Part shown: one piece after another, positions 1 to 64,000 of the stretch | Position numbering within the stretch: position 1 is the stretch's first letter | Layout of the letters: the number at the start of each line of letters is the position of its first letter | Source of the DNA: a virus | DNA: 64,000 nt | Direction: 5' to 3' (one strand) | Virus record (IMG/VR): IMGVR_UViG_3300036985_005327 | Location: 24,650-88,649 of that record | Notes under the pieces: generated by a model | What the model was told of the DNA's origin: nothing | Seen by the model: the letters and a program-made list of their open reading frames with translations, nothing else | Database searches by the model: none | Position numbers and translations under genes: made by a program

Positions 1-137
1 AGGACGGGAGCCGCGTTGTTTGTTTTCTTCTTCTTGGACTTTTTGTCCTCGGCCTCAGGTTCTGGCTCTGGTTGGTCCATACCTGCGAGGATCTTTTCCT
101 GTTCCAGATCGTCGGGGGTCGTCTCATTGTGTGACAC
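1..137 (-). CDS. hypothetical protein, N-terminal part (runs off window start)
   Basis: Not in ORF track. GTG at 137 preceded by AGGAG; open frame MSHNETTPDDLEQEKILAGMDQPEPEPEAEDKKSKKKK... to the window edge. Confidence 0.6.
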   Translation of the reverse strand, partial: MSHNETTPDDLEQEKILAGMDQPEPEPEAEDKKSKKKKTNNAAPV

Positions 138-176
138 GTTCTTTGCTCCTACATCGTCTTTTTTTGTCTGGGTACA

Positions 177-407
177 CTATTCTGATGCCGCAGCTAATTC
201 TGCGAGCACTTCGGACTTATCGATCTGAACCATTTGTAGTCTCTCGGGGGGAACACCTTCTAGGATGTCACCTAAGAGATGAAACAGCTCAGTGGAGCAG
301 AGGAGAAGACTCTTCTCGGAGTTGTACGCTGTCATATATAGCGCGCGAATAGCCTGAACTGTTTTTTCAGGGTCAACTCGTTTTCTCCGTGTCGAATACC
401 GGGTCAT
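177..407 (-). CDS. hypothetical protein
   Basis: 76-aa ORF, ATGA-coupled to the upstream gene in a tightly packed operon. Confidence 0.6.
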   Translation of the reverse strand: MTRYSTRRKRVDPEKTVQAIRALYMTAYNSEKSLLLCSTELFHLLGDILEGVPPERLQMVQIDKSEVLAELAAASE

Positions 408-568
408 TCAAAAGGCTCCGTGCCGTGCACAGGACACTTCAAAATCCCGCCAGTAGTCGCGGGATTCACGACTACTCGTTGACACCAAGGACAACGACCT
501 TTGTCGTGTTCGTCCTCAGTTCCAACTTTTGTGTGATCCTTCTTCTCCACTACTCCATATTTTTCCAT
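404..568 (-). CDS. small zinc-ribbon protein
   Basis: Likely start ATG 568 (MEKYGVV...), right after the upstream stop; CPWC...CPVH motif. Confidence 0.6.
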   Translation of the reverse strand: MEKYGVVEKKDHTKVGTEDEHDKGRCPWCQRVVVNPATTGGILKCPVHGTEPFE

Positions 569-569
569 G

Positions 570-986
570 TTACGCCTTCGGGGCAGCAGCTTTCGCGGCT
601 TCCATCTCAGCCTTGGTGCGGCGCTTCTTCTTGGGAGTCTCACCTTCGGGCTTCTCCCCTTCTACCTTCTCGTGCTTGATGCGGAACATGATGTCCTCGA
701 TCAGGTAGTTGACGCGTGACTTGCAGCCTTTGTTGCGCTTACCGTCCAGAGCGCAGAGGTTGTCGAGCGACTCCGTGACGAGTTCGCCGTCTTCGTTCTT
801 GCGCAGAATCATGACGTCTGGGAGATTGGGAACGTCGGCTGTATCGAGGATCATTTTCTTGAGTTCCTCGAGAGCGTTCTTGCGAGCCAGCTCGTCATCG
901 ACCAGGCGGCTAACTTCCTCGAGAGGAAGCTCACGCTCGCTCATACGACCACACCGCTCACACTTCGTTGGCACTTTGATATTCAC
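570..986 (-). CDS. hypothetical protein with CxxC and basic C-terminus
   Basis: GTG 986 preceded by GGAGG; KCERCG; KKKRRTKAEM tail. Confidence 0.65.
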   Translation of the reverse strand: MNIKVPTKCERCGRMSERELPLEEVSRLVDDELARKNALEELKKMILDTADVPNLPDVMILRKNEDGELVTESLDNLCALDGKRNKGCKSRVNYLIEDIMFRIKHEKVEGEKPEGETPKKKRRTKAEMEAAKAAAPKA

Positions 987-987
987 G

Positions 988-2193
988 TTACCTCCAGTTG
1001 ATGTTGTCGATGTCAAACTGCTTGATTGCAGTCAACAAGGCGGTTGTTGTTTTAGGACCAAGAATCCCGTCGACAACCAAGACTTCCTCGGGATGAAGGT
1101 CCATCTTCTTGTGATTCCACGATGCCTGAAACATGGATACTGCTTGCTTAAACGCTGCGTCATAAATCTTTGACGTGCTCGTAAAACCAAGTTTATCCAG
1201 GTGGGGTTTTGCTTCTACCACAGAAAGAACGTGTTTATGAGAATCGGGTTCTTCGTCGTCGTTAGTGGGAATGTTTACGCCGTATTCAGGACTCTCAGAA
1301 TTTTCTTCTGTGATTCCGTGGTGCGCTAAAATAGTCTCAGGCTTGGAAAGAGGTGAATTCTCGAAGTCTTGCACGAACGAAAGTTGCGCTACAGGGAACG
1401 TGCCTTCGGAGAACACGCCACCGTTACAGTCGGCGAAGGGCCACAGAGGACCCATGTCGGACTTACCTTCGCGCCAATCAGAGTGCTGTGACATCCGGAG
1501 AGCGGACATTCTCTCGCCTAACGCCATCTTCACAAGTCTCTTGATCTTGATGTTGTTCACAACTTGGTCGAGTGTGAACGGCTGCATGTACTCGGCTCCC
1601 TTGTAATGGGGCGTAAGCGCCACCGGAGGAAGCTCATCGATCAAGTTCTGCGGAACAGCATTAGCCCAGTAGTGCCATTCGTTTTTGGCGTCTCGGAACA
1701 TCTTGCCTGCGTTAACCATCTCGATGGCTATGGAGTCTTTGTTCTTTCGGGGTTCGTGCCACGCCCCGTTGTGAAGAGCGATGAGATACAGGGGATCTCC
1801 GTGATAGTCCTGAACAAAATGCGTTGATGCGCCGTTGTACTTGTTGTTGGCATTACGGCGTGAACTGAACCAATTCACTGTAGACCATGCGTTGATACCC
1901 GCTGTGAAATGGTCAACCCACCACAGGTCCTCAACCGGCCCAAGTGCTCCCATGTACATCTGCTGGGTCGGAAAGAACTTATCGAGTCCTTTCTCGAGGA
2001 TGCGCTGGTGCGAGTAGATGAACAGGTTATTGAGGGCTTTTTGGGCCTGTTTCTCTGAGAGGACTTTTCCATCTCCGATAGCAGCCCATTCGGCCAAAAA
2101 CATTTCCTTTGCCGCTTTTCCTGTGGCCTTAACCAGCGTCCAGAATTCTTTTTGAGGGAGCTGGTTGTAGTTGACTAGAAACTGGTAATTCAT
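988..2193 (-). CDS. endolysin: N-acetylmuramoyl-L-alanine amidase (Amidase_2-type) with C-terminal peptidoglycan-binding domain
   Basis: VDHFTA, ASTHFV, AWH..N..SIAIEMVN, QHSD...KSDMG (Zn-amidase motifs); AVSMFQ...LVVDGILGPKT (PG_binding_1). Start ATG 2193 overlaps the upstream TGA. Confidence 0.85.
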   Translation of the reverse strand: MNYQFLVNYNQLPQKEFWTLVKATGKAAKEMFLAEWAAIGDGKVLSEKQAQKALNNLFIYSHQRILEKGLDKFFPTQQMYMGALGPVEDLWWVDHFTAGINAWSTVNWFSSRRNANNKYNGASTHFVQDYHGDPLYLIALHNGAWHEPRKNKDSIAIEMVNAGKMFRDAKNEWHYWANAVPQNLIDELPPVALTPHYKGAEYMQPFTLDQVVNNIKIKRLVKMALGERMSALRMSQHSDWREGKSDMGPLWPFADCNGGVFSEGTFPVAQLSFVQDFENSPLSKPETILAHHGITEENSESPEYGVNIPTNDDEEPDSHKHVLSVVEAKPHLDKLGFTSTSKIYDAAFKQAVSMFQASWNHKKMDLHPEEVLVVDGILGPKTTTALLTAIKQFDIDNINWR

Positions 2194-3062
2194 ACTTTGC
2201 CTCGGCATCTTTCGTAGTAACCGCAGAACTTGTGGGTGCAGGCCCACGATGTTGGGTCACACCGTGGAAAGTCACCTTTCTTTACCATGCTGGCCACTTG
2301 TTCTACGTCCTCAATCAGGAGTAACTTGTCTTGCAACGTTCTCACAGATCGTTCTTGTTCGTACCTGGGACCAGCTTTAAGATCAACTAAGAAATCAATT
2401 CTAACCTTATTAGTGTCTTCTGCAAGAGCATAAAAGGTTAACTGGTGGGTATATCGAATTTTTTGTTCCGGCCATTTCTTTGTGGTCGTTTTTAGGTCGG
2501 ATACCACTTCCACCATACGAGGGTTATCAGGGTCGTTTTCCAAAGACATCTCGGTATCTTTGACGCTGTCGATGAGGTCAATAACTCCTCGAACAGGGAC
2601 ACACCCAACTTTAATGGCGAAAGTCTTTTCGGCGTGAATAGGCCGAAGTCGGGGAAGGGCTTGATGGTGATACGCGGCGTAACTAGCAACCGCTTTGTCC
2701 TTGACAACTCCTGGAGCATACCCCTCCCAGTTTTCAATAAACAGTGATTCAGTCGCGAAACAGTCGGCGACAGCCTGCATTGCTTCTTTAACGTCGGGAG
2801 GAGACCCTGTTTCGATCATTCGTCGGTGGGATACCTCTGCGCCCTTGTGGATTGCTGTCCCCTTTACCATGGAGATACCGGGAGCCTCCACGACTTCTTG
2901 GATGTACCTGAACTCAAACTGGCGCGGACACCTCTGGTACATTCCCACCTGTGACGGGGACATCACGCCGCCACGGGGAAGGGCAGGGTCTAGGAATCCT
3001 TCTGGGTAAACGAACACTCGGTCAGACGAACGGACTTCTCTGACATCATCTTCTTCAGACAT
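2190..3062 (-). CDS. PD-(D/E)XK exonuclease, Cas4/AddB/RecB-like, with Fe-S-type cysteines
   Basis: SPSQ...CPRQ, GTAIH, RGVIDLID, SDLKT, QLTFY, C-terminal CxxxxCxxxxxC cluster. Confidence 0.85.
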   Translation of the reverse strand: MSEEDDVREVRSSDRVFVYPEGFLDPALPRGGVMSPSQVGMYQRCPRQFEFRYIQEVVEAPGISMVKGTAIHKGAEVSHRRMIETGSPPDVKEAMQAVADCFATESLFIENWEGYAPGVVKDKAVASYAAYHHQALPRLRPIHAEKTFAIKVGCVPVRGVIDLIDSVKDTEMSLENDPDNPRMVEVVSDLKTTTKKWPEQKIRYTHQLTFYALAEDTNKVRIDFLVDLKAGPRYEQERSVRTLQDKLLLIEDVEQVASMVKKGDFPRCDPTSWACTHKFCGYYERCRGKV

Positions 3063-3095
3063 GCCTAACCTCCAGGGGTTTACGGCGTATACCGC

Positions 3096-3542
3096 CTATT
3101 TTCCGAGGGAACGATTAGCGAATTCGACCGGGAACTCAGCAGAAGCTCCAGGATACATGAGCAGTTCGTTGGCGTTGGGATCATCCGGAGCGGGGGGTGG
3201 TTGGCCTTGTAACATCAATTCGTGACTCTTACGAATGATGTCGTCCAGCTCATCTTGGTCTTCGTCGGAGTCAACAACTTCGTTATGCGTAACCGGAATT
3301 GGTGGGACTACCACGTTACGGTTACTCTCGAACATGACCGGAACTCTTGTTTTTGGTGGTGATCCCGAAGCCACAGCTCCAATTTTGGACAAAGACTTGG
3401 CGTCCATACCTGTGATGGTAAACGTCCGGACGTCCCCAGTCATCTCGTCAAAATCAAACACGAGGTCAGCCAGACCGAGAGGGATACCCCATAGCGTAGC
3501 CAACATAGCCACGAACTCTTCTTTACTGAAAGTAATCTGCAT
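3096..3542 (-). CDS. hypothetical protein
   Basis: Start ATG 3542 (MQITFSKEEF) with AAGGAG; overlaps the helicase end. Confidence 0.65.
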   Translation of the reverse strand: MQITFSKEEFVAMLATLWGIPLGLADLVFDFDEMTGDVRTFTITGMDAKSLSKIGAVASGSPPKTRVPVMFESNRNVVVPPIPVTHNEVVDSDEDQDELDDIIRKSHELMLQGQPPPAPDDPNANELLMYPGASAEFPVEFANRSLGK

Positions 3543-5670
3543 CTTCGTTTTGCTCCTTAATCGAAGCATATTCCTCCTTGTTAAGATTTTCAATGTAATC
3601 TACCAGAGGAGTCTCACCTATTCCTGGTTGTATAACCTCTGGTTTGGTCATGTACTTTGCCATGCGAGCATCTAGCACACACCCCTCGCACCACGGCGCT
3701 ATTTCTTTTTTCAAGCACGCTTCGTACTCGTCACAGACTACGCACTCCACTCGTTTGGTGAGGACGGTTGCAATATCGTGTCGGTTGTCCAGGGCGATAA
3801 GCTGCTGCCGTTCTACTGAGTAACTCCCCACCAAACGGTACACCACTGTTTTTTGTGTTTGACCGATCCTGAAGTTACGCCCTCGTGATTGGTCCCATGC
3901 GTCTAGAGACCACGCACGACTGTAATAGATTGAGTATTTTGCTGCCGTAAGCGTAACCGCAATCCCGGTGTGGATTTGCCCGAGGTATATGCGACACAAA
4001 GGGTCAGTTTGGAATCTATCTTCATATTTCTTTATGTGCTGAGTATTTGTCCCATCGACACGAACATAGTCAAACTTTAACTTCTTGATAAGATTCTCTA
4101 CGTTATCTAATTCTTCTGTGTAGTTTCCCCAAATAATCACTTTATGCTCAGGGTCTTCGAGGAGGTCTTCCAGTAAGTCTTTGAGAGCCTCTAACTTTGG
4201 ATTCTCTTTGTACCTAACGACCTCGATGATCTTAGCTTCAGCGTTTGAACAGCGGTTTGTTCCGGGTTCGATGTTCTTGGAAACACACTCGAATAAATGT
4301 TCACATGTGTCGCAATAATTTCCCGTGGCGGCTTTGGGTACGTAGTAAAAACCGCTACACATTTGCATCAGCTTAGTTAACCGAATGGCCCCATGTTTAA
4401 AGTCTATACTCTTACCTAAGCCAAGGTGTATCTGGCAGTCTCGTACTGCTACGTTGTAGTCCATTAACTGATTCCCTGTAAGGCTATAACGGATGTCAAT
4501 GTCCTTTCTAGGGGGGAGAGACACACAGTCAGTTAACTTTCTCTCGCTAGAAACTGAATTAACTCTTTCGTTAATTATGTTCATGTTTTTATAACCACGA
4601 ACAATGTGCTTGTTATGTGGCGAGATGTCGCAGAACTTGGGCACAAAGTTATGCCACTCTTCTGGCATCAAAAACGGGGACAGTATCCTGAGCTGGGTAT
4701 AGAAGTCGCGAGGGTCGCCTACCGTAGGCGTACCTGACAGCAAGTACCGCCTGGACGCCCGAGTAGCCAAGGCGTTGATTGCTTTTGTTCGTTGACTGCG
4801 AATATTCTTTACGCGATGAGCTTCGTCCAGGATGAGGGTATCAAACGTTAATCCCGACAAAAAGGGAACTGTGCCGCCGTTGAGTTGGTCAACGAGCTTA
4901 ACGATCTCGTCAGCAGTGGCCTTTCCCGCGTAATATGAAGTCAAAAGAGCGATCTGGTCTTTTGTAGAATGGATCAAAGCCACAGCGTCAAGAACTCTCG
5001 TGTGGTTTTTAGTTGTACCCACTTGAGATTTTTTACGGAGACCTTGCGCTTCGGCACACAGGACGGGAATACTGTACATCCGAGCCGTATCATAAGACAT
5101 AATCACAACGTCGAAGTCTTTGGCTTCTACTAACTTGTTCATCTTCTGTTTGGGTGTCCCAATAATCGCTATAGACGTCAAGGTACCGGCCGAATGAAGA
5201 GCTATCTCACGATGCCACGTATTGATCGCTATGACAGGGCATATGACTATCGTTTTAGTTTTGAGATACGTCAGGGCGTCAACAGCTACTTTAGTTTTCC
5301 CTGTTCCCATTTCCCATCGTAAGTACCATCTGTAATTCGCTAAGAGTTCCGCTGTTCCTTCTTTTTGATGCTCGTAGCTAATGATGTTTCCCGGTGGTGG
5401 GTCCTGTGCATTATGTGCGAGCCAATCTTCTTTTGTTAGTGCCTGGGCATACGCTTCGTTCTTTGTCTCGGCACTTAAGACATTTTCATTGAGTGTGTCG
5501 ATGTCTCGTATTACATTATCTAGGAACGGACGGTACGCTGGACAGACCCAACTACGGAGTTTCTCGACGTACTGAGCCCCAAACACGTGACCCCAGGAGT
5601 CCATTTTGTTTCCAGGAATCAAAAACACAGGGGTTGTTCCAATTTTTACAAGTCTGACTTCGTTAGACAT
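3523..5670 (-). CDS. SNF2-family (SF2) helicase/ATPase with Cys-rich insertions
   Basis: EMGTGKT (I), LILDEAH (II), LSGTP (III), KVIIW, RVDG, QSRGRNFRIGQ (VI); CDTC..C and CVVC..C inserts. Confidence 0.9.
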   Translation of the reverse strand: MSNEVRLVKIGTTPVFLIPGNKMDSWGHVFGAQYVEKLRSWVCPAYRPFLDNVIRDIDTLNENVLSAETKNEAYAQALTKEDWLAHNAQDPPPGNIISYEHQKEGTAELLANYRWYLRWEMGTGKTKVAVDALTYLKTKTIVICPVIAINTWHREIALHSAGTLTSIAIIGTPKQKMNKLVEAKDFDVVIMSYDTARMYSIPVLCAEAQGLRKKSQVGTTKNHTRVLDAVALIHSTKDQIALLTSYYAGKATADEIVKLVDQLNGGTVPFLSGLTFDTLILDEAHRVKNIRSQRTKAINALATRASRRYLLSGTPTVGDPRDFYTQLRILSPFLMPEEWHNFVPKFCDISPHNKHIVRGYKNMNIINERVNSVSSERKLTDCVSLPPRKDIDIRYSLTGNQLMDYNVAVRDCQIHLGLGKSIDFKHGAIRLTKLMQMCSGFYYVPKAATGNYCDTCEHLFECVSKNIEPGTNRCSNAEAKIIEVVRYKENPKLEALKDLLEDLLEDPEHKVIIWGNYTEELDNVENLIKKLKFDYVRVDGTNTQHIKKYEDRFQTDPLCRIYLGQIHTGIAVTLTAAKYSIYYSRAWSLDAWDQSRGRNFRIGQTQKTVVYRLVGSYSVERQQLIALDNRHDIATVLTKRVECVVCDEYEACLKKEIAPWCEGCVLDARMAKYMTKPEVIQPGIGETPLVDYIENLNKEEYASIKEQNEDADYFQ

Positions 5671-5702
5671 TTCCTATCCTTTCGTTACTAACTGGAGGAC
5701 AA

Positions 5703-7439
5703 ATGGCAACTGACACGATGCGCCTGTTCGACCCCTATCACGGGGGGATGGATGGTACTCATTCGAATCCGTACTACCAATATTCGCAGCTCTACACGCC
5801 CAAGCGGCTGAAAGAACTGTTCATCTGGTGCGAGTATCTCTTCTACCAAAGTCCACACATTTTTGCGGCTCTGCGTAAGTTCGGGGAATACCCCATCACG
5901 AAAATTACGTACGAGACCGTAAACGAACATCTGAAAACAAAGCATAAAGAACTTCTGGAAAAGACTCTGCGCGTTCGTGAGTTTTTGATTAAGTGCTCGC
6001 TCGACAAGTATGTTTACGGTAACGCATTCGTTTCTATGTATCAACCCTTTGTGCGTTACTTAAAGTGTCCGTCGTGTTCCTCGCTCTCGAACATAAAGAA
6101 CACCACGTACACATTTGATGTTTCTAATCTCAAGTTCACCTACACGTGTCCCTCGTGCAAGAAGAGAGCAGTGGTCGGTGAGGACAACATCGAAGATCGA
6201 AAACTTCTTTTGAGCAAGGGCATCAATTTCATTCGGTGGGACGCCAAGGACCTCGACATCGATCATAATCCTCTCACGGGAGAGTCTACGTACTATTACA
6301 AGATTCCTAATGCCATCGTGTCGCGGGTTAACTCCGGTCACAAGATGCTCATCGACACCATGCCGATTGGCTTCTTAAAGGCCATCAAGGAGCACAAGCC
6401 CTTCAAGTTTGCGCGTGACGCCATCTTCCACATGAAGGTCGGCGCTCCTGCCGGTATCAATCCGCAGTGGGGACTACCGCCAATCTTGGCTGCTCTCGAG
6501 AGGTTCCACTTCACGCAGATTCTTAGGAAGGCCAACGAGGCTATCGCCCTGGACTACCTCGTTCCTTTTCGTATTCTTCACGCCTCTCAGGCTTCTGGGG
6601 TTGCTGACCCGGTTCAGCAAATTAGTCTGGCCAAGTGGAAAGACGAACTCGACATCAACATCAGGTTACACCGTAAAGACCCTCTCCATATCATGTACTC
6701 GCCCATTCCAGTGGGTATGGTTCAGCTCGGAGGACAGGGCAGAGCACTCTTGACGCTGGGAGAGATCCAGGAAGCCGAGAAGAGCATCGTAGCAACCCTA
6801 GGAATTCCCATGGAGTTCTTATACGGCGGGCTCACGGGACGCGGGATGGAAGCTACGCTGCGCATGATCGAGAACCAGCTTTCGACACACATCGCGGACC
6901 TTATCGACCTAATGCAGTGGATGGATGATAAGTGTGCGGAGTTCCTTGGTTGGGAAAAAATAACTCTAGGGCTTACGCCATTTCGAATGGTCGATGACTT
7001 CGAGAAGCAACAGCTCATGTACAGTGTCTGGCAGTCCGGAAAGCAAACGGGTTCTCAGGTCATTTCGGACACTACGATGTGCGAGATTTTTGAGATCGAT
7101 CCTAAACGGGAAGAAGAGCGCATTAAGGACGAAACTCTGCGTGGCTCGCGTATCAGCCAACAGATTCAGGCTGAGATGCAGAAGATGCAGAATAATGTCG
7201 CGCAACAGTCGCAACAGGAAGCGAACTCTGGTCCTAGCAACTACAATCAGCAGCAAGTTATCGCGAATGCTGACGGCATCCTGTCTGAGATTATGAATAT
7301 GGAATACGGCGCGAAGAAGAGCCGCCTGCACCAGTTACAGATGGAAGATTTTGTGCTGTACTCTGTGGTCATTCAGCGAATGAAACTACAGAACACTCAG
7401 ATGCTGCAACAAGACCCCGCGCAAGGACAAATGGGATGA
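5703..7439 (+). CDS. portal protein with inserted zinc ribbon
   Basis: YVYGNAFV, IFHMK...WGLPPILAAL and IVATLGIP..FLYG portal-like segments; size; first gene of the head module; CPSC-x23-CPSC insert. Confidence 0.75.
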   Translation: MATDTMRLFDPYHGGMDGTHSNPYYQYSQLYTPKRLKELFIWCEYLFYQSPHIFAALRKFGEYPITKITYETVNEHLKTKHKELLEKTLRVREFLIKCSLDKYVYGNAFVSMYQPFVRYLKCPSCSSLSNIKNTTYTFDVSNLKFTYTCPSCKKRAVVGEDNIEDRKLLLSKGINFIRWDAKDLDIDHNPLTGESTYYYKIPNAIVSRVNSGHKMLIDTMPIGFLKAIKEHKPFKFARDAIFHMKVGAPAGINPQWGLPPILAALERFHFTQILRKANEAIALDYLVPFRILHASQASGVADPVQQISLAKWKDELDINIRLHRKDPLHIMYSPIPVGMVQLGGQGRALLTLGEIQEAEKSIVATLGIPMEFLYGGLTGRGMEATLRMIENQLSTHIADLIDLMQWMDDKCAEFLGWEKITLGLTPFRMVDDFEKQQLMYSVWQSGKQTGSQVISDTTMCEIFEIDPKREEERIKDETLRGSRISQQIQAEMQKMQNNVAQQSQQEANSGPSNYNQQQVIANADGILSEIMNMEYGAKKSRLHQLQMEDFVLYSVVIQRMKLQNTQMLQQDPAQGQMG

Positions 7440-8011
7440 ACGAGTTCAGAGCACAGGTAGAGGACGCACAGAAGTTCGAGTTCACGAACGTCTTTGGCGG
7501 AAACAAAGGGGGGAACCTAGTCACCCCTAAGACTGAATCGAGTCAAATAGCTGACCAGATTAAGGTCATGTATTTCTCGAAGGTGTTTGTGTTGTGGCGT
7601 CCTTACGAAGCCTGTCCAAGGTGCAGCAACGAGTTGAACGCAGGGGAAACGCAGATTCCCATTGAAGGGGATTACACGTGTCCGCATAACGACAACACTG
7701 CGTATGAGGCGGTAGTGAATCTTTGTCTGAGTGGAAAAGCACTCATGCAGAAGCAGGAATTTTTTAACCGCAGGGAAAATGATGCTCGGTGTGTGCACAT
7801 CATGTGGATGATTGCCGACCCCAGGCACATAGCTGAGATTGAAAATAAAAAGAAGGCTAAGGAAAAAGACCAGGTGTACCCCCCAAATCCCAAGAAGGTT
7901 TTTGACGAGGAGTACGACAAAACGCAAAGTGCGGAGCCCCCCAGCGCCGCAGTGAACGTTACAGCCTCGACCTCAGTACTACCTGAACAAGAAGTCCCCA
8001 AAAAGTTGTGA
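7436..8011 (+). CDS. hypothetical Zn-binding protein
   Basis: ATGA-coupled to portal; CPRC...CPH. Confidence 0.65.
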   Translation: MNEFRAQVEDAQKFEFTNVFGGNKGGNLVTPKTESSQIADQIKVMYFSKVFVLWRPYEACPRCSNELNAGETQIPIEGDYTCPHNDNTAYEAVVNLCLSGKALMQKQEFFNRRENDARCVHIMWMIADPRHIAEIENKKKAKEKDQVYPPNPKKVFDEEYDKTQSAEPPSAAVNVTASTSVLPEQEVPKKL

Positions 8012-8100
8012 TTACCACTAGCTCTCCTTCTCGTGCAGCGGTTAATTACACTGCGTATCCTTATACCTGTAGAGAAAGTATTTTTTGAAAAGGAAACAAA

Positions 8101-11100
8101 ATGACTCAGGATATCCAGCCTTTTTTGGTCAGTGCTGATATAAAACGCGAGCACATCCGCAATAAGGTTGTGGAGGGTATCCAAGAGTCATTCCCTATAA
8201 AGTCGCGCAGCAAGACTATCCACGTAAGCGACATCACTGTTCAGAACAAGGACTACTCTCCGTCTGACCAGAAGACCGCTATCATGGAAGGGAACTCCCT
8301 CTTCGAACACGTCAAGGGGACCATAACCGTTCGGGACAACGCTACGGGTGAAATTTCCGATAAGATAAAGAACTTTACCTTAGCAAAGGTTCCGTGGTTT
8401 ACGCCCCGGCATACGCTGATTGTTGGGGGCAACGAGTACTCTGTCGCGAGCATGGTGCGCCCAAAGACAGGTGTCTACGCGCGCAAACGGGCTAACGGTA
8501 TTCTTGAAGCCAATTTCAACATGCAGGGAGCCTCGAACTTCAACGTGACCATGGACCCCGAACAGGGCGAAATGCAGATCGAGTACGGAGCTTCAAAAAT
8601 TCCTCTGTACCCAATTCTTACGCGAGCAGGATTAACGCACGAAGACATCTCAACGGCTTGGGGAAAAGACCTGGCTGATAAGAACCGGCAGATGGCCCCC
8701 AAGAACGCCAGCGGCGTTGTGGACCGTTTATACAACAAGGTTGTCCCCATCTACGGAAGAGATGTCCTGAAGTTAACGACTCCCGAAGATAAGGTTAAAG
8801 AGATTTTTAACCGCTATTCGAAGGCGACAATGGACCCGGAAGTCAACAAGGTGACTTTGGGTATGCCGTATTCGAGCGTGACTCCGCACGTGATTCTTGA
8901 TGCTTCAAAGAAGGTTCTGAAAATTTTCAAGAACAGCGACGAAGTAGACGACCGCGACAACTTGGACTTTAAAGCTCTCTACGGGATCGACGATTTCTTC
9001 AAAGAGCGCATCAAGCTCGACGCTCGTGACATCGCTCGAAAAGCGTCCATAAAGATCGAGGCAAAGAAAGACCTGAGACACGCGGTCCAATCTGCTCCGT
9101 TTACTCCTGGTCTTTTGAAATTCATTAACACGTCGCGGCTTGTGTCTGTTCCTACGCAGACAAACCCAATGGAGCTCATAGACTCCTCGATGCGTATCAC
9201 CTCTCTTGGTGAGGGCGGCATCAGCTCTGAACGAGCTATCCCCATGGAAGCTCGCATGATTCATCCGACTCAGATCGGTGCCATCGACCCGATGCGTACG
9301 CCTGAATCGTTCCAGGCCGGTGTCGATGTCCGAGCGGCCATGATGCTCCATAAGGATAAGCAGGGGAACATTTACGTTCCCATGTACGACGTCAAGAATG
9401 GGAAGAAGCTCGTCTTTATCCGTGCGGGACAGATTCAAAACAACGTGGTCGCTTTTCCCCAACAGAAGCTCGAGGGTCAAGTAGACGCGTTAGTTAACGG
9501 CGTAACACGGAAGGTATCTGCGTCCACGGTGCAGTACCAGATTCCCCATTCGTCGGTAATGTACAGCCCTGCAACGAACCTTATTCCGTTCATGGAGTCG
9601 AATCAGGGTAACCGAATCATCATGGGGTCTAAGTACCAGACGCAGGCGTTGTCCTTGGTAGACCGCGACGTACCTAACGTACAGTCTATCTCGCAGACGG
9701 GTAAGCCGATGGTCACCGTAATGGCTGAGACCATTAACCCCAAGTCTCCCGTTGACGGACTCATTACGGAGATAGACAAAGACTACATCCGCATTAAGCC
9801 CGATACGGGCAAGGGTGTGGTCAGCGTTCACTACGAAACAAATTTCCCTCTGGCCGCTAAGTCGTTCCTGCACCACACGCTTAACGTACGGGTTGGTGAC
9901 CATGTTAAGCAGGGTCAAATGCTTGCTAACTCGAACTACACCAAAGATGGTCAGCTCGCTCTCGGTAAGAACTTGACCGTTGCATACATGCCTTACCGAG
10001 GTGCCAACTCCAATGACGCGGTTGTTGTGAGTGAAGGGGCTGCTAAGAAGTTAACATCTGAAAAGATGTACAAGATTATAGTAGCGCGCGACGTAGACAT
10101 GACCTTTAACAAGGACAAGCACCAAGTCTACTACGGGCACGAGTACAAGAGAGACCAGTACGGGTTGGTAGACGCTGACGGCGTAGTAAAGAAGGGCGCG
10201 AAGTTGAACGCGGGCGACCCTGTTATTTTTGGGTTACGTCAGTCAACGATGACCCCTGACGACATTTTGCTCGGGCGTCTGCACAAGTCGCTGATAAAGC
10301 CTTTTAGAAACGCCTCAGAGATATGGGACCACAACCATACCGGAGAAGTAGTAGACGTTGTAAAGACGCCCAAGAGAATTGCGATTACGATCAAGGTCAA
10401 AGAGCCTGTTGTCGTCGGAGATAAATTATGTTACGCCGTAAACACGGACATCTTAACTACCACGGGCTGGAAACCTGTAGAGAAGGTAACGGTTAGCGAC
10501 GTATGCTACACGCTGAATACTGAAGGTGTAATCGAGCTACACAATCCTACAAACGTACATGCTTATCCCCATGGGGAAGAGATGTACGAGCTTAAATCGC
10601 AACAAGTAGACCTACGTGTAACAGCTAATCACAGTCTTTTAGTTGAACTTAGAGGCACAAAAACTTTTAATTTAATAGAAGCCAGAGACGTCATTGGAAA
10701 ACGTGTACGGCATCGTAAAGATGGTGTTTGGTCATGTGGGACTACACCAAAGTTCTTTGAACTTCCTATCCTAGAAATTTTAGAAACGGGAAAAGGGTGT
10801 AAAAAGTCGCAAAAAGCAGCTAACCGACATGCTCCTATCCAAATGTTGGACTGGCTTGAATTCCTTGGAATTTATTTAGCTAATGGTTCCACTACTATTT
10901 TTAACCGAAAAGACAGAAATGGAGCTGTGGAACATATTGTACAGTTAAGTAGCGACTACGGTCAAATCCATAGTATTTCGGGAGACCAGTATGCCTGGAT
11001 TCAAGAAGTAATAGAACGCTGTGGGTTTTATTACCAGGCTATCCCAAAGGGGTTCCTTATAAAGTCAAAACAGTTAGCATGTTACCTATCTCAGTTTGGT

Positions 11101-14100
11101 AAAGCCCCTGACAAGTATGTACCCCAAGAGATTTTTACTTATGGAATAGATGCGTCAGACAAGCTTCTTGTAGGGTTGTTGGGATGTGATGGTTCACGCA
11201 CTCCCTCAGGGTCGTTAGTTTATTCGTCTGTGTCCCGTACGCTAATTGATGACGTTCAGAGACTATGTCTTCATCGCGGATGGTCTGCTAACTTTAAGAT
11301 TAGCCCTCGGACCAATTACCCTGAAACCTGGAACACATGTTATCGCGCTCAAGTTGTACAATCAAAAAATAGACCACAGGTAAATCACGGACATAGCAAA
11401 ACGCAAAGTGGTCAATCAGAACGGCTGTTTACATCTGAAGAACCTGTTTATGGTTTGACGATCCCGAACCACACGTTGTATGTGCGGCGTAACGGTAAGC
11501 CTGTCTGGAGCGGTAACAGCGGAAATTTTGGGAACAAGGGGGTTGTTTCTGAAATCATACCTGACGAGCACATGATTAAAGACGAGTCAGGGAAGCCCAT
11601 TGATATCATCGTGACCTCGGCCGGTGTTGTTGGCCGAATCAATCCAGCACAGATCCTCGAGGCTGCTGTCGGTAAAGTGGCAGCGAAGACAGGTAAGCCC
11701 GTCCTAGTAGAAAATTTCTCAAGTAGAGACAACGTCCAGTACGCAAAAGACCTACTGAAGAAACACGGAGTCAAAGACAAAGAGACAGTTTTTGACCCGA
11801 TAACGGGGAAAACTATCCCGAGTGTTTTTGTGGGTAACGGGTATTACTTCAAAGCCTTTAAGAGCACGGACGTCAACTACAGCGCCAGGAACATTGGAAG
11901 CTATGACGCGAATTTACAGCCCACCAAGGGTGGTGACGCGAGCTCTAAAGCTTTGGGTATGATGGAGTTCGGTGCTCTCGTGGGTCATAACGCTCGTAAC
12001 GTTCTGTTGGAGGCGTCTACACTCAAGAGCCAAAAGAATGATGAGTTCTGGCGCGCTCTCCAGATGGGGTACCCTACTCCTCCTCCAAAGACCTCCTTCG
12101 CTGCCGACAAGTTTATGAACATGCTCGTAGGAGCCGGGGTCAAGGTAACGCGTACGGGATCGAAGATTGCTTTGGGTCCGCTCACAGACCACGACACTAT
12201 GAAGATGTCCGCTGGTGAAATCTTGGAGCCCAAGCTTGTTAGGGCTAAGGACCTGAAGCCTGAGAAGGGTGGTCTCTTTGACCCAGGCATTACGGGTGGT
12301 CTCAAGGGAGATCGTTGGGCACACATCGATCTCGCGGAGCCAATTGTAAACCCCATTTTTGAGGAGCCCGTTCGTCGCTTTTTGGGAATGACCGGGACTA
12401 AGCTCACTGAGACTATCCACAATCAAGGTGCTGGTTACCTGAAGACAGAGCTGAACAAAATAGACCTGGATAAGAAACAGGCTGAGCTGGAAGACAAGAG
12501 CAAAAAAGCAAAGGGCTCTGACCTAGACAGCATTGTTAAGCAGCTCAAGTACATCAAGTCTCTCAAGTCGTTGAACCTGATTCCGGGTGACGCGTACATC
12601 ATCTCGAAGATTCCGGTTGTTCCTCCGCTGGTACGCCCTGTCATCCCTGGCAAGGGAGGTCAGGAGCTCATTTACGGTGACATCAATCCTCTCTATAGAG
12701 ATCTTCTTTTCGTGAACAACCAGCTCAAGGAAGTTAAGAAGGCTGGCACGATGCCTTTTGAGGAAGCCAAGCTTCGCCCGATGCTCCACCAAGCTGTTGG
12801 TGCTGTTTACGGAGTAAACGACCCTGTCACCACAAAGTCGTTAGCCCGAGGGCACAAAGGGTTCCTTACGTATATCGCGGGAGCGGGTAGCCCAAAGTAC
12901 GGATACTTCCAGTCTAAGCTGATGAAGAAGACACAAGACGTAGCTGGCCGTGGAACCATTGTCCCGGACAGCAATCTTGGCATAGACGAGGTTGGACTTC
13001 CCGAAGATATGATCTGGACGATGTACGAGAAGTTTTTGATTCGGCGTCTCGTGCAGCAGGGTTACGCACCCCTCGAAGCCCAAGAGATGATTAAGGCGCG
13101 TCATCCGCTAGCCAAAGAAGCGTTTATGCGTGAGATCAAAGAACGCCCTGTGATGATGAATAGAGCTCCCACTCTACACCGTTTTAACATCACTGGTGCT
13201 TTTCCTGTGCCAGTAGCAGGACAGACGATTCGGGTGAATCCGTTTGTTGAGATTGCCCAAAATGGTGACTACGACGGTGATTGCGCTGATTGTACCCTAG
13301 AATATGCTATTTGTATCGCAGGGAAGTATGTGCTACAAAGTCTCCACATTGGGGATTTCCCCCACAACAAGGAGACGAAGAAAGTGACTGGAAACAAAGA
13401 GCTCTACGAAGTCCCGGCGAACACGTTTGTCTTTGGCTACAGCGAGAAGAACCAGAGGGTGCAACTCTGTGAGGTGACGCACTTCTCGGTGCACCATGAC
13501 TTGGAGATGGTGAACGCCACGCTCACCAGTGGGAGGTCCGTGAAGGTTTCTCGCGACCACAGCATGTTCGGCATGAACCCGGAGACAGGTGAGCTGTCGC
13601 GGTTCAAAGCCGAAGAGGGTATTGGTTGGGGCACACCTAAACCACGCCAGTTATTCGTAGAACAAAAACGAGATTATTTAACTGACCACTGTGACGCTCC
13701 TGACCTAGAGAATGTACCGATGGACTTCAACTTAGGTTGGGTACTAGGTGCTTGGGCGGGAGATGGGTGGGTTGGTCACTCAAACGATAGCCCCAACCAA
13801 GTGTGTCTTGCAAAGGTTGACCCGCTAGTTCGGCATACATTTACGCAGCGTATGTTCCGTTATAAGGAGGACGCGAGTTTGCGTGAGTACTCGGCCACGC
13901 ATGATTACGGAGGAGGTGAGTACACTTCTACGAAAATACACATAAATAATACTAAACTGGCTAAGTGGTTTTCAGGTGTCACCGAAGGCATCCGGGGCTC
14001 CCATAACAAAAAGCTTCCTAGTTGGTTTATGCACGGTAAAGAAGATTTCCTTCTCGGTCTTCTCAGTGGATTACTGGACACAGACGGAACAGTATGCAGC

Positions 14101-14991
14101 GTAAAAGCCAAAGCAAAGAACAAGCCCCAGATTATGGCCACGTACCATACCGTATCTCGTAACCTAGCGGTGGACGTATCCACGCTGCTATGCCTTTTGG
14201 GAATCAAGTCCCGGATACACCCCTACACCAAAAAAGAGAGTCCGGGGCAAGAGTATTACAACGTTGTGATATCTGTCCCAGACCTACAAAAGGTTGCAGG
14301 ACAACTCCAGTGCGCTACAGAGTCTAAAGCCCGAGTGCTCAAAGAACTGTCTAACATCACTTTTGACCCGAGTGCTCCTGAGAATGCTCGGTGGGACATG
14401 CTCCCAATCTCTGGAGCTACGATCCAGGCGATTCGCAGTGTACAAATTTTATCGACTAGTTCGTGTGAGTATGTCGCACTAACAAAAGCGGTGAAGCTAA
14501 ATAGAATTTCTCGTGGCGTTTTGAACAAAATACGAGAACAACTCGGAGATGATTTAGTTAAGGACGTCTGTGGTGCTGCGTGGTTTAAGAACGTTACTAA
14601 CGAAAACATCATCTGGGACTTTATCGAAACAGTAGTTCCGCTTGATGAACGACAGACTGCTTGGGACATCACAGTTCCTGATGGCTGTACGTTCATGACC
14701 AGCGAGCAAATCGTTGTTTACGACACCATGATGATTCACACCCCGGTGTCAAACGCGGCGATTGAAGACGTCAAGAAAATGACGCTCTCGAACACGCTGT
14801 ACGGAGACAAATCACACAGCGACCTCTTTGTTGTGCCGCGTCACGAGTCAACAATGGGTATCACGCATGCTAGTGGTTTAGACGACCACAACAAGCCAAT
14901 TCACTTTGCGACACAAGCCGATGCTATGAAGGCGTACCACGACAGTAAAATTACTCTAGGTACCCGCGTAACGATTGGCGAGCAAAAGTGA
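8101..14991 (+). CDS. rpoBC: DNA-directed RNA polymerase beta subunit fused to N-terminal half of beta', containing two inteins (about 1452 aa after splicing)
   Basis: beta motifs: TNPMEL..MRITSLGEGG, IHPTQIGAIDPMRTPE, LIPF..NQGNRIIMGSKYQTQA, LALGKN..AYMP, GDKL/GNKGVV, RINPAQILE, SAR..GSY..QPTKGG. beta' motifs: KPEKGGLF, IPVVPPLVRP, NRAPTLHR, catalytic NGDYDGD. Confidence 0.97.
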   Translation: MTQDIQPFLVSADIKREHIRNKVVEGIQESFPIKSRSKTIHVSDITVQNKDYSPSDQKTAIMEGNSLFEHVKGTITVRDNATGEISDKIKNFTLAKVPWFTPRHTLIVGGNEYSVASMVRPKTGVYARKRANGILEANFNMQGASNFNVTMDPEQGEMQIEYGASKIPLYPILTRAGLTHEDISTAWGKDLADKNRQMAPKNASGVVDRLYNKVVPIYGRDVLKLTTPEDKVKEIFNRYSKATMDPEVNKVTLGMPYSSVTPHVILDASKKVLKIFKNSDEVDDRDNLDFKALYGIDDFFKERIKLDARDIARKASIKIEAKKDLRHAVQSAPFTPGLLKFINTSRLVSVPTQTNPMELIDSSMRITSLGEGGISSERAIPMEARMIHPTQIGAIDPMRTPESFQAGVDVRAAMMLHKDKQGNIYVPMYDVKNGKKLVFIRAGQIQNNVVAFPQQKLEGQVDALVNGVTRKVSASTVQYQIPHSSVMYSPATNLIPFMESNQGNRIIMGSKYQTQALSLVDRDVPNVQSISQTGKPMVTVMAETINPKSPVDGLITEIDKDYIRIKPDTGKGVVSVHYETNFPLAAKSFLHHTLNVRVGDHVKQGQMLANSNYTKDGQLALGKNLTVAYMPYRGANSNDAVVVSEGAAKKLTSEKMYKIIVARDVDMTFNKDKHQVYYGHEYKRDQYGLVDADGVVKKGAKLNAGDPVIFGLRQSTMTPDDILLGRLHKSLIKPFRNASEIWDHNHTGEVVDVVKTPKRIAITIKVKEPVVVGDKLCYAVNTDILTTTGWKPVEKVTVSDVCYTLNTEGVIELHNPTNVHAYPHGEEMYELKSQQVDLRVTANHSLLVELRGTKTFNLIEARDVIGKRVRHRKDGVWSCGTTPKFFELPILEILETGKGCKKSQKAANRHAPIQMLDWLEFLGIYLANGSTTIFNRKDRNGAVEHIVQLSSDYGQIHSISGDQYAWIQEVIERCGFYYQAIPKGFLIKSKQLACYLSQFGKAPDKYVPQEIFTYGIDASDKLLVGLLGCDGSRTPSGSLVYSSVSRTLIDDVQRLCLHRGWSANFKISPRTNYPETWNTCYRAQVVQSKNRPQVNHGHSKTQSGQSERLFTSEEPVYGLTIPNHTLYVRRNGKPVWSGNSGNFGNKGVVSEIIPDEHMIKDESGKPIDIIVTSAGVVGRINPAQILEAAVGKVAAKTGKPVLVENFSSRDNVQYAKDLLKKHGVKDKETVFDPITGKTIPSVFVGNGYYFKAFKSTDVNYSARNIGSYDANLQPTKGGDASSKALGMMEFGALVGHNARNVLLEASTLKSQKNDEFWRALQMGYPTPPPKTSFAADKFMNMLVGAGVKVTRTGSKIALGPLTDHDTMKMSAGEILEPKLVRAKDLKPEKGGLFDPGITGGLKGDRWAHIDLAEPIVNPIFEEPVRRFLGMTGTKLTETIHNQGAGYLKTELNKIDLDKKQAELEDKSKKAKGSDLDSIVKQLKYIKSLKSLNLIPGDAYIISKIPVVPPLVRPVIPGKGGQELIYGDINPLYRDLLFVNNQLKEVKKAGTMPFEEAKLRPMLHQAVGAVYGVNDPVTTKSLARGHKGFLTYIAGAGSPKYGYFQSKLMKKTQDVAGRGTIVPDSNLGIDEVGLPEDMIWTMYEKFLIRRLVQQGYAPLEAQEMIKARHPLAKEAFMREIKERPVMMNRAPTLHRFNITGAFPVPVAGQTIRVNPFVEIAQNGDYDGDCADCTLEYAICIAGKYVLQSLHIGDFPHNKETKKVTGNKELYEVPANTFVFGYSEKNQRVQLCEVTHFSVHHDLEMVNATLTSGRSVKVSRDHSMFGMNPETGELSRFKAEEGIGWGTPKPRQLFVEQKRDYLTDHCDAPDLENVPMDFNLGWVLGAWAGDGWVGHSNDSPNQVCLAKVDPLVRHTFTQRMFRYKEDASLREYSATHDYGGGEYTSTKIHINNTKLAKWFSGVTEGIRGSHNKKLPSWFMHGKEDFLLGLLSGLLDTDGTVCSVKAKAKNKPQIMATYHTVSRNLAVDVSTLLCLLGIKSRIHPYTKKESPGQEYYNVVISVPDLQKVAGQLQCATESKARVLKELSNITFDPSAPENARWDMLPISGATIQAIRSVQILSTSSCEYVALTKAVKLNRISRGVLNKIREQLGDDLVKDVCGAAWFKNVTNENIIWDFIETVVPLDERQTAWDITVPDGCTFMTSEQIVVYDTMMIHTPVSNAAIEDVKKMTLSNTLYGDKSHSDLFVVPRHESTMGITHASGLDDHNKPIHFATQADAMKAYHDSKITLGTRVTIGEQK
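10429..11517 (+). mobile_element. intein 1 (363 aa) with LAGLIDADG homing endonuclease, in beta GDK motif
   Basis: GDKL|CYAVNTDILT ... VTANH (block B) ... FLGIYLANG, LLVGLLGCDG ... VWSGN|S. Removal restores GDKLSGNFGNKG. DNA is more AT-rich than the flanks. Confidence 0.93.
13282..14724 (+). mobile_element. intein 2 (481 aa) with LAGLIDADG endonuclease, directly after catalytic DxDGD; atypical C-terminal Tyr-Asp
   Basis: NGDYDGD|CADC ... VSRDH ... VLGAWAGDG, LLSGLLDTDG ... AWDITVP..TF..IVVYD|TMMIHTP. Removal gives DYDGD-TMMIHTP, matching DFDGD-QMAVHVP. Confidence 0.9.
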
Positions 14992-16439
14992 ACAAGCAAG
15001 ACGTTCTAGACTACTACACTACCCCGCATATTCAGGATGCTTTACTCCGTAATTTTTATGGAGACGAAGCCCTGACGCTCGTGCAGCATGAAGAAGGGAA
15101 ACCTTTTTATCGTAGGAATCTAGACGGGAATCCAATCAAGCTGAACAACCAGGGGCAGCTTAAACGGCTACTGGACCAGCGTACAGTTGAATTTCATCCG
15201 TCGATTGGGAAGACCACGAACGTCGTGTGGGTGGATATCGATCCAGGGAAAGATGTCACAACCCATAATCTTAAACCAATCGTAAAGCAAATCGACACAA
15301 TCCTAAAGGGGATGCCTGAAGTGACACGAACGTCGCTGGCGTTCTCGGGGGGTCGGGGGTTCTATGTTCGAGGTCATCTTAAAGAAGAGATGGCTACGGA
15401 CGAGGTACAGAAACTCCTGGACGAGAAGCTGAAGAAGCTGACCGTGAGTGACCCCAAGTTGGTTATGGCTCCTCCGCAGTCTCTTCAGGTACGTCTCGAC
15501 ACCTCGACGCTTCATAACAAAGGTTCTATTCGTGGTTTGTACTCCTTGAACTCTGAGACAGGATTGGCGTCAGTGCCTCTTAAAAGGCACGAGCTCAATG
15601 ACTTCAATCCAGACACAGACGCTAATCCAAAAAGATTAATGGAAGCGGAGTTCGCTCCAGGGATACCACGTGACAAAAGAACTCATGACATTCCCACCCT
15701 TGCAGGAGCTGCTTGGACCATGTCAGTGCAGCAGCATGACGCGGTTAAAGCGGGTCCTCACTGGGATCTTCGGCTCATTGACCCGGACACGAGTCACGCG
15801 CACTCATGGGCTATCCCAAAAGCAAAGTTTCCTGAAGCAGGAGGAAAACCCCTGCTTGCTATACAGACCCCTACGCACACATCTGATTATGCTCTCCAAT
15901 TTGGAGAGAGCGGGCCTCAGCAAATACATTCGGGATACGGACGTGGCTCTGTTGAGATCAAACACAAAGAACCTATAACGGTTTTGTCGTCTAGGCTAGA
16001 TAGTCTAAAATTCGAACGAACCGTAGGTGATGCTAAAAAAGAGCGGTATGCTCTAGTTCGAACAAACAAGGACAAGTGGCTCATGCGAAATATCACTGAG
16101 AAAGTTGCTTCGTCGTTTTACTGGCAGGGCTACTTTGATACGCTCTACAAGTTAGGTGCTGAAGAGGTGAGCGGTATCGACCAAGGTCAGTCCGGTAACG
16201 CGTCTACTACAGAGTCGGGTCGCCCTATTCCTAGCAACGACGAGAACACAGGTGCGGGACAGTTAGCCGCAGTGTTTAACGAGATGAACGTAGACGGCGA
16301 GGGTGGAGAAGTTCAAGCAGACGGAACGGGCAACAAGGTAGACAAACACCTCGAGCGTCCCTCTGAGTGGGGCAATCCGTTCTCCGTGGGAACCATGAGC
16401 GGGTCTTCACCGATCATTCCGGGTGGCGGCGGTAACTGA
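14988..16439 (+). CDS. LigD-like protein: AEP primase-polymerase domain + 3'-phosphoesterase domain, no ligase domain; C-terminal low-complexity tail
   Basis: AEP: WVDIDP, FSGGRGFY, VRLD..., YSL. PE: VQQHDA...HWDLRL, HSWAIPK, LAIQTPTHTSDY, GYGRGSVEI. GTGA and TGATG overlaps with both RNAP genes. Confidence 0.85.
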   Translation: MNKQDVLDYYTTPHIQDALLRNFYGDEALTLVQHEEGKPFYRRNLDGNPIKLNNQGQLKRLLDQRTVEFHPSIGKTTNVVWVDIDPGKDVTTHNLKPIVKQIDTILKGMPEVTRTSLAFSGGRGFYVRGHLKEEMATDEVQKLLDEKLKKLTVSDPKLVMAPPQSLQVRLDTSTLHNKGSIRGLYSLNSETGLASVPLKRHELNDFNPDTDANPKRLMEAEFAPGIPRDKRTHDIPTLAGAAWTMSVQQHDAVKAGPHWDLRLIDPDTSHAHSWAIPKAKFPEAGGKPLLAIQTPTHTSDYALQFGESGPQQIHSGYGRGSVEIKHKEPITVLSSRLDSLKFERTVGDAKKERYALVRTNKDKWLMRNITEKVASSFYWQGYFDTLYKLGAEEVSGIDQGQSGNASTTESGRPIPSNDENTGAGQLAAVFNEMNVDGEGGEVQADGTGNKVDKHLERPSEWGNPFSVGTMSGSSPIIPGGGGN

Positions 16440-18244
16440 TGACAACCGAGGGAACTCCTTTTGGTCAGCATTTGATTAATGAGCTTATGCCTGAAGGGTA
16501 TAAGTTCAAAGGTCAAATAACAGGTAAAGATTTCACGGGAACAATGACCCGGTTATCAAAAACTGACCCGCACACGTACGCTCAAATTGTGGGTAACGTG
16601 AAACGGTTAGGCGACCACCTTGCTACCACGGAAGGTCTCTCGGTTGGGCTTGATGATATCGCTCCTGACTACGCTGAGCGCGCTCCGTTAATGGCTCAGG
16701 TATCTGCAAAGTTCCATAAGGCAAAAACAGATAACGAGAAGCGCACAGTATTAGAAGACGCGCACCAGGGTTTCAAAGATTTGGCTATGCGTCATCCAGG
16801 CACTATGACGCAGCAGGTTGCCTCAGGTTCTCGCGGTAAACCAAACCAGTATATGAAAATCGTAGCTTCTCCTGTGTACGGAAGAGACGGGCGTGGGAGA
16901 GTAGAACCTTGGTTAATCCGTAAGTCCTATTCAGAGGGGATGTCGCCAGCGGACAACTGGGTTGTGAGTAGCGAAGCCATTCTTGATACTATCAAGTCAA
17001 GCACATCAGTGTCTGAACCCGGTGAGCTCTCTAAGATTCTGGTCAGTAACATGAACAACATTCTAATTACTGAGCAGGACTGTGGGACGCATAACGGTAT
17101 ACTGATGGACCCTCGCGACTCAGACGTTGTTGACCGCTATCTGGCGCGTGACGTGGGTGCCTTTAGGCGTAACACCTTGATTACGCCGAACGTGCAGCCT
17201 TCTTTGTCCAAAGCGTCTTCGGGAAAGATCCTGGTTCGTTCTCCTATGACCTGTGAAGCGAGTGACGGCGTTTGCCAACACTGCCAAGGTCTTAACGAGA
17301 AGGGAAGAATGCACGACATCGGGACAAACGTAGGTGTGCGTTCGGCTCAAGCTATGGCTGAGCCACTGACGCAGCTTGCTCTGTCTGCTAAGCACGGAGC
17401 GAACACGGCATCTTCCGGGAGAATGCAGTTGCAAGGACTCTCTGGTTTTCGACAGGCCATCGAGTCTCCCAACCTTTTTATGCACAAGGCCACGCTGTCT
17501 ACTCTTAACGGCCAAGTGACCAAGGTAGAAAAAGCCCCTCAAGGAGGACACTTTGTTCACGTGGGTGACGTGTCCCACTACGCTACTCCAGGTCTGGGCC
17601 TGAAAGTAAAAGTTGGCGATTCCGTTGAACAAGGGGATGCCCTGAGCGACGGGATTCCCAAACCAAACGAGGTAGTCAAGTACAAGGGCCTGGGGGCTGG
17701 TCGAGTTTACATGGTAAATACCCTGCGTGGAATTTACAAAGACCAGGGGATCAATATTGACCAGCGCCACTTTGAGCTATTAGCTCTGGGTGAGTTGAAC
17801 CATGTCCGAATTTTGGACGATCCTGGTAAGAATTTTCTCAAAGGAGACGTTGTTCGCTACAACAACCTGAAGTCTGCGTTGTCTCAAGGGATCAAACAGA
17901 TGAGTCTCTCTGATGCTCTGGGGGAGACGTTAGGTAAAGAGTACTTTCATTTTTCTGTGGGTATGCGCGTAACGTCTTCAATGGTAGATTTTCTTAAAGC
18001 CCACGGAGTTAAGGAAGTTTTTATAGCTCCCAGAGCTCCCCAAGTTGAATTCGTAATGAAGCCAGCTACACGTGCTCCGTTGTACAACCCCGATTGGATG
18101 GCTCGGCTAGCACACAGAAACTTAAAAGTTACACTGCAGCAAGCAGCCCACTTTGGGGAAATATCCGACGTACACGGTTCTTCGCCTATTCCGGCCTATG
18201 TTTTAGGTACTGAATTTGGAAAAGGCGAAAAGGGAAAATACTAA
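16439..18244 (+). CDS. rpoC: DNA-directed RNA polymerase beta' subunit, C-terminal half
   Basis: GLSVGLDD, SGSRG, SYSEG, ITEQDCGT, VRSPMTC..GVCQHCQG (Zn site), trigger loop SAQAMAEPLTQLALSAKH, QGINIDQRHFE. Confidence 0.95.
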   Translation: MTTEGTPFGQHLINELMPEGYKFKGQITGKDFTGTMTRLSKTDPHTYAQIVGNVKRLGDHLATTEGLSVGLDDIAPDYAERAPLMAQVSAKFHKAKTDNEKRTVLEDAHQGFKDLAMRHPGTMTQQVASGSRGKPNQYMKIVASPVYGRDGRGRVEPWLIRKSYSEGMSPADNWVVSSEAILDTIKSSTSVSEPGELSKILVSNMNNILITEQDCGTHNGILMDPRDSDVVDRYLARDVGAFRRNTLITPNVQPSLSKASSGKILVRSPMTCEASDGVCQHCQGLNEKGRMHDIGTNVGVRSAQAMAEPLTQLALSAKHGANTASSGRMQLQGLSGFRQAIESPNLFMHKATLSTLNGQVTKVEKAPQGGHFVHVGDVSHYATPGLGLKVKVGDSVEQGDALSDGIPKPNEVVKYKGLGAGRVYMVNTLRGIYKDQGINIDQRHFELLALGELNHVRILDDPGKNFLKGDVVRYNNLKSALSQGIKQMSLSDALGETLGKEYFHFSVGMRVTSSMVDFLKAHGVKEVFIAPRAPQVEFVMKPATRAPLYNPDWMARLAHRNLKVTLQQAAHFGEISDVHGSSPIPAYVLGTEFGKGEKGKY

Positions 18245-18246
18245 AC

Positions 18247-18861
18247 ATGACGCCGTTTGAATCAGGTTGGGACGATGTTATTTCGGCGTTGGGTCTTACT
18301 AAAACAGCGTTGGCTGTACCCCCGGCTGCAGCGTCTCAATTGGCAGGCAAGGCGATGTCTACAGGCGTGAACGCCGCGACTAAGACCCCTTGGTACACTT
18401 CTGTGCGTAAAGGCGCGATAGGAGAACCTATCAACTTTGGTAAAGAATTACTGTCAGGTAAAGCCTTTACGCGCGAAGGTATGATGTACGATGGCTTTCG
18501 AGCTAGGTCCACTATGGACAAAGCATTGCTGTATGGGTTGCCCGCATTCATGGGGTATCAGACCATGAAAAGCGATGCCCCTGATAAAGCGCAACAGATG
18601 GGTGGTTTGGTTGCTTCTACTTTGGGTACGAACGCTCTCTTCCGACCTTTTGGTATGCTCGGAAGTATGTTAGCGTACCCAGCATTAGATAGAATAGGAC
18701 GTGGAGCGGTGAACGTAGCTCAAAAAGCCACGGGAACATTCGGTCAATCCGATGCTCAAAATCCGTACGCTTCATTCCAAAGAAAGCAACAACAACCCCA
18801 GCAACAACAGCAGCAACAACCTCAGCAATTTCAAAGAAGAGACTACGGTAGTCTCACTTGA
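18247..18861 (+). CDS. putative head-internal (ejection) protein with leader motif and poly-Q tail
   Basis: N-terminus PFESGWDDVISALGLTKTA followed by Gly/Ala-rich hydrophobic segments; position in head module. Confidence 0.55.
   Translation: MTPFESGWDDVISALGLTKTALAVPPAAASQLAGKAMSTGVNAATKTPWYTSVRKGAIGEPINFGKELLSGKAFTREGMMYDGFRARSTMDKALLYGLPAFMGYQTMKSDAPDKAQQMGGLVASTLGTNALFRPFGMLGSMLAYPALDRIGRGAVNVAQKATGTFGQSDAQNPYASFQRKQQQPQQQQQQQPQQFQRRDYGSLT
18787..18828 (+). repeat. CAA/CAG poly-glutamine microsatellite
   Basis: caacaacaaccccagcaacaacagcagcaacaacctcagcaa encodes QQQPQQQQQQQPQQ. Confidence 0.85.
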
Positions 18862-18907
18862 TATTTAGTCGTACACTTGTGAAAGGTACGCTAGGAGGAA
18901 ACGTTTC

Positions 18908-19297
18908 ATGCTCACTGCTCTTATGTTGAAACAAGCCTACGCTCATGGAGCAGCCTCTGCTCTTCGTGAGGTCGGGTATCCGCTACAAACGGCGCATAAC
19001 ATTAGCGTTAAGTTAGCAGAAGAAGCTATGAGCGCCTCCCCGCAACCCGTGATGCCGCAGGAGATGCAACCCGAGATGCAGCCTGGAATGCAGACCGAGG
19101 AAGTGCAGCCCGAGAGACACCTCTTAGGCCCCAACCCCGGAATGCAGGAACAGCAGGAATCTCCTGATGTCGGAAGCCTAGTCGAAAGCGGAGGGTTGGG
19201 CGTTCCTCAATCCCCTGAAATGCAAGAACAAGAAGCCCCTCCTGAGGCGTACGCAGATGCCACCAACGACGACATCTACGGCGCGCTTAGCGAGTAA
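18908..19297 (+). CDS. putative head-internal protein (acidic, P/Q/E-rich)
   Basis: AGGAGG RBS; LKQAYAHGAASALREVG leader; MQPE repeats. Confidence 0.6.
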   Translation: MLTALMLKQAYAHGAASALREVGYPLQTAHNISVKLAEEAMSASPQPVMPQEMQPEMQPGMQTEEVQPERHLLGPNPGMQEQQESPDVGSLVESGGLGVPQSPEMQEQEAPPEAYADATNDDIYGALSE

Positions 19298-19319
19298 CGT
19301 ACTAAAAGGAGTCAACACC

Positions 19320-20240
19320 ATGGGTCTTTTGAAGAGAGCACATGTTCGCGGTCTTAACTTTGGCCTGATGAAGAACGGGCTGGTATCTTACCCGTCTATC
19401 AAGTGGGCTAACGAAGCCGCTGACGCTGTCGCAGACGAAATTCCGGAAGAGGCTGCTCCGGAAGTGACCGATGACGCTGGCATGAGTGCCAACGAAGTCG
19501 CGCCGATCCTCCAGAAACTCGTCGAAGTGGCTCAAGCGATTGCCGCCAAGACCGAAGCCCCAATGGACGAGAACCTGAACAAGGTCTCTGCGGACCAGAG
19601 CCTCGATCTCACGAAGCTGGCGTACGCGATGGCTGAGCGTCTGATCTATAAGGCCGCTCTCGAGTCGGGCACCACGAACCCCGGTTCGGGTCCTGCCACG
19701 CACGAGCAGGTCTTTGTCGAAGGTGAGACCGACGCCGAGAAGAATCCGTCTTCGGCTGTGACGGGTCCGAAGGGTTCTTCGTCCCTCGACACCAGCGCTG
19801 GTGTCGTCGGCGCGCAGACCGTTCGCCCTGACCAACCGGGCACGCAAGATTCCCCGGCTCCGACGACGCTCGCGGATGTGAAGATCTCTTCCTTCCTACA
19901 GAAGCTGTCGAAGGACGGTACGCTTCCCCAGTCGGGTGGTCGTACGGACCTCGCCACGAACGCGAACCTGAAGGGCACCGTGGTTCCCCAGGGCACGACC
20001 AACGCCAAGACGCCGCACACACCTGTCCCGCTCCAGCGGAACCCGGCCGCTCCGCAGCCCCCGGTGAGTAACGAGATTCAGGCGGATGTGAAGAAGACGG
20101 CGGAACAGCTACTCTCGACTGAGGAAGGTCGCCAGATCCTGCTCAACCTTCATGCTCAGCAGCAGAAGCAGGCGAGTCAAGAGGAAGTCGTGGACGTCGC
20201 GACGAATATCCTTTTGAACGCCCTCAAGTCCGTTCGCTGA
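19320..20240 (+). CDS. putative prohead core/internal protein
   Basis: Start ATG 19320 after AAAGGAG; many K-x-A motifs; strong C-ending codon bias. Confidence 0.6.
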   Translation: MGLLKRAHVRGLNFGLMKNGLVSYPSIKWANEAADAVADEIPEEAAPEVTDDAGMSANEVAPILQKLVEVAQAIAAKTEAPMDENLNKVSADQSLDLTKLAYAMAERLIYKAALESGTTNPGSGPATHEQVFVEGETDAEKNPSSAVTGPKGSSSLDTSAGVVGAQTVRPDQPGTQDSPAPTTLADVKISSFLQKLSKDGTLPQSGGRTDLATNANLKGTVVPQGTTNAKTPHTPVPLQRNPAAPQPPVSNEIQADVKKTAEQLLSTEEGRQILLNLHAQQQKQASQEEVVDVATNILLNALKSVR

Positions 20241-20352
20241 TATTCGTTTCTTCCTTCCGGCAATAATTGACATATAATTCAAGACGAAACCAAATAGAGC
20301 ACGCTTTCGTGTTCTGAGAACTTGGTACTCGTTAACAGGACAGGTTCAAACA

Positions 20353-22998
20353 ATGCCGACACCTATGTCTCCGGATGTTCAAGCGTATGGTCAGCTTCCT
20401 TCCGCTGAACAGGCTGAAGAGCTCTTTAAGCAAAAGTTCTCAAGCATGGCGTACAACGTTATGTTCGCTAAGTTTCCTGACTTAGCTCCACAAATCGTGA
20501 CGTTTAAGCTGCTTGAAACCGACTCTGTAAAAGGGCGCGGTGTCGGTGCATTCATCCTGATGCAAGACAACAAGCCTATCTACATTCCGGTGGTTATGAG
20601 CGACAGCCAGCTTAAGCCACTGGATGTTTTCTATTTCAAGGACCTCAACATTTTCCTTCCCATGAACAAAGAGTGGCTGGAGGAAGTGTCGAAGATGTCG
20701 CTCGAAGAGATGGGTCAGCCCGCTGATATCCCGCAGGGCGTCCCGCGCGACATTGACATCCGTAACGTGGTTATGCCTCCATTTACGTCTTCAGGGCGTG
20801 TGGGTCTCGCTTCCGACATGGGTATCGACTTTCACGCGAAGGCCATGTTCAAAGAAGCCGAAAACAACAACTACGAAGTACACCCTCGGTTCTTGGAGTT
20901 CATTGGTGACGCCGCTCCTCGTTCGGTTCTTGACGGCGTAAAGATTGCGTTTGAGCGTCACCCTGTCCTTCTCCAGAAGCTGGCTCAGTTCCACGGGTCA
21001 ACCGCAGTCGTTAACGCGTTCAAGCGCGGTAACGCCCGCACGGCAACCCAGACTACAGTCCAGACAAAGACTGCTTCTTTGAACAAGGAAGGGTCTGTCC
21101 GTGTCTTTACCAAGACGGCGTCTGCGGCAGAGCTCAAAGAAGCTTTTGGCGAGAAGGCCGCTCAAGCCTATCAGGGTATCCTTCGTAATGGTGTCGCTAC
21201 GCAGGACACCCGCAGAAGTATCGAGAAGGTAGCTCTCAAGATTGAGCACGAGCTCAAGCTCACCGAGCCGGGTCACACGGCTGGGTTCTACCGGCTCTAC
21301 TTCATGGACGCTCCTCCAGACATCTACTACATCATTCCGAAGCCTAAGGGCTCTAGTTGTGACGGCAACAACGCCATTGCGAGTGACGACTACTACAGCT
21401 CTTACGGTGTCAGCCCGCGCCGTAACGCCACCGAATACCTTATCATCAACAAGGATGGTAAGAAGGTGTGGTGCAACACTCACGTTATGGGTGAGCACAT
21501 CCAGGATGATGACTCCTCGCTGAACAGTTACAAGTGGATCAAGACGATCATCCACGGTAACGCTCGTGGCTCGGCACCGTCTGTTCACGACTACGGCTTC
21601 TTCCTTTGCGCCGGTCCTGGTAAGCAGCCCCAGGCTACCAAGCCTTTCTGGGTTCACTCTATCGTTGAGACCAAGGGCATCAAGAAGATCATGGGTGGGT
21701 ACTCGGACGGAACGAAGTACATCATCGATGACAACACGCAGCGCGAAACCATTACGCAGGCTGCTAACGACACACTCATCATTCCGAAAGATGCGAAGTG
21801 GGTCGCTATTCAGACGAACGTCCGCGAAGAGGACAAGTACGAGCTGCGTAACCACAGCCTGAGTAACATCACGGACGACCCGAAGATGGTTACCCATTGG
21901 CTCGACGCGAAACTCCAGGATGCGAAGGCCGAACCTGTCGAGGTTAAGAAGGCAGGCGTCGAGGAGTACTGGGTAGGAAATCATCCTCAAGCTCTTCACT
22001 ACCCGAAGGCTGTTGAGAAGGTAGCGACTACCTACGGCATCTCTGTCGCGGACGCCGCTGGGGTTCTTGTGGAAGTGGAACGCACTCGCTTCCCGTTCAT
22101 GTACGTTCTTCCGATTTCTAAGCTGGCCTCCATCAATGAGATTTTGATGAAGGTTGCTCAGCCGGGAGCGGAAGGACCGATGCAGGGTCAGGGTCCGGCT
22201 CAGGGTGGTCAGCCCCCGATGGCCCCTGAAGGTGGTGGTGGTGCTCCGATGGACCCGTCGCAGCAGGGTATGGACCCATCCATGATGGGTATGGCCCCGC
22301 CGCCCGCACCGTCTCCGATGTCGCCTACTGACCTGGCTATCGCGGAAGCTGTCGATAAGCTGACGCAAGAAAACCAGGTTCGTATGCAGCAACTGCAAGA
22401 CCAGATGCAGCAGCAGCAACAGACGCTGCAGCAGGAGTCGGACCAGAACAACAAGCTGGTTACTCTGCTTCAGCAGATCCAGAGTCGTGCGAGTCAGATC
22501 ACGCAGGCGACAGGCGGAATGATTCCGGCTGGAGCTGAGCAGTCTCCCGCTACGGCCGCAAGGATGCTTGCTCCTGAGCCCGAGCCACAACCTGAGCCTC
22601 CTCCGACTCCGATGATGCCCGAGGGTAATGTGAATCCCCAAGCTGTTGCGGACCAAATCAATCCCAACATGCTTGAGTCTGCCGGTGACCTTGGTAACGC
22701 TGGCGTCTTTGACCTCGCTACGATGTCGATGATGGCTGCGTCTCCTGTTCTCCACGAGATCATCTCGACGTACGTCCCGAACCTCGAGAAGGCAGTTGAT
22801 AACCTCGGTCGTATCCTGCTGACCTTATGGATGCAGGAAGCCGAGGTTAAGCAGATGATTGGTGACCTCGAGTACACCACTCTCGAAGAGCGGCTTCGCA
22901 CCGTCTTCAAGGGTCTCGGCGAGCTCGTCATCAAGATCAACCGAAACGCTGTCAACCCTGGTCAGATGTCGCAACAAGGGATGATGAATCAACAGTGA
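20353..22998 (+). CDS. large putative inner-core/virion protein (881 aa)
   Basis: Long ORF with high-expression codon bias; TKTAS twice, EKVA, SKLAS, MKVA; P/Q/M-rich linker and coiled coil. Confidence 0.65.
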   Translation: MPTPMSPDVQAYGQLPSAEQAEELFKQKFSSMAYNVMFAKFPDLAPQIVTFKLLETDSVKGRGVGAFILMQDNKPIYIPVVMSDSQLKPLDVFYFKDLNIFLPMNKEWLEEVSKMSLEEMGQPADIPQGVPRDIDIRNVVMPPFTSSGRVGLASDMGIDFHAKAMFKEAENNNYEVHPRFLEFIGDAAPRSVLDGVKIAFERHPVLLQKLAQFHGSTAVVNAFKRGNARTATQTTVQTKTASLNKEGSVRVFTKTASAAELKEAFGEKAAQAYQGILRNGVATQDTRRSIEKVALKIEHELKLTEPGHTAGFYRLYFMDAPPDIYYIIPKPKGSSCDGNNAIASDDYYSSYGVSPRRNATEYLIINKDGKKVWCNTHVMGEHIQDDDSSLNSYKWIKTIIHGNARGSAPSVHDYGFFLCAGPGKQPQATKPFWVHSIVETKGIKKIMGGYSDGTKYIIDDNTQRETITQAANDTLIIPKDAKWVAIQTNVREEDKYELRNHSLSNITDDPKMVTHWLDAKLQDAKAEPVEVKKAGVEEYWVGNHPQALHYPKAVEKVATTYGISVADAAGVLVEVERTRFPFMYVLPISKLASINEILMKVAQPGAEGPMQGQGPAQGGQPPMAPEGGGGAPMDPSQQGMDPSMMGMAPPPAPSPMSPTDLAIAEAVDKLTQENQVRMQQLQDQMQQQQQTLQQESDQNNKLVTLLQQIQSRASQITQATGGMIPAGAEQSPATAARMLAPEPEPQPEPPPTPMMPEGNVNPQAVADQINPNMLESAGDLGNAGVFDLATMSMMAASPVLHEIISTYVPNLEKAVDNLGRILLTLWMQEAEVKQMIGDLEYTTLEERLRTVFKGLGELVIKINRNAVNPGQMSQQGMMNQQ

Positions 22999-23708
22999 AA
23001 CACTGTGTCCCAGATCGGCGCTGGAAGCGTCTGAAGTATGCCTTAGCCCAAAAGAATGCGGATTCTATCCGTAACGATTCTTGGCTTTACGGCGTATATG
23101 AGGTGTCTGTTGGGTCTAAAACAGACGACAACGTCCAAGCAGCCTTAGATCTGGGAGACAGCGATTATCACCGAGATTGCATCATGGCTTTCCTGTTAAG
23201 CCGTTCTCCTGTTCAGGAGATATCCAAGTGTCTTGAGATTTCTGCGAGTATCCTCGAGATATTCGAGAAACTTTTCTGTGACAAAAGTGAGATGCGGAAC
23301 AAGTTGGACCACATCTTATTTGCTCGGGAGTACCAGAAGAACGTAGCTCAAGAAGAAGGACGTTGGCTGATTGACACTGGGCTTACGGGAGGACCTACGG
23401 TTCTTCAGGATCGTTTCTTACTAGGTCACGAAGAGCTCAACATAGACGTACGCAGCGTTTCACGTCGCATGATTAACACTGCGTATACTATTGGTATGGT
23501 GGCTCGTGGAAACTCGTTAACGTCAGAGGTATCCAAGCAAGCTCTCAGATGGTTTGATAGCGTAACTAAGTTGCTTTCTGCTCATGAAAAACTGCGTATG
23601 GAAGAGATTGAAGAAAATATCGATGACGCAGTCATCGCGATTAAGCAACAGCAGTTGACGCATACGCCTGAAGAGTTGAAGATACTTCCTGAAAACATCA
23701 TGCATTGA
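22995..23708 (+). CDS. hypothetical protein, possible HTH
   Basis: GTGA-coupled; helix pattern SPVQEISKCLEISASILEIFEKLF. Confidence 0.6.
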   Translation: MKHCVPDRRWKRLKYALAQKNADSIRNDSWLYGVYEVSVGSKTDDNVQAALDLGDSDYHRDCIMAFLLSRSPVQEISKCLEISASILEIFEKLFCDKSEMRNKLDHILFAREYQKNVAQEEGRWLIDTGLTGGPTVLQDRFLLGHEELNIDVRSVSRRMINTAYTIGMVARGNSLTSEVSKQALRWFDSVTKLLSAHEKLRMEEIEENIDDAVIAIKQQQLTHTPEELKILPENIMH

Positions 23709-23717
23709 GAGGCACGC

Positions 23718-24626
23718 ATGTGGACAAGAGCTGAATACGATACCGCAGCGGAACAAATTGGTCGTGATTTTGCCGCTAGCGGCGGGCAATCGCGGATAAA
23801 TGACCTGGCTACGAAAGTGGCTACGGAAAACAACTTGAACCCCGAGGGTATCCAAACGCTGGTTCGCTTGGCGAATGTCGCTGCGTTTCAGGAACTCTTC
23901 ACTAAGCGTGCCGGGTCGAATGACCGCATGATTGAGTTTGAAGTTGGCGATCCTGACTTGGTTGTTAGCAACCTCTATTCCGAGGTCAAACAAGCGGCTG
24001 TTGCACAACAGAAGTACGCGTCTGTGTCTTCGTATGACCGCGCCATGGACTACTACGGGGCTATGACCGTTAAAGTCGCGGAAGACGAGACGGATGAAAC
24101 AGAAGAGCCCGAAGATGACAAAGCGACTCCCGTGTCTGAGGAGGAAACGGTTCTGGGCAAAAAAGTGGATGCACCAGACGCGACTCCGGAAGCGGCTCTT
24201 CTTGACAAGAGGGCTATGGCCAAGTTCAACGTCAAGCGGGCGCAAGAAGCGATTGACGACGAGTCTCGTCGTCTTATGCACGAGTGGGGTATTGCTCTGG
24301 AGAAGGCTGCTCAGTCTGTTCGTGTCGTTTTTGGCAAGCCGACTTTCGACAAGCAAGCTTTTTACGCAGATGTCGTAGCTGACTTGGGTGTCAATGTCAT
24401 TCCAGAGTTGAAGGCAGTCAACATGCTTAACGGCGGTGACGTTGACGAAATCGACAGTGAGAAAATGGCAAGTGCTCCTGAGCATCGCGTTAGTACGCTC
24501 TCGCAGACGAAAGAGACAGCAGATATTCTTGCTTTGGTTAAGCAAGCTTCAGCGGCTCGACAGAAGCGGGAAGGGTACACCGCGTCCTTGACCTGGTTGA
24601 ACGAAAAGATTGCGGAGCTGGCATAA
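23718..24626 (+). CDS. putative prohead core/scaffold protein
   Basis: GAGG RBS; alpha-helical and acidic; about 12 K-x-A motifs. Confidence 0.6.
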   Translation: MWTRAEYDTAAEQIGRDFAASGGQSRINDLATKVATENNLNPEGIQTLVRLANVAAFQELFTKRAGSNDRMIEFEVGDPDLVVSNLYSEVKQAAVAQQKYASVSSYDRAMDYYGAMTVKVAEDETDETEEPEDDKATPVSEEETVLGKKVDAPDATPEAALLDKRAMAKFNVKRAQEAIDDESRRLMHEWGIALEKAAQSVRVVFGKPTFDKQAFYADVVADLGVNVIPELKAVNMLNGGDVDEIDSEKMASAPEHRVSTLSQTKETADILALVKQASAARQKREGYTASLTWLNEKIAELA

Positions 24627-24628
24627 TC

Positions 24629-25291
24629 ATGGGCCTCTTAAAAGGAGTCCTAAATTTTCCTCGTAAGCACCCTGTGGCAGCACTAGGTGTCGCGGGTACT
24701 GCAGCATCCTTATCTCCTGTTATGACTGAAGGAGGTAAATTGGAGGAAGAATCAATGAAGGGTTACACCGGTACTCCTGGCGGTAAGTACGTGTACGCCG
24801 AGCTTGAGGCTGTTGAAGAGCGCAAAGCCTTTCTCGAGAAGAAGGTCGCGTTTGAGAAAGACGCATTTACGCCTACTGTACCGAGAACCTTTGGTAGTCA
24901 ACTTACCGAAGGTCTTGGAATGGGCATCGGTAAGTCTGTGGGTCAGGCAGGCGTAGACATTATTCGCGCTCTCGTTACCGGCGTAGGTAACTCTGCTCGT
25001 TTAGGCCCCGCGACGTTGAGCCAGCAACAGAAGATGCTGGTTGCCAGGATCATCCAGAGCGACCCAATGCTCCACACCTTCGACGCTGAGAGTCCGGGTA
25101 CGTTGGAGCACGCATACACCACGATGGTGCGAACCGCTCCGCATGTCTCGGAAGACCCGAACGTAGTGCTCTCGTTCCTGCGTGAAGCTTCTCAGACAGG
25201 TGGTACGATCAACTACATGACCATGAAGCATCTCGCAGAAGCTGAGAAAGCTTTTATGGAAGCACGTAACGCCACGCGCCCGTGGTTCTAA
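24629..25291 (+). CDS. putative head-internal protein with Gly-rich hydrophobic segments
   Basis: AALGVAGTAAS, EKKVAFEKDAF, GLGMGIGKSVG. Confidence 0.55.
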   Translation: MGLLKGVLNFPRKHPVAALGVAGTAASLSPVMTEGGKLEEESMKGYTGTPGGKYVYAELEAVEERKAFLEKKVAFEKDAFTPTVPRTFGSQLTEGLGMGIGKSVGQAGVDIIRALVTGVGNSARLGPATLSQQQKMLVARIIQSDPMLHTFDAESPGTLEHAYTTMVRTAPHVSEDPNVVLSFLREASQTGGTINYMTMKHLAEAEKAFMEARNATRPWF

Positions 25292-25302
25292 AAGGTGAAG
25301 TC

Positions 25303-25518
25303 ATGACATACGAAGAACTCGACGCTGTTGTTCCTGAGAATGTGAAGCAGGCATACCTCAATCACCAAGTGCACAAACTTGCTGAGGAGCGTACAGGTCT
25401 GACTGATTTCAGCTTTGGGTCTATCGCTCGTTACATGGGTGAGAAGATTGCTTCTCGCCAGATGAGCCACAGTATCATCCAGGATGGTTTGACGGCACTC
25501 AAGATGCTGCGAGGTTAA
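25303..25518 (+). CDS. small head-module protein
   Basis: ATG 25303 after AAGGTG; VKQAY, HKLAE, EKIAS. Confidence 0.6.
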   Translation: MTYEELDAVVPENVKQAYLNHQVHKLAEERTGLTDFSFGSIARYMGEKIASRQMSHSIIQDGLTALKMLRG

Positions 25519-25520
25519 CT

Positions 25521-25931
25521 ATGCACCTTGAACTCTTTACGCACGAGATTTCCAATGCGGTTAAGAGCCATGGTCTCTACGAAGAGGTCGCGGTTAAGAC
25601 GGCGTCGGAAGAGCAGTGCATCGTTGTGGAAGAAGAGAACCCCAAGATCGCCCACGTCGTTATCGATGCTATCCGAACGGAAGCAAGGGTTCATGGGCAT
25701 ACTGGGGTTCCGGGGGTTGTGGGGTTCGTTACGAAGATGGCAGCGTTTAAGCGTGAAGAGCCTTTGACGAATGTGGAGCAGCTCAAGGTCGCCGCCGCTC
25801 TGACCGTTGACGACGCTCTGACGCAAGCCATTTGCGACGAGAAACTCACTGACAATTCACGGTTGAAGCTCGCGCACACAAGAACGTACGGTAGGGAAGT
25901 TTTCATGGAGATCCTCCGAGGGATTCTCTGA
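25521..25931 (+). CDS. small head-module protein
   Basis: GAGG RBS; VKTAS, PKIAH, TKMAA, LKVAA, LKLAH. Confidence 0.6.
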   Translation: MHLELFTHEISNAVKSHGLYEEVAVKTASEEQCIVVEEENPKIAHVVIDAIRTEARVHGHTGVPGVVGFVTKMAAFKREEPLTNVEQLKVAAALTVDDALTQAICDEKLTDNSRLKLAHTRTYGREVFMEILRGIL

Positions 25932-25938
25932 GGACTAG

Positions 25939-28900
25939 ATGCAAAAGATCATTCATCTTGACGAGTACTTTGCTACGGGTGAAGCCACAGTACAGCCGGT
26001 GCTATTGTGGGCAAACAACCGAGCTTGCTACGAGAACATAACGAAGCACGCCAGTGTAGGTAACGAGTACTTCAAGACGATTCAGCCGGTTCCGGGTCAC
26101 AGCTTTGTTTATGTTTTGGCTGTGAGCGACTGGGAGCATTACGCTGAGAATCGTAACGGAGACGGATTCCCAAATGCACCATACAAGCCAATGGCGAGTC
26201 CTCCGTGGATCAGCCAGGCTGAGACTCTGTCGAATTGGCATCACACGTTTGAGTCAGGAAACAACTTCAGGCATCACTGCTTTACGGGGGAAACTCCTAT
26301 TTTGATGGGAGATAGAACCCGTAAGCCCATTGAGGACGTCGTAGCTGGTGACACGGTTATGACCCTTGAAGGGGCCAAAAAAGTAGTGGACGTCATGAAG
26401 CGTGAGTACGCTGGAGACGGACTATCAATTCGTTTGCACGGTAATTACACGCGAATTGACTGCACTACAGACCACCCCGTCCTGGTATACCGTCGCGACC
26501 AGGTTCATTGTCTGCATGGGTACCTTCGACTTGGCGGTATCGTCTGTAAGAAAGTATCTTGCCGAGACCTGACTACCGATATCGGTGAACCCAAGTGGAT
26601 TCCTGCGTCTGAAATTATGGTGGGGGATTACGCGGTATTTCCCAAACCAGAATTAGGAACGAAAAAAGTACCGGAGGCGTTTGCTCGTTTGATTGGCTGG
26701 GTAGCGTCTGACGGTTGTCTAGGAAAACACGGAGATATTCAGTTTACGTTTTCTTCGGAAAATACATTCAAGATAGACGCGGTAACTCAGTGTTTAAAAG
26801 ATAACGGACTAGACACAGGAATGTATCCATCAAAACTGTACGAGCGTGTTCTTCTTTCTATAACAAAGAAAGAGGTAGCAGACGAGCTGGCTAAGTATGT
26901 TACAGGCAAGAAGGCAGAGAAGAGACTTACACCTGAAGTATTTAAGCTAGACGCTGAGAGTGTGCTGCATGTCCTAGGGGCATTCTGTGACGGCGACGGT
27001 CACGTAGCGCGTACGAACAGAAATCTGGGGCAGTTGCGTATACGCTCTGCATCAGAAAGTATGTTATACGTTTTGCACGATCTCATTAGAGCCTTAGGTA
27101 TTCCTGCAACGGTACAGTGGGACGGTTTTGCACACGACTTTGAAAGTCCTCTTGAAGGATACGGGACGTACCACAGTGAGGGTTCTGGAGTCGTAGCTGT
27201 GTCGAAGGGCTACGCGGCTGAAGTGTTAGTTAATAGTGATAGGCACAAGAACTTACCTGAGCCAGGACGTAAAAACACAATTCGTATTTCGGGGTCGCAC
27301 TTTTTAGTCCCAGTGACGGACGTGGAAGAAATCACTTTGGATACGGAAGTGTTCAATCTCGAAGTTGAAGACGTGCACCACTACGTCGCCAATGGTATTG
27401 TGGTTCACAATTGTAATAAAGACCCTGAAAAACGCGTAGGCAAAGTGGTCAAGTCGTTTTGGAACGACACCATGCACCGCGTTGAGTTGTTGATTGACCT
27501 CGACAACGAGAAGGCTCCTGACCTTGCCGCCCGTATTGCTGCCGGGGAATTTCCTCCGGTAAGTATGGGTACGAAAGTATCGTGGGACGTTTGTTCTGTG
27601 TGCGGCAACAGAGCCCCTACTCGTGCTCAGTATTGTGACCACCTGCGCTTCCAGATGCGTGGGGTCATAAACGGAGTGAAGGTAGCGGCTCTTAACCCAA
27701 GCCCAAAGTTCTTTGACATCTCTTGGGTTGTGCGCCCAGCCGACCCGACTGCGTATATGATGAAAAAAGTAGCGAATGGCGTTCCATATGAGCTCATTTC
27801 CGGCGTAAAGGCCGGTGAATATTTAGACCTCATGGACGAACGTAAGCTAGCGGCGCACAAAATAGCCGTGATAGATAAGGTCGTCCAAGGAATTTCTTTG
27901 GACGCAAAGACTGAGAATGTAGACCCCACAGAGCTTGGCAACATACAACGTATGCGTAGTCAAGTTCTCGATATGGGTGGAAACGTTCCGGTAATTCCAG
28001 ACGAGACTCTGCATCATCTTTCGAGCTTCCCGTTGGAAAAGACGCTGTCGTCTGCGTTCTCCGGTGGAATGCTCTTGAAGACTCCTGAGTTGACTAAGCT
28101 CGTCTTCTTCAAGTCGTACCCTAAGCATCACCCAGAGGAAAGTTGGATTGATAAGTCCGTAGGGCTACAAGGCCCCATCATGGAGCTCATCTCGGAACAC
28201 CCACAGATTCTCGATTCTTTTGAGAATGCAGACATCTTTAACGTAAACAAAGATTCTGTGGACCCAAAGATTCTTGAGGTCTTATCCCCGTACTTTGAGA
28301 AGACTTCAGGGATGGGTGACTATCTCAAGAGAAACATTGTCCCAGAGAAGTACAGAGACGAAGGAGAGTTCACCACTCCGTTGACGATTACTGACCCAGC
28401 AACGGGCCAGCAGTATCGGACAACACGTGGTGCAGCTATTCGTGCCCATGATGAAGTGGCCAAGAGAAATCTTTACAAGACCGTTGGCGGTGCTGCTCTT
28501 TTGGGCGGTACTTACAAAGTTTTGGGCTCGGGTCTCAGCAGCAAGGGTCTTGGGGCATTAAAGCCTCTTGTTGGAGGTACTTTAGCTGCGGCTGGTCTTT
28601 CTCATCTTCCGTCTATGGGCAACCACTACATGACTGACCAGGGGGTTCCAATCTCCACAGTCACAGAGTTGTCAAAAACCTCGTCATTAGCTCTTCCTCT
28701 GTTTGGTACTTTGGGTCTGATGACGTTGCTCAGCAGCGACTATAAGTCTCGAATGGCTCGTGGTGAACCTGTTGGGCATCCGGGTCTTCCTTTGGGGCGT
28801 CGTCTTTTGGACCAAGCTGGTGAGTTCACAAACGAGCACCCCATTGCAAGTGCTGCAGTTGGTATGGCAGGGCTTCATACTTTAGGTAACAGCTTGGCGG

Positions 28901-29121
28901 GACGCGCGGCCAATAAACAGATTATTGAGCCTGGAGCTAAGTATCTTCGTCAGGGGTCTGAAGCAGCGGGTAACTGGCTCAAGCGTATGGCGGACGGAAC
29001 AACAAAACTTTCGGCTATGCTCGATGACTTGTTACCTCAGCCAACGGACACTGTTATGCTTCCTAGTCTAGACATCGAAAAAATTGCCGAGAGAATCGGT
29101 GAACTCATCGTCGAGGGCTAA
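25939..29121 (+). CDS. prohead (maturation) serine protease, HK97/herpes assemblin fold, with intein, Zn ribbon and long C-terminal extension
   Basis: NRNGDGF; FRHH (catalytic His region); GKVV; VSMG (catalytic Ser); CSVCG..YCDH; FFDISWVVRPADPTA (EvS.V..PA motif); upstream of scaffold and capsid genes. Confidence 0.85.
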   Translation: MQKIIHLDEYFATGEATVQPVLLWANNRACYENITKHASVGNEYFKTIQPVPGHSFVYVLAVSDWEHYAENRNGDGFPNAPYKPMASPPWISQAETLSNWHHTFESGNNFRHHCFTGETPILMGDRTRKPIEDVVAGDTVMTLEGAKKVVDVMKREYAGDGLSIRLHGNYTRIDCTTDHPVLVYRRDQVHCLHGYLRLGGIVCKKVSCRDLTTDIGEPKWIPASEIMVGDYAVFPKPELGTKKVPEAFARLIGWVASDGCLGKHGDIQFTFSSENTFKIDAVTQCLKDNGLDTGMYPSKLYERVLLSITKKEVADELAKYVTGKKAEKRLTPEVFKLDAESVLHVLGAFCDGDGHVARTNRNLGQLRIRSASESMLYVLHDLIRALGIPATVQWDGFAHDFESPLEGYGTYHSEGSGVVAVSKGYAAEVLVNSDRHKNLPEPGRKNTIRISGSHFLVPVTDVEEITLDTEVFNLEVEDVHHYVANGIVVHNCNKDPEKRVGKVVKSFWNDTMHRVELLIDLDNEKAPDLAARIAAGEFPPVSMGTKVSWDVCSVCGNRAPTRAQYCDHLRFQMRGVINGVKVAALNPSPKFFDISWVVRPADPTAYMMKKVANGVPYELISGVKAGEYLDLMDERKLAAHKIAVIDKVVQGISLDAKTENVDPTELGNIQRMRSQVLDMGGNVPVIPDETLHHLSSFPLEKTLSSAFSGGMLLKTPELTKLVFFKSYPKHHPEESWIDKSVGLQGPIMELISEHPQILDSFENADIFNVNKDSVDPKILEVLSPYFEKTSGMGDYLKRNIVPEKYRDEGEFTTPLTITDPATGQQYRTTRGAAIRAHDEVAKRNLYKTVGGAALLGGTYKVLGSGLSSKGLGALKPLVGGTLAAAGLSHLPSMGNHYMTDQGVPISTVTELSKTSSLALPLFGTLGLMTLLSSDYKSRMARGEPVGHPGLPLGRRLLDQAGEFTNEHPIASAAVGMAGLHTLGNSLAGRAANKQIIEPGAKYLRQGSEAAGNWLKRMADGTTKLSAMLDDLLPQPTDTVMLPSLDIEKIAERIGELIVEG
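26278..27411 (+). mobile_element. intein 3 (378 aa) with LAGLIDADG endonuclease in prohead protease
   Basis: FRHH|CFTGETPILM ... CTTDHP ... LIGWVASDG, VLGAFCDGDG ... VFNLEVEDVHHYVANGIVVHN|C. Confidence 0.95.
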
Positions 29122-29186
29122 TCCCTTGATATGAACCCGTAGCCACCCTAGTATTTGGGTTGGCACCTAACAACTGTGAGGAAAAC

Positions 29187-29771
29187 ATGAATTTCGAAAC
29201 ATTGATGCAGCAGGTTAGCGGGACCGCTACCGAGAAAACCGCCAACGATACTTCGGTTCAGACCAGCACGAAAACCGCAACTGAAGCTGCGCAGGAAGCC
29301 CTCAAGGCTTCTCTGCAGCGTGTCATTGCTCAAGAGAAGACCGCGTCGGCTGACTCTGATCCAGTCGAAGCCCTCATCAAGGAAGCGCAGAGACTGGCCG
29401 ACGACGCGAAGACCGGCGAGCTCATGCACATTCGTATGATGGGAACCGCGTTCGCGGACGCCGCTTCTGAGACCTGGAATCGCAACACTACGCAGAAGAT
29501 GGCGTCAGCTCAGCCGGTAGAGAATACCTACGAGAAGACCGCCGCCGAGGAGCAGGCCATGCTGCAGCAAGCTGCGAACAAGGGCTACACCGACACGATG
29601 ACGAAGGTTGCGATGGAAGCCGGTTACAACGCCACGATGGAGAAGGTTGCTGCTGAGCAATACCAGTCTGGTCAGAACGAAGCTCTGGAGCAAGTACGTG
29701 AAGCTGCTGCCCGTGAGTTCTTCAAGGGCGCTCGAGAAGTCGATGTCCTTCTTTCCCAGATGAATCGTTAA
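29187..29771 (+). CDS. putative scaffolding protein
   Basis: ATG 29187 after GAGG; Ala/Glu/Gln-rich helix; 9 of 12 Lys are in K-x-A; three tandem xxxGYxxTMxKVA-like repeats. Confidence 0.65.
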   Translation: MNFETLMQQVSGTATEKTANDTSVQTSTKTATEAAQEALKASLQRVIAQEKTASADSDPVEALIKEAQRLADDAKTGELMHIRMMGTAFADAASETWNRNTTQKMASAQPVENTYEKTAAEEQAMLQQAANKGYTDTMTKVAMEAGYNATMEKVAAEQYQSGQNEALEQVREAAAREFFKGAREVDVLLSQMNR

Positions 29772-29790
29772 CGTCGAAGGAGGTGTGACA

Positions 29791-29955
29791 ATGTTCTTCG
29801 ACGCCAAGACGAGAACTGAATATGGGATGCTGTTCAAGCAGGCTACAAATACACTCTGTCCTTCTTACGGCGTAAAGAAGGAAGAGGGTCCTTGTAGTAG
29901 CGAAAAGCCGATGAAGAAGGACAAAAAAGATGAGACAGAGCCTGCCAAACGTTGA
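29791..29955 (+). CDS. small protein (54 aa) missed by ORF track
   Basis: AAGGAGGT RBS; MFFDAKTRTEYGMLFKQATNTLCPSYGVKKEEGPCSSEKPMKKDKKDETEPAKR. Confidence 0.6.
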   Translation: MFFDAKTRTEYGMLFKQATNTLCPSYGVKKEEGPCSSEKPMKKDKKDETEPAKR

Positions 29956-30154
29956 CGAACTCGTCGCGAATATCCAGCGCCAAGCTTTGGCTGAGTCAGC
30001 CCGTGCTAGCATGGAGAAAGTCGCTGATGAAGAACGCACGATGACCGAAGTAGGTAAGCTCTTGCGCAAACTGGCATCGGACATTCGGAATGAGGACTCC
30101 ACCCAAGTTACGCTCAACGACGTGCTCGACTTCACGAGCCGGTTTGGGAGGTAA
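29930..30154 (+). CDS. small head-module protein
   Basis: AAGGA RBS; EKVAD, RKLAS. Confidence 0.6.
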   Translation: MRQSLPNVDELVANIQRQALAESARASMEKVADEERTMTEVGKLLRKLASDIRNEDSTQVTLNDVLDFTSRFGR

Positions 30155-30159
30155 TCCCC

Positions 30160-30333
30160 ATGACAAATCCCGCACAGTTTGCTGCAGAGCTTCGGAAGAT
30201 TGCTTCAGAGCTACGAGGTCAGGCTGAAGTCACTGAAAAAGCGAAGACAGAAAAAATCGCAAAAATTTTAGTGGCAGCACGCGGACTTTCAGAACTGAAG
30301 CGTATACTTTCCAGTGAGACGACTGGAAGGTAG
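30160..30333 (+). CDS. small protein (57 aa) missed by ORF track
   Basis: GGAGGT RBS; MTNPAQFAAELRKIASELRGQAEVTEKAKTEKIAKILVAARGLSELKRILSSETTGR. Confidence 0.65.
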   Translation: MTNPAQFAAELRKIASELRGQAEVTEKAKTEKIAKILVAARGLSELKRILSSETTGR

Positions 30334-30343
30334 AGGAAAGAAT

Positions 30344-30682
30344 ATGAATAGGAACCTCATCGCAGATGTTCTCGAGAAAGCCGCGTCGTACTTCGACGAG
30401 GTCAGCCGCGAGCAAGAGAACACCGTCAAAGAGGCTCGTGAGAAAGAGGCTTCTCGGCTTCAGGAGAAGCTGTCGTCTTTCTTAGGTGAGAATATTGACG
30501 TAGCTGTTCTGCGTAAGCTGGCTTCGGCGGGTCCCGAGGTCGCTGGCTTGATCGAGAAAATTGCTGGGTCGGCATTAACGGATAGCCTCGGTGGTCCGGA
30601 CAATACCGTACGCGTTAAGACAGCAAGCACTCACAGTGGTAGCCCCGCTGCGGAGAGCTTTACAAACTGGCTAATGTCCTGA
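30344..30682 (+). CDS. putative scaffold protein
   Basis: ATG 30344 after AGAGG; 6 of 7 Lys in K-x-A; aromatic C-terminal helix FTNWLMS; directly upstream of decoration and MCP genes. Confidence 0.6.
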   Translation: MNRNLIADVLEKAASYFDEVSREQENTVKEAREKEASRLQEKLSSFLGENIDVAVLRKLASAGPEVAGLIEKIAGSALTDSLGGPDNTVRVKTASTHSGSPAAESFTNWLMS

Positions 30683-30721
30683 CCCACTAGTGTGGGCAGG
30701 TAGCTTGAAAGGAAAAGAAAG

Positions 30722-31231
30722 ATGACTCTTCTCGCTTCGAAATTCGACATCGTCACGTGCGACCCGCACCCGGCTGCGCTGGCTTCGCTGGGTTTGACCC
30801 TCGACGTGTATGGCGCTCTGGGTCCGGACTCGGAAGGTTCTCCTCGCGCCGGTTCTATCCAGGCGGGCATGATCTGCATTATGGACTCCGCGAACAGCGG
30901 CAAAGCCATCGTTGCAGACAACGACGATGCCAAGACGAACGCTCCTTGCCTGATGTTCATCGCCGTGGACGGCAACGCCGACTACGACGGTAGCTTCACC
31001 GGCAAGTGCACGTTCATCCAGGGTGGCGTTCGCATCAAGGCTCCGTACTACGTCTCCACGTCGTACACCATCGGTGACATCCTCACCTGTGACAACACCA
31101 CGGGTGGCTCCTTCCGCGCTGCGGCTCAGGCGGAAGCCTGTTACGGAGTCGTTGGTCCGCTCGGTCTCGATTCCACTAACGCCGTGCTGGATGTCATCAT
31201 CCCGCAAGGCATTTCGATGCAGCACCCGTAA
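30722..31231 (+). CDS. putative capsid decoration/cement protein
   Basis: Small beta-rich protein immediately before MCP; YTIGDILT..G..V.P pattern; high-expression codon bias. Confidence 0.6.
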   Translation: MTLLASKFDIVTCDPHPAALASLGLTLDVYGALGPDSEGSPRAGSIQAGMICIMDSANSGKAIVADNDDAKTNAPCLMFIAVDGNADYDGSFTGKCTFIQGGVRIKAPYYVSTSYTIGDILTCDNTTGGSFRAAAQAEACYGVVGPLGLDSTNAVLDVIIPQGISMQHP

Positions 31232-31272
31232 ACCGGGTTAACTAACTTTTCAAAAAGGAAAGAGGAAATAAA

Positions 31273-32196
31273 ATGAGCGCTACTAGCTACCCGGTTGAGA
31301 ACCCGCACATCACGGCGCAGTTCCTCAACAGCAACTTCATCCGCAAAATCGAGAGCGGCCAGGTCAAAGAGGCTCAGGCTGAGGGCGGTGCCTTCATCCG
31401 TGAGAAGCTGCGCCAGGAAGCGGCCGTCCGTGAGATCATTGTTCCCCAGGGCATCACTGAGGACCAGATCGACCGTACGCTCGACAGCGATCAGCCGATC
31501 AAGATCATCGACAAGGAGCCCGACTCGGTCGCGACCTTCGTCAACTTCCAGGGCACCGGCCAGCGCACGTGGTTCCGTGGCAAGCGCTACGCGGTGAAGT
31601 TCGGCAAGATCGAGAGCCAGCGGTTCACCAAGTCGAAGTTCGAGCTCATGACCTACACGAGCGACATCCGGCAGATCTTGTCGGACAACTCCGTGAAGGA
31701 CATGGCGGACGAGGAAGATCGCAAGTTCTACGAGACCATCCTCGCCATCACGGTTGCGAACCCGAGCGTTCAGCAGACCAACGGTGCCTTCCAGAGCGGT
31801 ACCTTCAAGCTGGCCATGCGCGCCATGCTCGAGCGTCGTCGCCCCGTCGGCAAGATGCTCATGGCGAAGGCCCGGTACCTCGACGCCCTGGACCTCCCGG
31901 CGACCTCCGTCGGCGACGACATCGCGAAGCGCCACTTCGACGAGGGCATCGAGTCCTCGCAGAAGCTTTGGGGCATCCCGGTCGTGACCACGGTTAAGCC
32001 GCAGGTCTACTCGATGAACCACGCGTTCATCTTCGCCCCCCAGAGCCCCAACAACTTCCTCGGGAACTTCTACCTCTTGCAAGATGCGACTCTGTACATC
32101 GAGCAGAAGGCGGACACGATCATGTTCTGGACGTACGAGGCGCTGGGTATCGGCGTTGGTAACTCGCTGTCCATCCAACAGATCATCTTCCCGTGA
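31273..32196 (+). CDS. major capsid protein (HK97 fold)
   Basis: 307 aa; strongest C/G-ending codon bias in window; follows protease, scaffold and decoration genes; FIREKLR..., DEEDRKF, LWGIPVV, C-terminal YEALGIGVGN. Confidence 0.8.
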   Translation: MSATSYPVENPHITAQFLNSNFIRKIESGQVKEAQAEGGAFIREKLRQEAAVREIIVPQGITEDQIDRTLDSDQPIKIIDKEPDSVATFVNFQGTGQRTWFRGKRYAVKFGKIESQRFTKSKFELMTYTSDIRQILSDNSVKDMADEEDRKFYETILAITVANPSVQQTNGAFQSGTFKLAMRAMLERRRPVGKMLMAKARYLDALDLPATSVGDDIAKRHFDEGIESSQKLWGIPVVTTVKPQVYSMNHAFIFAPQSPNNFLGNFYLLQDATLYIEQKADTIMFWTYEALGIGVGNSLSIQQIIFP

Positions 32197-32214
32197 TGTT
32201 GGCCCACTGATGGT

Positions 32215-32268
32215 TCCCAGCCAGCTAGTTTGCTCCTTTGCTCCCCTATCTGGCTGGGACCTTCTTTC
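32215..32268 (+). terminator. stem-loop after MCP (terminator/attenuator candidate)
   Basis: tcccagccag/ctggctggga 10-bp stem followed by ccttctttc. Confidence 0.5.
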
Positions 32269-32282
32269 CTAAGGAGACTGTG

Positions 32283-32645
32283 ATGTCACTCGTCAAAATC
32301 AAGAACGTTACGAACGGGAAACTAGTCTTCATGGCTGTTCGCGGCTACGACGATTGTCCCTTGACGCTCGAAGCAGGCGAGGAAAAAGACGTTGTTCCGT
32401 CTATGGCCTCACAGCCGTCGTTACGCGCGGTCATCGGGACCAAGGTAGTGATTCTCGACAGTGGAGCTCCCAAGGTTGAGAAGCCACAAGTGGTTGTAGC
32501 GCCGCCTCCGGTAGTTGAGCACGTTCCTCCAACGTACAAAGCTCCTCCGGAAGTAGAAGTTGTTCCTGCTTCAGAGGCTGCCGATGACGTAGCTCCTGAA
32601 GAGTCTCGCTACCCCAAGCCGTCTCGGAATAAGGGTCGCCGTTAA
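32283..32645 (+). CDS. hypothetical virion-associated protein
   Basis: ATG 32283 after AAGGAG; Pro/Val-rich tail. Confidence 0.6.
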   Translation: MSLVKIKNVTNGKLVFMAVRGYDDCPLTLEAGEEKDVVPSMASQPSLRAVIGTKVVILDSGAPKVEKPQVVVAPPPVVEHVPPTYKAPPEVEVVPASEAADDVAPEESRYPKPSRNKGRR

Positions 32646-32744
32646 CCTCCTCCCCCGTTACAACCAAAGCTACCGTGTAGGGTAAGACTGCCCTATCATT
32701 TTGGTGGTACAATTCCCGCATCAACGGCAGGAAGGATTTCTATT

Positions 32745-33014
32745 ATGGCTGTAATGGTAAATCACAACTACCCAGGGGACCTAGACCTACAGGTGCTCGC
32801 ACCAAATGGAGATCCTATTGAAGGCGTAGTCGTCACAGTATTTCCACACACTGAGTACCACGCTGGTATAGTTGACACTTGGATAGGTCAGACAACCACC
32901 GACGGCAATGGTAACTGGGTGGCACCTATTTATCTGGATGAAGACCTGACATACGTCGTGCATTTTGAAAAGCCGACTATGTATGGTCCAGTTGTTCTCG
33001 AAATTACGACGTAA
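32745..33014 (+). CDS. small beta-sandwich (transthyretin/carboxypeptidase-regulatory-like) protein
   Basis: GDPIEGVVVTV...TTTDGNGNW...L..G/D.TYVV.F pattern. Confidence 0.55.
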   Translation: MAVMVNHNYPGDLDLQVLAPNGDPIEGVVVTVFPHTEYHAGIVDTWIGQTTTDGNGNWVAPIYLDEDLTYVVHFEKPTMYGPVVLEITT

Positions 33015-33030
33015 AGCAAATTGAGGGAAA

Positions 33031-33798
33031 ATGCCGAACGACGTACCCAAGCAGTTAGTTTCTTTAGACCCAGTTCCGCCATACGGAGTACCGCGTGCCT
33101 CAAAACCAGCTTCGGCTCTACTGCCGTCAGACGCATACCCTGTTGGTAATAAAACTGATTGGCTTAAAGAAGATATTAAACGACTTGACGACAAGAAGTT
33201 AAGTACTGATGTATTTTCGCAAAAAGAAGAGTCGAATACCCAACGATTCGAAATCATCGAAAAGAAGGTTGACACATTAAAAGGGTGTAGCCGAAACGAG
33301 GAGTTCGAAGATATGAAAAGGGATATAGCGGGATGGCGGAATTTTTTCCGAAGTACCGTAGCTGTCGGGTCTCTTGGAGCCCTGGCAGTAATAGCGGGTT
33401 GGTTGTGGCAGTACTACACACTCACAGCTTCAGTGTCTGATACTAGCGCCTCAATCGGGGTTCTCAAAACCGAAATGAAAGAGGTTGCTAAAGAGATACA
33501 GACGCACAAAGAGCTCTCTCTGGCGTCTCAAATGGAACAGCAAAAGGACCTGGAAGTTCGTTTCAATGAAATGGAATACAGGTTAATGCTGGCCATGTCC
33601 CGAATGTCTCAGGGGCAACAGTTAAACCAGCCATCCCCGGATGCGTATCTTAGATCACGCAGGGACCAACTGACCAATTCGCGTGATGTTGGTTCTGCTG
33701 CCGTGAACGATGACATCCTAAAACAAGAAGTAAAAGCAATCACAGCGTCAGTGCCTACGAGTACTGTTCCGCATAACCCCCCTGCGAGGAATCCATGA
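33031..33798 (+). CDS. membrane protein with one TM helix and coiled coils
   Basis: VAVGSLGALAVIAGWLW flanked by heptad regions. Confidence 0.6.
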   Translation: MPNDVPKQLVSLDPVPPYGVPRASKPASALLPSDAYPVGNKTDWLKEDIKRLDDKKLSTDVFSQKEESNTQRFEIIEKKVDTLKGCSRNEEFEDMKRDIAGWRNFFRSTVAVGSLGALAVIAGWLWQYYTLTASVSDTSASIGVLKTEMKEVAKEIQTHKELSLASQMEQQKDLEVRFNEMEYRLMLAMSRMSQGQQLNQPSPDAYLRSRRDQLTNSRDVGSAAVNDDILKQEVKAITASVPTSTVPHNPPARNP

Positions 33799-34274
33799 GC
33801 GTTTTGTTTACCACAGGTCCGATTCCAATTGCTGTTCGTCAGGTCTCTGTTGGCGCTATGACAGGCGTTGCTCCGACAAAGACGGTCACGGCGGTCCCTA
33901 CTCTTTGTTACTCCACTGTGCCGGTATACCCTGGTGGGTTGTGGGGTTACGCATTGGCCGCTACACCGACGACGGAAGAAGTCCTTACGGACGGCGGTAT
34001 CTTCAAGCTGTCGGATACGGACCCTGTCCTCGTGCTCGAAGCACATGCTCAAGTAGGTTCGGCTCAGACGTACACTGTTGTTCTCCACAATGACGGCGAT
34101 ACGAGCGGAACGTACGACGTAAATATCATAGCTACTGAAGGCGGTAATAAAACACGTAAGTGCTTTAGCACTCCCATCATCGTGATGCCGTATCAGTCGT
34201 TAAAGGTTACGACTACGGCCGCTGGAGCAATTACGCTTCTAGTAGTTCGTGCCCAAGCAACACATATTCTCTAA
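33795..34274 (+). CDS. hypothetical structural protein
   Basis: Thr/Val-rich beta protein within the head-tail region. Confidence 0.55.
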   Translation: MSVLFTTGPIPIAVRQVSVGAMTGVAPTKTVTAVPTLCYSTVPVYPGGLWGYALAATPTTEEVLTDGGIFKLSDTDPVLVLEAHAQVGSAQTYTVVLHNDGDTSGTYDVNIIATEGGNKTRKCFSTPIIVMPYQSLKVTTTAAGAITLLVVRAQATHIL

Positions 34275-34282
34275 GAGGTACC

Positions 34283-34750
34283 ATGACCGTTACCCTACCG
34301 CAGAATCAGTTGCCTTTAACCACCGACGACATTCGCTGGTTTTTGCGTGATACTCCGGAGCATAACATCATTCTGCCGGGGGGTATCGAGTTCACGGACG
34401 ACGACATCCAAAGGGCCATTCGTTTTACGACGTCCAAGTACAACGCGATGACCCCTATGACCCAAGTTCCGTCGTCGTCTTTGAACGAGTACATGCTTCT
34501 TTGTGGCGTCTGCGCCATGCTACTTCGCTCTGAGGGTATTCGTCAGAACCGAAATGAGCTCCGTGCTCAGGACGGAAACATCGCGCCAGTAAACCTCGAC
34601 GAAAAGCAGGCCCAGTACTCTGCGTGGGCTGACCGCATGCAGCAAGAGTTTGAAGTACACGCTCGCAACATAAAGACCCAGATCAATATGGAGTCTGTGT
34701 ACGGTCATATCTCCTCGGGCTATCGGTACATTGGTAGGTACACAATATGA
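34283..34750 (+). CDS. putative head-tail adaptor (head completion) protein
   Basis: IRWFLRD..., FTDDDI helical pattern; size and position. Confidence 0.55.
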   Translation: MTVTLPQNQLPLTTDDIRWFLRDTPEHNIILPGGIEFTDDDIQRAIRFTTSKYNAMTPMTQVPSSSLNEYMLLCGVCAMLLRSEGIRQNRNELRAQDGNIAPVNLDEKQAQYSAWADRMQQEFEVHARNIKTQINMESVYGHISSGYRYIGRYTI

Positions 34751-35682
34751 CATCGGCCAATGCTGTTCCTCTGTCTATGCGCCAAGGGGTGCAGAGTCTA
34801 CCCATTAAGACGTCGAGTCTTCTTGAGATAGAGGTCACACGTGTGTACCCTATGTGGCCAAGACGAGTTTTTGTACAGTGGATACTCCGTAATGTTCCTC
34901 AAGGAGCACCGGACTATCTCTTTAACGTGTACAAATCATCAGGTCCTTCTGGGCCATGGACAACTCTAGCAACTGGGTTGGATAACACGTACTTCTACGT
35001 TGACGAGAGTTTTGGGGCTACGGTTGATAACACGCAACAGAGCCTCTACTCGCTCAAGGTGTCTCTCAACTACAAAATAGAAGTGTTGAGTCCTCCAGAC
35101 CCTCCTGATCTACCTGAAGATCCTCCAGGTGACCCAACGCTCATCACGAGCGTAACAAAGAACCTTGAGCCATGGATGGACCAACGACGTGCGGGCATTG
35201 CCAGAAAGCTTGTGCGGGATTCTCTGATAGCTCTTAAGGCTGTGGGTTTAGAGTGCGCTATCTTGAAGAAGAAGAGCTGGGGAGCTCGGTGTCCATTGTG
35301 CGTAGCTATCGCCAACAAGAGCACACGTACGGCGTGTCCGTCATGTTACGGAACTACCATTGTAGGCGGTTACGAGACTGCCCATTACGGATACGCGATT
35401 CTAACTTCGAACGCTGTGAACACCACGACTCGGATACAAGGCCAAGTAGAGACCAAAGAACGCCAAATCATTATGGCGAACATCCCGCTCATGGACGTAG
35501 ACGATGTCGTCGTGTTTCTCCGGAGTGGTAAACGGTTCATAGTCACGAGAGTTCTTCCGACTACCATTCAAGATACAGACGTACACCAGGAGTTGTCCGT
35601 CAGTGAACTGAATCCGAGTGCTGTCGAGTATGAAATAAACGTCGATCCGTGGCATGAGCCATGCTGGTGGGTTACACCGTAA
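34747..35682 (+). CDS. putative neck/head-closure protein with FN3-like N-terminus and Zn finger
   Basis: VQW..FNVYKS..GPW..YVD (FN3-like); CPLC..CPSCYGT..GGY; DVVV..G.RF.V. Confidence 0.55.
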   Translation: MTSANAVPLSMRQGVQSLPIKTSSLLEIEVTRVYPMWPRRVFVQWILRNVPQGAPDYLFNVYKSSGPSGPWTTLATGLDNTYFYVDESFGATVDNTQQSLYSLKVSLNYKIEVLSPPDPPDLPEDPPGDPTLITSVTKNLEPWMDQRRAGIARKLVRDSLIALKAVGLECAILKKKSWGARCPLCVAIANKSTRTACPSCYGTTIVGGYETAHYGYAILTSNAVNTTTRIQGQVETKERQIIMANIPLMDVDDVVVFLRSGKRFIVTRVLPTTIQDTDVHQELSVSELNPSAVEYEINVDPWHEPCWWVTP

Positions 35683-36497
35683 TGTCCATTATCGTAACAA
35701 ACAAAAACTATGTCGGTGGAGCTATTCCTAGGTCTGAGGACGAATCTCGCCGCGTAGCTCCAGGTACTCCTTTGGCTCTCGTGGGTCTCTTTATGTTGGC
35801 GATACGCCAGCGCTTTGGCTACAACGCTCTCGCGACTAGCGTAATCGGCGGTGGGAGCATTGGGTTACCCGAAGACAATCAGTACGTAGAGACGCCCGAC
35901 GATGACTCTGAACAACTCCCGTGGGTGTGGGACAACACAATTAGGCCACCAAATGAGTGCCCTCCCCCCGAAAACCCAGACTTGGTGCGCACAAAAATCC
36001 TGATTGACTCTGGGTTCAATATCCACAGGGGTACGCACAACTACCGGCCAGCCATCTACGTGGACCACGGGAATACCATCGCTCAAAAGATCATGGTGGA
36101 TAACCGCGTCGGTAACCATCTTCCCAGCGGACTTGTTGGTTATTACTGCTTAGCTAATACCGAGATGATGATTGAGTGCGACGCAGAGACTCCGGGAGAA
36201 GCTTCAATCCTAGGGGAAACAGTTTGGTTTTTCCTGTTAGCCACGAGGGACATCTTCCGAAAAGATTTTGGGTTACATGACATTTCTGAACCTGTTCTCG
36301 GAAAGACGTTCAACGACAACGAGGACAAAGCAGTTTGGAAGACCCCTATTTCTTTTGGGGTCACTTCAGAGCTTCGTTGGGCTGTTCGACCTGTCAGCCC
36401 TCTCGTAAACGACATCGCCGTATTTATTCAGAAGCAAGGAGTGACTCCAGATACGCTGTACCAGCAGATAGCTTTGCAGACTTCTGTCAGAGAGTAA
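35682..36497 (+). CDS. putative tail terminator/completion protein
   Basis: TAATG-coupled start at 35682; RPAIYV motif; immediately before sheath. Confidence 0.5.
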   Translation: MSIIVTNKNYVGGAIPRSEDESRRVAPGTPLALVGLFMLAIRQRFGYNALATSVIGGGSIGLPEDNQYVETPDDDSEQLPWVWDNTIRPPNECPPPENPDLVRTKILIDSGFNIHRGTHNYRPAIYVDHGNTIAQKIMVDNRVGNHLPSGLVGYYCLANTEMMIECDAETPGEASILGETVWFFLLATRDIFRKDFGLHDISEPVLGKTFNDNEDKAVWKTPISFGVTSELRWAVRPVSPLVNDIAVFIQKQGVTPDTLYQQIALQTSVRE

Positions 36498-36548
36498 AAA
36501 ACGTATACTTCATCTGAATTGACGCGCACCCTGTAAAGGAGCTAAAAG

Positions 36549-39275
36549 ATGGCCCTCACTAGACCAAATGCGGTTGTTTTCCAAGAGTACAAGGACTTCT
36601 CGGTCACTCCGAGTATCCCTGATCTGAACGTGCTTGTGGTTGGTCCGTGCTACCAAATCCTCGATTACATCGATGATAAAACCGACTGTTACGCCGACAC
36701 GTACGGTAGCGCGGCAGACGCAAATAACCCGATTGTCACGACGACTGACGTTGACATTCTCACCCCTCCAGAGGTTGAGGCCGGTGCGATTCTCAAAGAC
36801 GATAGCGTAAAAATCTTCTTTGATAATTACCGCGTTGCCCTGAAGGAAGTCACGGACTCCAGCGGGCAAGTCGCGGGTCTCGCGAAGTTCTGGTCTGGTG
36901 ACAATCTGTTCCGGGGTGATGACGTTACGTCCACCGTCTACAACATGAACAAGTTGGGCGTCCAAGCAGGCGATAAGCTCATCACCAACCAAGGTAACCC
37001 TGCTTCTGTTTCGGACATCACACGCACTGTCAAAGAGCTCGTGCACATCTTGCGCTCGACAGGGTCTACTCCGGACTATGACTCCATCAGTGCTGACACG
37101 GGCGACATCATCACCATTACCGGGGATACCGCTGGTACTCCGCGTAACGGGACGTATACGGTAAAGAAGAAGTACGTCGAGAACGGCACGTCTATCCCAC
37201 TCGCCATTGAGATCGAACCGGCGGATGCCACGAACTTGATCGGTACCACTGGCAACGTTCACATGGTGGTAACGGCTCCTGACGGCACCGTGAAGTACGA
37301 CTCGGCTACCGTGGACGGCGTTCGCGACGAGTGCTTCATCCGTACGACTGTGGACTTCGCTGCTGCAAACAGCGCAACGGCTGGCTACCGCCTCTGGCGC
37401 ATCGAGCGCGAGCTCAACGACCTGGAGATCCCTGCTGGCAATGTCACGGTAGACGCGGTCACCAAAGTAGTCACTGTTGACGGAGCCCTGACGGACAGTG
37501 TTTTGGTACAAGGCGTTGCCGCCGATTTGCGGATTACGGCCGCGAGCATCTACATGCAGTACCTGGCCCTTCGCCAGGACCTGCAGAACATCACCGACAT
37601 CGAGAACACCCCAGCCCTCACGACGCTGCTGGGCAAGTACGATGCGCGTAACCCGCTGCATGTCGGCGCGTCCGTAGCCAAACAAAACACCACGACCAAG
37701 GTGCGAGTTTACGGCGTAGCGTCTGACGACATCGCAGGGTATGGCGACTTCTTAGATCGCATCAGCGCCGAGCGTTATGTGTACGCTCTCGTGCCGCTGA
37801 CGTACGACACCTCGATTCTCGGTGCGTTCAAGCTCATGGCCGAGAACTACGCCGATCCCACGTACTGTCTGGATAATGGCATCAAGCAGAAGTTCCGGAA
37901 CGTCATCGGCGCAGTCGAGCTCGAGACTCAGAAAGAGGTCATCGCGGCTATCGGCGGCGGCACGGTTTCGAAGCAAGTGGGGAGCACCCCGGCTGGGACG
38001 AAGACGTTCACCGTGACGGCCGACGCGGGTCAGCATTATGACCTCTCAGCGGATAAGGTTCTTCCTGGCGACACCATCACGGTTCTCCATACAACGGGAA
38101 CCGCGACTTACACCGTAGCGCATGTGAATAGCGCGACCGCGTGTGAGATCACGACGTCAGTACTTACGCCGCTTGTGCTGGACGCGTCGAGCAAGCTCAA
38201 CATCTACGTCGGGGCAACGACCGTTAAGCGTATGACCGTGGAGCTGTCCAACGTCGGTACGGGCACTACGTTCTCTATCGCGAACGCCGCGTTGGACGAG
38301 CTGTACACGGTGCTGACTGTTCCCACGGCGAACTTCGCGAACGTGGTTCCCGGTGACATCCTTCAGATCCCCTCGGACCCGGAAGTCAGCACCTGGACGA
38401 CGTACGACTCGTGGATCGTTTCGCTCGTCGAGAGCACCACTCGTCTGCGCGTAGTCAACGAGGGTTCGAACACCGACACCCTGGCGAACGAGCTCCCGCA
38501 TCTCACGAAGCGTACAGCCGCAACTGACCGTGCTGTGACCAGCGGAAGCGTGTACTGCCGCGTTCTGCGCAACATGGACAAGTCGGAACAGGTCACCAAC
38601 ATGCTGGCTACCGCTCAGGGGTTCGCGTCTAAGCGCACGCTCCTCACGTACCCGGCTCTGTGCGATGTCTCTGGCTTGGTCGATGGTAGCCTCGCGCGTA
38701 CCACGTCCACGATAAAAGCCACGGCAGCTAGCCAGCCGGGCTATTATCTGTCGTGCCTTGTCGGTGGCCAGACTGCGGGTCAGCCTTCGCAGCAGGGCTT
38801 CACGAACCTTCCGGGCAATGGTATCTCCCGCGTGTACGGTTCGAACGACTACTTCACCGAGGAGCAGCTCACGGACCTGTCCAATGGTGGTGTGTACGTC
38901 TTCGTCCAGGACACCACTACCTCACTGCCGTACACTATTCATGAGGTCACTACCGATGTGGTTTCACTGGAGACGGGCGAGTACATGGCAGTCAAGAACC
39001 TCGACTTCATTTCGATGATGTTCCTCGATACGCTGCGAGGGTTCTTGGGTCGTTGGAACATCAACACGGACACCATCCGCACGATTCACCAGGCATGTAC
39101 GGCGACCATCACTAACCTGAAGTCGCGTTATGTCGTGAAGATTGGTGCCCCTCTCATCAGCGCGACAATCGATTCGGTTGAAGAGAGTGACATCAGCGAA
39201 GACCGTATCGAAGCGTACATCAGCGTCCTGCAACCCATGACACTCAATGTCATCGGACTTCACCTGGTGGCCTGA
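36549..39275 (+). CDS. contractile tail sheath protein
   Basis: RPNAVVFQE N-terminus; QQGFTN, LSNGGV..VQ, IHEVTT, E..AVKNLDF..LRGFLGRWN, PMTLNVIGLHL C-terminal sheath pattern. Confidence 0.85.
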   Translation: MALTRPNAVVFQEYKDFSVTPSIPDLNVLVVGPCYQILDYIDDKTDCYADTYGSAADANNPIVTTTDVDILTPPEVEAGAILKDDSVKIFFDNYRVALKEVTDSSGQVAGLAKFWSGDNLFRGDDVTSTVYNMNKLGVQAGDKLITNQGNPASVSDITRTVKELVHILRSTGSTPDYDSISADTGDIITITGDTAGTPRNGTYTVKKKYVENGTSIPLAIEIEPADATNLIGTTGNVHMVVTAPDGTVKYDSATVDGVRDECFIRTTVDFAAANSATAGYRLWRIERELNDLEIPAGNVTVDAVTKVVTVDGALTDSVLVQGVAADLRITAASIYMQYLALRQDLQNITDIENTPALTTLLGKYDARNPLHVGASVAKQNTTTKVRVYGVASDDIAGYGDFLDRISAERYVYALVPLTYDTSILGAFKLMAENYADPTYCLDNGIKQKFRNVIGAVELETQKEVIAAIGGGTVSKQVGSTPAGTKTFTVTADAGQHYDLSADKVLPGDTITVLHTTGTATYTVAHVNSATACEITTSVLTPLVLDASSKLNIYVGATTVKRMTVELSNVGTGTTFSIANAALDELYTVLTVPTANFANVVPGDILQIPSDPEVSTWTTYDSWIVSLVESTTRLRVVNEGSNTDTLANELPHLTKRTAATDRAVTSGSVYCRVLRNMDKSEQVTNMLATAQGFASKRTLLTYPALCDVSGLVDGSLARTTSTIKATAASQPGYYLSCLVGGQTAGQPSQQGFTNLPGNGISRVYGSNDYFTEEQLTDLSNGGVYVFVQDTTTSLPYTIHEVTTDVVSLETGEYMAVKNLDFISMMFLDTLRGFLGRWNINTDTIRTIHQACTATITNLKSRYVVKIGAPLISATIDSVEESDISEDRIEAYISVLQPMTLNVIGLHLVA

Positions 39276-48015: not shown

Positions 48016-48340
48016 GGTTATCGGGTCCGCACCTCATTGGGAAACAACACAGTTACTGCGTCGCCCTCTGGTCGTTCGGGGTTCCGTGCAAACTTTTTGG
48101 AACAGAGTTGAACTACTTTTGACGGAAGAGCTGCGAGGAGGGTGTACGTCGGCTCTGTGACGTACACTACATCGAAGCTCTAACCTTAACTAAACTACCC
48201 ATTAGCCTTGTGACAGAGTTACTCTGTCCATTGGTGGAAAGCAGCTAGTTCAACTCATTAGGGAAAACAGAGCACCACTTTGAGGGGATTTCGGTTCAGA
48301 CGTAAGCGAACCTAAATCTCTCGTCCACACCAGTTAACCG
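48016..48340 (+). ncRNA. candidate large structured non-coding RNA
   Basis: ORF-free gap with nested helices, including perfect 11-bp 48105-48115/48246-48256; G-U pairs favour the + strand. Confidence 0.45.
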
Positions 48341-48348
48341 TGACGAAG

Positions 48349-48552
48349 TTACTTCGTCTTCTCACTACGAGCGAGTACCTGATGCTCTGTTTTGTATTCT
48401 TTGTACGCGTGGTCAAGCCAAACGAGGTCCGCGTCGGATATCACTTTCTGTTCATGTTTATGCCGTAAAGTACGGAGCATAGTCTTTTGGAAATCATCCT
48501 TTGCGCCTGTCTCGAGGGCACCAAGGATGCGGAGAACACGGGGCTTTGTCAT
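48349..48552 (-). CDS. hypothetical protein
   Basis: MTKPRVLRILG..., 67 aa from ATG 48552. Confidence 0.55.
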   Translation of the reverse strand: MTKPRVLRILGALETGAKDDFQKTMLRTLRHKHEQKVISDADLVWLDHAYKEYKTEHQVLARSEKTK

Positions 48553-48568
48553 GTAGTTGTACCAACTA

Positions 48569-48691
48569 TTACTTGGGTTTTTTGTGCGGCGAGGGCTTGT
48601 TGACCTTCTTGTACTTCTCGAGGTCACGCTCTTTGGGCTTAACCGGAGGAAGGCTTGTTCCCGGCTGCGGGTATACAGCAGGGTGTCCCAT
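48569..48691 (-). CDS. small Lys/Pro-rich peptide (40 aa) missed by ORF track
   Basis: TGATG-coupled; MGHPAVYPQPGTSLPPVKPKERDLEKYKKVNKPSPHKKPK. Confidence 0.45.
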   Translation of the reverse strand: MGHPAVYPQPGTSLPPVKPKERDLEKYKKVNKPSPHKKPK

Positions 48692-49242
48692 CAGTAGAAA
48701 CCCCCACCCATGGCTTCGGATGGCACTGACCCTGGACCCGCATGGAAGCCAGCGTGGTCGAGGTTGTGTTGGCCACCCTGCTCCAGGATGATGGCTCTCT
48801 CAGCCGGGGTGAGGTTCTCCAGTGCCTGTTGCAGCTTCAGCTTTTGCCGCTCATCTTGCCTTGCCGTGTTTGCTGCGATGGAGCCAACCACCAGAGCAGA
48901 CAGCGCGCCAATCAACCACGGAGAAACCTTTGCGGCTCCTTGCATGGCGGGCTCCACAAAAGCTTTACCGGCCGCGAAGCCACCGACGCCTGCACCCAGA
49001 CCTAAGAGAGCGGCGCGAGCGTCAAGAGCAGCAATTTTTGGTTTTGGCATCTCCGCTTTTATAGCAGCTCCCGGCTGTAGCGACTTCGGAGTTGAGATAG
49101 CAGGCAGTGAAGGCTGCGCAGGTCCCTTAGCAACACTGGCCATGTTGGGAGCGTTAACCCCCATGGGAGATTTGGGAGCAGCTGCGGCTACAGGAACACC
49201 CGCGAGCTTCACAAGGATATCAAAAGAAGTAACCATGTTCAC
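48691..49242 (-). CDS. putative virion-internal glycine-zipper protein
   Basis: FDILVKLAG leader, PKIAA, LLGLGAGVGGFAAG, LIGALSALVVG. Confidence 0.6.
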   Translation of the reverse strand: MNMVTSFDILVKLAGVPVAAAAPKSPMGVNAPNMASVAKGPAQPSLPAISTPKSLQPGAAIKAEMPKPKIAALDARAALLGLGAGVGGFAAGKAFVEPAMQGAAKVSPWLIGALSALVVGSIAANTARQDERQKLKLQQALENLTPAERAIILEQGGQHNLDHAGFHAGPGSVPSEAMGGGFY

Positions 49243-49928
49243 CCCTGACTCGAGGTCACGACGTGTGGGATGGGCTCTTTAGCCGCTGAGGATTCGTGCA
49301 TTGCGTTTGGATGATGCTGGAGCAACGACGGGTCTTGCGCCCGCTGCTTCAAGTAGTCATGGGCCTTCATAACGTTGACGTCGCTGAGGAGCTGGTCGTT
49401 GTGCAGGCTGCGAGCTGCTTCGTACGTCTCGTGTTGCCGCTGGGGTTTGTGCTCCGACCAACGGTTTGCGCCGTAATAGGCTCCACCAAGAGCACCGGCT
49501 GCAGCGAGAGCCTTCATCGAAGTCGGAAGCTTCGCGAGCTGCTTCACTACCCCCGAGGCGTTCTCTTTTAAACCAGCCTCAGCTCCTGCGGGCATGAGTC
49601 CGGATGTAGCGATGTCTTTCAGCGGTTGGACCGCTGCTTCGCCACCCACCAAGCGACCAAGCATCCCACCGCCAACGAGACCAGCGCCTGCACCAGTAAG
49701 GACGTTTCGCCCAAGGTCTTGTTCTCCCTCAGACTTCATCATGACATCGACAGGGACTCCTGCGTGCATACCGGCAGAAATACGCTCCATGCGCTCACGT
49801 GGAGCCCACGTATCCATACCCTGCAAGCGCTCTCGGGGGTCCATCTGGCCGGGCAACGAGAAAGGAGTTCCTGGGACCCTAGTCCAAACGGGCAGAAAAG
49901 CGTTCTTCAATAGACCTTCACGTGGCAT
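49239..49928 (-). CDS. putative virion-internal glycine-zipper protein
   Basis: LLKNAF leader; GAGAGLVGGGMLG and AAAGALGGAYYGA zippers. Confidence 0.6.
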   Translation of the reverse strand: MPREGLLKNAFLPVWTRVPGTPFSLPGQMDPRERLQGMDTWAPRERMERISAGMHAGVPVDVMMKSEGEQDLGRNVLTGAGAGLVGGGMLGRLVGGEAAVQPLKDIATSGLMPAGAEAGLKENASGVVKQLAKLPTSMKALAAAGALGGAYYGANRWSEHKPQRQHETYEAARSLHNDQLLSDVNVMKAHDYLKQRAQDPSLLQHHPNAMHESSAAKEPIPHVVTSSQG

Positions 49929-50019
49929 TGGTTCACCTCAGGTAGACAGTAAAAATATAGGCTTTCCTGTGGTATGAGTCCATGACGCAATCTACAACGT
50001 TTTATGAAGGGAGAACCCG

Positions 50020-50307
50020 TTGAAACAACTCATACTAATCGTCAGCCAAGCCCTCTGGTCAGAACTGAAAAAACCATTTTTTCTTGGAACTGCTAGTTAC
50101 CACCAACGCAACGACACTGTAGCTCTTTGTTGGGAAGGATACCGCGTCCCGGATGATTTTCATACGTGGTGGGAATCTTTGGGGCTCGAGTGCTCTGAGT
50201 TTTTGATCATCTCCCACGACGGAACAGAAGAAGGAAAAGAGACGTACGGGTGCTACCACGATCATCCGTTCAAGCTCAGCCAATCCCTTAAGGTGTGGAT
50301 TGACTAA
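50020..50307 (+). CDS. hypothetical protein
   Basis: TTG start with AAGGGAG RBS. Confidence 0.55.
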   Translation: MKQLILIVSQALWSELKKPFFLGTASYHQRNDTVALCWEGYRVPDDFHTWWESLGLECSEFLIISHDGTEEGKETYGCYHDHPFKLSQSLKVWID

Positions 50308-50315
50308 GGAGAGGA

Positions 50316-50567
50316 ATGAAACCAGGAACAAGGCCAGGCATATTCACAATAATGCACAACGTAGTCATATGGCGCTGCCCATGCTGTATGACAGACCAGT
50401 GGGCACAATGGGAAAGAAGAAGTCGTTCGGAACAAAGGGTCGCTCTCATCGAGCGCATATTAAACTACCCGCTTTGTGTAGGGTGTGAAAACCTTCAACG
50501 GTATGGAGAGGAGCTAGCTAACCAATGCCAGAAATCGAAATCGACAGCAACTCAGTATCCGTCTTAG
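50316..50567 (+). CDS. hypothetical Zn-binding protein
   Basis: AAGGAGAGG RBS; CPCC...CVGC. Confidence 0.5.
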   Translation: MKPGTRPGIFTIMHNVVIWRCPCCMTDQWAQWERRSRSEQRVALIERILNYPLCVGCENLQRYGEELANQCQKSKSTATQYPS

Positions 50568-51358
50568 CTGCTATTCGCGACGGTTCTATCGACGGTATAA
50601 AATTCTGCTTCAACTCTGGTATGTTCCCCAACGCAACGGACCCCGACAGCGAGACCAAGAATAGTTTACACTGTATGTGCGGACTCGCTGCCTCGGGCAA
50701 CAACCCTGATATGCTTGCTTTTCTGTTGCGGGAGTGTGTCCTTAAGCACGAGAAGGTAGAGGACATCGTCTTCAAGAGTGCTGAGGCTATCGTAAAAGCC
50801 AACAACCCCCTGATGAACCAGGTGCTACTGGATTGCACGGTCGAGTTCTTTGGTACGACCAAGCTCCCGCTTGATACGTTCTCAGCCCGGTGCATGCGCG
50901 AGTATTCGCAGGATGCAGCTCTTGCAAAAAACTGGGACATGCTTCGAATTTTGTGGGAAGCCCGAGACAAATTCCCAATCCCCATGCAGTACGACGATGT
51001 TGAAAAGAGGAACATCGGCAAAGACAAAGAGCTGCTCCCCGCATTGGTTACTGGCGCTATCTTCTACGACAACCTGGCGATGATCGAATACGCAATGAAC
51101 CTCCCAGATAAGTGGGAAGAGTATACGCGTCAGTGTCTCGGGACCTGGTTTCGAATGGCCATGGAAGGTCACGCGTACTCTGTCGCGCGCTATTTATTCC
51201 CCCTCATCCGGAAAAACATTATCTCGGACGCTGAGTACGCCGCGACAATTCTCAAGGATAGTCTACGCACAGGATGTTATGAGCTGCACCTGGACATTAA
51301 CCAGATCCTCATAGCCCTGCAGGGTAAGCCAAACAGCGAAGAAGAAAATACGCCGTAA
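50525..51358 (+). CDS. degenerate ankyrin-repeat-like protein
   Basis: AAIRDGSIDGIKFCF, LAASGNNPDMLAFLL, GAIFYDNLAMIEYAM, MAMEGHAYSVARYLF helix-turn-helix repeats. Confidence 0.5.
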   Translation: MPEIEIDSNSVSVLAAIRDGSIDGIKFCFNSGMFPNATDPDSETKNSLHCMCGLAASGNNPDMLAFLLRECVLKHEKVEDIVFKSAEAIVKANNPLMNQVLLDCTVEFFGTTKLPLDTFSARCMREYSQDAALAKNWDMLRILWEARDKFPIPMQYDDVEKRNIGKDKELLPALVTGAIFYDNLAMIEYAMNLPDKWEEYTRQCLGTWFRMAMEGHAYSVARYLFPLIRKNIISDAEYAATILKDSLRTGCYELHLDINQILIALQGKPNSEEENTP

Positions 51359-51386
51359 AGTTCTTCGTCCTGTTTACCCCACCCTT

Positions 51387-51437
51387 GGAGGGGAGAGTGG
51401 AACGCTGTCTGCGTTTTACTCTCCTCTCCGTCTTTCT
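51387..51437 (+). terminator. intrinsic terminator
   Basis: 19-bp stem ggaggggagagtggaacgc/gcgttttactctcctctcc then gtctttct. Confidence 0.7.
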
Positions 51438-51472
51438 AGCAAAACAAAGTAAAACAACGGAAAGTTAGTACC

Positions 51473-51811
51473 GTGAGAGAAAAACAACTGCCTCCAACGA
51501 TCTACTATGGCGTAGAGCGCTGTGCCGATTACGACATGCCCCAGACGAGAATTCGCCTATTCCGAAACATAAGGAATGCACAGAAGTGGTTTGAAGGCGA
51601 TTCTCGTATCGACTACTTCAAAGACAACTCACAGTGTTATCCCTTTTACAAAATAGTGTACCAAATGCCCTGGCATTTCAGGTTCACTTATAGATGGAAG
51701 CTCGATGCGTGGATCGAGGACAACCGGCCCTCGCGCAAAGATTGGTGGAGCGCGGATGACGTTCGTGGGGAGATCATCAAAGACTGTGGAAAAGCCATTC
51801 GGTTGTGCTAG
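51473..51811 (+). CDS. hypothetical protein
   Basis: 112-aa ORF, GTG start. Confidence 0.55.
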   Translation: MREKQLPPTIYYGVERCADYDMPQTRIRLFRNIRNAQKWFEGDSRIDYFKDNSQCYPFYKIVYQMPWHFRFTYRWKLDAWIEDNRPSRKDWWSADDVRGEIIKDCGKAIRLC

Positions 51812-51820
51812 CATCGACCC

Positions 51821-52141
51821 ATGCGAAAGTCGTTACTACATACCAACCACACCCTGCTACTGAGCCTCGAGATCGCTGTCAATATCGCGCTACAACACTG
51901 CTGTGACGAAGAACGCAACGACATGCACGACGCTCTCTTCTGGATCAGAAATTTGAGACAGGAGCTGGACGAACCTCTTCTGAAAGTGTGCAAGCTTTCC
52001 CAGATTTTGAAGTGTTCCAATGAGTACTTTGAAATCTGCGATGAGAAAGAAGAACTACGTAAGGAGCTGTTAGAAGCAAAAAACAAAGTGAATATTCTGT
52101 TGGTTGCAATGACGGCCAGTAAGTTACAAGCTCTGGCCTAG
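51821..52141 (+). CDS. hypothetical coiled-coil protein
   Basis: 106-aa ORF. Confidence 0.5.
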   Translation: MRKSLLHTNHTLLLSLEIAVNIALQHCCDEERNDMHDALFWIRNLRQELDEPLLKVCKLSQILKCSNEYFEICDEKEELRKELLEAKNKVNILLVAMTASKLQALA

Positions 52142-52374
52142 ACTAAAGAGGTCTTCCGCTGCGATTTGCGGGGGCCTCTTTTTTGCTTTTGCCCTCCTAC
52201 GTACCACGCGTGAAGAGTCTTTCCGTAAAACCTAAAGCCACACTCGAAGCACACAATAAGGTCTGTGTTTAACAGCGTATTATCTGTGTGAGTTATTACT
52301 ACGTACACATCCGGGTTATAGCATTCGATGCAGCGCCAGAACTCATAAGGAATGTGGACTTCATTCGGGGGCAT
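52138..52374 (-). CDS. small zinc-ribbon protein
   Basis: From ATG 52374: CIEC...CFECG, basic tail. Confidence 0.55.
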   Translation of the reverse strand: MPPNEVHIPYEFWRCIECYNPDVYVVITHTDNTLLNTDLIVCFECGFRFYGKTLHAWYVGGQKQKRGPRKSQRKTSLV

Positions 52375-52642
52375 AGACCTTAGCGGGTCTGGGAGACGAG
52401 CAACCAGCAGGACCCGACATAACTTTCGTGGGCGGCCGGTTAGCCTCGACGCATCCACCCGCAGTTCTCGCGCGAGAACCGGGGTATACGGGAACAATTT
52501 CCTTGAGGGTTGTTGTTGCCCGCACGAATACACGCGAGGACGTAGCGCCACAGTCAGGACACGGGTGCTCTTTTGTTCCCATATCAACCATTTCTTCAAA
52601 AATACTTCCACACTGAGGGCATTCGAAATCATAAATGACCAT
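52361..52642 (-). CDS. FmdB-family zinc-ribbon regulatory protein
   Basis: MVIYDFECPQCGSIFE...CPDCG...RVF; GGAGG RBS. Confidence 0.8.
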   Translation of the reverse strand: MVIYDFECPQCGSIFEEMVDMGTKEHPCPDCGATSSRVFVRATTTLKEIVPVYPGSRARTAGGCVEANRPPTKVMSGPAGCSSPRPAKVYAPE

Positions 52643-52784
52643 TTAGTTCCTCCGTTGGTAAACTATAAACGCTCGAACATCTTGGTACAAGTACTCGTAA
52701 GAATTAGTGAGAATGTTTCCCAGGAAAGGAGGGTACCATGGAGACAATTCCCTTTGTTAGCTTTGGCTAATAAAAAGAGTTGTA

Positions 52785-52810
52785 GGCTCCTGCCCTTCGG
52801 GGCGGGAGCC
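52785..52810. terminator. GC-rich hairpin with cUUCGg loop
   Basis: ggctcctgccc-ttcg-gggcgggagcc, just downstream of the 52821-54665 stop. Confidence 0.6.
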
Positions 52811-52820
52811 GGTGATTTTG

Positions 52821-54665
52821 CTATAGGGGAAACAGATTAGGTCCAAAGGCTACGATAGGAGCTGTTGGGCGGTCACATAGAACTAATCCGCTCAGGGTAT
52901 CCGACTTGGGAGCTAGCGTCGGGTCTTCGTCTACACCTGTGATGGCTTCTTCAATTAACGTTCCTTGGTCTCTTAAGCTATCCATAAGTTCTTTTTTCTG
53001 TGCGGAGAGACTGTCTTCCCCGCTACCAAAAAGAAGCTCGAGCAGTGGCTTGGCTGCTTCTACGTTGGCCTTTGCTCCACCAGCCAATAACACGACACCT
53101 GTGACAAACTCGTTGCCGTTAAAGAAGGGTGGTGCATTTGGATAACCTCTGGACATGGACTTGTACAGCTCTTGCATAAAGTAAGAGTTTCCACCCTGGC
53201 CTGAGAATGTCCTAGCGTACAACCCCCCTATCGAGGTGATGTTCAGAAGTTTTAGCAGAGCCATTACCTCGTCTAGAATACGCGTGACAATCCGTTCGTA
53301 CCTTTGGATTTCACTCCGCATAAACTCGATGTATTTGCGGAAGTGCTCCAACGCTGTCGGTATGTAACTCGCGAAGTACTCTATGAGAGCAACTATCTGT
53401 TTGATGAGCCACGCTAACGGAGGAAGAACGTCAGCTATAGAAGGAGTGCGTACCCAGTCGGGAGGCGTTCCTGACGAAGCAGTCTGTATCGGCGTTACGC
53501 GTGCTGCGTTCGAAAGGTACCAGTAACCGAGGTCGTTTCCTTTTGCTTTTGCAAAATCCTCAGTTTGGTTAAACCCACGCAGGAACCACGCAATATAAAA
53601 ATGCCAGACGTCATCACGCGTTGTCTTGAGTTCGGGAGCCACGAACATGGTCTCCCCGGCAATGAACCTTCGCTCCTCTATAACAGTAGCCCCACCGACA
53701 GTCATCCCCTTGGTGATGTCGCGCGTACCAAACATCTGCATCACATTGCTGCTAGGAATCTTTCCCAAGTCATTCTTGAGAGCAATCACAGCCATTCGTG
53801 ACGGAAGCACAATTACGCCCCCTAAGTCTGGGAGCGTATGGATGGGTAGCTTCATGCTGTCCCAAGTTAGCAGAGCCTGGAATGACCCTTCTACACCATG
53901 AGGTCTACTGCCTGGTCCGAGAATGACTTCCGCTTTCAAGTTAGTGGGCTTTGGGAAATCAGGCATGCCGTCAGACTGTGCAAACAAATCCCCAAAGAGC
54001 CCTTTGAACCGCCATAGCGCGTCTAAGAAACCAAAGGGGTCAAAGTCAGAACCCATCACCATGACGCCACCAGCGATGTAGTCGTCGCTACTCATAAACT
54101 GGGGTCGGCAGTGGTCCCTAGAATCATTGAGAGACCCGGCTACGGTACGCAAGAAACCAGCGTTTCCTCCGCGCCCTTCGTTGACCTGAACACGCATAGC
54201 GCGTTCGTCCTCAGTCATGTTTGGGTCGTCAAGAGCACCGCTAGGGTTAAAGAACGAAACGCTCGTGTCGCTGCCCCCGTTTCCGACTACGGGCTTCTTG
54301 AAGTTCCAGCTGAAGTTACCTGTGAGGTCCTTTGACGTACCTCCCGCTGAGTACATCATCCTCTTAGCGAAGGGAACGTACATCGCGTAGAGGCCCGCAT
54401 CTTCCAAGTACTTCTCGAGGAGCTGGCGTATCTGGTCCAAGATAGCGCGAATGAGTGCCGCTAGGGGGTCGGCTAAAGCAGACAAGAAGTTCAGTATCAT
54501 ATCTACTAAGCCTGTAATAAGCTCGATAACCGCCTTTAGCTTCTCCACAAAAGATTGAATCTTTTTGAGGATGGGCTCCAAGTTTGGCATTGGTATTTCG
54601 AGCTTACGCCACGGGGGTGGCTGGGCACCTTGTGCATCATTCGTTATGTCTGTTAGGCTGGGCAT
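52821..54665 (-). CDS. large hypothetical protein, probably virion/baseplate-associated
   Basis: 614 aa; amphipathic helical blocks flanking an FN3-like PTNLKA..LTW domain; duplicated GGN.GF/YF..L..S..D..P.F...(I/T)GVV motif. Confidence 0.55.
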   Translation of the reverse strand: MPSLTDITNDAQGAQPPPWRKLEIPMPNLEPILKKIQSFVEKLKAVIELITGLVDMILNFLSALADPLAALIRAILDQIRQLLEKYLEDAGLYAMYVPFAKRMMYSAGGTSKDLTGNFSWNFKKPVVGNGGSDTSVSFFNPSGALDDPNMTEDERAMRVQVNEGRGGNAGFLRTVAGSLNDSRDHCRPQFMSSDDYIAGGVMVMGSDFDPFGFLDALWRFKGLFGDLFAQSDGMPDFPKPTNLKAEVILGPGSRPHGVEGSFQALLTWDSMKLPIHTLPDLGGVIVLPSRMAVIALKNDLGKIPSSNVMQMFGTRDITKGMTVGGATVIEERRFIAGETMFVAPELKTTRDDVWHFYIAWFLRGFNQTEDFAKAKGNDLGYWYLSNAARVTPIQTASSGTPPDWVRTPSIADVLPPLAWLIKQIVALIEYFASYIPTALEHFRKYIEFMRSEIQRYERIVTRILDEVMALLKLLNITSIGGLYARTFSGQGGNSYFMQELYKSMSRGYPNAPPFFNGNEFVTGVVLLAGGAKANVEAAKPLLELLFGSGEDSLSAQKKELMDSLRDQGTLIEEAITGVDEDPTLAPKSDTLSGLVLCDRPTAPIVAFGPNLFPL

Positions 54666-54666
54666 G

Positions 54667-55350
54667 CTATATCCGTCCCATAAGCCGCTTTGATGGGAGC
54701 GGCTCTATGCCAAATCCGTTTGAGTACAGCCGCCCTTTTAGTTTGGCGAGTTGCGCTACAAATTCTAATTCAAAGAGTACGTACTTTTTGAGTTGTAAAT
54801 TGGACAGCGTACCGAGCGCGCTCTTTCGAGCGGAGACCACGTCGGTTAAATGACTCCAAACGTTTGATATGTGCGTTGAGTTTATCTCTGCTTCAGACAT
54901 CAGCGAATCAAAGTTGAGATCACCCAGAGCAGTGCGGGCATACGCACAGCGCCAGAAATCTTCAGTAGGCGTAGGAAACCACTTTGAGTAGCTGTTCTTT
55001 ATCTGGCGTGCATCTTGGTTGAGCGTTTTGCTAAACACGTATGCAGACATCTCAGGGTCTACGAGGGCTGCGGGGGCTACGCCACAGTCCGTTGCTGCCG
55101 TTGAGTTATTGCGAAACATTCCGTACGTACCTGCTATCAAGGGGTTCTCAGTAGCTGAAGGCATTGGAGGAGCAGGCAACATATCTGGGTTAACACGAAC
55201 AAGATGTGCAAAAAAGAAAGCATTCGGGATGTCCATACAGTACTGCGCCGCAAGGGTTGCTAGGTTTTTTTGGGCTGCACTAAAGCGCGCCCCATTGATT
55301 TTCGCTAGCGCGATGGCTGCTGTGAGCCCTGTCTCTTTGGTGTATGCCAT
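54667..55350 (-). CDS. hypothetical protein, possible degenerate lysozyme/SLT fold
   Basis: YGMFR and LVDPEMSAYV..L resemble SLT GLxQ and DP..N motifs; the catalytic ES is not seen. Confidence 0.4.
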   Translation of the reverse strand: MAYTKETGLTAAIALAKINGARFSAAQKNLATLAAQYCMDIPNAFFFAHLVRVNPDMLPAPPMPSATENPLIAGTYGMFRNNSTAATDCGVAPAALVDPEMSAYVFSKTLNQDARQIKNSYSKWFPTPTEDFWRCAYARTALGDLNFDSLMSEAEINSTHISNVWSHLTDVVSARKSALGTLSNLQLKKYVLFELEFVAQLAKLKGRLYSNGFGIEPLPSKRLMGRI

Positions 55351-55352
55351 AC

Positions 55353-55610
55353 TTAAAAGTCCTTGGTTAATTCTACGTGCTCAACCAGCGGGGGCGTTTT
55401 CACCCCGAGGGAGTGTGCTGCCTCTTTCGCGGCCTTTACACTGTAAAGTGCATACTCTTTTGCTATGTTTGCTGTGGGGATTCCTTCAGCGCGTAACTGC
55501 GCGTCTAAGCGCTGAAGCTGCTTGTGCACCATGAGCCTGCCTAGCTGTGTGGCAAGCAACGTGAGCTGACACAAGTTGTCTAGATTGGCTGGTTGATTAG
55601 AATTCCACAT
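55353..55610 (-). CDS. hypothetical protein
   Basis: 85-aa ORF tightly packed with downstream genes. Confidence 0.55.
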   Translation of the reverse strand: MWNSNQPANLDNLCQLTLLATQLGRLMVHKQLQRLDAQLRAEGIPTANIAKEYALYSVKAAKEAAHSLGVKTPPLVEHVELTKDF

Positions 55611-55653
55611 CCCCAGAATATACAGCAGTAAATCAGAAAAGTCAGTGTTTGTG

Positions 55654-55661
55654 GGTATAAG
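55654..55661 (+). promoter_or_regulatory. candidate phage promoter element GGTATAAG
   Basis: Same octamer in intergenic DNA at 58001 (+), 57934 (-) and 8060 (-). Confidence 0.5.
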
Positions 55662-55810
55662 AACGTGGGAAGAAAGTAAACTGGTTCTCTCAATACTTTC
55701 TTTTTAGCCACACCATCTGTGGAGAGAACAGCCAGGCGATATTCGTACTCCTGGAGTTGCGCCGGGTCCTTAAGGGTCGAAAGATCCCTAAGGTGGTGTT
55801 GCGAGAGATT

Positions 55811-55837
55811 GCGGGGCTCGACCCGCTTTCTTTTTTT
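55811..55837 (+). terminator. intrinsic terminator
   Basis: gcggg-gctcga-cccgc followed by TTTCTTTTTTT. Confidence 0.75.
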
Positions 55838-55845
55838 ATTAAGTC

Positions 55846-55874
55846 TTGACGTTAACGGTGGTGGCCGTTAATGT
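55846..55874 (+). promoter_or_regulatory. sigma70-like promoter for the RNA cluster, embedded in an inverted repeat
   Basis: TTGACG-N17-TAATGT; 55846-55859 pairs with 55864-55877. Confidence 0.55.
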
Positions 55875-55895
55875 TAATGGGTTCGAGAGAACGGT

Positions 55896-55964
55896 CCTGG
55901 CTTGGCCGATTGGGAGGCAAAATCCTGCAGGTTACAAATGTCGGTTCGAATCCGGCAGCCAGGA
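55896..55964 (+). tRNA. aberrant tRNA-like element (pseudo-tRNA, GCA in shortened anticodon arm)
   Basis: Acceptor CCTGGCT/AGCCAGG, D arm GCC..GGC, T arm GTCGG-TTCGAAT-CCGGC; anticodon arm is non-canonical. Confidence 0.5.
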
Positions 55965-56217
55965 TCAAGAAGGAAGGTATCCAATACGCATACCCACATG
56001 AGTGGGCCGGTGACTGACTAGTGCAGAGCCTATGCGTGGATAGACTTCTAACCCACAACCGAGTGCTTCACATCGGCGGGTTGGAGACAGTGTTACATGC
56101 AGCACTGTTCTCGGCATTTTGATAAGCATGTGCGTCCCTTTTAGGACATGGCTATTTGTAAGTCCGAATCAGCGAGGGGTTGGCCACCCGTGAAGTCTCG
56201 TTGAGGTTTTTTAATTC

Positions 56218-56565
56218 GGGGATGACAGGCTTAGACGGTACAACTGAAGCTATGCTCGCACGCCCCAGATGACGCTTACTGGGTAAAGAAGCGTCAACGT
56301 ACAAATGCCGAACCGCAAGAGTACCTGAAAGCGGCGTGAGCCGTTCTCCGTCACCCAGTCTCTTCCCCCTGTAGGGGCTGACGTGGCGTAATTAACCAGG
56401 GCGCTCTGACCAAAGGACCTCAGTATGGTCAGCTAAGCTACGAGGTTACGACGACCGCCTGCAGCTCGTGCTGGGCACTCGGTCGCAGAATCGACAGCAT
56501 CAAGCGTGTGGACGAGGGTGTAGAAGACGATGTATCGGACCCGGTTTCGATTACCGGCATCTCCA
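56218..56565 (+). ncRNA. ssrA: tmRNA; tag (A)AEPQEYLKAA
   Basis: GGGGATG/CATCTCC-A acceptor with G3-U; T loop TTCGATT; 348 nt; resume codon GCC 56307 to TGA 56339 ending in AA. Confidence 0.93.
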
Positions 56566-56592
56566 CTAAATTAATGTACAATAGGATATTAC

Positions 56593-56979
56593 ATGGGATA
56601 CGGAGTGTGTAAAAAGCAACGGGACTATCAACGAGAATGGATTAAAAAAAGACGCGACGCTTGGATGCAAGACCATCCGGTATGCGTGTGGTGCGGCTCA
56701 AACATAAATCTACTAGTACACCATTTAAACCCTGACCTTAAAGTGGACCATAAAGTATGGTCTTGGGCAAAGAAACGCCGGGATGAAGAACTAGCTAAAT
56801 GCATAGTCATATGTACCGCATGTCACAACAGAGAACACCATAAGCCTAAATGCGATTTAGAAATGTCACATGGAACTCTAGCAGGGTATAAGACACACGA
56901 TTGTCGTTGTGTGCTGTGCCGACAAGCAAACAGGGATTACGAAATGATCCGTAGAATGCGAAAAGGAGAAAACGGATGA
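56593..56979 (+). CDS. HNH endonuclease
   Basis: CVWCG..LLVHHLNP...KCIVICTACHNREH; C-terminal HGT..GY...CRCVLC. Confidence 0.85.
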   Translation: MGYGVCKKQRDYQREWIKKRRDAWMQDHPVCVWCGSNINLLVHHLNPDLKVDHKVWSWAKKRRDEELAKCIVICTACHNREHHKPKCDLEMSHGTLAGYKTHDCRCVLCRQANRDYEMIRRMRKGENG

Positions 56980-57254
56980 CCGAAAAGACCCTCAACAACA
57001 CCAATATGACTGACCTCGCCAATAACGTCTCGGACGTTCAACTCCACGGCGACCCCGGTGCCTGGGTGTGCGTGTGCAAGGCTTCGAGCAAAGAGCAAGG
57101 CTGGATGAAGAGCACCAAGGCCATGAACATCCAAGGTCTCGGCGTCCTTGTGCAGGTGAGCACCCAGCAGGGTAATGAAGTCGCCGAGGCGCTGACGTTC
57201 ATTCCCCGCGCGCAAATCTACGTGTTGGATGGGAACGTCACCATTCGTGAGTAG
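56976..57254 (+). CDS. hypothetical phage protein
   Basis: AAAGGAG RBS; strong codon bias; KASS..GWMKSTKAM..VQVSTQQ. Confidence 0.7.
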   Translation: MTEKTLNNTNMTDLANNVSDVQLHGDPGAWVCVCKASSKEQGWMKSTKAMNIQGLGVLVQVSTQQGNEVAEALTFIPRAQIYVLDGNVTIRE

Positions 57255-57440
57255 TCGGGGAACCAGTGAGAGCATGCCTCACCCCCATATGGCTAGGGTA
57301 TGCAGGGGTTTATGCTTGACCTTCATTGCAAGCTGACCAGGTATAATAGGACCCTGGGGAGCGGATGGGAGCTCCGCGTTATTCAGTTTAACCAGTTGGC
57401 AGCTGGTCAGCGGCCTGAGTACGCCGCTTTAAAACTGCTT

Positions 57441-57492
57441 ACCCCAACAGCCTTAAATACTTTGAGCGGTACTAGGGTTGTTGGGGTTTTTT
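57441..57492 (+). terminator. stem-loop with U-tract upstream of tRNA-Leu
   Basis: accccaacagcc/ggttgttggggt + TTTTT. Confidence 0.6.
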
Positions 57493-57494
57493 AT

Positions 57495-57578
57495 GCGCTC
57501 GTGGCGTAATGGGTAGACGCCTCAGGTTTAAGCCCTGAGGTCCGTAAGGACGTGTCAGTTCGAGCCTGACCGAGCGTA
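57495..57578 (+). tRNA. trnL: tRNA-Leu(UAA)
   Basis: GCGCTCG/CGAGCGT-A acceptor; anticodon arm TCAGG-TTTAAGC-CCTGA; long variable arm GTCC-GTAA-GGAC; T arm GTCAG-TTCGAGC-CTGAC; CCA not encoded. Confidence 0.92.
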
Positions 57579-57605
57579 CTGGCCTCTCGTATGTAGCCTA
57601 GAAGG

Positions 57606-57640
57606 CCCCAATGGCACTAATGCTGTTGGGGTTTTCTTTT
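57606..57640 (+). terminator. intrinsic terminator
   Basis: ccccaatggca/tgctgttgggg + TTTTCTTTT. Confidence 0.7.
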
Positions 57641-57695
57641 GCCCATAAGCAAAAGGAAGGCGCAGGTGCGCCTGGGGAGGTGGGGGAGGCTGGGG

Positions 57696-57887
57696 TTACT
57701 TTTTGTTCCATATTCTCTTTGCGCTGAGAATACTTGCGGCGTTAGGGATCATTTCACCGGAACCACAGTTTGGACATTTCCACCACCAGCGATCATCAAC
57801 TTCAGTGTCGTGCACATCTACCTCACGCTGGTCGAGTACGAATACGACTTCTCCACCACAGAATGGACATGGTTTGTTTTTGGGCAT
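57696..57887 (-). CDS. Lar-family (restriction-alleviation-like) zinc-finger protein
   Basis: KPCPFCGG...CPNCGS....A..IWN; AAGGAG RBS. Confidence 0.75.
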   Translation of the reverse strand: MPKNKPCPFCGGEVVFVLDQREVDVHDTEVDDRWWWKCPNCGSGEMIPNAASILSAKRIWNKK

Positions 57888-58103
57888 TTTGCACTCCTTG
57901 TTTGGTTCAGAGCCCTTTACCCTGAATCGCTTACTTATACCGTTATGTTGTAGGGGTTTCTGGAATGGGTGTCAGACCTCCGTATATCGGGCCGTCTCTT
58001 GGTATAAGAACGCGTAGGAGTTTAAGGACTTCTGCACCACCCCTATTAAAAGGGGATTGGCATCCTCACATTTCGTGGGGCAGCACACAACAAGGAGTCA
58101 GCC

Positions 58104-58397
58104 ATGAAGGCTATCGTAAACAACGAAGTTCGGTCCGCATGCATCGGGCACGTTCACCCCCAGGGGTTTCGGCTCCTATCGGGGGTAGAGCTCCAGCTTT
58201 GCCTCACGCATACCCCCGTTCCCCCTCCCAGGGGAAACCACGTCTACGGTGCCCCCACCCACCTCCACATGTGGAGGTCTGAGTGTGGGCGCGTATACGG
58301 AGAGGCGTCCTACCAGGACGCGTTGATTTGTACCTACAAGGATGACGTCATCTGCTCTCCCGGACCCTCGGTGGTTCTCGAGTTTATCGAGGACTAG
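58104..58397 (+). CDS. hypothetical protein
   Basis: AAGGAG RBS; followed by hairpin gcccca/tggggc + U-tract (58402-58426). Confidence 0.6.
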   Translation: MKAIVNNEVRSACIGHVHPQGFRLLSGVELQLCLTHTPVPPPRGNHVYGAPTHLHMWRSECGRVYGEASYQDALICTYKDDVICSPGPSVVLEFIED

Positions 58398-58515
58398 TCT
58401 CGCCCCACATCTGGGGCATTTCTTTTGCCTTTAGCCCTCTTACAATAAGCCCCTTTTTTGCGGTAAAAGGGCTTGGTAAACCTAAACAAAAGTGTTCAAC
58501 ACAAAGGAGAAAAAA

Positions 58516-59370
58516 ATGAAGTCTATTGCAACTTTCGCTGAATTTCTTGGCGGGGTAAATCCTATCGGTTTGGCCGTTACGCTGTTTAGCCGTGGGATAC
58601 CAATTAACCAGTACACAGGAGAATACGACGAAACAGTATTAGGTAGTAAGGGTGGAGCCTCCCTTATCCTAGACATAGCATGCGCTAGAGAAAAAGAAGA
58701 ACAAACGCCAGAAAAAAAGGAGGAAGAAGAAGGAACTAAAGAAGAGGAACCAGCCGCAGAAAAGATAATAGATCCTTGGGAAGAGGTAGAAAACGAGTTT
58801 AAGAATAGACAGCTAGCTAATAATTCTACAAGTATCTATCACCAAGTAAAAGATAATAGAGGAAGAGATATAAAGCGGATAGCCCCTTCTGCTTATGAGA
58901 ACTGCTCGCGTAAAATGCAGTCGGCGTTACACGACCACGGTGTAATTTTTATGAAAGACAACAAAATGATGATGGACCGTAAACGTAATACTGGCCATTT
59001 TTATTTGGAAAGTAATAACCGTAAACGCGGAATACGGTCTGTTATAACAGTATCAAGTTCTAAATACACAAGTCCACCCACTACATACGTAGACACAGAT
59101 ACAGGAGCAAATATTATTGTACCTTCAGAAGCGGCTTGTAGATTAGCAATACGCGTACCCACACAAAAGATTAATTGGGAATGGTGTATAGCCTACATAA
59201 CTGGCTGGGATAAGATACTATTGTTTAAAGCTAATTGCTTTGCGTGGGAAGCAGACTATGAAAAGAAGAAGAACCATTATACTTCTAAAGCTATAAAAGA
59301 AAGTGCCACTGAATTCTTCTTTGACACCAATATCAATCTCTTAATCGCTGAACTACAAGCATTACGTTAA
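58516..59370 (+). CDS. hypothetical protein (AT-rich gene)
   Basis: ATG 58516 after AAAGGAG; Glu/Lys-rich linker. Confidence 0.65.
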   Translation: MKSIATFAEFLGGVNPIGLAVTLFSRGIPINQYTGEYDETVLGSKGGASLILDIACAREKEEQTPEKKEEEEGTKEEEPAAEKIIDPWEEVENEFKNRQLANNSTSIYHQVKDNRGRDIKRIAPSAYENCSRKMQSALHDHGVIFMKDNKMMMDRKRNTGHFYLESNNRKRGIRSVITVSSSKYTSPPTTYVDTDTGANIIVPSEAACRLAIRVPTQKINWEWCIAYITGWDKILLFKANCFAWEADYEKKKNHYTSKAIKESATEFFFDTNINLLIAELQALR

Positions 59371-59385
59371 AAGGAGCGCTCTCAA

Positions 59386-59673
59386 ATGGTATGGTTGATT
59401 GTTGTGGCAATCATATTGGGCTGGGTATTTCTGGTGATACTAATCGAAAACCTCAAACGTCACACAGAAGGAATTATCCTATACAACCAAGGGATGAACG
59501 TCCTCACAAAACACGCACACGAGCTAACGAAAGACCAGCTTGAATTCACGGCAACGTCCGTGGCGAAACTGCGACAGTATAAACGTTTTGCTATCATTGA
59601 CGTGATTGCTATTGTGATCTCACTCACGGCCTTGCTATGGAATATGTACAGCCTAGCTAAACGATTGAGCTAA
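59386..59673 (+). CDS. two-TM membrane protein
   Basis: AAGGAG RBS; two hydrophobic helices. Confidence 0.65.
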   Translation: MVWLIVVAIILGWVFLVILIENLKRHTEGIILYNQGMNVLTKHAHELTKDQLEFTATSVAKLRQYKRFAIIDVIAIVISLTALLWNMYSLAKRLS

Positions 59674-59685
59674 AGGAGAAACGCA

Positions 59686-59841
59686 ATGAAGATTTGGGGA
59701 AAGTACGTACCGACAGGAAAGGTCGAGTTAATCGACACGTGTGACAAGAAGGACGCGTGGAAAATAATTCGTGAATACCTCATGGCTTTTGGGGGTGGTT
59801 GGGTTATTTGGGCTGGACTCAAAAGGGATGAACCAAAATGA
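59686..59841 (+). CDS. small protein (51 aa) missed by ORF track
   Basis: AAGGAG RBS; MKIWGKYVPTGKVELIDTCDKKDAW...; ATGA-coupled to the next gene. Confidence 0.6.
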   Translation: MKIWGKYVPTGKVELIDTCDKKDAWKIIREYLMAFGGGWVIWAGLKRDEPK

Positions 59842-60086
59842 AAAACAAAGCCAACATCCTGCGAGAGTACGACTCCAAGAGGGATCTCCGTAGGCAGATA
59901 ATCGAGGACCTAGCTATCTATAAGACCGGAGTCGAAGAGTGTGTACGGCACGCGGCTAAGGCCCAGCGTGAACTCGAAGAAGCTCAGGAGCGTTTAACCC
60001 GAATCATGGAGTACGAGGAACGCAACCGCAAAGAGATCGACGAGCTGTGGAACCAGCTAGTTAATGAGGAAGGAGTGCACATATGA
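59838..60086 (+). CDS. coiled-coil hypothetical protein
   Basis: 82 aa, charged heptads, coupled on both sides. Confidence 0.6.
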   Translation: MKNKANILREYDSKRDLRRQIIEDLAIYKTGVEECVRHAAKAQRELEEAQERLTRIMEYEERNRKEIDELWNQLVNEEGVHI

Positions 60087-61429
60087 GGGACATCCATCCA
60101 GAAATCTTAGACCGGCTCGATACCCAAAAATCAGACACAGTAACGGTTTGGCAGGCGTCAGACGACGACAAGGTTGTACAGGCTGTAAAACAACTATCAG
60201 AGAATCCCATAGGCCACGTAAGCAACTTACGGTGGAAATCGCGGTTAACCATGTACTACGCGTGGGTGTTAACCGTCGTAAAGAGTGGAAAGCTTTCTAA
60301 GGACGCCGCTGTCCAATTTATGTCCCAGTCCTTTGACCCACCGTTTAGAGAGATAGTTGAGAAATGTAAGTACCAGTACTCGTACCACATGCTCACACGC
60401 ATGGAAGAGTACTCGGATATGTGCAGCACCGTGTCTCGTTTTATGACCGGGGATGTTGATGGCCCTCCTAGCACGATGATTATAGAGGCCATACAGACGC
60501 ACAACATCGCTAGGTTTTCGCACCTGACGTGGAAAAAGGCCGGGAAGAAAACGTACGTAGTCGCGCCAAAGTTAGCGGAGGCCCTTAAAGCCACCAAGCT
60601 GAGTAAGTACCCTGCCGACCTTCTACGTGCGCCAGCCCAGTCATGCTATGTAGAGTTCCCTCCCGGTGCTTTTGTGTTTACGACGTATTCTGACTCGGTT
60701 ACGCCGTCTTCTACTGGGTATGTCTCTCTGCCTGTTGAGGGCGCGTACATCTTAGAAGACACAAGCCCTATCGGACTTAGGTTGTGGCGCGTAGTGGTTA
60801 TCTGTCAGTACAAAGATAAACCGTCCGACAACGTACATATAAACCATTACTACATCCCTCTTAAAGAAGGTGTGTCTGTTGATTCATGTCTCGACGAAGC
60901 TGTCGGGATGATGAAGGGTGAAACAGAGTATGCCATAACAGTTCCTGACGAAGGGAGCGTAGGGAAGATTGGTGGCATAAACTTCAACAACGTGAGTTGG
61001 GATGACCGCATCGTTAACAGCGCCAAAGACATATTCAAGTTCTTAATGAACGTGGTTATCTACGTAACCAGAGCTGACGCAGACGCTACATTCGTGCACG
61101 TCTCTCCTGAGTACGAGAGTTTTAAGGCTCGCATGCTGAAGGCTCAAGGAAAGAAGCGTGAGGACCTAAAGGAGCGCATTCGTAAACTGAATCCCGGTAC
61201 TCGGGTGTTACTCGGTAAAAGCTACACCATCAAACGCTGGGATGACAAAACAGCGGCACAGTCGCCAGGGGAAGGACGCCACATCACCGTGCGTACACTA
61301 GTGTCCGGTCACTGGCGTAACCAGGCGTGTGGCGTAGGCAAGCTCGAGCACAAGACCATTTGGATCGAACCATTTTGGCGTGGCCCTGAGGCTGCGCCCC
61401 TAACAGCAAAGAGAGCCGTAGTAAAATGA
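60083..61429 (+). CDS. hypothetical phage protein with C-terminal V.GHWR...W..P.W.G motif
   Basis: AAGGAG RBS; TLVSGHWRNQACG...IWIEPFWRGP. Confidence 0.7.
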   Translation: MRDIHPEILDRLDTQKSDTVTVWQASDDDKVVQAVKQLSENPIGHVSNLRWKSRLTMYYAWVLTVVKSGKLSKDAAVQFMSQSFDPPFREIVEKCKYQYSYHMLTRMEEYSDMCSTVSRFMTGDVDGPPSTMIIEAIQTHNIARFSHLTWKKAGKKTYVVAPKLAEALKATKLSKYPADLLRAPAQSCYVEFPPGAFVFTTYSDSVTPSSTGYVSLPVEGAYILEDTSPIGLRLWRVVVICQYKDKPSDNVHINHYYIPLKEGVSVDSCLDEAVGMMKGETEYAITVPDEGSVGKIGGINFNNVSWDDRIVNSAKDIFKFLMNVVIYVTRADADATFVHVSPEYESFKARMLKAQGKKREDLKERIRKLNPGTRVLLGKSYTIKRWDDKTAAQSPGEGRHITVRTLVSGHWRNQACGVGKLEHKTIWIEPFWRGPEAAPLTAKRAVVK

Positions 61430-61953
61430 CAGACCAGTCGTGTTCGGAATGTGGGTCACATGTCTTCCTTGCCGTGGGCAAGGTATCCATTACACGGGTA
61501 ATTACCCTCGATAAACAGAAGTGTACCGTGTCTGATGTCTGCGAATCCAAGGCTATGCCGGTGGATGGTTCCTTTAGCCTGCGGTGTGCGGCCTGTAATA
61601 AACTGCATGACATGCGCACGGAACGCAAAAGGTTCGCGGTAATTGCTGGGCGGGAGCTGACCGAAGAAGAGTTCGATGATGGTAACGCCCCTAAGAAACC
61701 AACACTCCCTCGCGTAGTCGAGGAGAAAGTGGAGGAGACTGGTTTACCGCGTAAACACGTAAAGAAGGACGTATCCCAGCTCATACGTGTAACAGCGACT
61801 CCTTTGCGTCAGCCCGACAGAAAGAAAGGATGGAGGGTGGGAGATGACTACTTTGGCTGTGGTAAAGTGGTTGATTCCAATGCTGATGGGTTGTCCATCG
61901 AACAAGCGGATGGCCAGATAAAGCTGCTGCCGTGGACGAGCAGTAAAAAATGA
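61426..61953 (+). CDS. Zn-ribbon hypothetical protein
   Basis: CSECG...CAAC; ATGA-coupled. Confidence 0.6.
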   Translation: MTDQSCSECGSHVFLAVGKVSITRVITLDKQKCTVSDVCESKAMPVDGSFSLRCAACNKLHDMRTERKRFAVIAGRELTEEEFDDGNAPKKPTLPRVVEEKVEETGLPRKHVKKDVSQLIRVTATPLRQPDRKKGWRVGDDYFGCGKVVDSNADGLSIEQADGQIKLLPWTSSKK

Positions 61954-62123
61954 GAATTTACACAGCGAAAGAGGTAGCCAGGAAGCTACACATGGGACTA
62001 AAAAAACTGGGTGAGAATGTAAAGAAGGGGCGAATACCTGGATACCTAGGGGGTATTCCGTGGCAGTTTGACGCTGATGCGGTAGACGCGTGGTTGCGTA
62101 GCCCACAAGGATGGAAGCACTAG
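61950..62123 (+). CDS. excisionase/MerR-type HTH DNA-binding protein (57 aa) missed by ORF track
   Basis: MRIYTAKEVARKLHMGLKKLGENVKKGRIPGYLGGIPWQFDADAVDAWL (HTH_17 pattern); ATGA-coupled. Confidence 0.7.
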   Translation: MRIYTAKEVARKLHMGLKKLGENVKKGRIPGYLGGIPWQFDADAVDAWLRSPQGWKH

Positions 62124-62284
62124 AGGTGATAATATGGCTAGAAAGAAAGATATCAAAAGACCAAAAGAAACGAAGCGCATCAAGATAATAGGAGTACACA
62201 AATGAGCGGCGGCTCCTCTCACAGAGAAGAGGGCTATGGTGAAATGAGAACACACAAAGAGCGCGTCATCAATAAGGAGCAGCC

Positions 62285-62545
62285 ATGAATAGGAACACGG
62301 GGTTGACGGCCCTACTCACCATCGAGATCGTTACGGTGTTAGTGGCTGGTATCTGGGTGAACACACGCGATTTAAACGACTACAAGGAGTTTAGACATCA
62401 AATCGTTACTCTACAAGAACGCCTCACCGTGATGAAAAAACGCATCGCGAAGGCTGAGGAATCACTGGACGAGTGTCAGCAGGACTTGGTGGACCAGGGG
62501 GGCATGATACGCAGGATGCTCATGAAGGAGAAGGTGCAGCCATGA
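62285..62545 (+). CDS. membrane-anchored coiled-coil protein
   Basis: AAGGAG RBS; N-terminal TM. Confidence 0.6.
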   Translation: MNRNTGLTALLTIEIVTVLVAGIWVNTRDLNDYKEFRHQIVTLQERLTVMKKRIAKAEESLDECQQDLVDQGGMIRRMLMKEKVQP

Positions 62546-62895
62546 TGGGACCAGGGTTTGCAGCTCATGTGATGTCAGATTCAATCAAGAGAGTACTGCT
62601 CAAAATGACCATGACTACAGGGATTATTGCAGCCTTGGGTTTTTTATTCTGGATAGTATATCGACCCATTACTGAGGCTGAAGAGCTACGCACGGAAAAC
62701 AGAGGGCTCCAAGCGGTAGATAAACTGCAACAAGTATACATAGACGAGCTCGAGGCGGATAACGCCAAACTCTGTAAAGACTTTTGCCAAGAGGCAAAGC
62801 GGCTACAGGAATGTCAGCTCAATCTCCCGAGTGAGGACGCCGAGAGGCAGCTCTCGGTGGAGAGTATCGACAAGATCATAGGGGTTCACCAATGA
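62542..62895 (+). CDS. membrane-anchored coiled-coil protein
   Basis: ATGA-coupled start at 62542; GIIAALGFLFWIVY TM. Confidence 0.6.
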   Translation: MMGPGFAAHVMSDSIKRVLLKMTMTTGIIAALGFLFWIVYRPITEAEELRTENRGLQAVDKLQQVYIDELEADNAKLCKDFCQEAKRLQECQLNLPSEDAERQLSVESIDKIIGVHQ

Positions 62896-63266
62896 AACCA
62901 ACCAAACCCCTCAAAGATTGCTTCTTGTGCAGCATCTGCAAAGAAGCCCCAGGGTTCTTACCCCCGTGGGATTCTTGGGTACCGGGCTCTCAAGACGTCA
63001 GAAGCGAGGTAACACAGCCCTTGATGTGCAAGAGGTGTATCAAGGCTTTTGCGCGTGTTAAGAGCCACAGCGGCGCACACGTCGAAGGGCTACACACAAT
63101 GTTGGCTTGGGCAGCCAAGCGCGCTCGAGAAGCGGAGCATAGGAGGATGGCTGATAAAGTAAACGTGCTTGAGTACAAGCTCCAGAAAGAAATCGCAACA
63201 ACAAACGGTATCATACGAAAGTACGGAACCACAACCACAGAGATAGGAGACATGAATGCCAAGTAA
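62892..63266 (+). CDS. Zn-finger hypothetical protein
   Basis: CSIC...CKRC. Confidence 0.55.
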   Translation: MKPTKPLKDCFLCSICKEAPGFLPPWDSWVPGSQDVRSEVTQPLMCKRCIKAFARVKSHSGAHVEGLHTMLAWAAKRAREAEHRRMADKVNVLEYKLQKEIATTNGIIRKYGTTTTEIGDMNAK

Positions 63267-63492
63267 TGTTTATGACCTCAAGGGCGAGCTGCCCACCGCA
63301 GAAGAAAAGCGTGATTGGATATTCACCTTTGGGTGCGGGCAGCCTTATGCTGGACGTTACTGCGTAATCCACGGGACCTTTAATGCGGCCCGTGAGGAGA
63401 TGTTCCGTCGTCATGGGCAGATGTGGTCTATGCAGTACAGAACGCCAGAAGACGCGGGGGTGGAGACGTATGGACTCAAAGAACTCAAGTAA
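63256..63492 (+). CDS. hypothetical phage protein
   Basis: AGGAG RBS; FTFG.GQ....Y..I.GT...AR..M....G..W..QY. Confidence 0.65.
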   Translation: MPSNVYDLKGELPTAEEKRDWIFTFGCGQPYAGRYCVIHGTFNAAREEMFRRHGQMWSMQYRTPEDAGVETYGLKELK

Positions 63493-63502
63493 ACGTCTAA
63501 GG

Positions 63503-64000
63503 GTGAGAATAGGTCCTGAAAATTTGCGTGGGTATCGTCAACATTGTGATGTCCAAGAAAGGATACCTCTCAATATAGTTGAGATAGCTGATGCTAAACT
63601 TCAACTAGAAAAAACGGGAGGACTAGGAGTAAAGGCATCACTTAACCGTTACTATGAATTAGTAACAGAGAATATCATCGAGCAGTATCACTGCCACAAG
63701 TGTTCTGTGCAAGAACCCCACTTTAAGCATGAGTTCACTGGTAATAACTATGAGAAAGTTATGAAGCTATTTGACGGAGTAAAACAGCTTCCGACCCAGT
63801 GGTTAAAAGCCTATTTTGAGTATAAGCCCCTCCCGGACGCTGGTTTTGGGTTTACGGCGCTACGCTCTATGAGTTTTCCACAAATCTCAACAACAGGCGT
63901 TAATACATGCTTAGATAAGATACGGGGTGGCTTAAGCGCTGAATGTGTGTACCCGACAAACACACACGAAATTCTGTACCAGTATGTAATGTGCGCATTC
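63503..64000 (+). CDS. hypothetical protein, truncated by window end
   Basis: Open frame from GTG 63503 to 64000 without a stop. Confidence 0.55.
   Translation, partial: MRIGPENLRGYRQHCDVQERIPLNIVEIADAKLQLEKTGGLGVKASLNRYYELVTENIIEQYHCHKCSVQEPHFKHEFTGNNYEKVMKLFDGVKQLPTQWLKAYFEYKPLPDAGFGFTALRSMSFPQISTTGVNTCLDKIRGGLSAECVYPTNTHEILYQYVMCAF

Follow-up and report, generated by a model that had tools for sequence, protein, structure and literature searches.

The window, i.e. the whole stretch of 64,000 nucleotides analysed here, corresponds to positions 24,650 to 88,649 of the IMG/VR virus record IMGVR_UViG_3300036985_005327, and its open reading frames (ORFs) were read under table 11. Three consecutive ORFs, all open, are located at 8101-14991 (+, 2296 aa), 14988-16439 (+, 483 aa) and 16439-18244 (+, 601 aa). 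In this large uncultured phage the stretch encodes the large subunits of the phage's own bacterial-type RNA polymerase (RNAP), as one chain comprising beta and the N-terminal half of beta-prime (chain 1) and a separate chain comprising the C-terminal half of beta-prime (chain 2). The features, in window coordinates, are:

5703..7439, plus strand: portal protein gene (28% identity over 551 aa, E 2e-90, to gp204 of Salmonella phage Arash)
8101..14991, plus strand: chain 1 precursor (beta and the N-terminal half of beta-prime, with two inteins), a single open frame with Pfam beta domains followed by beta-prime domains
8101..10428, plus strand: beta N-terminal extein, aa 1-776, whose last residues are the GDK of the beta active-site motif
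10429..11517, plus strand: intein 1 (363 aa, LAGLIDADG), aa 777-1139, a gap in Arash and Vibrio phage D181
11518..12147, plus strand: beta C-terminal extein, aa 1140-1349, with Rpb2_6 at aa 1140-1277, continuing directly into beta-prime
12148..13281, plus strand: beta-prime N-terminal extein, aa 1350-1727, with Rpb1_1 and Rpb1_2, reaching the catalytic NGDYDGD
13282..14724, plus strand: intein 2 (481 aa, LAGLIDADG), aa 1728-2208, a gap in Arash and D181
14725..14988, plus strand: beta-prime-N tail, 88 aa past the catalytic loop to the end of chain 1, aligning with the Arash and D181 tails
14988..16439, plus strand: LigD-like gene (Pfam LigD_Prim-Pol; LigD_N below its cut-off)
16439..18244, plus strand: chain 2, C-terminal half of beta-prime, 601 aa (Rpb1_5, 69.8 bits)

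Arash gp204 is annotated as a portal protein and was seen in Arash virions; the window's portal gene has no Pfam or PHROG match of its own. Removal of both inteins leaves 1452 aa of the 2296-aa chain 1 precursor, to which Arash gp206 (1525 aa) and the D181 genes can be aligned over its length. A first-pass annotation, made from the letters of the sequence, had described a single ORF extending from beta through into beta-prime and beyond the catalytic loop (DxDGD), and this is confirmed: 8101-14991 is without a stop, and the motifs listed there were found in place, i.e. FMNMLVGAGVKV at aa 1338-1349 (nt 12112-12147), KIALGPL at aa 1355-1361 and KPEKGGLF at aa 1386-1393. The same annotation had the remainder of beta-prime start in a separate gene at TPFGQ, the TTxGR-equivalent. 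The separate gene is present, with TPFGQ at aa 6-10 of the ORF at 16439-18244, but the two RNAP genes are not adjacent because the LigD-like gene lies between them. Chain 2 spans the TTxGR-equivalent, the bridge helix, the second Zn site, the trigger loop and the C-terminus, and nearly all two-chain representatives that lack inteins have 83-92 aa in the tail that follows the catalytic loop of chain 1.

The order of Pfam domains is Rpb2_3 and Rpb2_6 (beta) followed by Rpb1_1 and Rpb1_2 (beta-prime) in chain 1, and Rpb1_5 in chain 2; all five except Rpb1_1 pass the curated cut-offs comfortably. The catalytic motifs of both DPBB domains are present (GDK..GNKG in beta and DxDGD in beta-prime). BLASTP against Salmonella RpoB/RpoC gave colinear alignments in which chain 1 pairs with beta 425-931 and 1048-1295 and with beta-prime 34-514, and chain 2 with beta-prime 666-936 and 1196-1320 (E. 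coli numbering). Using phmmer against PDB, the beta N-terminal extein matched bacterial beta with an E-value of 1e-40, where query residues 80-753 pair approximately 1:1 with residues 91-787 of cyanobacterial beta, and the AR9 nvRNAP chain 7s00_C with only 1.2e-5. Chain 2 matched bacterial beta-prime with 1e-35 (query 19-486 to chain 619-1112), and the 60 beta-prime PDB matches listed include no chain from phiKZ or AR9. Similar PDB E-values were obtained for Firmicutes, Thermus, Actinobacteria, Proteobacteria and cyanobacteria, and the closest bacterial beta-prime sequences show 22-28% identity, none exceeding 28% in our biased bacterial sample. The window's GLFDP..WAHIDLAEP stretch has no cysteines corresponding to the four in the zinc-binding domain of E. 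coli beta-prime, indicating that this domain is absent; chain 2 lacks SI3, and its second Zn site has four invariant Cys. AF2 predicts the junction, as well as a helical hairpin in the clamp-helix position, with a pLDDT of about 90, and all top Foldseek matches are bacterial beta-prime. Taken together, the Pfam order and the BLASTP and PDB alignments agree with the earlier description of a bacterial-type RNAP colinear with RpoB/RpoC.

Both insertions in chain 1 have an N-terminal nucleophile, a +1 nucleophile and a homing-endonuclease domain, and their removal restores the host motif, as in inteins. Intein 1, located between GDKL and SGNFGNKG, starts with Cys, ends SGN and is followed by Ser at +1 (LAGLIDADG_3, 24 bits vs a cut-off of 22.5); homologous inteins occupy this site in nine related loci, and all eight termini read, the window's included, end W(S/T)GN followed by S. 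Intein 2 is inserted directly past the third catalytic Asp, starts with Cys, ends VVYD and has Thr at +1 (LAGLIDADG_3, 50.5 bits; Intein_splicing, 31.6 bits, under its cut-off). At this site an insert of approximately 500 aa is present in 19 of 64 two-chain representatives, and the window's intein and its seven homologues all terminate in (V/I)V(Y/F/Q)D, with T or S as the next residue. Judging from these features both inteins are predicted to splice from the precursor; if intein 2 were unable to do so the catalytic loop would stay broken. Telling against its splicing is the terminal residue of intein 2, which is Asp where Asn would be usual; this rare C-terminal Asp is conserved in all eight inteins at the site.

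The gene between the two RNAP genes encodes LigD-like primase-polymerase and 3'-phosphoesterase domains and no ligase domain (LigD_Prim-Pol, 34.3 bits with a cut-off of 27.4; LigD_N, 28.7 bits, below the cut-off of 31.1). It overlaps both RNAP neighbours (GTGA and TGATG), and its position is kept across the window's subclade. The match is confined to the phosphoesterase part in five related loci, and in the single-chain clade (see below) a phosphoesterase match is located downstream of the RNAP gene. The Arash and G003 loci lack the LigD-like gene.

Beta and beta-prime are joined in a single frame in each of the 52 related loci that are readable at the junction, including the cultured phages Arash and D181, and a junction probe of 301 residues matched 842 protein clusters at E<=1e-30. 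Among the best 150 of the 842 matches nearly all cross the join in one stretch (64 two-chain, 47 single-chain and 39 partial). Stand-alone beta-prime-C homologues, about 600 aa each, are found in 885 clusters, and family members share the architecture down to about 25-30% identity. On the basis of these sequence comparisons, many hundreds of related phages share a bacteria-like, stripped-down RNAP. In the literature that we searched we found no paper describing a beta/beta-prime-N fusion together with a separate beta-prime-C.

Phylogenetic trees were computed for two separate parts of the enzyme; these were quick trees with 25-30 sampled bacteria, no archaeal outgroup and without the Helicobacter and Wolbachia fusions. 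In both trees the phage sequences group as a single clan that excludes every sampled bacterium (SH-aLRT 100 and 99-100). Within it, single-chain beta-beta-prime forms branch basally to a clade (SH-aLRT 98 and 99) that unites the two-chain forms; the rooting of the family rests on the long branch to the biased bacterial sample. Since the single-chain forms are basal to the two-chain clade, the split probably derives from a full single-chain beta-beta-prime fusion within the phage family.

These data bear on two explanations of how the layout arose. That the fusion and split reflect an assembly or frameshift artefact, or a decaying pseudogene, might be suspected for a single metagenomic contig in which two large insertions interrupt the gene. 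It is, however, contradicted by the recurrence of both junction and split in isolates as well as in over 50 independent assemblies, by a frame that is open over 2296 codons with insertions that are bona fide inteins at motif-restoring sites, and by intact catalytic residues and Zn-site cysteines; we regard it as having practically no likelihood. The first-pass annotation had named such an artefact, or a match to an already characterised phage RNAP, as grounds for giving up its reading. With respect to the latter, the layout does match Arash gp206/gp216, which are sequenced and annotated, but annotated only: the Arash paper labels the two genes 'beta' and 'beta-prime' and mentions neither fusion nor split (PMC10585845). 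The annotation's own reading was an independently captured and streamlined RNAP, considered here as a recent uptake of host rpoB-rpoC that was later fused and split. Colinearity and alignability with bacterial RpoB/RpoC, to which the chains are much nearer than to AR9, would fit a recent capture. Against this stand the same architecture in many hundreds of clusters with identities as low as those given above, the position of the family as a clan apart from the sampled bacteria, the absence of any bacterial beta-prime above 28% identity, and PDB E-values that favour no bacterial phylum. The window thus lies within a large, deep family (the 842 junction clusters), and the phylogeny with bacterial RNAPs that had been proposed as a check upholds "bacterial-type" and argues against a lone capture, which we consider very improbable.

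Among known systems the closest in layout is Salmonella phage Arash (OQ632216; PMC10585845), which has the portal gene, a small ORF, beta plus beta-prime-N (gp206, 1525 aa) and a separate beta-prime-C (gp216, 606 aa), one RNAP set and the sigma-like gp10 and gp196; it lacks alpha and omega, and its genome is about 180 kb long. The window shares with Arash-type phages the fused junction ORF, the separate beta-prime-C from the TTxGR-equivalent, some 85-90 aa past the catalytic loop, the place after the portal, the single set and sigma genes, and the identity of Arash and Vibrio phages D69, D148 and D181 to the window is 29-36%. Arash differs in having no inteins and no LigD-like gene, and its RNAP genes are separated by nine others, five of which are encoded on the opposite strand; in D181, beta is additionally divided into two by a homing-endonuclease gene. 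The single-chain RNAPs of uncultured relatives (e.g. L049, 2040 aa) have the same junction and intein sites and a LigD-phosphoesterase-like gene nearby, and differ in an uninterrupted beta-prime and in their basal branching. Two relatives, L052 and L053, appear to read TGA as sense.

The RNAPs of phiKZ and AR9 (PBS2) are likewise phage-encoded and without alpha and omega, with one set packed in the virion, and their beta-prime is split as well; they differ in having two RNAP sets (virion and non-virion), a beta that is split into two or more chains and not fused to beta-prime, and no sigma homologue (Sokolova et al. 2020). The first-pass annotation considered them far more diverged and differently split. 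The divergence stands (AR9 1e-5 vs 1e-40), but a different split is incorrect for beta-prime, which is cut there too, following the DPBB domain and coinciding with the cyanobacterial split (Sokolova et al. 2020). Membership of the phiKZ/AR9 type was rejected, given one beta copy, a beta that is unsplit and fused, the presence of sigma, and the phmmer E-values (AR9 1.2e-5 vs bacterial beta 1e-40). Cyanobacterial and plastid rpoC1/rpoC2 also have beta-prime cut past the catalytic DPBB domain, and the alignment places the start of phage chain 2 at about E. coli residue 568 and that of cyanobacterial RpoC2 at about 588, i.e. about 20 residues apart, in keeping with the proximity pointed out earlier. 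In these enzymes, in contrast, beta is not fused, and alpha, omega and a large RpoC2 insertion are present. Descent from cyanobacterial rpoC1/C2 was rejected, as the phage split lies about 20 residues upstream of the RpoC2 start and E-values are no better than for other phyla. In Helicobacter and Wolbachia the beta C-terminus is joined to the beta-prime N-terminus in one polypeptide; these are cellular enzymes with an unsplit beta-prime and with alpha and omega present. Finally, the mReC Caudovirales (Weinheimer & Aylward 2020, PMC7481178), the Kleczkowskaviridae and Cobetia phage Carin-5 have beta/beta-prime that are alignable with those of cells and branch apart; Weinheimer & Aylward 2020 (PMC7481178) mentions no fusion, split, intein or sigma. 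Carin-5 differs in having separate genes, beta-prime then beta, in the replication module, and the Rhizobium phage in having an unsplit beta-prime in the replication module; both are on separate long branches in the beta-prime-C tree. The mReC contig list and our family loci share the metagenome ids 3300017987, 3300017991, 3300017963 and 3300014204, with no contig paired to a locus.

With respect to the other subunits, five family records (including two that are 100% complete and the complete Arash genome) gave no match at E<=1 to alpha (PF01000, PF01193) or omega (PF01192), each of which was found in 14 of 14 control genomes. One beta copy per genome was detected in the five records, i.e. a single RNAP set, and the RNAP pair is probably the phage's only RNA polymerase core. 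Sigma-70 r2 is present in all five. About 0.8 kb ahead of the window start, the same contig carries a gene with both sigma-70 r2 and r4, an orthologue of Arash gp196; homologues of the Arash virion sigma-like gp10 are present in the window's closest relatives and missing from its about 50% complete contig. The earlier statement that alpha, omega and sigma are lacking is thus true of alpha and omega even in complete relatives, whereas for sigma it applies to the window only; the wider search for alpha and sigma that had been proposed yielded sigma on the same contig and no alpha. These findings suggest that the core assembles without alpha, although Pfam searches could miss a very divergent alpha or omega equivalent, and that it would use phage sigma-like factors.

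Packaging in the virion had been suggested from the location of the RNAP between portal and head-internal genes, and Arash and the window have this location in common; capsid packing is proposed since the RNAP genes lie in the head module, downstream of the portal gene. Mass spectrometry of Arash virions makes this plausible because both chains are among the most-detected proteins of the particles: gp206 ranked first in spectral count, above the major capsid protein, with 3516 spectra (128 unique peptides), gp216 had 1210 spectra (40 unique peptides), and the sigma-like gp10 467 (24 unique peptides) (PMC10585845). By analogy, the RNAP is probably packed in the virion of the window's phage.

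Two alternatives concern how the enzyme is assembled and deployed. An ordinary intracellular RNAP for middle and late genes, with portal adjacency reflecting gene order and the Arash detection carry-over, would be in line with the Arash authors' remark that abundant infection-phase proteins may be mere carry-over in the particle preparation, and with a particle list of 116 proteins that includes ribonucleotide reductase, DNA ligase and primase (PMC10585845). Moreover, the RNAP chains show no excess of Lys-x-Ala (10 seen, 9.4 expected), and thus no sequence sign of capsid targeting or processing. However, gp206 tops the spectral counts, with its 128 unique peptides vs 2-11 for the metabolic enzymes (PMC10585845), the position in the head module is conserved, and with one RNAP set only, early genes that depended on this enzyme would require it to enter with the DNA; we judge the non-virion alternative unlikely. 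Somewhat less probable still is a hybrid core, in which the phage chains assemble on the host alpha dimer (and omega) and only beta and beta-prime are replaced. It would account for the lack of a detected phage alpha or omega, every known cellular RNAP has both (Sokolova et al. 2020), and the chains are near enough to bacterial beta/beta-prime for colinearity. On the other hand, the phiKZ and AR9 RNAPs are active without either (Sokolova et al. 2020), a covalent beta/beta-prime link takes away much of the need for an assembly platform, and 22-28% identity to bacterial beta-prime is low for a host-specific alpha interface across many hosts. A virion-packed enzyme would in addition have to bring host alpha along, which would not appear in the Arash table, a list of phage proteins.

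We therefore favour, with a probability of about 0.8, a phage-encoded core RNAP of two chains that is spliced from its precursor, free of alpha and omega, sigma-directed and packed in the capsid, its split derived from a fusion. In this model the two inteins would be spliced out of the 2296-aa precursor to give the 1452-aa beta plus beta-prime-N; one lies within the beta active-site motif and the other just after the catalytic Asp triad, and both must leave. The C-terminal half of beta-prime would come from the 601-aa chain 2, and the part that the alpha dimer and omega have in bacterial assembly would probably fall to the covalent beta/beta-prime link; promoters would probably be recognised by phage sigma-like factors. 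The two-chain layout would have a single origin, by a split about 88 residues past the catalytic loop of an older single-chain fusion, and the gap between the split genes would since then have held variable cargo, here the LigD-like gene. Injection of the packed enzyme would allow phage transcription to begin without the host polymerase. More tentatively, and at a little under even odds, the family as a whole may represent a minimal self-sufficient bacterial-type transcription machine, single-chain in its ancestral form, lacking alpha and omega, using phage sigma and carried in the capsid as a ready holoenzyme, with the LigD-like protein as a co-expressed and possibly co-injected partner in the window's lineage.

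The RNA polymerase (RNAP) encoded in the window is real and conserved; it consists of two chains, bears inteins and belongs to a large family of phage RNAPs that resemble those of bacteria. The source record is an 88.6-kb IMG/VR virus contig judged to be about 50% complete, and positions 8101-18244 of the window are filled by three open reading frames (ORFs), all in the same direction:

8101-14991, + strand: ORF 1, chain 1 precursor, 2296 aa, Pfam beta and then beta-prime domains
14988-16439, + strand: ORF 2, LigD-like protein, 483 aa, Pfam LigD domains
16439-18244, + strand: ORF 3, chain 2, 601 aa, Pfam Rpb1_5

The order of the Pfam domains in the first ORF is Rpb2_3 and Rpb2_6 (beta) followed by Rpb1_1 and Rpb1_2 (beta-prime), and it also contains LAGLIDADG and intein-splicing domains. 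The RNAP motifs quoted in the first-pass annotation are present where it had placed them, and its observation that beta is fused to the N-terminal part of beta-prime, with the C-terminal part in a separate gene, is confirmed by the ORFs and the domain order. For the ORF in between, Pfam predicted LigD primase-polymerase and LigD 3'-phosphoesterase domains, the latter with a score slightly below the cut-off; the protein is without a ligase domain and has a Gly-rich, disordered-looking C-terminal tail. The chain 1 gene overlaps the LigD-like gene at GTGA (14988-14991), and this in turn overlaps the chain 2 gene at TGATG (16437-16441), which suggests that all three are translationally coupled.

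Alignment with gp206 of the Salmonella phage Arash (OQ632216) and with the corresponding genes of Vibrio phage D181 revealed two clean insertions in the chain 1 gene:

10429-11517, + strand: intein 1, aa 777-1139, in the beta active-site motif between GDKL and SGNFGNKG; first residue Cys, end SGN, +1 residue Ser
13282-14724, + strand: intein 2, aa 1728-2208, directly after NGDYDGD; first residue Cys, end VVYD, +1 residue Thr

Both inteins have a LAGLIDADG domain above the Pfam cut-off, and homologous inteins occupy the same two sites in related phages. At site 1, all eight inteins read end with Gly-Asn followed by Ser. Intein 2 ends with Tyr-Asp instead of the usual His-Asn, and because an Asp end (followed by Thr or Ser) is shared by 8/8 site-2 inteins read, i.e. 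that of the window and seven homologues 28-69% identical to it, it is a conserved trait of this intein lineage and not damage; the first residue at this site varies between Cys, Ser and Thr. Splicing is predicted, and spliced chain 1 would have 1452 aa, of which about 986 belong to beta and 466 to beta-prime.

The two chains are colinear with Salmonella RpoB and RpoC, and positions 80-753 of the window beta align almost one-to-one with residues 91-787 of the small cyanobacterial beta chain. The part of beta-prime covered by chain 2 begins at the TTVGR motif, at about residue 568 in E. coli, and extends to the C-terminal end; cyanobacterial RpoC2 starts about 20 residues downstream of the phage cut, which bears out the suggestion that the rpoC1/C2 split is near. 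On alignment with bacterial beta-prime there is no counterpart of SI2 or SI3, which are lineage-specific insertions, and chain 1 is missing the N-terminal zinc-binding domain of beta-prime, the segment with four Cys in E. coli being shortened and devoid of Cys. At the second zinc site, all four cysteines are conserved without exception across the phage RNAP family. An AlphaFold model of a 588-aa segment across the beta/beta-prime junction had a mean pLDDT of 73, with values of about 90 around the join and at a helical hairpin at the position of the clamp helices. The top Foldseek matches of this model were all bacterial beta-prime; the TM scores were low because half a subunit was folded alone.

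An assembly artefact as the source of the fusion or the split, an explanation for which the first-pass annotation had left room, was checked by comparison across loci and is excluded. A scan of viral contigs with a single sequence found only one relative and an alignment was therefore used as query, which gave 56 IMG/VR loci with identities to the window down to about 25-30%. Beta runs into beta-prime within one ORF in 52/52 loci (window included) where both sides are visible, and the fusion is also present in the isolates Arash (gp206, 1525 aa) and D181. Moreover, a junction probe of 301 residues, 150 on either side, matched 842 proteins at E<=1e-30 among 1.84 billion cluster representatives; nearly all of the best 150 of these cross the junction in one stretch (64 two-chain, 47 single-chain beta-beta-prime and 39 partial). 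Clustered at 90% identity, the stand-alone beta-prime-C proteins of about 600 aa fall into at least 885 groups; their contigs are up to 190 kb long.

The architecture varies within the family. In six loci (L044, L046, L049, L053, L057 and L058) a single ORF holds all of beta and beta-prime, that of L049 being intein-free with 2040 aa. The RNAP genes of loci L052 (5636-11692) and L053 (4592-11692) contain in-frame TGA, in L052 with one exactly at the beta-prime split point; reading TGA as sense gives single ORFs of 2019 aa (L052) and 2367 aa (L053), and TAA ends 12/12 long ORFs at the L053 locus, which suggests stop-codon recoding in this branch. D181 (L002:5656-11170) and locus L054 both have a beta divided into two genes, with a common break point. 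The gap in D181 is filled by an annotated free-standing homing-endonuclease gene; as L054 breaks where D181 does and its gap is similar, we infer such a gene there as well. In three loci (L038, L040 and L055) beta-prime is additionally cut close to its residue 93. Mobile-element insertion and gene fission have a hot spot in the RNAP genes of this family. The two RNAP genes are separated by a few bases in L038, by the LigD-like gene in the subclade of the window, and by nine genes, five of them on the opposite strand, in Arash. In L026-L028, L034 and L050 the two RNAP genes have a match to the phosphoesterase part only between them, and in the single-chain clade such a match follows the RNAP gene. 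Even in deeply diverging branches of the family, the LigD-like gene or its phosphoesterase-only match adjoins the RNAP genes; it is absent from Arash and record G003.

Scanning one genome per prokaryotic species returned ordinary rpoC genes only, with 22-28% identity. Two trees were computed using quick IQ-TREE searches, one based on beta-prime-C (67 rows, 580 columns, LG+C20) and the other on the beta C-terminus plus beta-prime-N (58 rows, 612 columns). In the first, the family of the window and Arash forms one clan (SH-aLRT 100) and 30 bacteria another (99), and other phage RNAPs (Carin-5, a Rhizobium phage, IME392 and locus L059) are on separate long branches; the second again separates family and bacteria with a support of 100. 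These trees have long branches and no archaeal outgroup, and their bacteria are biased to Bacillota and candidate phyla. As judged from the sequences, none of the sampled bacteria was the source of a recent capture, and the proposal of an independently captured enzyme finds no support in either the clan structure or the distant rpoC matches. Records with the labels 'Acinetobacter phage MD-2021a' and 'Staphylococcus phage SA 1306 Kay', which carry rpoB-rpoC-type genes, were rejected as phage RNAP relatives, being bacterial chromosome DNA, and were used solely as bacterial sequences. The loci concerned in the 'phages' collection are L068 (CAKLQH020000005.1), L067 (OR844998.1) and L066 (AFYI01000006.1); L068 has the whole rplJ-rplL-rpoB-rpoC stretch, and the collection also includes a Salmonella draft contig.

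Within the family the two-chain forms constitute one clade in both trees (support 98 and 99) with the single-chain forms basal, as a sister clade in the first tree and as a paraphyletic grade in the second. With the bacteria taken as outgroup, the simplest history is one beta/beta-prime fusion at the base of the family and a later, single split of beta-prime, and the two-chain form probably arose from a single-chain ancestor.

Accessory subunits were searched for in five records, i.e. that of the window, the genome of Arash, which is complete, and those of three relatives in IMG/VR, of which two are 100% complete. Neither alpha (PF01000, PF01193) nor omega (PF01192) had any match at E<=1 in 5/5 records, with positive controls in 14/14 genomes, in keeping with the alpha- and omega-free reading of the first-pass annotation. 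Each record has one beta gene per genome, and sigma-70 region 2 is present in all five. The family has sigma factors and no alpha or omega. That no sigma gene was recognised is correct for the window itself; it does not hold for the contig, which encodes one about 0.8 kb before the start of the window:

22765-23859 of the source contig (G000:C1; = L003:1195-2289): sigma gene, 364 aa, regions 2 and 4

This sigma is the orthologue of Arash gp196 and is extended at its N-terminus by about 100 aa that contain several zinc-ribbon motifs of the type CxxC. The second sigma-like protein of Arash, gp10, has homologues in the nearest relatives of the window, and by synteny the corresponding gene would be located beyond the 5' end of the fragmentary contig.

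The ORF preceding the RNAP genes (5703-7439) encodes a homologue of the portal protein of Arash (E 2e-90), and Arash and the contig have a common gene order, with sigma followed by helicases, portal, small ORF, RNAP and head genes. Upstream of the portal gene are:

3523-5670, - strand: SNF2-family helicase, divergent from the portal gene, about 32 nt apart
2190-3062, - strand: PD-(D/E)XK nuclease, further upstream, same strand as the helicase
988-2247, - strand: amidase, further upstream, same strand as the helicase

Genes annotated as helicases occupy the corresponding sigma-portal stretch in Arash. PHROG and Pfam searches of the head-module ORFs near the RNAP genes gave almost nothing. The 1060-aa ORF at 25939-29121 has PHROG matches to a head maturation protease (residues about 507-573) and an endonuclease (249-371), which fits a prohead protease with an intein or homing endonuclease inserted in it.

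Published mass spectrometry of Arash particles detected gp206 (128 unique peptides, 3516 spectra, the highest of all), gp216 (40 and 1210), which corresponds to chain 2, and gp10 (24 and 467), and gp196 is not on the list (PMC10585845). The list also has many metabolic enzymes with 2-11 peptides each, and the authors allow for carry-over of abundant infection-phase proteins into particles (PMC10585845); packaging in Arash virions is for these reasons likely, not proven. The idea of a virion-packaged enzyme is strengthened by portal adjacency and by the Arash particle data, and by extension the RNAP of the window's phage is probably virion-borne. An excess of Lys-x-Ala, sought as a capsid-targeting signal, was not found in chain 1 (10 vs 9.4 expected), chain 2 (1 vs 2.0) or the LigD-like protein (2 vs 3.0). 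Between 3000 and 21000 of the window, host-type promoter-like sites (sigma-70 consensus) were fewer than in shuffles (9 vs 16.4 +/- 3.7), and terminator-like sites around the RNAP genes were at background level; we regard these counts as not informative.

Phage multisubunit RNAPs as such are already known, and the present family is biochemically uncharacterised. All known cellular RNAPs assemble on a platform of the alpha type, and phiKZ-/AR9-type RNAPs have no alpha, omega or sigma homologues (Sokolova et al. 2020). The family is much closer than these to bacterial sequences: the window beta matches bacterial chains at about 1e-40 and the AR9 nvRNAP at 1.2e-5. The greater divergence of phiKZ and AR9 claimed at the outset therefore stands, whereas a differently placed beta-prime split does not, their beta-prime being split at the cyanobacterial position, behind the DPBB domain (Sokolova et al. 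2020). What sets the family apart is the covalent beta/beta-prime link, the unsplit beta, the sigma factors and a single RNAP set, with one beta gene per genome where phiKZ and AR9 have two RNAP sets. Multimeric-RNAP-encoding Caudovirales (mReC) have beta and beta-prime genes that branch apart from those of cells, and fusion, split, inteins and sigma are not mentioned in that report (Weinheimer & Aylward 2020, PMC7481178); on matching by metagenome and contig ids, the mReC contigs may include members of the present family. We found no description of the two-chain layout in the full-text literature searched, including jumbo-phage reviews from 2020 and 2026, and a new large-phage lineage reported in 2025 is without RNAP.

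Taken together, the initial interpretation was partly right, since a two-chain bacterial-type enzyme is present and a recent capture is not indicated. The current labels 'beta' and 'beta-prime' for the two genes conceal its architecture. To our knowledge, phiKZ and AR9 have the only well-studied RNAPs without the alpha platform, and these are too diverged for residue-by-residue comparison with bacterial enzymes. As the present family is colinear with bacterial beta and beta-prime and has kept sigma while losing alpha, omega, the first zinc domain and the lineage-specific insertions, it represents a natural minimal version of the bacterial RNAP. It could reveal how a covalent beta/beta-prime link stands in for assembly factors, and the cultured relative, Arash, which grows in a laboratory strain of Salmonella, makes the mechanism testable. 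Finally, because the family is large and widespread, it bears on the number of environmental phages that transcribe independently of their hosts.

Follow-up and report, generated by a model that had tools for sequence, protein, structure and literature searches.

Mycobacteriophages Corndog and Omega encode Ku and borrow the LigD of their host for circularisation, and the mycobacterial polymerase Prim-PolC (5op0, 6sa0), a cellular AEP that fills short gaps, partners LigC. In the archaeal NHEJ systems of Methanocella paludicola (5dmu, 5dmp) and Korarchaeum (PE, 3p4h), the Pol and PE modules stand alone, without a fused ligase, and act together with Ku and a ligase that is the product of a separate gene close by. 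LigD-type polymerases favour ribonucleotides and their PE partner is a 3'-ribonuclease, with a His-His-Asp set that binds Mn and an Arg, a His and a Tyr that form the phosphate site (PMC8656161). Virion-delivered enzymes have been described separately: polyvalent proteins, T4 internal proteins and the ejection proteins of SPN3US and phiKZ are encoded in head modules (PMC5512222, PMC10052503), and the propeptides of SPN3US are N-terminal, save for the C-terminal one of the protease itself (PMC10052503). The conjugative-plasmid primases Sog (R64) and TraC1 (RP4) are also carried with the DNA (as cited in PMC5512222). The domain list of the polyvalent-protein survey contains no LigD-type Pol or PE (PMC5512222), and our literature searches found no paper on a phage LigD-type Pol-PE protein. 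Here we analyse a gene of this kind in a stretch of 64,000 nucleotides (the window) from the ~180 kb genome of an uncultured phage.

A gene between the RNAP genes

The locus belongs to the head module, and the features that define its setting are the following:

5703..7439, (+) strand: portal protein, homologous to Arash gp204 (E 2e-90), start of the head module
8101..14991, (+) strand: RNAP beta fused to beta'N, with two inteins inside
14988..16439, (+) strand: LigD-like Pol-PE gene (P0001), 483 aa, start codon GTG
16439..18244, (+) strand: RNAP beta'C, the remainder of beta'

An earlier note on this DNA had claimed that the gene overlaps both RNAP genes, and the ORF coordinates bear this out. 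At the upstream junction (GTGA), the GTG of the LigD-like gene (14988-14990) overlaps the TGA (14989-14991) of ORF 8101-14991; at the downstream junction (TGATG), its own TGA (16437-16439) overlaps the ATG (16439-16441) of ORF 16439-18244. The synteny check that the note had proposed also came out in its favour, with the position between the RNAP genes conserved and both junctions tight in relatives. Of 36 viral loci, all from IMG/VR, 32 retain the order portal, 191-aa protein, beta/beta'N, LigD-like protein, beta'C and tagged small proteins; a stop/start overlap or a gap of a few bases is preserved in most of 29 loci upstream and in 28 of the 29 downstream. The RNAP operon has the portal gene on one side and, on the other, the genes for the head protease (25939-29121, with an intein), the scaffold-like protein and the capsid; a sigma-70 factor gene lies near the LigD-like locus. 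Near-complete relatives carry one RNAP set each, a search for a second one having found none, and a DnaG-type primase of their own. Cultured phages yielded no match to the LigD-like protein (tblastn) and none to the operon (megablast).

The same break in beta' is used by unrelated genes in Arash, a distant cultured relative, and by tiny ORFs in Vibrio phage D181. Because unrelated inserts occupy the break in these phages, position alone is no proof of a functional tie to the RNAP, and the location of the LigD-like gene may reflect a permissive slot in what is a general insertion site. Virion mass spectrometry of Arash ranked RNAP beta first by number of spectra (128 peptides) and detected beta' as well (PMC10585845).

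Two LigD-type domains and a shared tail motif

The folded body of the protein comprises two domains, with the following coordinates:

14988..15677, (+) strand: AEP domain, LigD PolDom-type, residues 1 to ~230 (Pfam, Foldseek, invariance)
15234-15242, (+) strand: AEP motif I, D83/D85
15345-15365, (+) strand: AEP motif II, SGGRGFY
15498-15500, (+) strand: AEP motif III, D171
15705..16097, (+) strand: LigD-type 3'-phosphoesterase (PE), residues ~240-370 (Pfam, Foldseek, profile search, invariance)
15735-15773, (+) strand: PE residues H250, H258, D260 and R262
15876-15890, (+) strand: PE residues H297 and Y301

Searching solved structures with the single sequence gave no match and a family profile was required, which identified the LigD Pol structure 2iru (E 1e-3) and the PE structures 3p4h (E 4e-15) and 3n9b (E 1e-5). 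The Pfam match to LigD_Prim-Pol (PF21686) spans residues 50-217 at 34.3 bits, over the cut-off, and the match to LigD PE (PF13298) spans residues 248-324 at 28.7 bits, slightly below the cut-off of 31.1, with one relative (P0036) scoring 31.9 bits. The AF2 model has a pLDDT above 90 over most of residues 1-370, with dips near 221-230 and 311-320. Foldseek searches with this model matched the LigD Pol structures 2iry, 2fao and 5dmu (E ~1e-10), as well as 6sa0, and the PE structures 3p4h and 3n9b; the top matches are LigD Pol domains, at a TM of 0.62-0.66 on the target, which places the AEP domain in the LigD clade.

The catalytic motifs of both domains are intact, as originally described, and this reading withstands Pfam, structure-profile, fold and conservation analysis. 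Across 64 relatives, residues D83, D85, G121, G124 and D171 of the AEP domain are invariant and S120 is Ser in 63, while Q248, H250, H258, D260, R262, S273, H297 and Y301 of the PE domain are all invariant, its catalytic residues aligning with the Mn and phosphate sites of the P. aeruginosa and archaeal PE domains. Motifs I-III of the AEP superfamily are present, with motif II reading SGGRGF followed by His (37 relatives) or Tyr (27; Tyr126 in the window protein). The replacement of the motif-II His by Tyr that had been pointed out is real in the window, but it is a family polymorphism and not special to this gene. Judged by these residues, both domains are predicted to be active.

No ligase or Ku had been seen in the window, and the observation holds and extends to four relatives that are 80-100% complete, in which no DNA/RNA ligase of families PF01068, PF01653 or PF09414 was found. 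Ku (PF02735) is absent from five relatives (G001-G005) in a search that recovered the B. subtilis Ku as a control, and Pfam detects Pol and PE alone, with no ligase domain, in the LigD-like protein. A complete phage NHEJ system was rejected on the absence of Ku and of the three ligase families.

Related modules are arranged differently in other viruses. Distant relatives encode AEP and PE as separate genes that also adjoin the portal and RNAP genes. A further relative (G005) has an unsplit beta-beta' protein of 2126 aa and no LigD-type AEP, and encodes a PE-ligase fusion at a distance of 6 kb. In other viral lineages Pol and PE modules are found inside giant proteins of 2.3-3.8 kaa, one of them directly after a terminase gene and an intein-bearing 1428-aa gene, probably encoding the portal. 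From one viral lineage to another the partners of the PE module change: it is joined to Pol here, to a ligase in relatives, and to both in giant head-module proteins (ligase-Pol-PE), which suggests that viruses make wide use of the LigD toolkit in ways so far undescribed.

Beyond the PE domain, the protein carries a tail with a motif that recurs in neighbouring genes:

16101..16109, (+) strand: K372-V373-A374, candidate prohead-protease site with putative cleavage
16116..16157, (+) strand: tail helix FYWQGYFDTLYKLG, residues 377-390 (F377-G390), the common "tag" motif (model, conservation, HMMs)
16233..16436, (+) strand: remaining tail, with motifs DExxPAGQLAxAL and VExRLNRxxxW...GxSPxxPG within disorder
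18247..18312, (+) strand: N-terminal tag of the gene after beta'C (MTPFESGWDDVISALGLTKTAL), helix motif followed by K-x-A

The tail helix is conserved among the 64 members, with K388 invariant and G381 present in at least 90% of them, and reciprocal HMM searches tie it to a motif found at the N-terminus of proteins from three head-module families encoded nearby. Two proteins of the window are matched by the tail-helix HMM, the scaffold-like one at E 1.5e-3 and the 39275 protein at E 3.4e-3, and in relatives it matches downstream head-module proteins at their N-termini; an HMM built solely from those N-termini finds LigD-like tails among 5291 ORFs, the best at E 7.8e-5 and 4.9e-4 and others weaker. 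Of the virion tag that had been suggested, what finds support is a helix statistically related to the motif that opens several head-module proteins. In the LigD-like protein this motif comes after the enzyme body (residues 377-390 of 483); the neighbouring families have it at the N-terminus, and so does the stand-alone AEP of one distant relative (L035), where a K-A-A accompanies it. HMM searches detect no such motif in the RNAP subunits, and the scaffold match was not recovered in relatives G001 and G003. GY-rich repeats are visible by eye in the scaffolds of these two genomes. No small stand-alone protein corresponding to the entire tail turned up in Arash, D181 or other loci, or when short proteins were searched; the helix is the one part of the tail that recurs. 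A conserved Met ahead of the tail helix, and the "MTPF..G" of some tails, resemble the start of the downstream gene.

K-x-A occurs once in the LigD-like protein, exactly where the folded body meets the tail. The border initially proposed, EKVA|S, is not conserved as such among the 64 members; what is conserved instead is a K-x-(A/G) at most 22 residues ahead of the helix, found in 59 of them versus 9.5% of control windows. The share of lysines lying in K-x-A is 60-86% for the scaffold-like protein and the core proteins next to it, and ~7% for the RNAP. Since its tail bears the short signal of neighbouring head proteins, the LigD-like protein is probably carried in the capsid. Against capsid loading count the lack of the motif in the RNAP subunits, the scaffold match that was not recovered in two relatives and the N-terminal position of known capsid-targeting propeptides; the C-terminal tag is also followed by ~90 further conserved residues, which a disposable tag would not require. 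The second and third tail motifs are absent from the other proteins of the window and unique to the LigD-like family.

Candidate roles

The reading we favour, tentatively and with somewhat less than even confidence, is that the LigD-like protein is a capsid-loaded, ejected enzyme that heals 3' ends and fills gaps, leaving the sealing to the host. The enzyme would be made together with the single multisubunit RNAP of the phage, in roughly equal amounts, from the head-module operon; its C-terminal helix would load it into the procapsid, where the head protease would probably free the enzyme body from the tail at the K-x-(A/G) just ahead of the helix, and ejection would take it into the next cell together with the DNA and the RNAP. 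There, the PE domain would remove 3'-phosphates and trim 3'-ribonucleotides, the AEP domain would fill short gaps or extend 3' ends, probably with ribonucleotides, and 3' ends that are blocked or gapped in the entering DNA, whether at genome termini, at nicks or where defences have inflicted damage, would thus be healed before a final seal by a host ligase. Packaging, cleavage, ejection, substrate and host-ligase use are all steps that we infer. The contig ends of two near-complete relatives show no terminal repeats or shared ends.

An unpackaged, cytoplasmic enzyme is a less likely reading. It would act in repair or gap filling of phage DNA (for example in excision-type repair or at stalled forks), its gene occupying a permissive site within a highly expressed operon and the common tail motif serving some other shared partner. 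The inserts in the beta' break of Arash and D181 are compatible with such a slot, mycobacterial Prim-PolC, a short-gap repair polymerase, is among the structural neighbours, and the long tail has additional conserved motifs. The tight coupling with both RNAP genes is nevertheless preserved across a deep clade, the separate AEP and PE genes of distant relatives also lie near portal and RNAP, the stand-alone AEP of L035 bears the helix and K-A-A at its N-terminus, and Pol/PE modules recur in giant head-module proteins, all of which count against this reading.

It is doubtful that the protein is a working RNAP partner, co-packaged or not, whose task would be transcription, or replication primed by transcripts, and not DNA repair, with an AEP that would make or extend short RNA primers for the RNAP, or act on R-loops, and a PE that would trim RNA 3' ends. 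The ribonucleotide preference of LigD-type polymerases and the 3'-ribonuclease activity of PE (PMC8656161) are consistent with this role, as are the single RNAP set per genome and the placement of the gene within the polymerase operon, at a clean beta' break and with coupled translation. Relatives with the same RNAP, however, lack the LigD-like gene (no match in the phage collection containing Arash and D181), G005 combines an unsplit beta-beta' with a PE-ligase fusion and no LigD-type AEP, and the sigma-70 factor encoded nearby makes ordinary initiation available. We regard as equally improbable that Pol-PE is packaged with the virion RNAP as its stoichiometric partner, loaded by its C-terminal helix (which would be the first C-terminal signal of this kind on an enzyme cargo), in a "transcribe-and-mend" entry machine whose injected Pol-PE would act with the polymerase on the incoming genome and mend or prime the DNA that the RNAP must first transcribe. 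A role as the replicative primase of the phage, suggested by the "DNA primase" label of relatives in some databases and by AEPs being common phage primases (PMC5862659), is very improbable and was rejected, given that a DnaG-type primase (1186 aa, CHC2 zinc finger and Toprim domain) adjoins PolA in the replication module, that the nearest folds are repair and not replicative enzymes, and that an obligatory PE partner suits end healing.

Should the LigD-like enzyme be capsid-carried, as in the reading we favour, phages would be delivering the means of DNA 3'-end repair ahead of any gene expression. This would constitute a new type of countermeasure, acting at the entry stage, to defences that nick, gap or block DNA ends, or a new form of genome-end preparation. 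The short helix and K-x-A signal could, moreover, serve for loading foreign proteins into the capsids of this phage group.

Comparison with known systems

The phage protein has in common with bacterial LigD (M. tuberculosis Rv0938; P. aeruginosa) the AEP fold with its catalytic Asp residues and the PE fold, with equivalents of His42, His48, Asp50, Arg52, His84, Tyr88, Gln40 and Ser61. It differs in being viral and encoded in an RNAP/head operon, in having no ligase domain and a genome without Ku, in its 110-residue tail with three short motifs, in a spacing that is two residues longer between its first and second PE histidines and in the frequent substitution of Tyr for the motif-II His in its family. 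The archaeal modules, likewise free of a fused ligase, are the best PE matches by both sequence and fold, but neither their Ku nor their separate ligase has a counterpart in the phage. Prim-PolC possesses an AEP of the same clade, which fills short gaps, but no PE domain.

With the virion-delivered enzymes, the phage protein shares head-module encoding and, as predicted here, a short signal beside a protease-type site; its tag is C-terminal, in contrast to the N-terminal cargo propeptides of SPN3US, and it also has relatives built into giant multi-enzyme proteins. Compared with polyvalent proteins (Iyer et al. 2017), which join many effector domains in a single chain and are encoded alongside portal and terminase, the window protein has two enzyme domains only, and relatives of both are found in the chains of 2.3-3.8 kaa, one right after the terminase. 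The proposed role resembles that of Sog and TraC1 in that a polymerase would arrive with the DNA and act before new gene expression, but these are Toprim primases that prime the complementary strand on single-stranded DNA and have no phosphoesterase. As in Corndog and Omega, part of an end-joining kit is phage-borne and the remainder would come from the host, with the opposite split: Corndog and Omega supply Ku and rely on the host for Pol, PE and ligase, whereas the phage analysed here supplies Pol and PE.

Position of the LigD-like gene

We tentatively read the LigD-like protein as a capsid-loaded, ejected enzyme that would heal ends and fill gaps and leave sealing to the host, a reading to which we give slightly less than an even chance. 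The window comes from an 88.6-kb IMG/VR viral contig of completeness rated at about 50%, and the features on which the argument draws are as follows.

Features in the window and immediately upstream of it (window positions unless a record or locus is named)
G000:12000-24649 (locus L059, in the record holding the window): replication/transcription block, immediately upstream of the window
5703-7439: portal homologue, 578 aa, matching the portal of Salmonella phage Arash (E 2e-90)
8101-14991: RNAP beta and the first part of beta' (beta'N) in one chain with two inteins, upstream neighbour of the LigD-like gene
14988-16439, + strand: LigD-like gene, an ORF with a GTG start, 483 residues
16439-18244: remaining part of RNAP beta' (beta'C), downstream neighbour of the LigD-like gene
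18247-20240 (about 13200-15000 in relatives' loci L002-L032): three consecutive small-protein families past beta'C, with an N-terminal helix motif and then K-x-A

The overlap with both RNAP genes claimed in the earlier note is borne out: the LigD-like start and the TGA of ORF 8101-14991 share the bases GTGA, and in TGATG the LigD-like stop TGA shares bases with the ATG of ORF 16439-18244. Close relatives of the protein number more than 200 (470-530 residues, on contigs reaching 185 kb), and the position between the RNAP genes, for which that note had proposed a synteny check, is kept in 32 of 36 IMG/VR loci, in the order portal-like gene, 191-aa gene, beta/beta'N, LigD-like gene, beta'C and small protein. 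Of 29 loci compared at the two junctions, most have the earliest LigD-like start codon no more than a few bases from the beta'N stop, and 28 have the beta'C start -10 to +3 bases from the LigD-like stop, so that coupling is a feature of the clade and not an accident of the window. In one relative two small ORFs stand between beta'N and the LigD-like gene (L014:9202-9884), their N-termini carrying the helix motif (MRTFFEEGYQAALVKLG; MCTFFEEGYRGTFEKLG). LAGLIDADG inteins occupy three sites: one in beta, one in beta' just past its catalytic loop, and one in the head protease (8101-14991, 25939-29121), and their presence differs between relatives, whose aligned RNAP pieces skip the intein stretches.

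Beta' is broken cleanly: beta'N and beta'C abut when placed on the unbroken 2126-aa beta-beta' of the distant relative G005, which encodes beta and the entire beta' in one frame (L037:2-3691), a single-chain RNAP of multisubunit type. Beta/beta'N of Arash terminates at the homologous residue, and beta' of Vibrio phage D181 is broken at that residue too; the break holds nine unrelated genes in Arash and three tiny ORFs in D181. A break common to both phages with unrelated contents indicates an old, permissive slot, which weakens any argument from position alone and favours the reading that the protein is an unpackaged repair enzyme sitting in that slot, a less probable account that we nevertheless take seriously. 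That the protein is a working partner of the RNAP, between whose genes it lies, we consider doubtful.

With regard to the favoured reading of a capsid-loaded enzyme, the head module continues downstream with the intein-bearing protease, a scaffold-like protein and the capsid protein. Mass spectrometry of Arash virions gave RNAP beta the top spectral count, with 128 unique peptides, and detected beta' as well (PMC10585845). Given those virions and the head-module setting, it is reasonable to suppose that the RNAP of the window clade may likewise be a virion enzyme.

Enzyme domains and the wider Pol/PE family

An AEP domain followed by a LigD PE domain with intact motifs, as first noticed in the sequence, is supported by Pfam, a family profile, Foldseek and residue invariance. 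LigD_Prim-Pol (residues 50-217) scores over the Pfam cut-off and the LigD 3'-phosphoesterase (248-324) slightly below it; a profile built from 64 sequences matches the PE structures 3p4h (E 4e-15), 3p43 and 3n9b and the LigD polymerase structures 2iru (E 1e-3) and 2fao. The AlphaFold model has pLDDT >90 over most of residues 1-370, with dips at about 221-230 and 311-320, and a disordered tail past residue 370 with three short helices (376-388, 422-432, 450-455). Foldseek ranks LigD Pol domains, the Methanocella NHEJ polymerase and Prim-PolC at the top, then LigD and archaeal PE domains. In 64 relatives D83, D85, G121, G124 and D171 of the AEP are unchanged and S120 is Ser in 63; Q248, H250, H258, D260, R262, S273, H297 and Y301 of the PE are also unchanged, and mutation of their P. 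aeruginosa counterparts abolishes enzyme activity (PMC8656161). The motif-II Tyr reported in place of His is present in the window but is nothing particular to its gene: members carry His (37) or Tyr (27), a split that makes it a family polymorphism rather than decay.

Absence of Ku and ligase was upheld by a genome search of four relatives, 80-100% complete, in which no Ku, ATP- or NAD-dependent DNA ligase or RNA ligase was found; these genomes have a single RNAP set and a single LigD-type AEP. The L059 block encodes a family A DNA polymerase (PolA) with exonuclease, a PD-(D/E)XK nuclease, a sigma-70 factor with zinc ribbons and a 1186-aa CHC2 zinc finger and Toprim protein; since the phage thus has its own such protein, the LigD-like AEP is not required as replicative primase, a role we regard as very improbable.

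An exhaustive profile search yielded 2642 clusters, with architectures including tail-less Pol-PE, separate Pol and PE, an SNF2 helicase joined to a complete Pol-PE-tail (P0122, 946 aa), Pol-HD-PE (P0125, 939 aa) and a GNAT acetyltransferase with Pol and PE (P0120/P0121, ~510 aa). Giant viral chains of 2.6-3.8 kaa (P0178, P0193, P0226, P0182) combine ligase, ASCH, LigD-type Pol, DJ-1/PfpI and PE variably, all five in P0178; one giant (L061:9920-19456) directly follows a terminase and an intein-bearing 1428-aa gene, probably the portal. Distant relatives of the window phage have AEP and PE as separate genes adjoining portal and RNAP, the stand-alone AEP opening with the helix and K-A-A, and in two other lineages PE-ligase fusions, whose ATP-dependent ligase-like domain has a KxDG motif, replace Pol-PE (L037:9962-11392 in G005; L034:9611-11386). 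Small proteins with the helix motif, one N-terminal and one extreme C-terminal, flank the L034 fusion. PE is the constant element of the family, which points to 3'-end healing as its core task. In the literature searched we found no description of a phage LigD-type Pol-PE or of a link between such an enzyme and RNAP, and both LigD-type Pol and PE are absent from the domain list of a polyvalent-protein survey (PMC5512222).

The tail helix and candidate protease sites

An HMM covering residues 370-392, the tail helix as it occurs throughout the LigD-like family, matched, among 511 window ORFs, the scaffold-like protein (E 1.5e-3) and a small protein at 39275 (E 3.4e-3); further matches among 5291 ORFs of related loci are all on the coding strand and nearly all at the extreme N-terminus of small head-module proteins. 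The three ortholog families right after RNAP open with aromatic-x-x-G-x4-L-x3-G and then K-x-A (MTPFESGWDDVISALGLTKTA; ...KQAYAHGAASALREVG...VKLA; ...KRAHVRGLNFGLMKNG...IKWA). In reverse, an HMM drawing on the first of these families alone matched LigD-like tails (E 7.8e-5, 4.9e-4, others weaker) and almost nothing else, and the beginning of the tail resembles the N-terminus of the downstream gene's product. No stand-alone small protein corresponding to the entire tail turned up in Arash, D181 or other loci, or when short proteins were searched. That first family has glycine-rich hydrophobic stretches, resembling a membrane-active ejection protein.

K-x-(A/G) occurs at most 22 residues ahead of the helix in 59 of 64 LigD-like members, against 9.5% of control windows. 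In the window K-x-A accounts for 9/12 lysines of the scaffold-like protein, 6/7 of its neighbour and ~7% of those of RNAP; the LigD-like protein has it at 1 of 34, placed exactly on the border of body and tail, where it is a candidate prohead-protease site. An N-terminal extension of 30-45 residues opening MPY(S/A)SPAQRAAVWA, with no Pfam match, is found in P0036, P0055, P0059, P0073 and other family proteins, and a similar opening (MPFKSEAQRRKFHAMAARGE) on an unrelated 372-aa protein adjoining the G005 PE-ligase (L037:8840-9958); this opening may be a further signal that the proteins share.

N-terminal tags run from helix to K-x-A and the C-terminal LigD-like tag from K-x-A to helix, an order that fits tag removal at either terminus. 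The enzyme would be loaded into the capsid and then ejected, after which it would heal ends and fill gaps while the host does the sealing. By analogy with the propeptides of T4 and SPN3US, the helix motif would be what loads proteins into the capsid; those propeptides are N-terminal except for the protease's own C-terminal one, whereas the LigD-like tag is C-terminal.

Follow-up and report, generated by a model that had tools for sequence, protein, structure and literature searches.

The head-assembly block

The window analysed here is a 64,000-nt stretch of an IMG/VR virus record (IMGVR_UViG_3300036985_005327, positions 24,650 to 88,649), in which a block of ORFs leads up to the major capsid gene and includes a protease gene interrupted by an intein (Table 1). 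An earlier note had drawn attention to the recurrence of the tripeptide Lys-x-Ala (K-x-A) in the products of this block and had read it as a proteome-wide cleavage code of the protease, marking the head-internal proteins. Its lysine counts for the ORFs at 23718, 25521, 29187 and 30344 all agree with our recount, and the individual instances it listed are all present, namely TKTAS twice in the 20353 product, TKHAS, KKVAN, RKLAA and EKIAE in the protease, and VKEAQ in the capsid protein.

Table 1. Features of the head-assembly block, in window coordinates
Feature	Position	Strand	Remarks
204-aa ORF, block edge	18247..18861	+	K19-T-A, K55-G-A; 2 K-x-A vs 1.4 expected, no enrichment
129-aa head-module protein	18908..19297	+	2/2 Lys in K-x-A (K8, K35); p=0.014
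306-aa head-module protein	19320..20240	+	K-x-A 6 vs 2.5 expected
881-aa Arash gp218 homolog	20353..22998	+	13 K-x-A, clustered at residues 167-292 and 479-600
237-aa head-module protein	22995..23708	+	3 K-x-A
302-aa scaffold/core-like protein	23718..24626	+	12 K-x-A, evenly spaced, 12/20 Lys; p=0.0002
220-aa protein	24629..25291	+	2 K-x-A (residues 72, 77), N-terminal to Gly-rich hydrophobic part
71-aa protein	25303..25518	+	K-x-A at 3/4 Lys; p=0.002
136-aa protein	25521..25931	+	K-x-A at 5/8 Lys; p=0.0004
Protease N-extein, residues 1-113	25939..26277	+	ends in RHH strand with candidate catalytic His
Candidate propeptide site in N-extein, K36-H-A38 followed by S	26044-26052	+
Intein, 378 aa, C114 to N491	26278..27411	+	LAGLIDADG endonuclease; inserted at active-site His strand
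Protease C-extein	27412..29121	+	Ser542 motif VSMG; CxxC...CxH insert
194-aa scaffold-like protein	29187..29771	+	K-x-A at 9/12 Lys; last site 12 residues from C-terminus
54-aa protein	29791..29955	+	one K-x-A, K16
74-aa protein	29930..30154	+	K-x-A at 2/3 Lys
57-aa protein	30160..30333	+	2 K-x-A
112-aa protein	30344..30682	+	K-x-A at 6/7 Lys; p=0.0002
Major capsid protein, 307 aa	31273..32196	+	43% identical to Arash gp226 (annotated major capsid protein)
Candidate capsid maturation site K32-E-A34 (VKEAQ)	31366-31374	+	cut would take off 34 residues

In the window, in Salmonella phage Arash and in Vibrio phage D181 alike, the genes run in the order protease, scaffold-like ORF, small ORFs, capsid gene. 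Arash gp218, the homolog of the 20353 product, is an abundant virion protein; an assignment of this product as the portal was rejected, its AF2 model being of low confidence and without a portal fold, and the portal being encoded at 5703-7439. By position and size, the 23718 product corresponds to Arash gp220, which has 10 K-x-A. For the ORF at the block edge (18247..18861) no homolog was found in the flanks examined. In the capsid protein, K32 and A34 are kept by all of 14 homologs (61-76% identity), and a second K-x-A at residue 179, lying inside the fold, is partially conserved.

A prohead protease interrupted by an intein

The 25939 ORF encodes 1060 aa. On the evidence of its Pfam matches (Intein_splicing at 37.5 bits, above the cut-off, Hint, and LAGLIDADG_3) and of its boundaries RHH/C...VVHN/C (slashes mark the junctions), with an N-terminal Cys, a C-terminal His-Asn and a +1 Cys, we identify the 378-aa insert as an intein. 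Intein-free relatives are colinear over the junction and show an uninterrupted RHH-V-NKDP, and the inteins of different relatives are inserted exactly at the His or the Ser motif of the protease. Both residues (H115 and S166) are found without exception in 26 homologs, with the Ser ~50 residues after the His.

In an AF2 model of an intein-free homolog (L002:5762-6700) the confident core spans residues 40-230. VIA-align placed it nearest to T4 gp21 (5jbl, Z=10.1, 128 residues, rmsd 2.9), then to the VZV protease (1vzv, Z=8.8), with unrelated MCE-domain rows at Z of 7.2 or less; the top Foldseek rows were herpes proteases at non-significant E-values. None of the Pfam peptidase families matched across 26 protease members, and the match to PHROG 18299 "head maturation protease" was partial (E=7e-8, 67 residues only). 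Judged by this model, the 25939 product with its intein removed is a prohead protease of the T4 gp21/herpes assemblin fold, and in this respect the earlier reading stands. A nearly invariant K37-x-A39-S40 and an invariant K234-V-A236 flank the confident core of the model. In the window, the C-extein linker has K-x-A at residues 581, 610, 636, and 641, and the domain of ~400 aa that follows ends with one more, 10 residues short of the C-terminus (29080-29088).

K-x-A is a strict motif of the head module

Together, 13 head ORFs (18908-30682, 2773 aa, protease ORF excluded) contain 66 K-x-A where 18.9 would be expected (Poisson p=3e-17). The motif ranks first among 1600 gapped dipeptides, and the enrichment holds against composition-matched shuffles. 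Neither K-A, K-xx-A, K-xxx-A, A-x-K nor R-x-A is enriched, and observed/expected ratios are 3.5x for K-x-A, 0.8x for R-x-A, 0.7x for K-x-G, and 0.8x for K-x-S. The motif is strict, with no substitution by Arg, Gly or Ser and no other spacing enriched. Shuffles of single ORFs gave p<=0.0004 in four of them and p<0.025 in five further ones. A K-x-A lies within the first 40 residues in 11 of the 13 head ORFs, compared with 8 of 58 other ORFs.

On the contig, enrichment is limited to the head-assembly module and one outlying ORF, so that neither a proteome-wide motif nor one marking the whole head-internal proteome is borne out. Among outlying genes named in the earlier note, 39275 has 3 K-x-A vs 1.4 expected, while 48710 and 49239 are at background; in the complete Arash genome, the proteome outside the head module has 210 vs 243 expected. 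The 908-aa tail sheath does lack the motif among its 33 Lys, as had been claimed, but with 3.0 expected this avoidance is non-significant (p about 0.05) and is not replicated in relatives. More generally, relatives do not repeat the depletion of K-x-A that tail proteins of the window show, and their tail ORFs have about as many as expected.

Conservation in relatives and cultured phages

In 25 of 26 IMG/VR relatives (21 of 22 distinct sets), K-x-A again ranks first upstream of the capsid gene, and the cultured phages Arash (44 vs 19.7 expected) and D181 (50 vs 21) show the same excess in their head modules. Residues of the motif are better conserved than their counterparts elsewhere in the same proteins, both for Lys (0.61 vs 0.41, p=2e-5) and for Ala (0.64 vs 0.42, p=2e-6), and in the fast-evolving scaffold the sites turn over in place. 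By its capsid protein, the lineage has >1000 relatives in metagenomes, and cultured phages of Salmonella and Vibrio belong to it; we found no published report of a Lys-x-Ala code.

Extended signature and proposed cleavage register

The sites share an extended signature, with F/L/M at P5, E/V at P4, T/V/I without Pro at P2, S/A at P1', and E/D at P2', that 215 K-x-A sites taken as controls from tail ORFs do not show; Ile at P1' occurs in 0 of 722 sites. The i,i+2 register, the Val at P4 and the Ser at P1' parallel the logo measured for SPN3US gp245, a P3-x-P1 one with the same two preferences (PMC10052503), and the P1' Ser also parallels the Ala-Ser bond of herpesviruses. By analogy we infer a scissile bond after the Ala of K-x-A.

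It is improbable, in our estimation, that the protease recognises K-x-A but cuts in another register, whether on either side of the Lys (a cut after it being HK97-like) or past the Glu of K-x-A-x-E, as under the ancestral A-x-E rule of phiKZ/SPN3US-type enzymes. Glu is enriched two positions past the Ala, where 17 of 66 sites have it, A-x-E shows a nominal excess (42 vs 27 expected), and T4- and phiKZ-type enzymes, the nearest in fold among studied phage proteases, cut after Glu (PMC5694885). However, the A-x-E excess vanishes once K-x-A-x-E is set aside (25 vs 20.9 in the window, 413 vs 398.5 in relatives), Glu is present at just 15-26% of sites overall while Lys and Ala are strict, and the P4 and P1' preferences fit Lys at P3 and Ala at P1. 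A Glu-specific code of the T4/phiKZ type in the substrates was rejected on the same A-x-E counts and on the enrichment of [SAG]-x-E (1.06-1.09x) and [LI]-x-E (1.29x), compared with 2.6-3.5x for K-x-A.

A putative head-maturation programme

Prohead proteases determine which head proteins stay in the virion and which are cleared, and their specificity has been measured for few phages. Given the motif statistics and conservation established here and the predicted protease fold, we consider it likely that K-x-A is a P3-Lys/P1-Ala cleavage code of the phage's own prohead protease, by which scaffolds are fragmented and propeptides trimmed. The intein would first splice out of the 1060-aa product, restoring an assemblin-fold serine protease (His in RHH, Ser in VSMG). 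Within the assembled prohead, this protease would then free itself at the conserved K-x-A on either side of its folded core and cut the scaffold/core proteins (23718, 29187, 25521, 30344, 25303) to peptides of <=45 aa able to exit the shell; complete cutting at the 12 evenly spaced sites of the 23718 product would give peptides of this size. The scaffold and the protease itself may lose their C-terminal tails to a cut like that at the herpes M-site, short N-terminal propeptides may be taken off other head-module proteins, and the capsid protein would lose 34 residues from its N-terminus. Not every K-x-A can be a cleavage site, since several, as at capsid K179 and in the 20353 product, fall within predicted helices or folds.

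Such a code, if true, would allow scaffold, core, and propeptide regions to be annotated across a large phage clade that is almost wholly without annotation. It would supply cryo-EM and proteomics with predicted mature termini, and make mature virion and scaffold proteins predictable from sequence alone.

There is also a slim chance that K-x-A serves binding or modification rather than cleavage, perhaps in docking to the shell or the scaffold lattice, or as the target of a lysine-modifying enzyme. It is multi-copy in assembly proteins, and many of its sites fall in predicted helices. The virion proteomics paper on Arash gives only coverage and spectral counts, lists 116 proteins in the preparation, and does not mention a protease; some scaffold-like proteins are at 100% coverage, which fits poorly with their complete clearance, although a preparation with that many proteins was analysed. 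Against this reading, K-x-A sites bracket the protease's own folded core, the N-terminal sites in 11 of 13 ORFs are propeptide-like, the P5-P2' signature with Pro excluded is that of a typical extended protease substrate, and no lysine-modifying enzyme turned up when the ORFs of the head block were scanned against PHROG and Pfam.

That a helical or coiled-coil composition rich in Ala and Lys, or a signal at the DNA level, produces the excess as a side effect is very hard to believe and was rejected: head proteins are Ala-rich and helical and the protease linker profile weakly matches designed coiled coils with KKIA repeats, but besides the strictness of spacing and residues, z stays at about 11 when residues are shuffled in blocks of 8-40 so as to preserve local helical composition, AARNNNGCN occurs 66 times in the coding frame vs 4-7 times in each of the five other frames and with mixed codons, and the 13 ORFs are non-paralogous (blastp, E<=0.01).

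Comparison with known maturation systems

The T4 gp21 motif is (L/I)-x-E, cut after Glu, whereas the strict pair here is Lys and Ala. The two systems are otherwise alike in that gp21 is the best fold match, the enzyme gene lies in the head module, the determinant is a two-residue i,i+2 one, and the motif is multi-copy in core/scaffold proteins that would become small peptides; self-processing sites, short N-terminal propeptides on other head proteins, and trimming of the capsid N-terminus also have their counterparts here, as candidate sites. The enzyme here also differs in its lack of a curated Pfam peptidase match, its long C-terminal domain, its CxxC...CxH insert and, in this genome, its intein.

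The proteases phiKZ gp175 and SPN3US gp245 cut after (S/A/G)-x-E or A-x-E. They share with the predicted code the P3-x-P1 logic, the P4 Val and the P1' Ser, and their genomes likewise code for a multisubunit RNA polymerase. In these phages propeptides are fragmented at multiple sites and the protease C-terminus is autocleaved (PMC10052503, PMC5694885), for which the window offers candidate sites. They differ in that here Ala would take the place of Glu at P1 and Lys that of a small residue at P3, [SAG]-x-E shows no enrichment once K-x-A-x-E is accounted for, and the capsid protein is just 307 aa with a candidate N-terminal piece of 34 residues.

Herpesvirus assemblins, the second-best fold match, cleave their R- and M-sites at (V/L/I)-x-Ala before Ser. 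Ala at P1 and a favoured Ser at P1', both predicted here, and a protease fused to a long C-terminal assembly domain are common to the two, and the candidate cuts just past the protease core and ~10 residues before the C-terminus resemble the R- and M-sites (PMC4498786). In contrast, P3 here would be Lys instead of a hydrophobic residue, and candidate sites are far more numerous and spread over many separate small proteins. The likeness in specificity is probably a convergence within a shared ancient fold. It would mean that assemblin-fold specificity is evolvable, with one phage branch reaching a herpesvirus-like Ala-Ser bond.

We put at about even the chance that an assemblin-fold lineage of phage prohead proteases moved from the P1-Glu of T4- and phiKZ-type enzymes to a strict P3-Lys/P1-Ala rule mirroring that bond, with a basic-x-Ala form perhaps extending to phage G and Bxz1-like actinophages; such an extension, if true, would place the code among the most widespread maturation codes of large phages. 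Outside the clade, the protease has its nearest cultured sequence relatives in Bacillus phage G gp19, Rhodococcus phage E3 gp77 and the Bxz1-like actinophage proteases, at 26-33% identity (E 1e-10 to 1e-17). Enrichment is modest in phage G (17 vs 8.9) and in E3 (R-x-A 26 vs 13.6), and Arg replaces Lys in the high-GC actinophages. In phage G, K-x-A flanks the protease core and the ends of the portal, and the ET08 and E3 proteases are densely set with [K/R]-x-A in their C-terminal parts.

Lys-x-Ala enrichment in the head-gene block

The triplet Lys-x-Ala (K-x-A) is strongly over-represented in 13 ORFs (18908–30682, named here by their start positions) of the window's head-gene block, which also includes the prohead protease ORF and the major capsid protein gene. 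All K-x-A counts of the earlier note that were re-derived came out identical. Per-ORF shuffles gave an excess at p≤0.0004 in 23718, 25521, 29187, and 30344, and at p<0.025 in 18908, 19320, 20353, 25303, and 29930. In the pooled head ORFs, 66 K-x-A were counted vs 18.9 expected (p=3e-17), the strongest signal among 1600 residue pairs at spacings 0–3. The next-ranked pairs, K-xxx-E, K-xx-S, and E-K, are flanks of the same K-x-A motif.

The possibility, raised in the same note, that the enrichment might vanish once an Ala/Lys-rich helical composition is taken into account can be ruled out. The excess stays at z ~11 when sequences are shuffled locally, in blocks of 8–40 residues, and the spacing, direction, and residue-identity controls (K-A, K-xx-A, K-xxx-A, A-x-K, and R-x-A) do not exceed expectation; K-x-G and K-x-S are likewise not enriched in the head ORFs. 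A motif acting at the DNA level is ruled out by the nucleotide pattern, which is present in the coding frame only and with mixed codons, and no paralogy or internal repeats that could have generated the signal were found among the head ORFs.

The description of this code as proteome-wide did not hold up. Elsewhere in the window, ORFs show only background levels of the triplet (49 K-x-A vs 52 expected), the counts in three outlying genes put forward as further examples are not significant, and in the complete genome of the cultured Salmonella phage Arash the excess is restricted to the head module (37 vs 18.4; remainder of the genome, 210 vs 243). The lack of K-x-A in the tail sheath, previously used as an argument, is not significant, as just 3 are expected there. 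Avoidance of the triplet in tail proteins (10 vs 20.1 in the window) was not replicated in relatives and was set aside. A genuine outlier is a 335-aa ORF on the + strand, far from the head module (C1:9612–10619 of the contig from which the window comes, outside the window and ~15 kb upstream of its start), with 11 K-x-A vs 2.8 expected (p=1e-4); its product is a candidate substrate of the protease from outside the head-gene block.

Conservation across the lineage

The K-x-A excess is a lineage-level trait. Metagenomes hold >1000 relatives of the capsid protein, and among the 26 IMG/VR loci that include the complete 10 kb in front of the capsid gene, K-x-A was the top-ranked pair in 25 (p 7e-6 to 4e-15), equivalent to 21 of 22 distinct sequence sets. 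The same enrichment check, as proposed in the earlier note, held for Arash (44 vs 19.7 expected, top-ranked) and for the cultured Vibrio phage D181 (50 vs 21, with K-xx-S ranking second). In downstream tail ORFs of the relatives, observed and expected K-x-A numbers are about equal.

Alignments show that the Lys and Ala of the motif are clearly more conserved than Lys and Ala residues elsewhere in these proteins. In the fast-evolving scaffold protein (25–73% identity), a triplet either keeps its alignment column or gives way to another triplet a few residues off. Taking Lys as P3 and Ala as P1, 722 pooled K-x-A sites, which come from related sequences and hence are not independent events, display an extended signature of F/L/M at P5, E/V at P4, T/V/I at P2, S/A/E/Q at P1', and E/D at P2', with Pro excluded at P4 and P2 and Ile never found at P1'. 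This signature is wholly absent from 215 control K-x-A sites in tail ORFs.

Organization of the gene block

The block is part of a + strand array with a portal homolog and RNA-polymerase genes upstream and tail genes downstream. None of the 13 mostly small head-block ORFs matched a PHROGs family, and the six scanned against Pfam gave no family match. In Arash, ORFs 23718 and 29187 have gp220 and gp223 as homologs, and the protease corresponds to gp222.

Features of the head-gene region (window coordinates; a single number is an ORF start)
Feature	Position	Strand	Description
Portal homolog	5703–7439	+	578 aa; 28% identity (E=2e-90) to annotated portal Arash gp204
Arash gp218 homolog	20353–22998	+	881 aa; gp218 is an abundant virion protein
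Protease ORF	25939	+	1060 aa
Intein	26278–27411		within protease ORF 25939
Major capsid protein	31273	+	307 aa; 43% identity to annotated capsid protein of Salmonella phage Arash

The portal homolog is located upstream of the RNA-polymerase genes, apart from the rest of the head module, and has no match in PHROGs. ORF 20353 was ruled out as the portal in view of this homolog and of a Foldseek search, which found no portal fold for its model. No solved fold matched the AF2 model of this ORF (pLDDT 62), and ESM Atlas returned no result for it. Its product carries a Pro/Gln/Met-rich low-complexity stretch (~residues 602–760) and two K-x-A clusters. The 169-aa ORF immediately preceding the capsid gene (30722–31231, +) has no K-x-A vs 0.6 expected, and its homologs contain 0–2 each; judged by position, its product may be a decoration protein or lie on the head surface, out of reach of the protease.

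The protease and its inteins

The protease ORF is interrupted by an intein (C114–N491) that combines Hint blocks with a LAGLIDADG endonuclease; a +1 Cys comes directly after it. In most relatives the intein is missing and the reading frame runs straight across the junction. The inteins of the window and of related locus L015 come after the RHH (His) strand of the protease, and in five other loci (L051, L053, L062, L065, and L067) the insertion is immediately after the VSMG (Ser) motif; by sequence, these alternative positions coincide with the two conserved motifs of the predicted active site.

In an AF2 model of an intein-free homolog, the confident core comprises residues 40–230, and its best structural matches among 48,161 chains were T4 gp21 (Z=10.1) and VZV protease (Z=8.8). 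When the protease was searched against the PDB by sequence and by profile, the only matches were inteins and designed coiled coils. Disordered segments flank the modeled core, one on each side, and carry K37-x-A39-S40, which is nearly invariant, and K234-V-A236, which is invariant; these are places where a protease would be expected to process itself. In the window's enzyme, additional K-x-A sites are found in the linker, and another lies 10 residues before the C-terminus. The assemblin-fold core also has an inserted, invariant C-x2-C ... C-x-H cluster (window ~27580–27640, in the C-extein; residues 176–192 of the intein-free homolog L002:5762–6700). It looks like a zinc knuckle, with weak Pfam zinc-ribbon matches, and we know of no insert of this type in T4 gp21 or herpes proteases.

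Proposed cleavage programme

We suggest that the spliced protease most likely cuts after the Ala of K-x-A. The register with Lys at P3 and Ala at P1 is inferred by analogy, because the i,i+2 geometry is common to T4- and phiKZ-type motifs, and because the P4 Val and P1' Ser preferences match those of the measured SPN3US cleavage logo (PMC10052503). An ancestral A-x-E / S-x-E / L-x-E code was dropped, as K-x-A-x-E accounts for all of the A-x-E excess. Intein splicing would come first, followed by co-assembly of the protease into the prohead, where cleavage after the Ala of K-x-A would take place. Cutting would break five head proteins down into peptides of ≤45 residues, much as T4 gp22 is reduced to small peptides. 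A short C-terminal tail would be trimmed from both the scaffold and the protease, for which the herpes M-site offers a precedent (PMC4498786). K-x-A occurs within the first 40 residues in 11/13 head ORFs, therefore suggesting N-terminal propeptides on head-module proteins. In the capsid protein, a cut at the invariant K32-E-A34 would remove 34 residues; in Arash, the predicted mature capsid protein gp226 would start at Gly30.

Among the papers listed in our literature search, none reported a Lys-x-Ala (KxA) motif for prohead or maturation proteases. The published Arash virion proteomics contains neither peptide lists nor mention of a protease, and no Arash cleavage data were found. The observation made in the earlier note is confirmed within the head module, and its reading as Ala-specific maturation of head proteins is partly supported.

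Wider reach of the motif

Homologs of the protease domain are detectable in Bacillus phage G (gp19), Bxz1-like actinophages, and Rhodococcus phage E3 (gp77). A phage G paper (PMC12484599) has no cleavage data, and a literature search on the N-terminus of the capsid protein in Bxz1-like phages gave no result. In phage G (L083, 5137–29619), K-x-A flanks the protease core and the portal ends (17 vs 8.9), and in Mycobacterium phage ET08 (L084) and Rhodococcus phage E3 (L085) the pattern resembles [K/R]-x-A. The code may reach further as basic-x-Ala, which we regard as a lead rather than a result. Across these distant homologs, K-x-A (phage G) or [K/R]-x-A (actinophages) is seen around the core of the protease and in its long C-terminal part, as well as near the capsid protein N-terminus.
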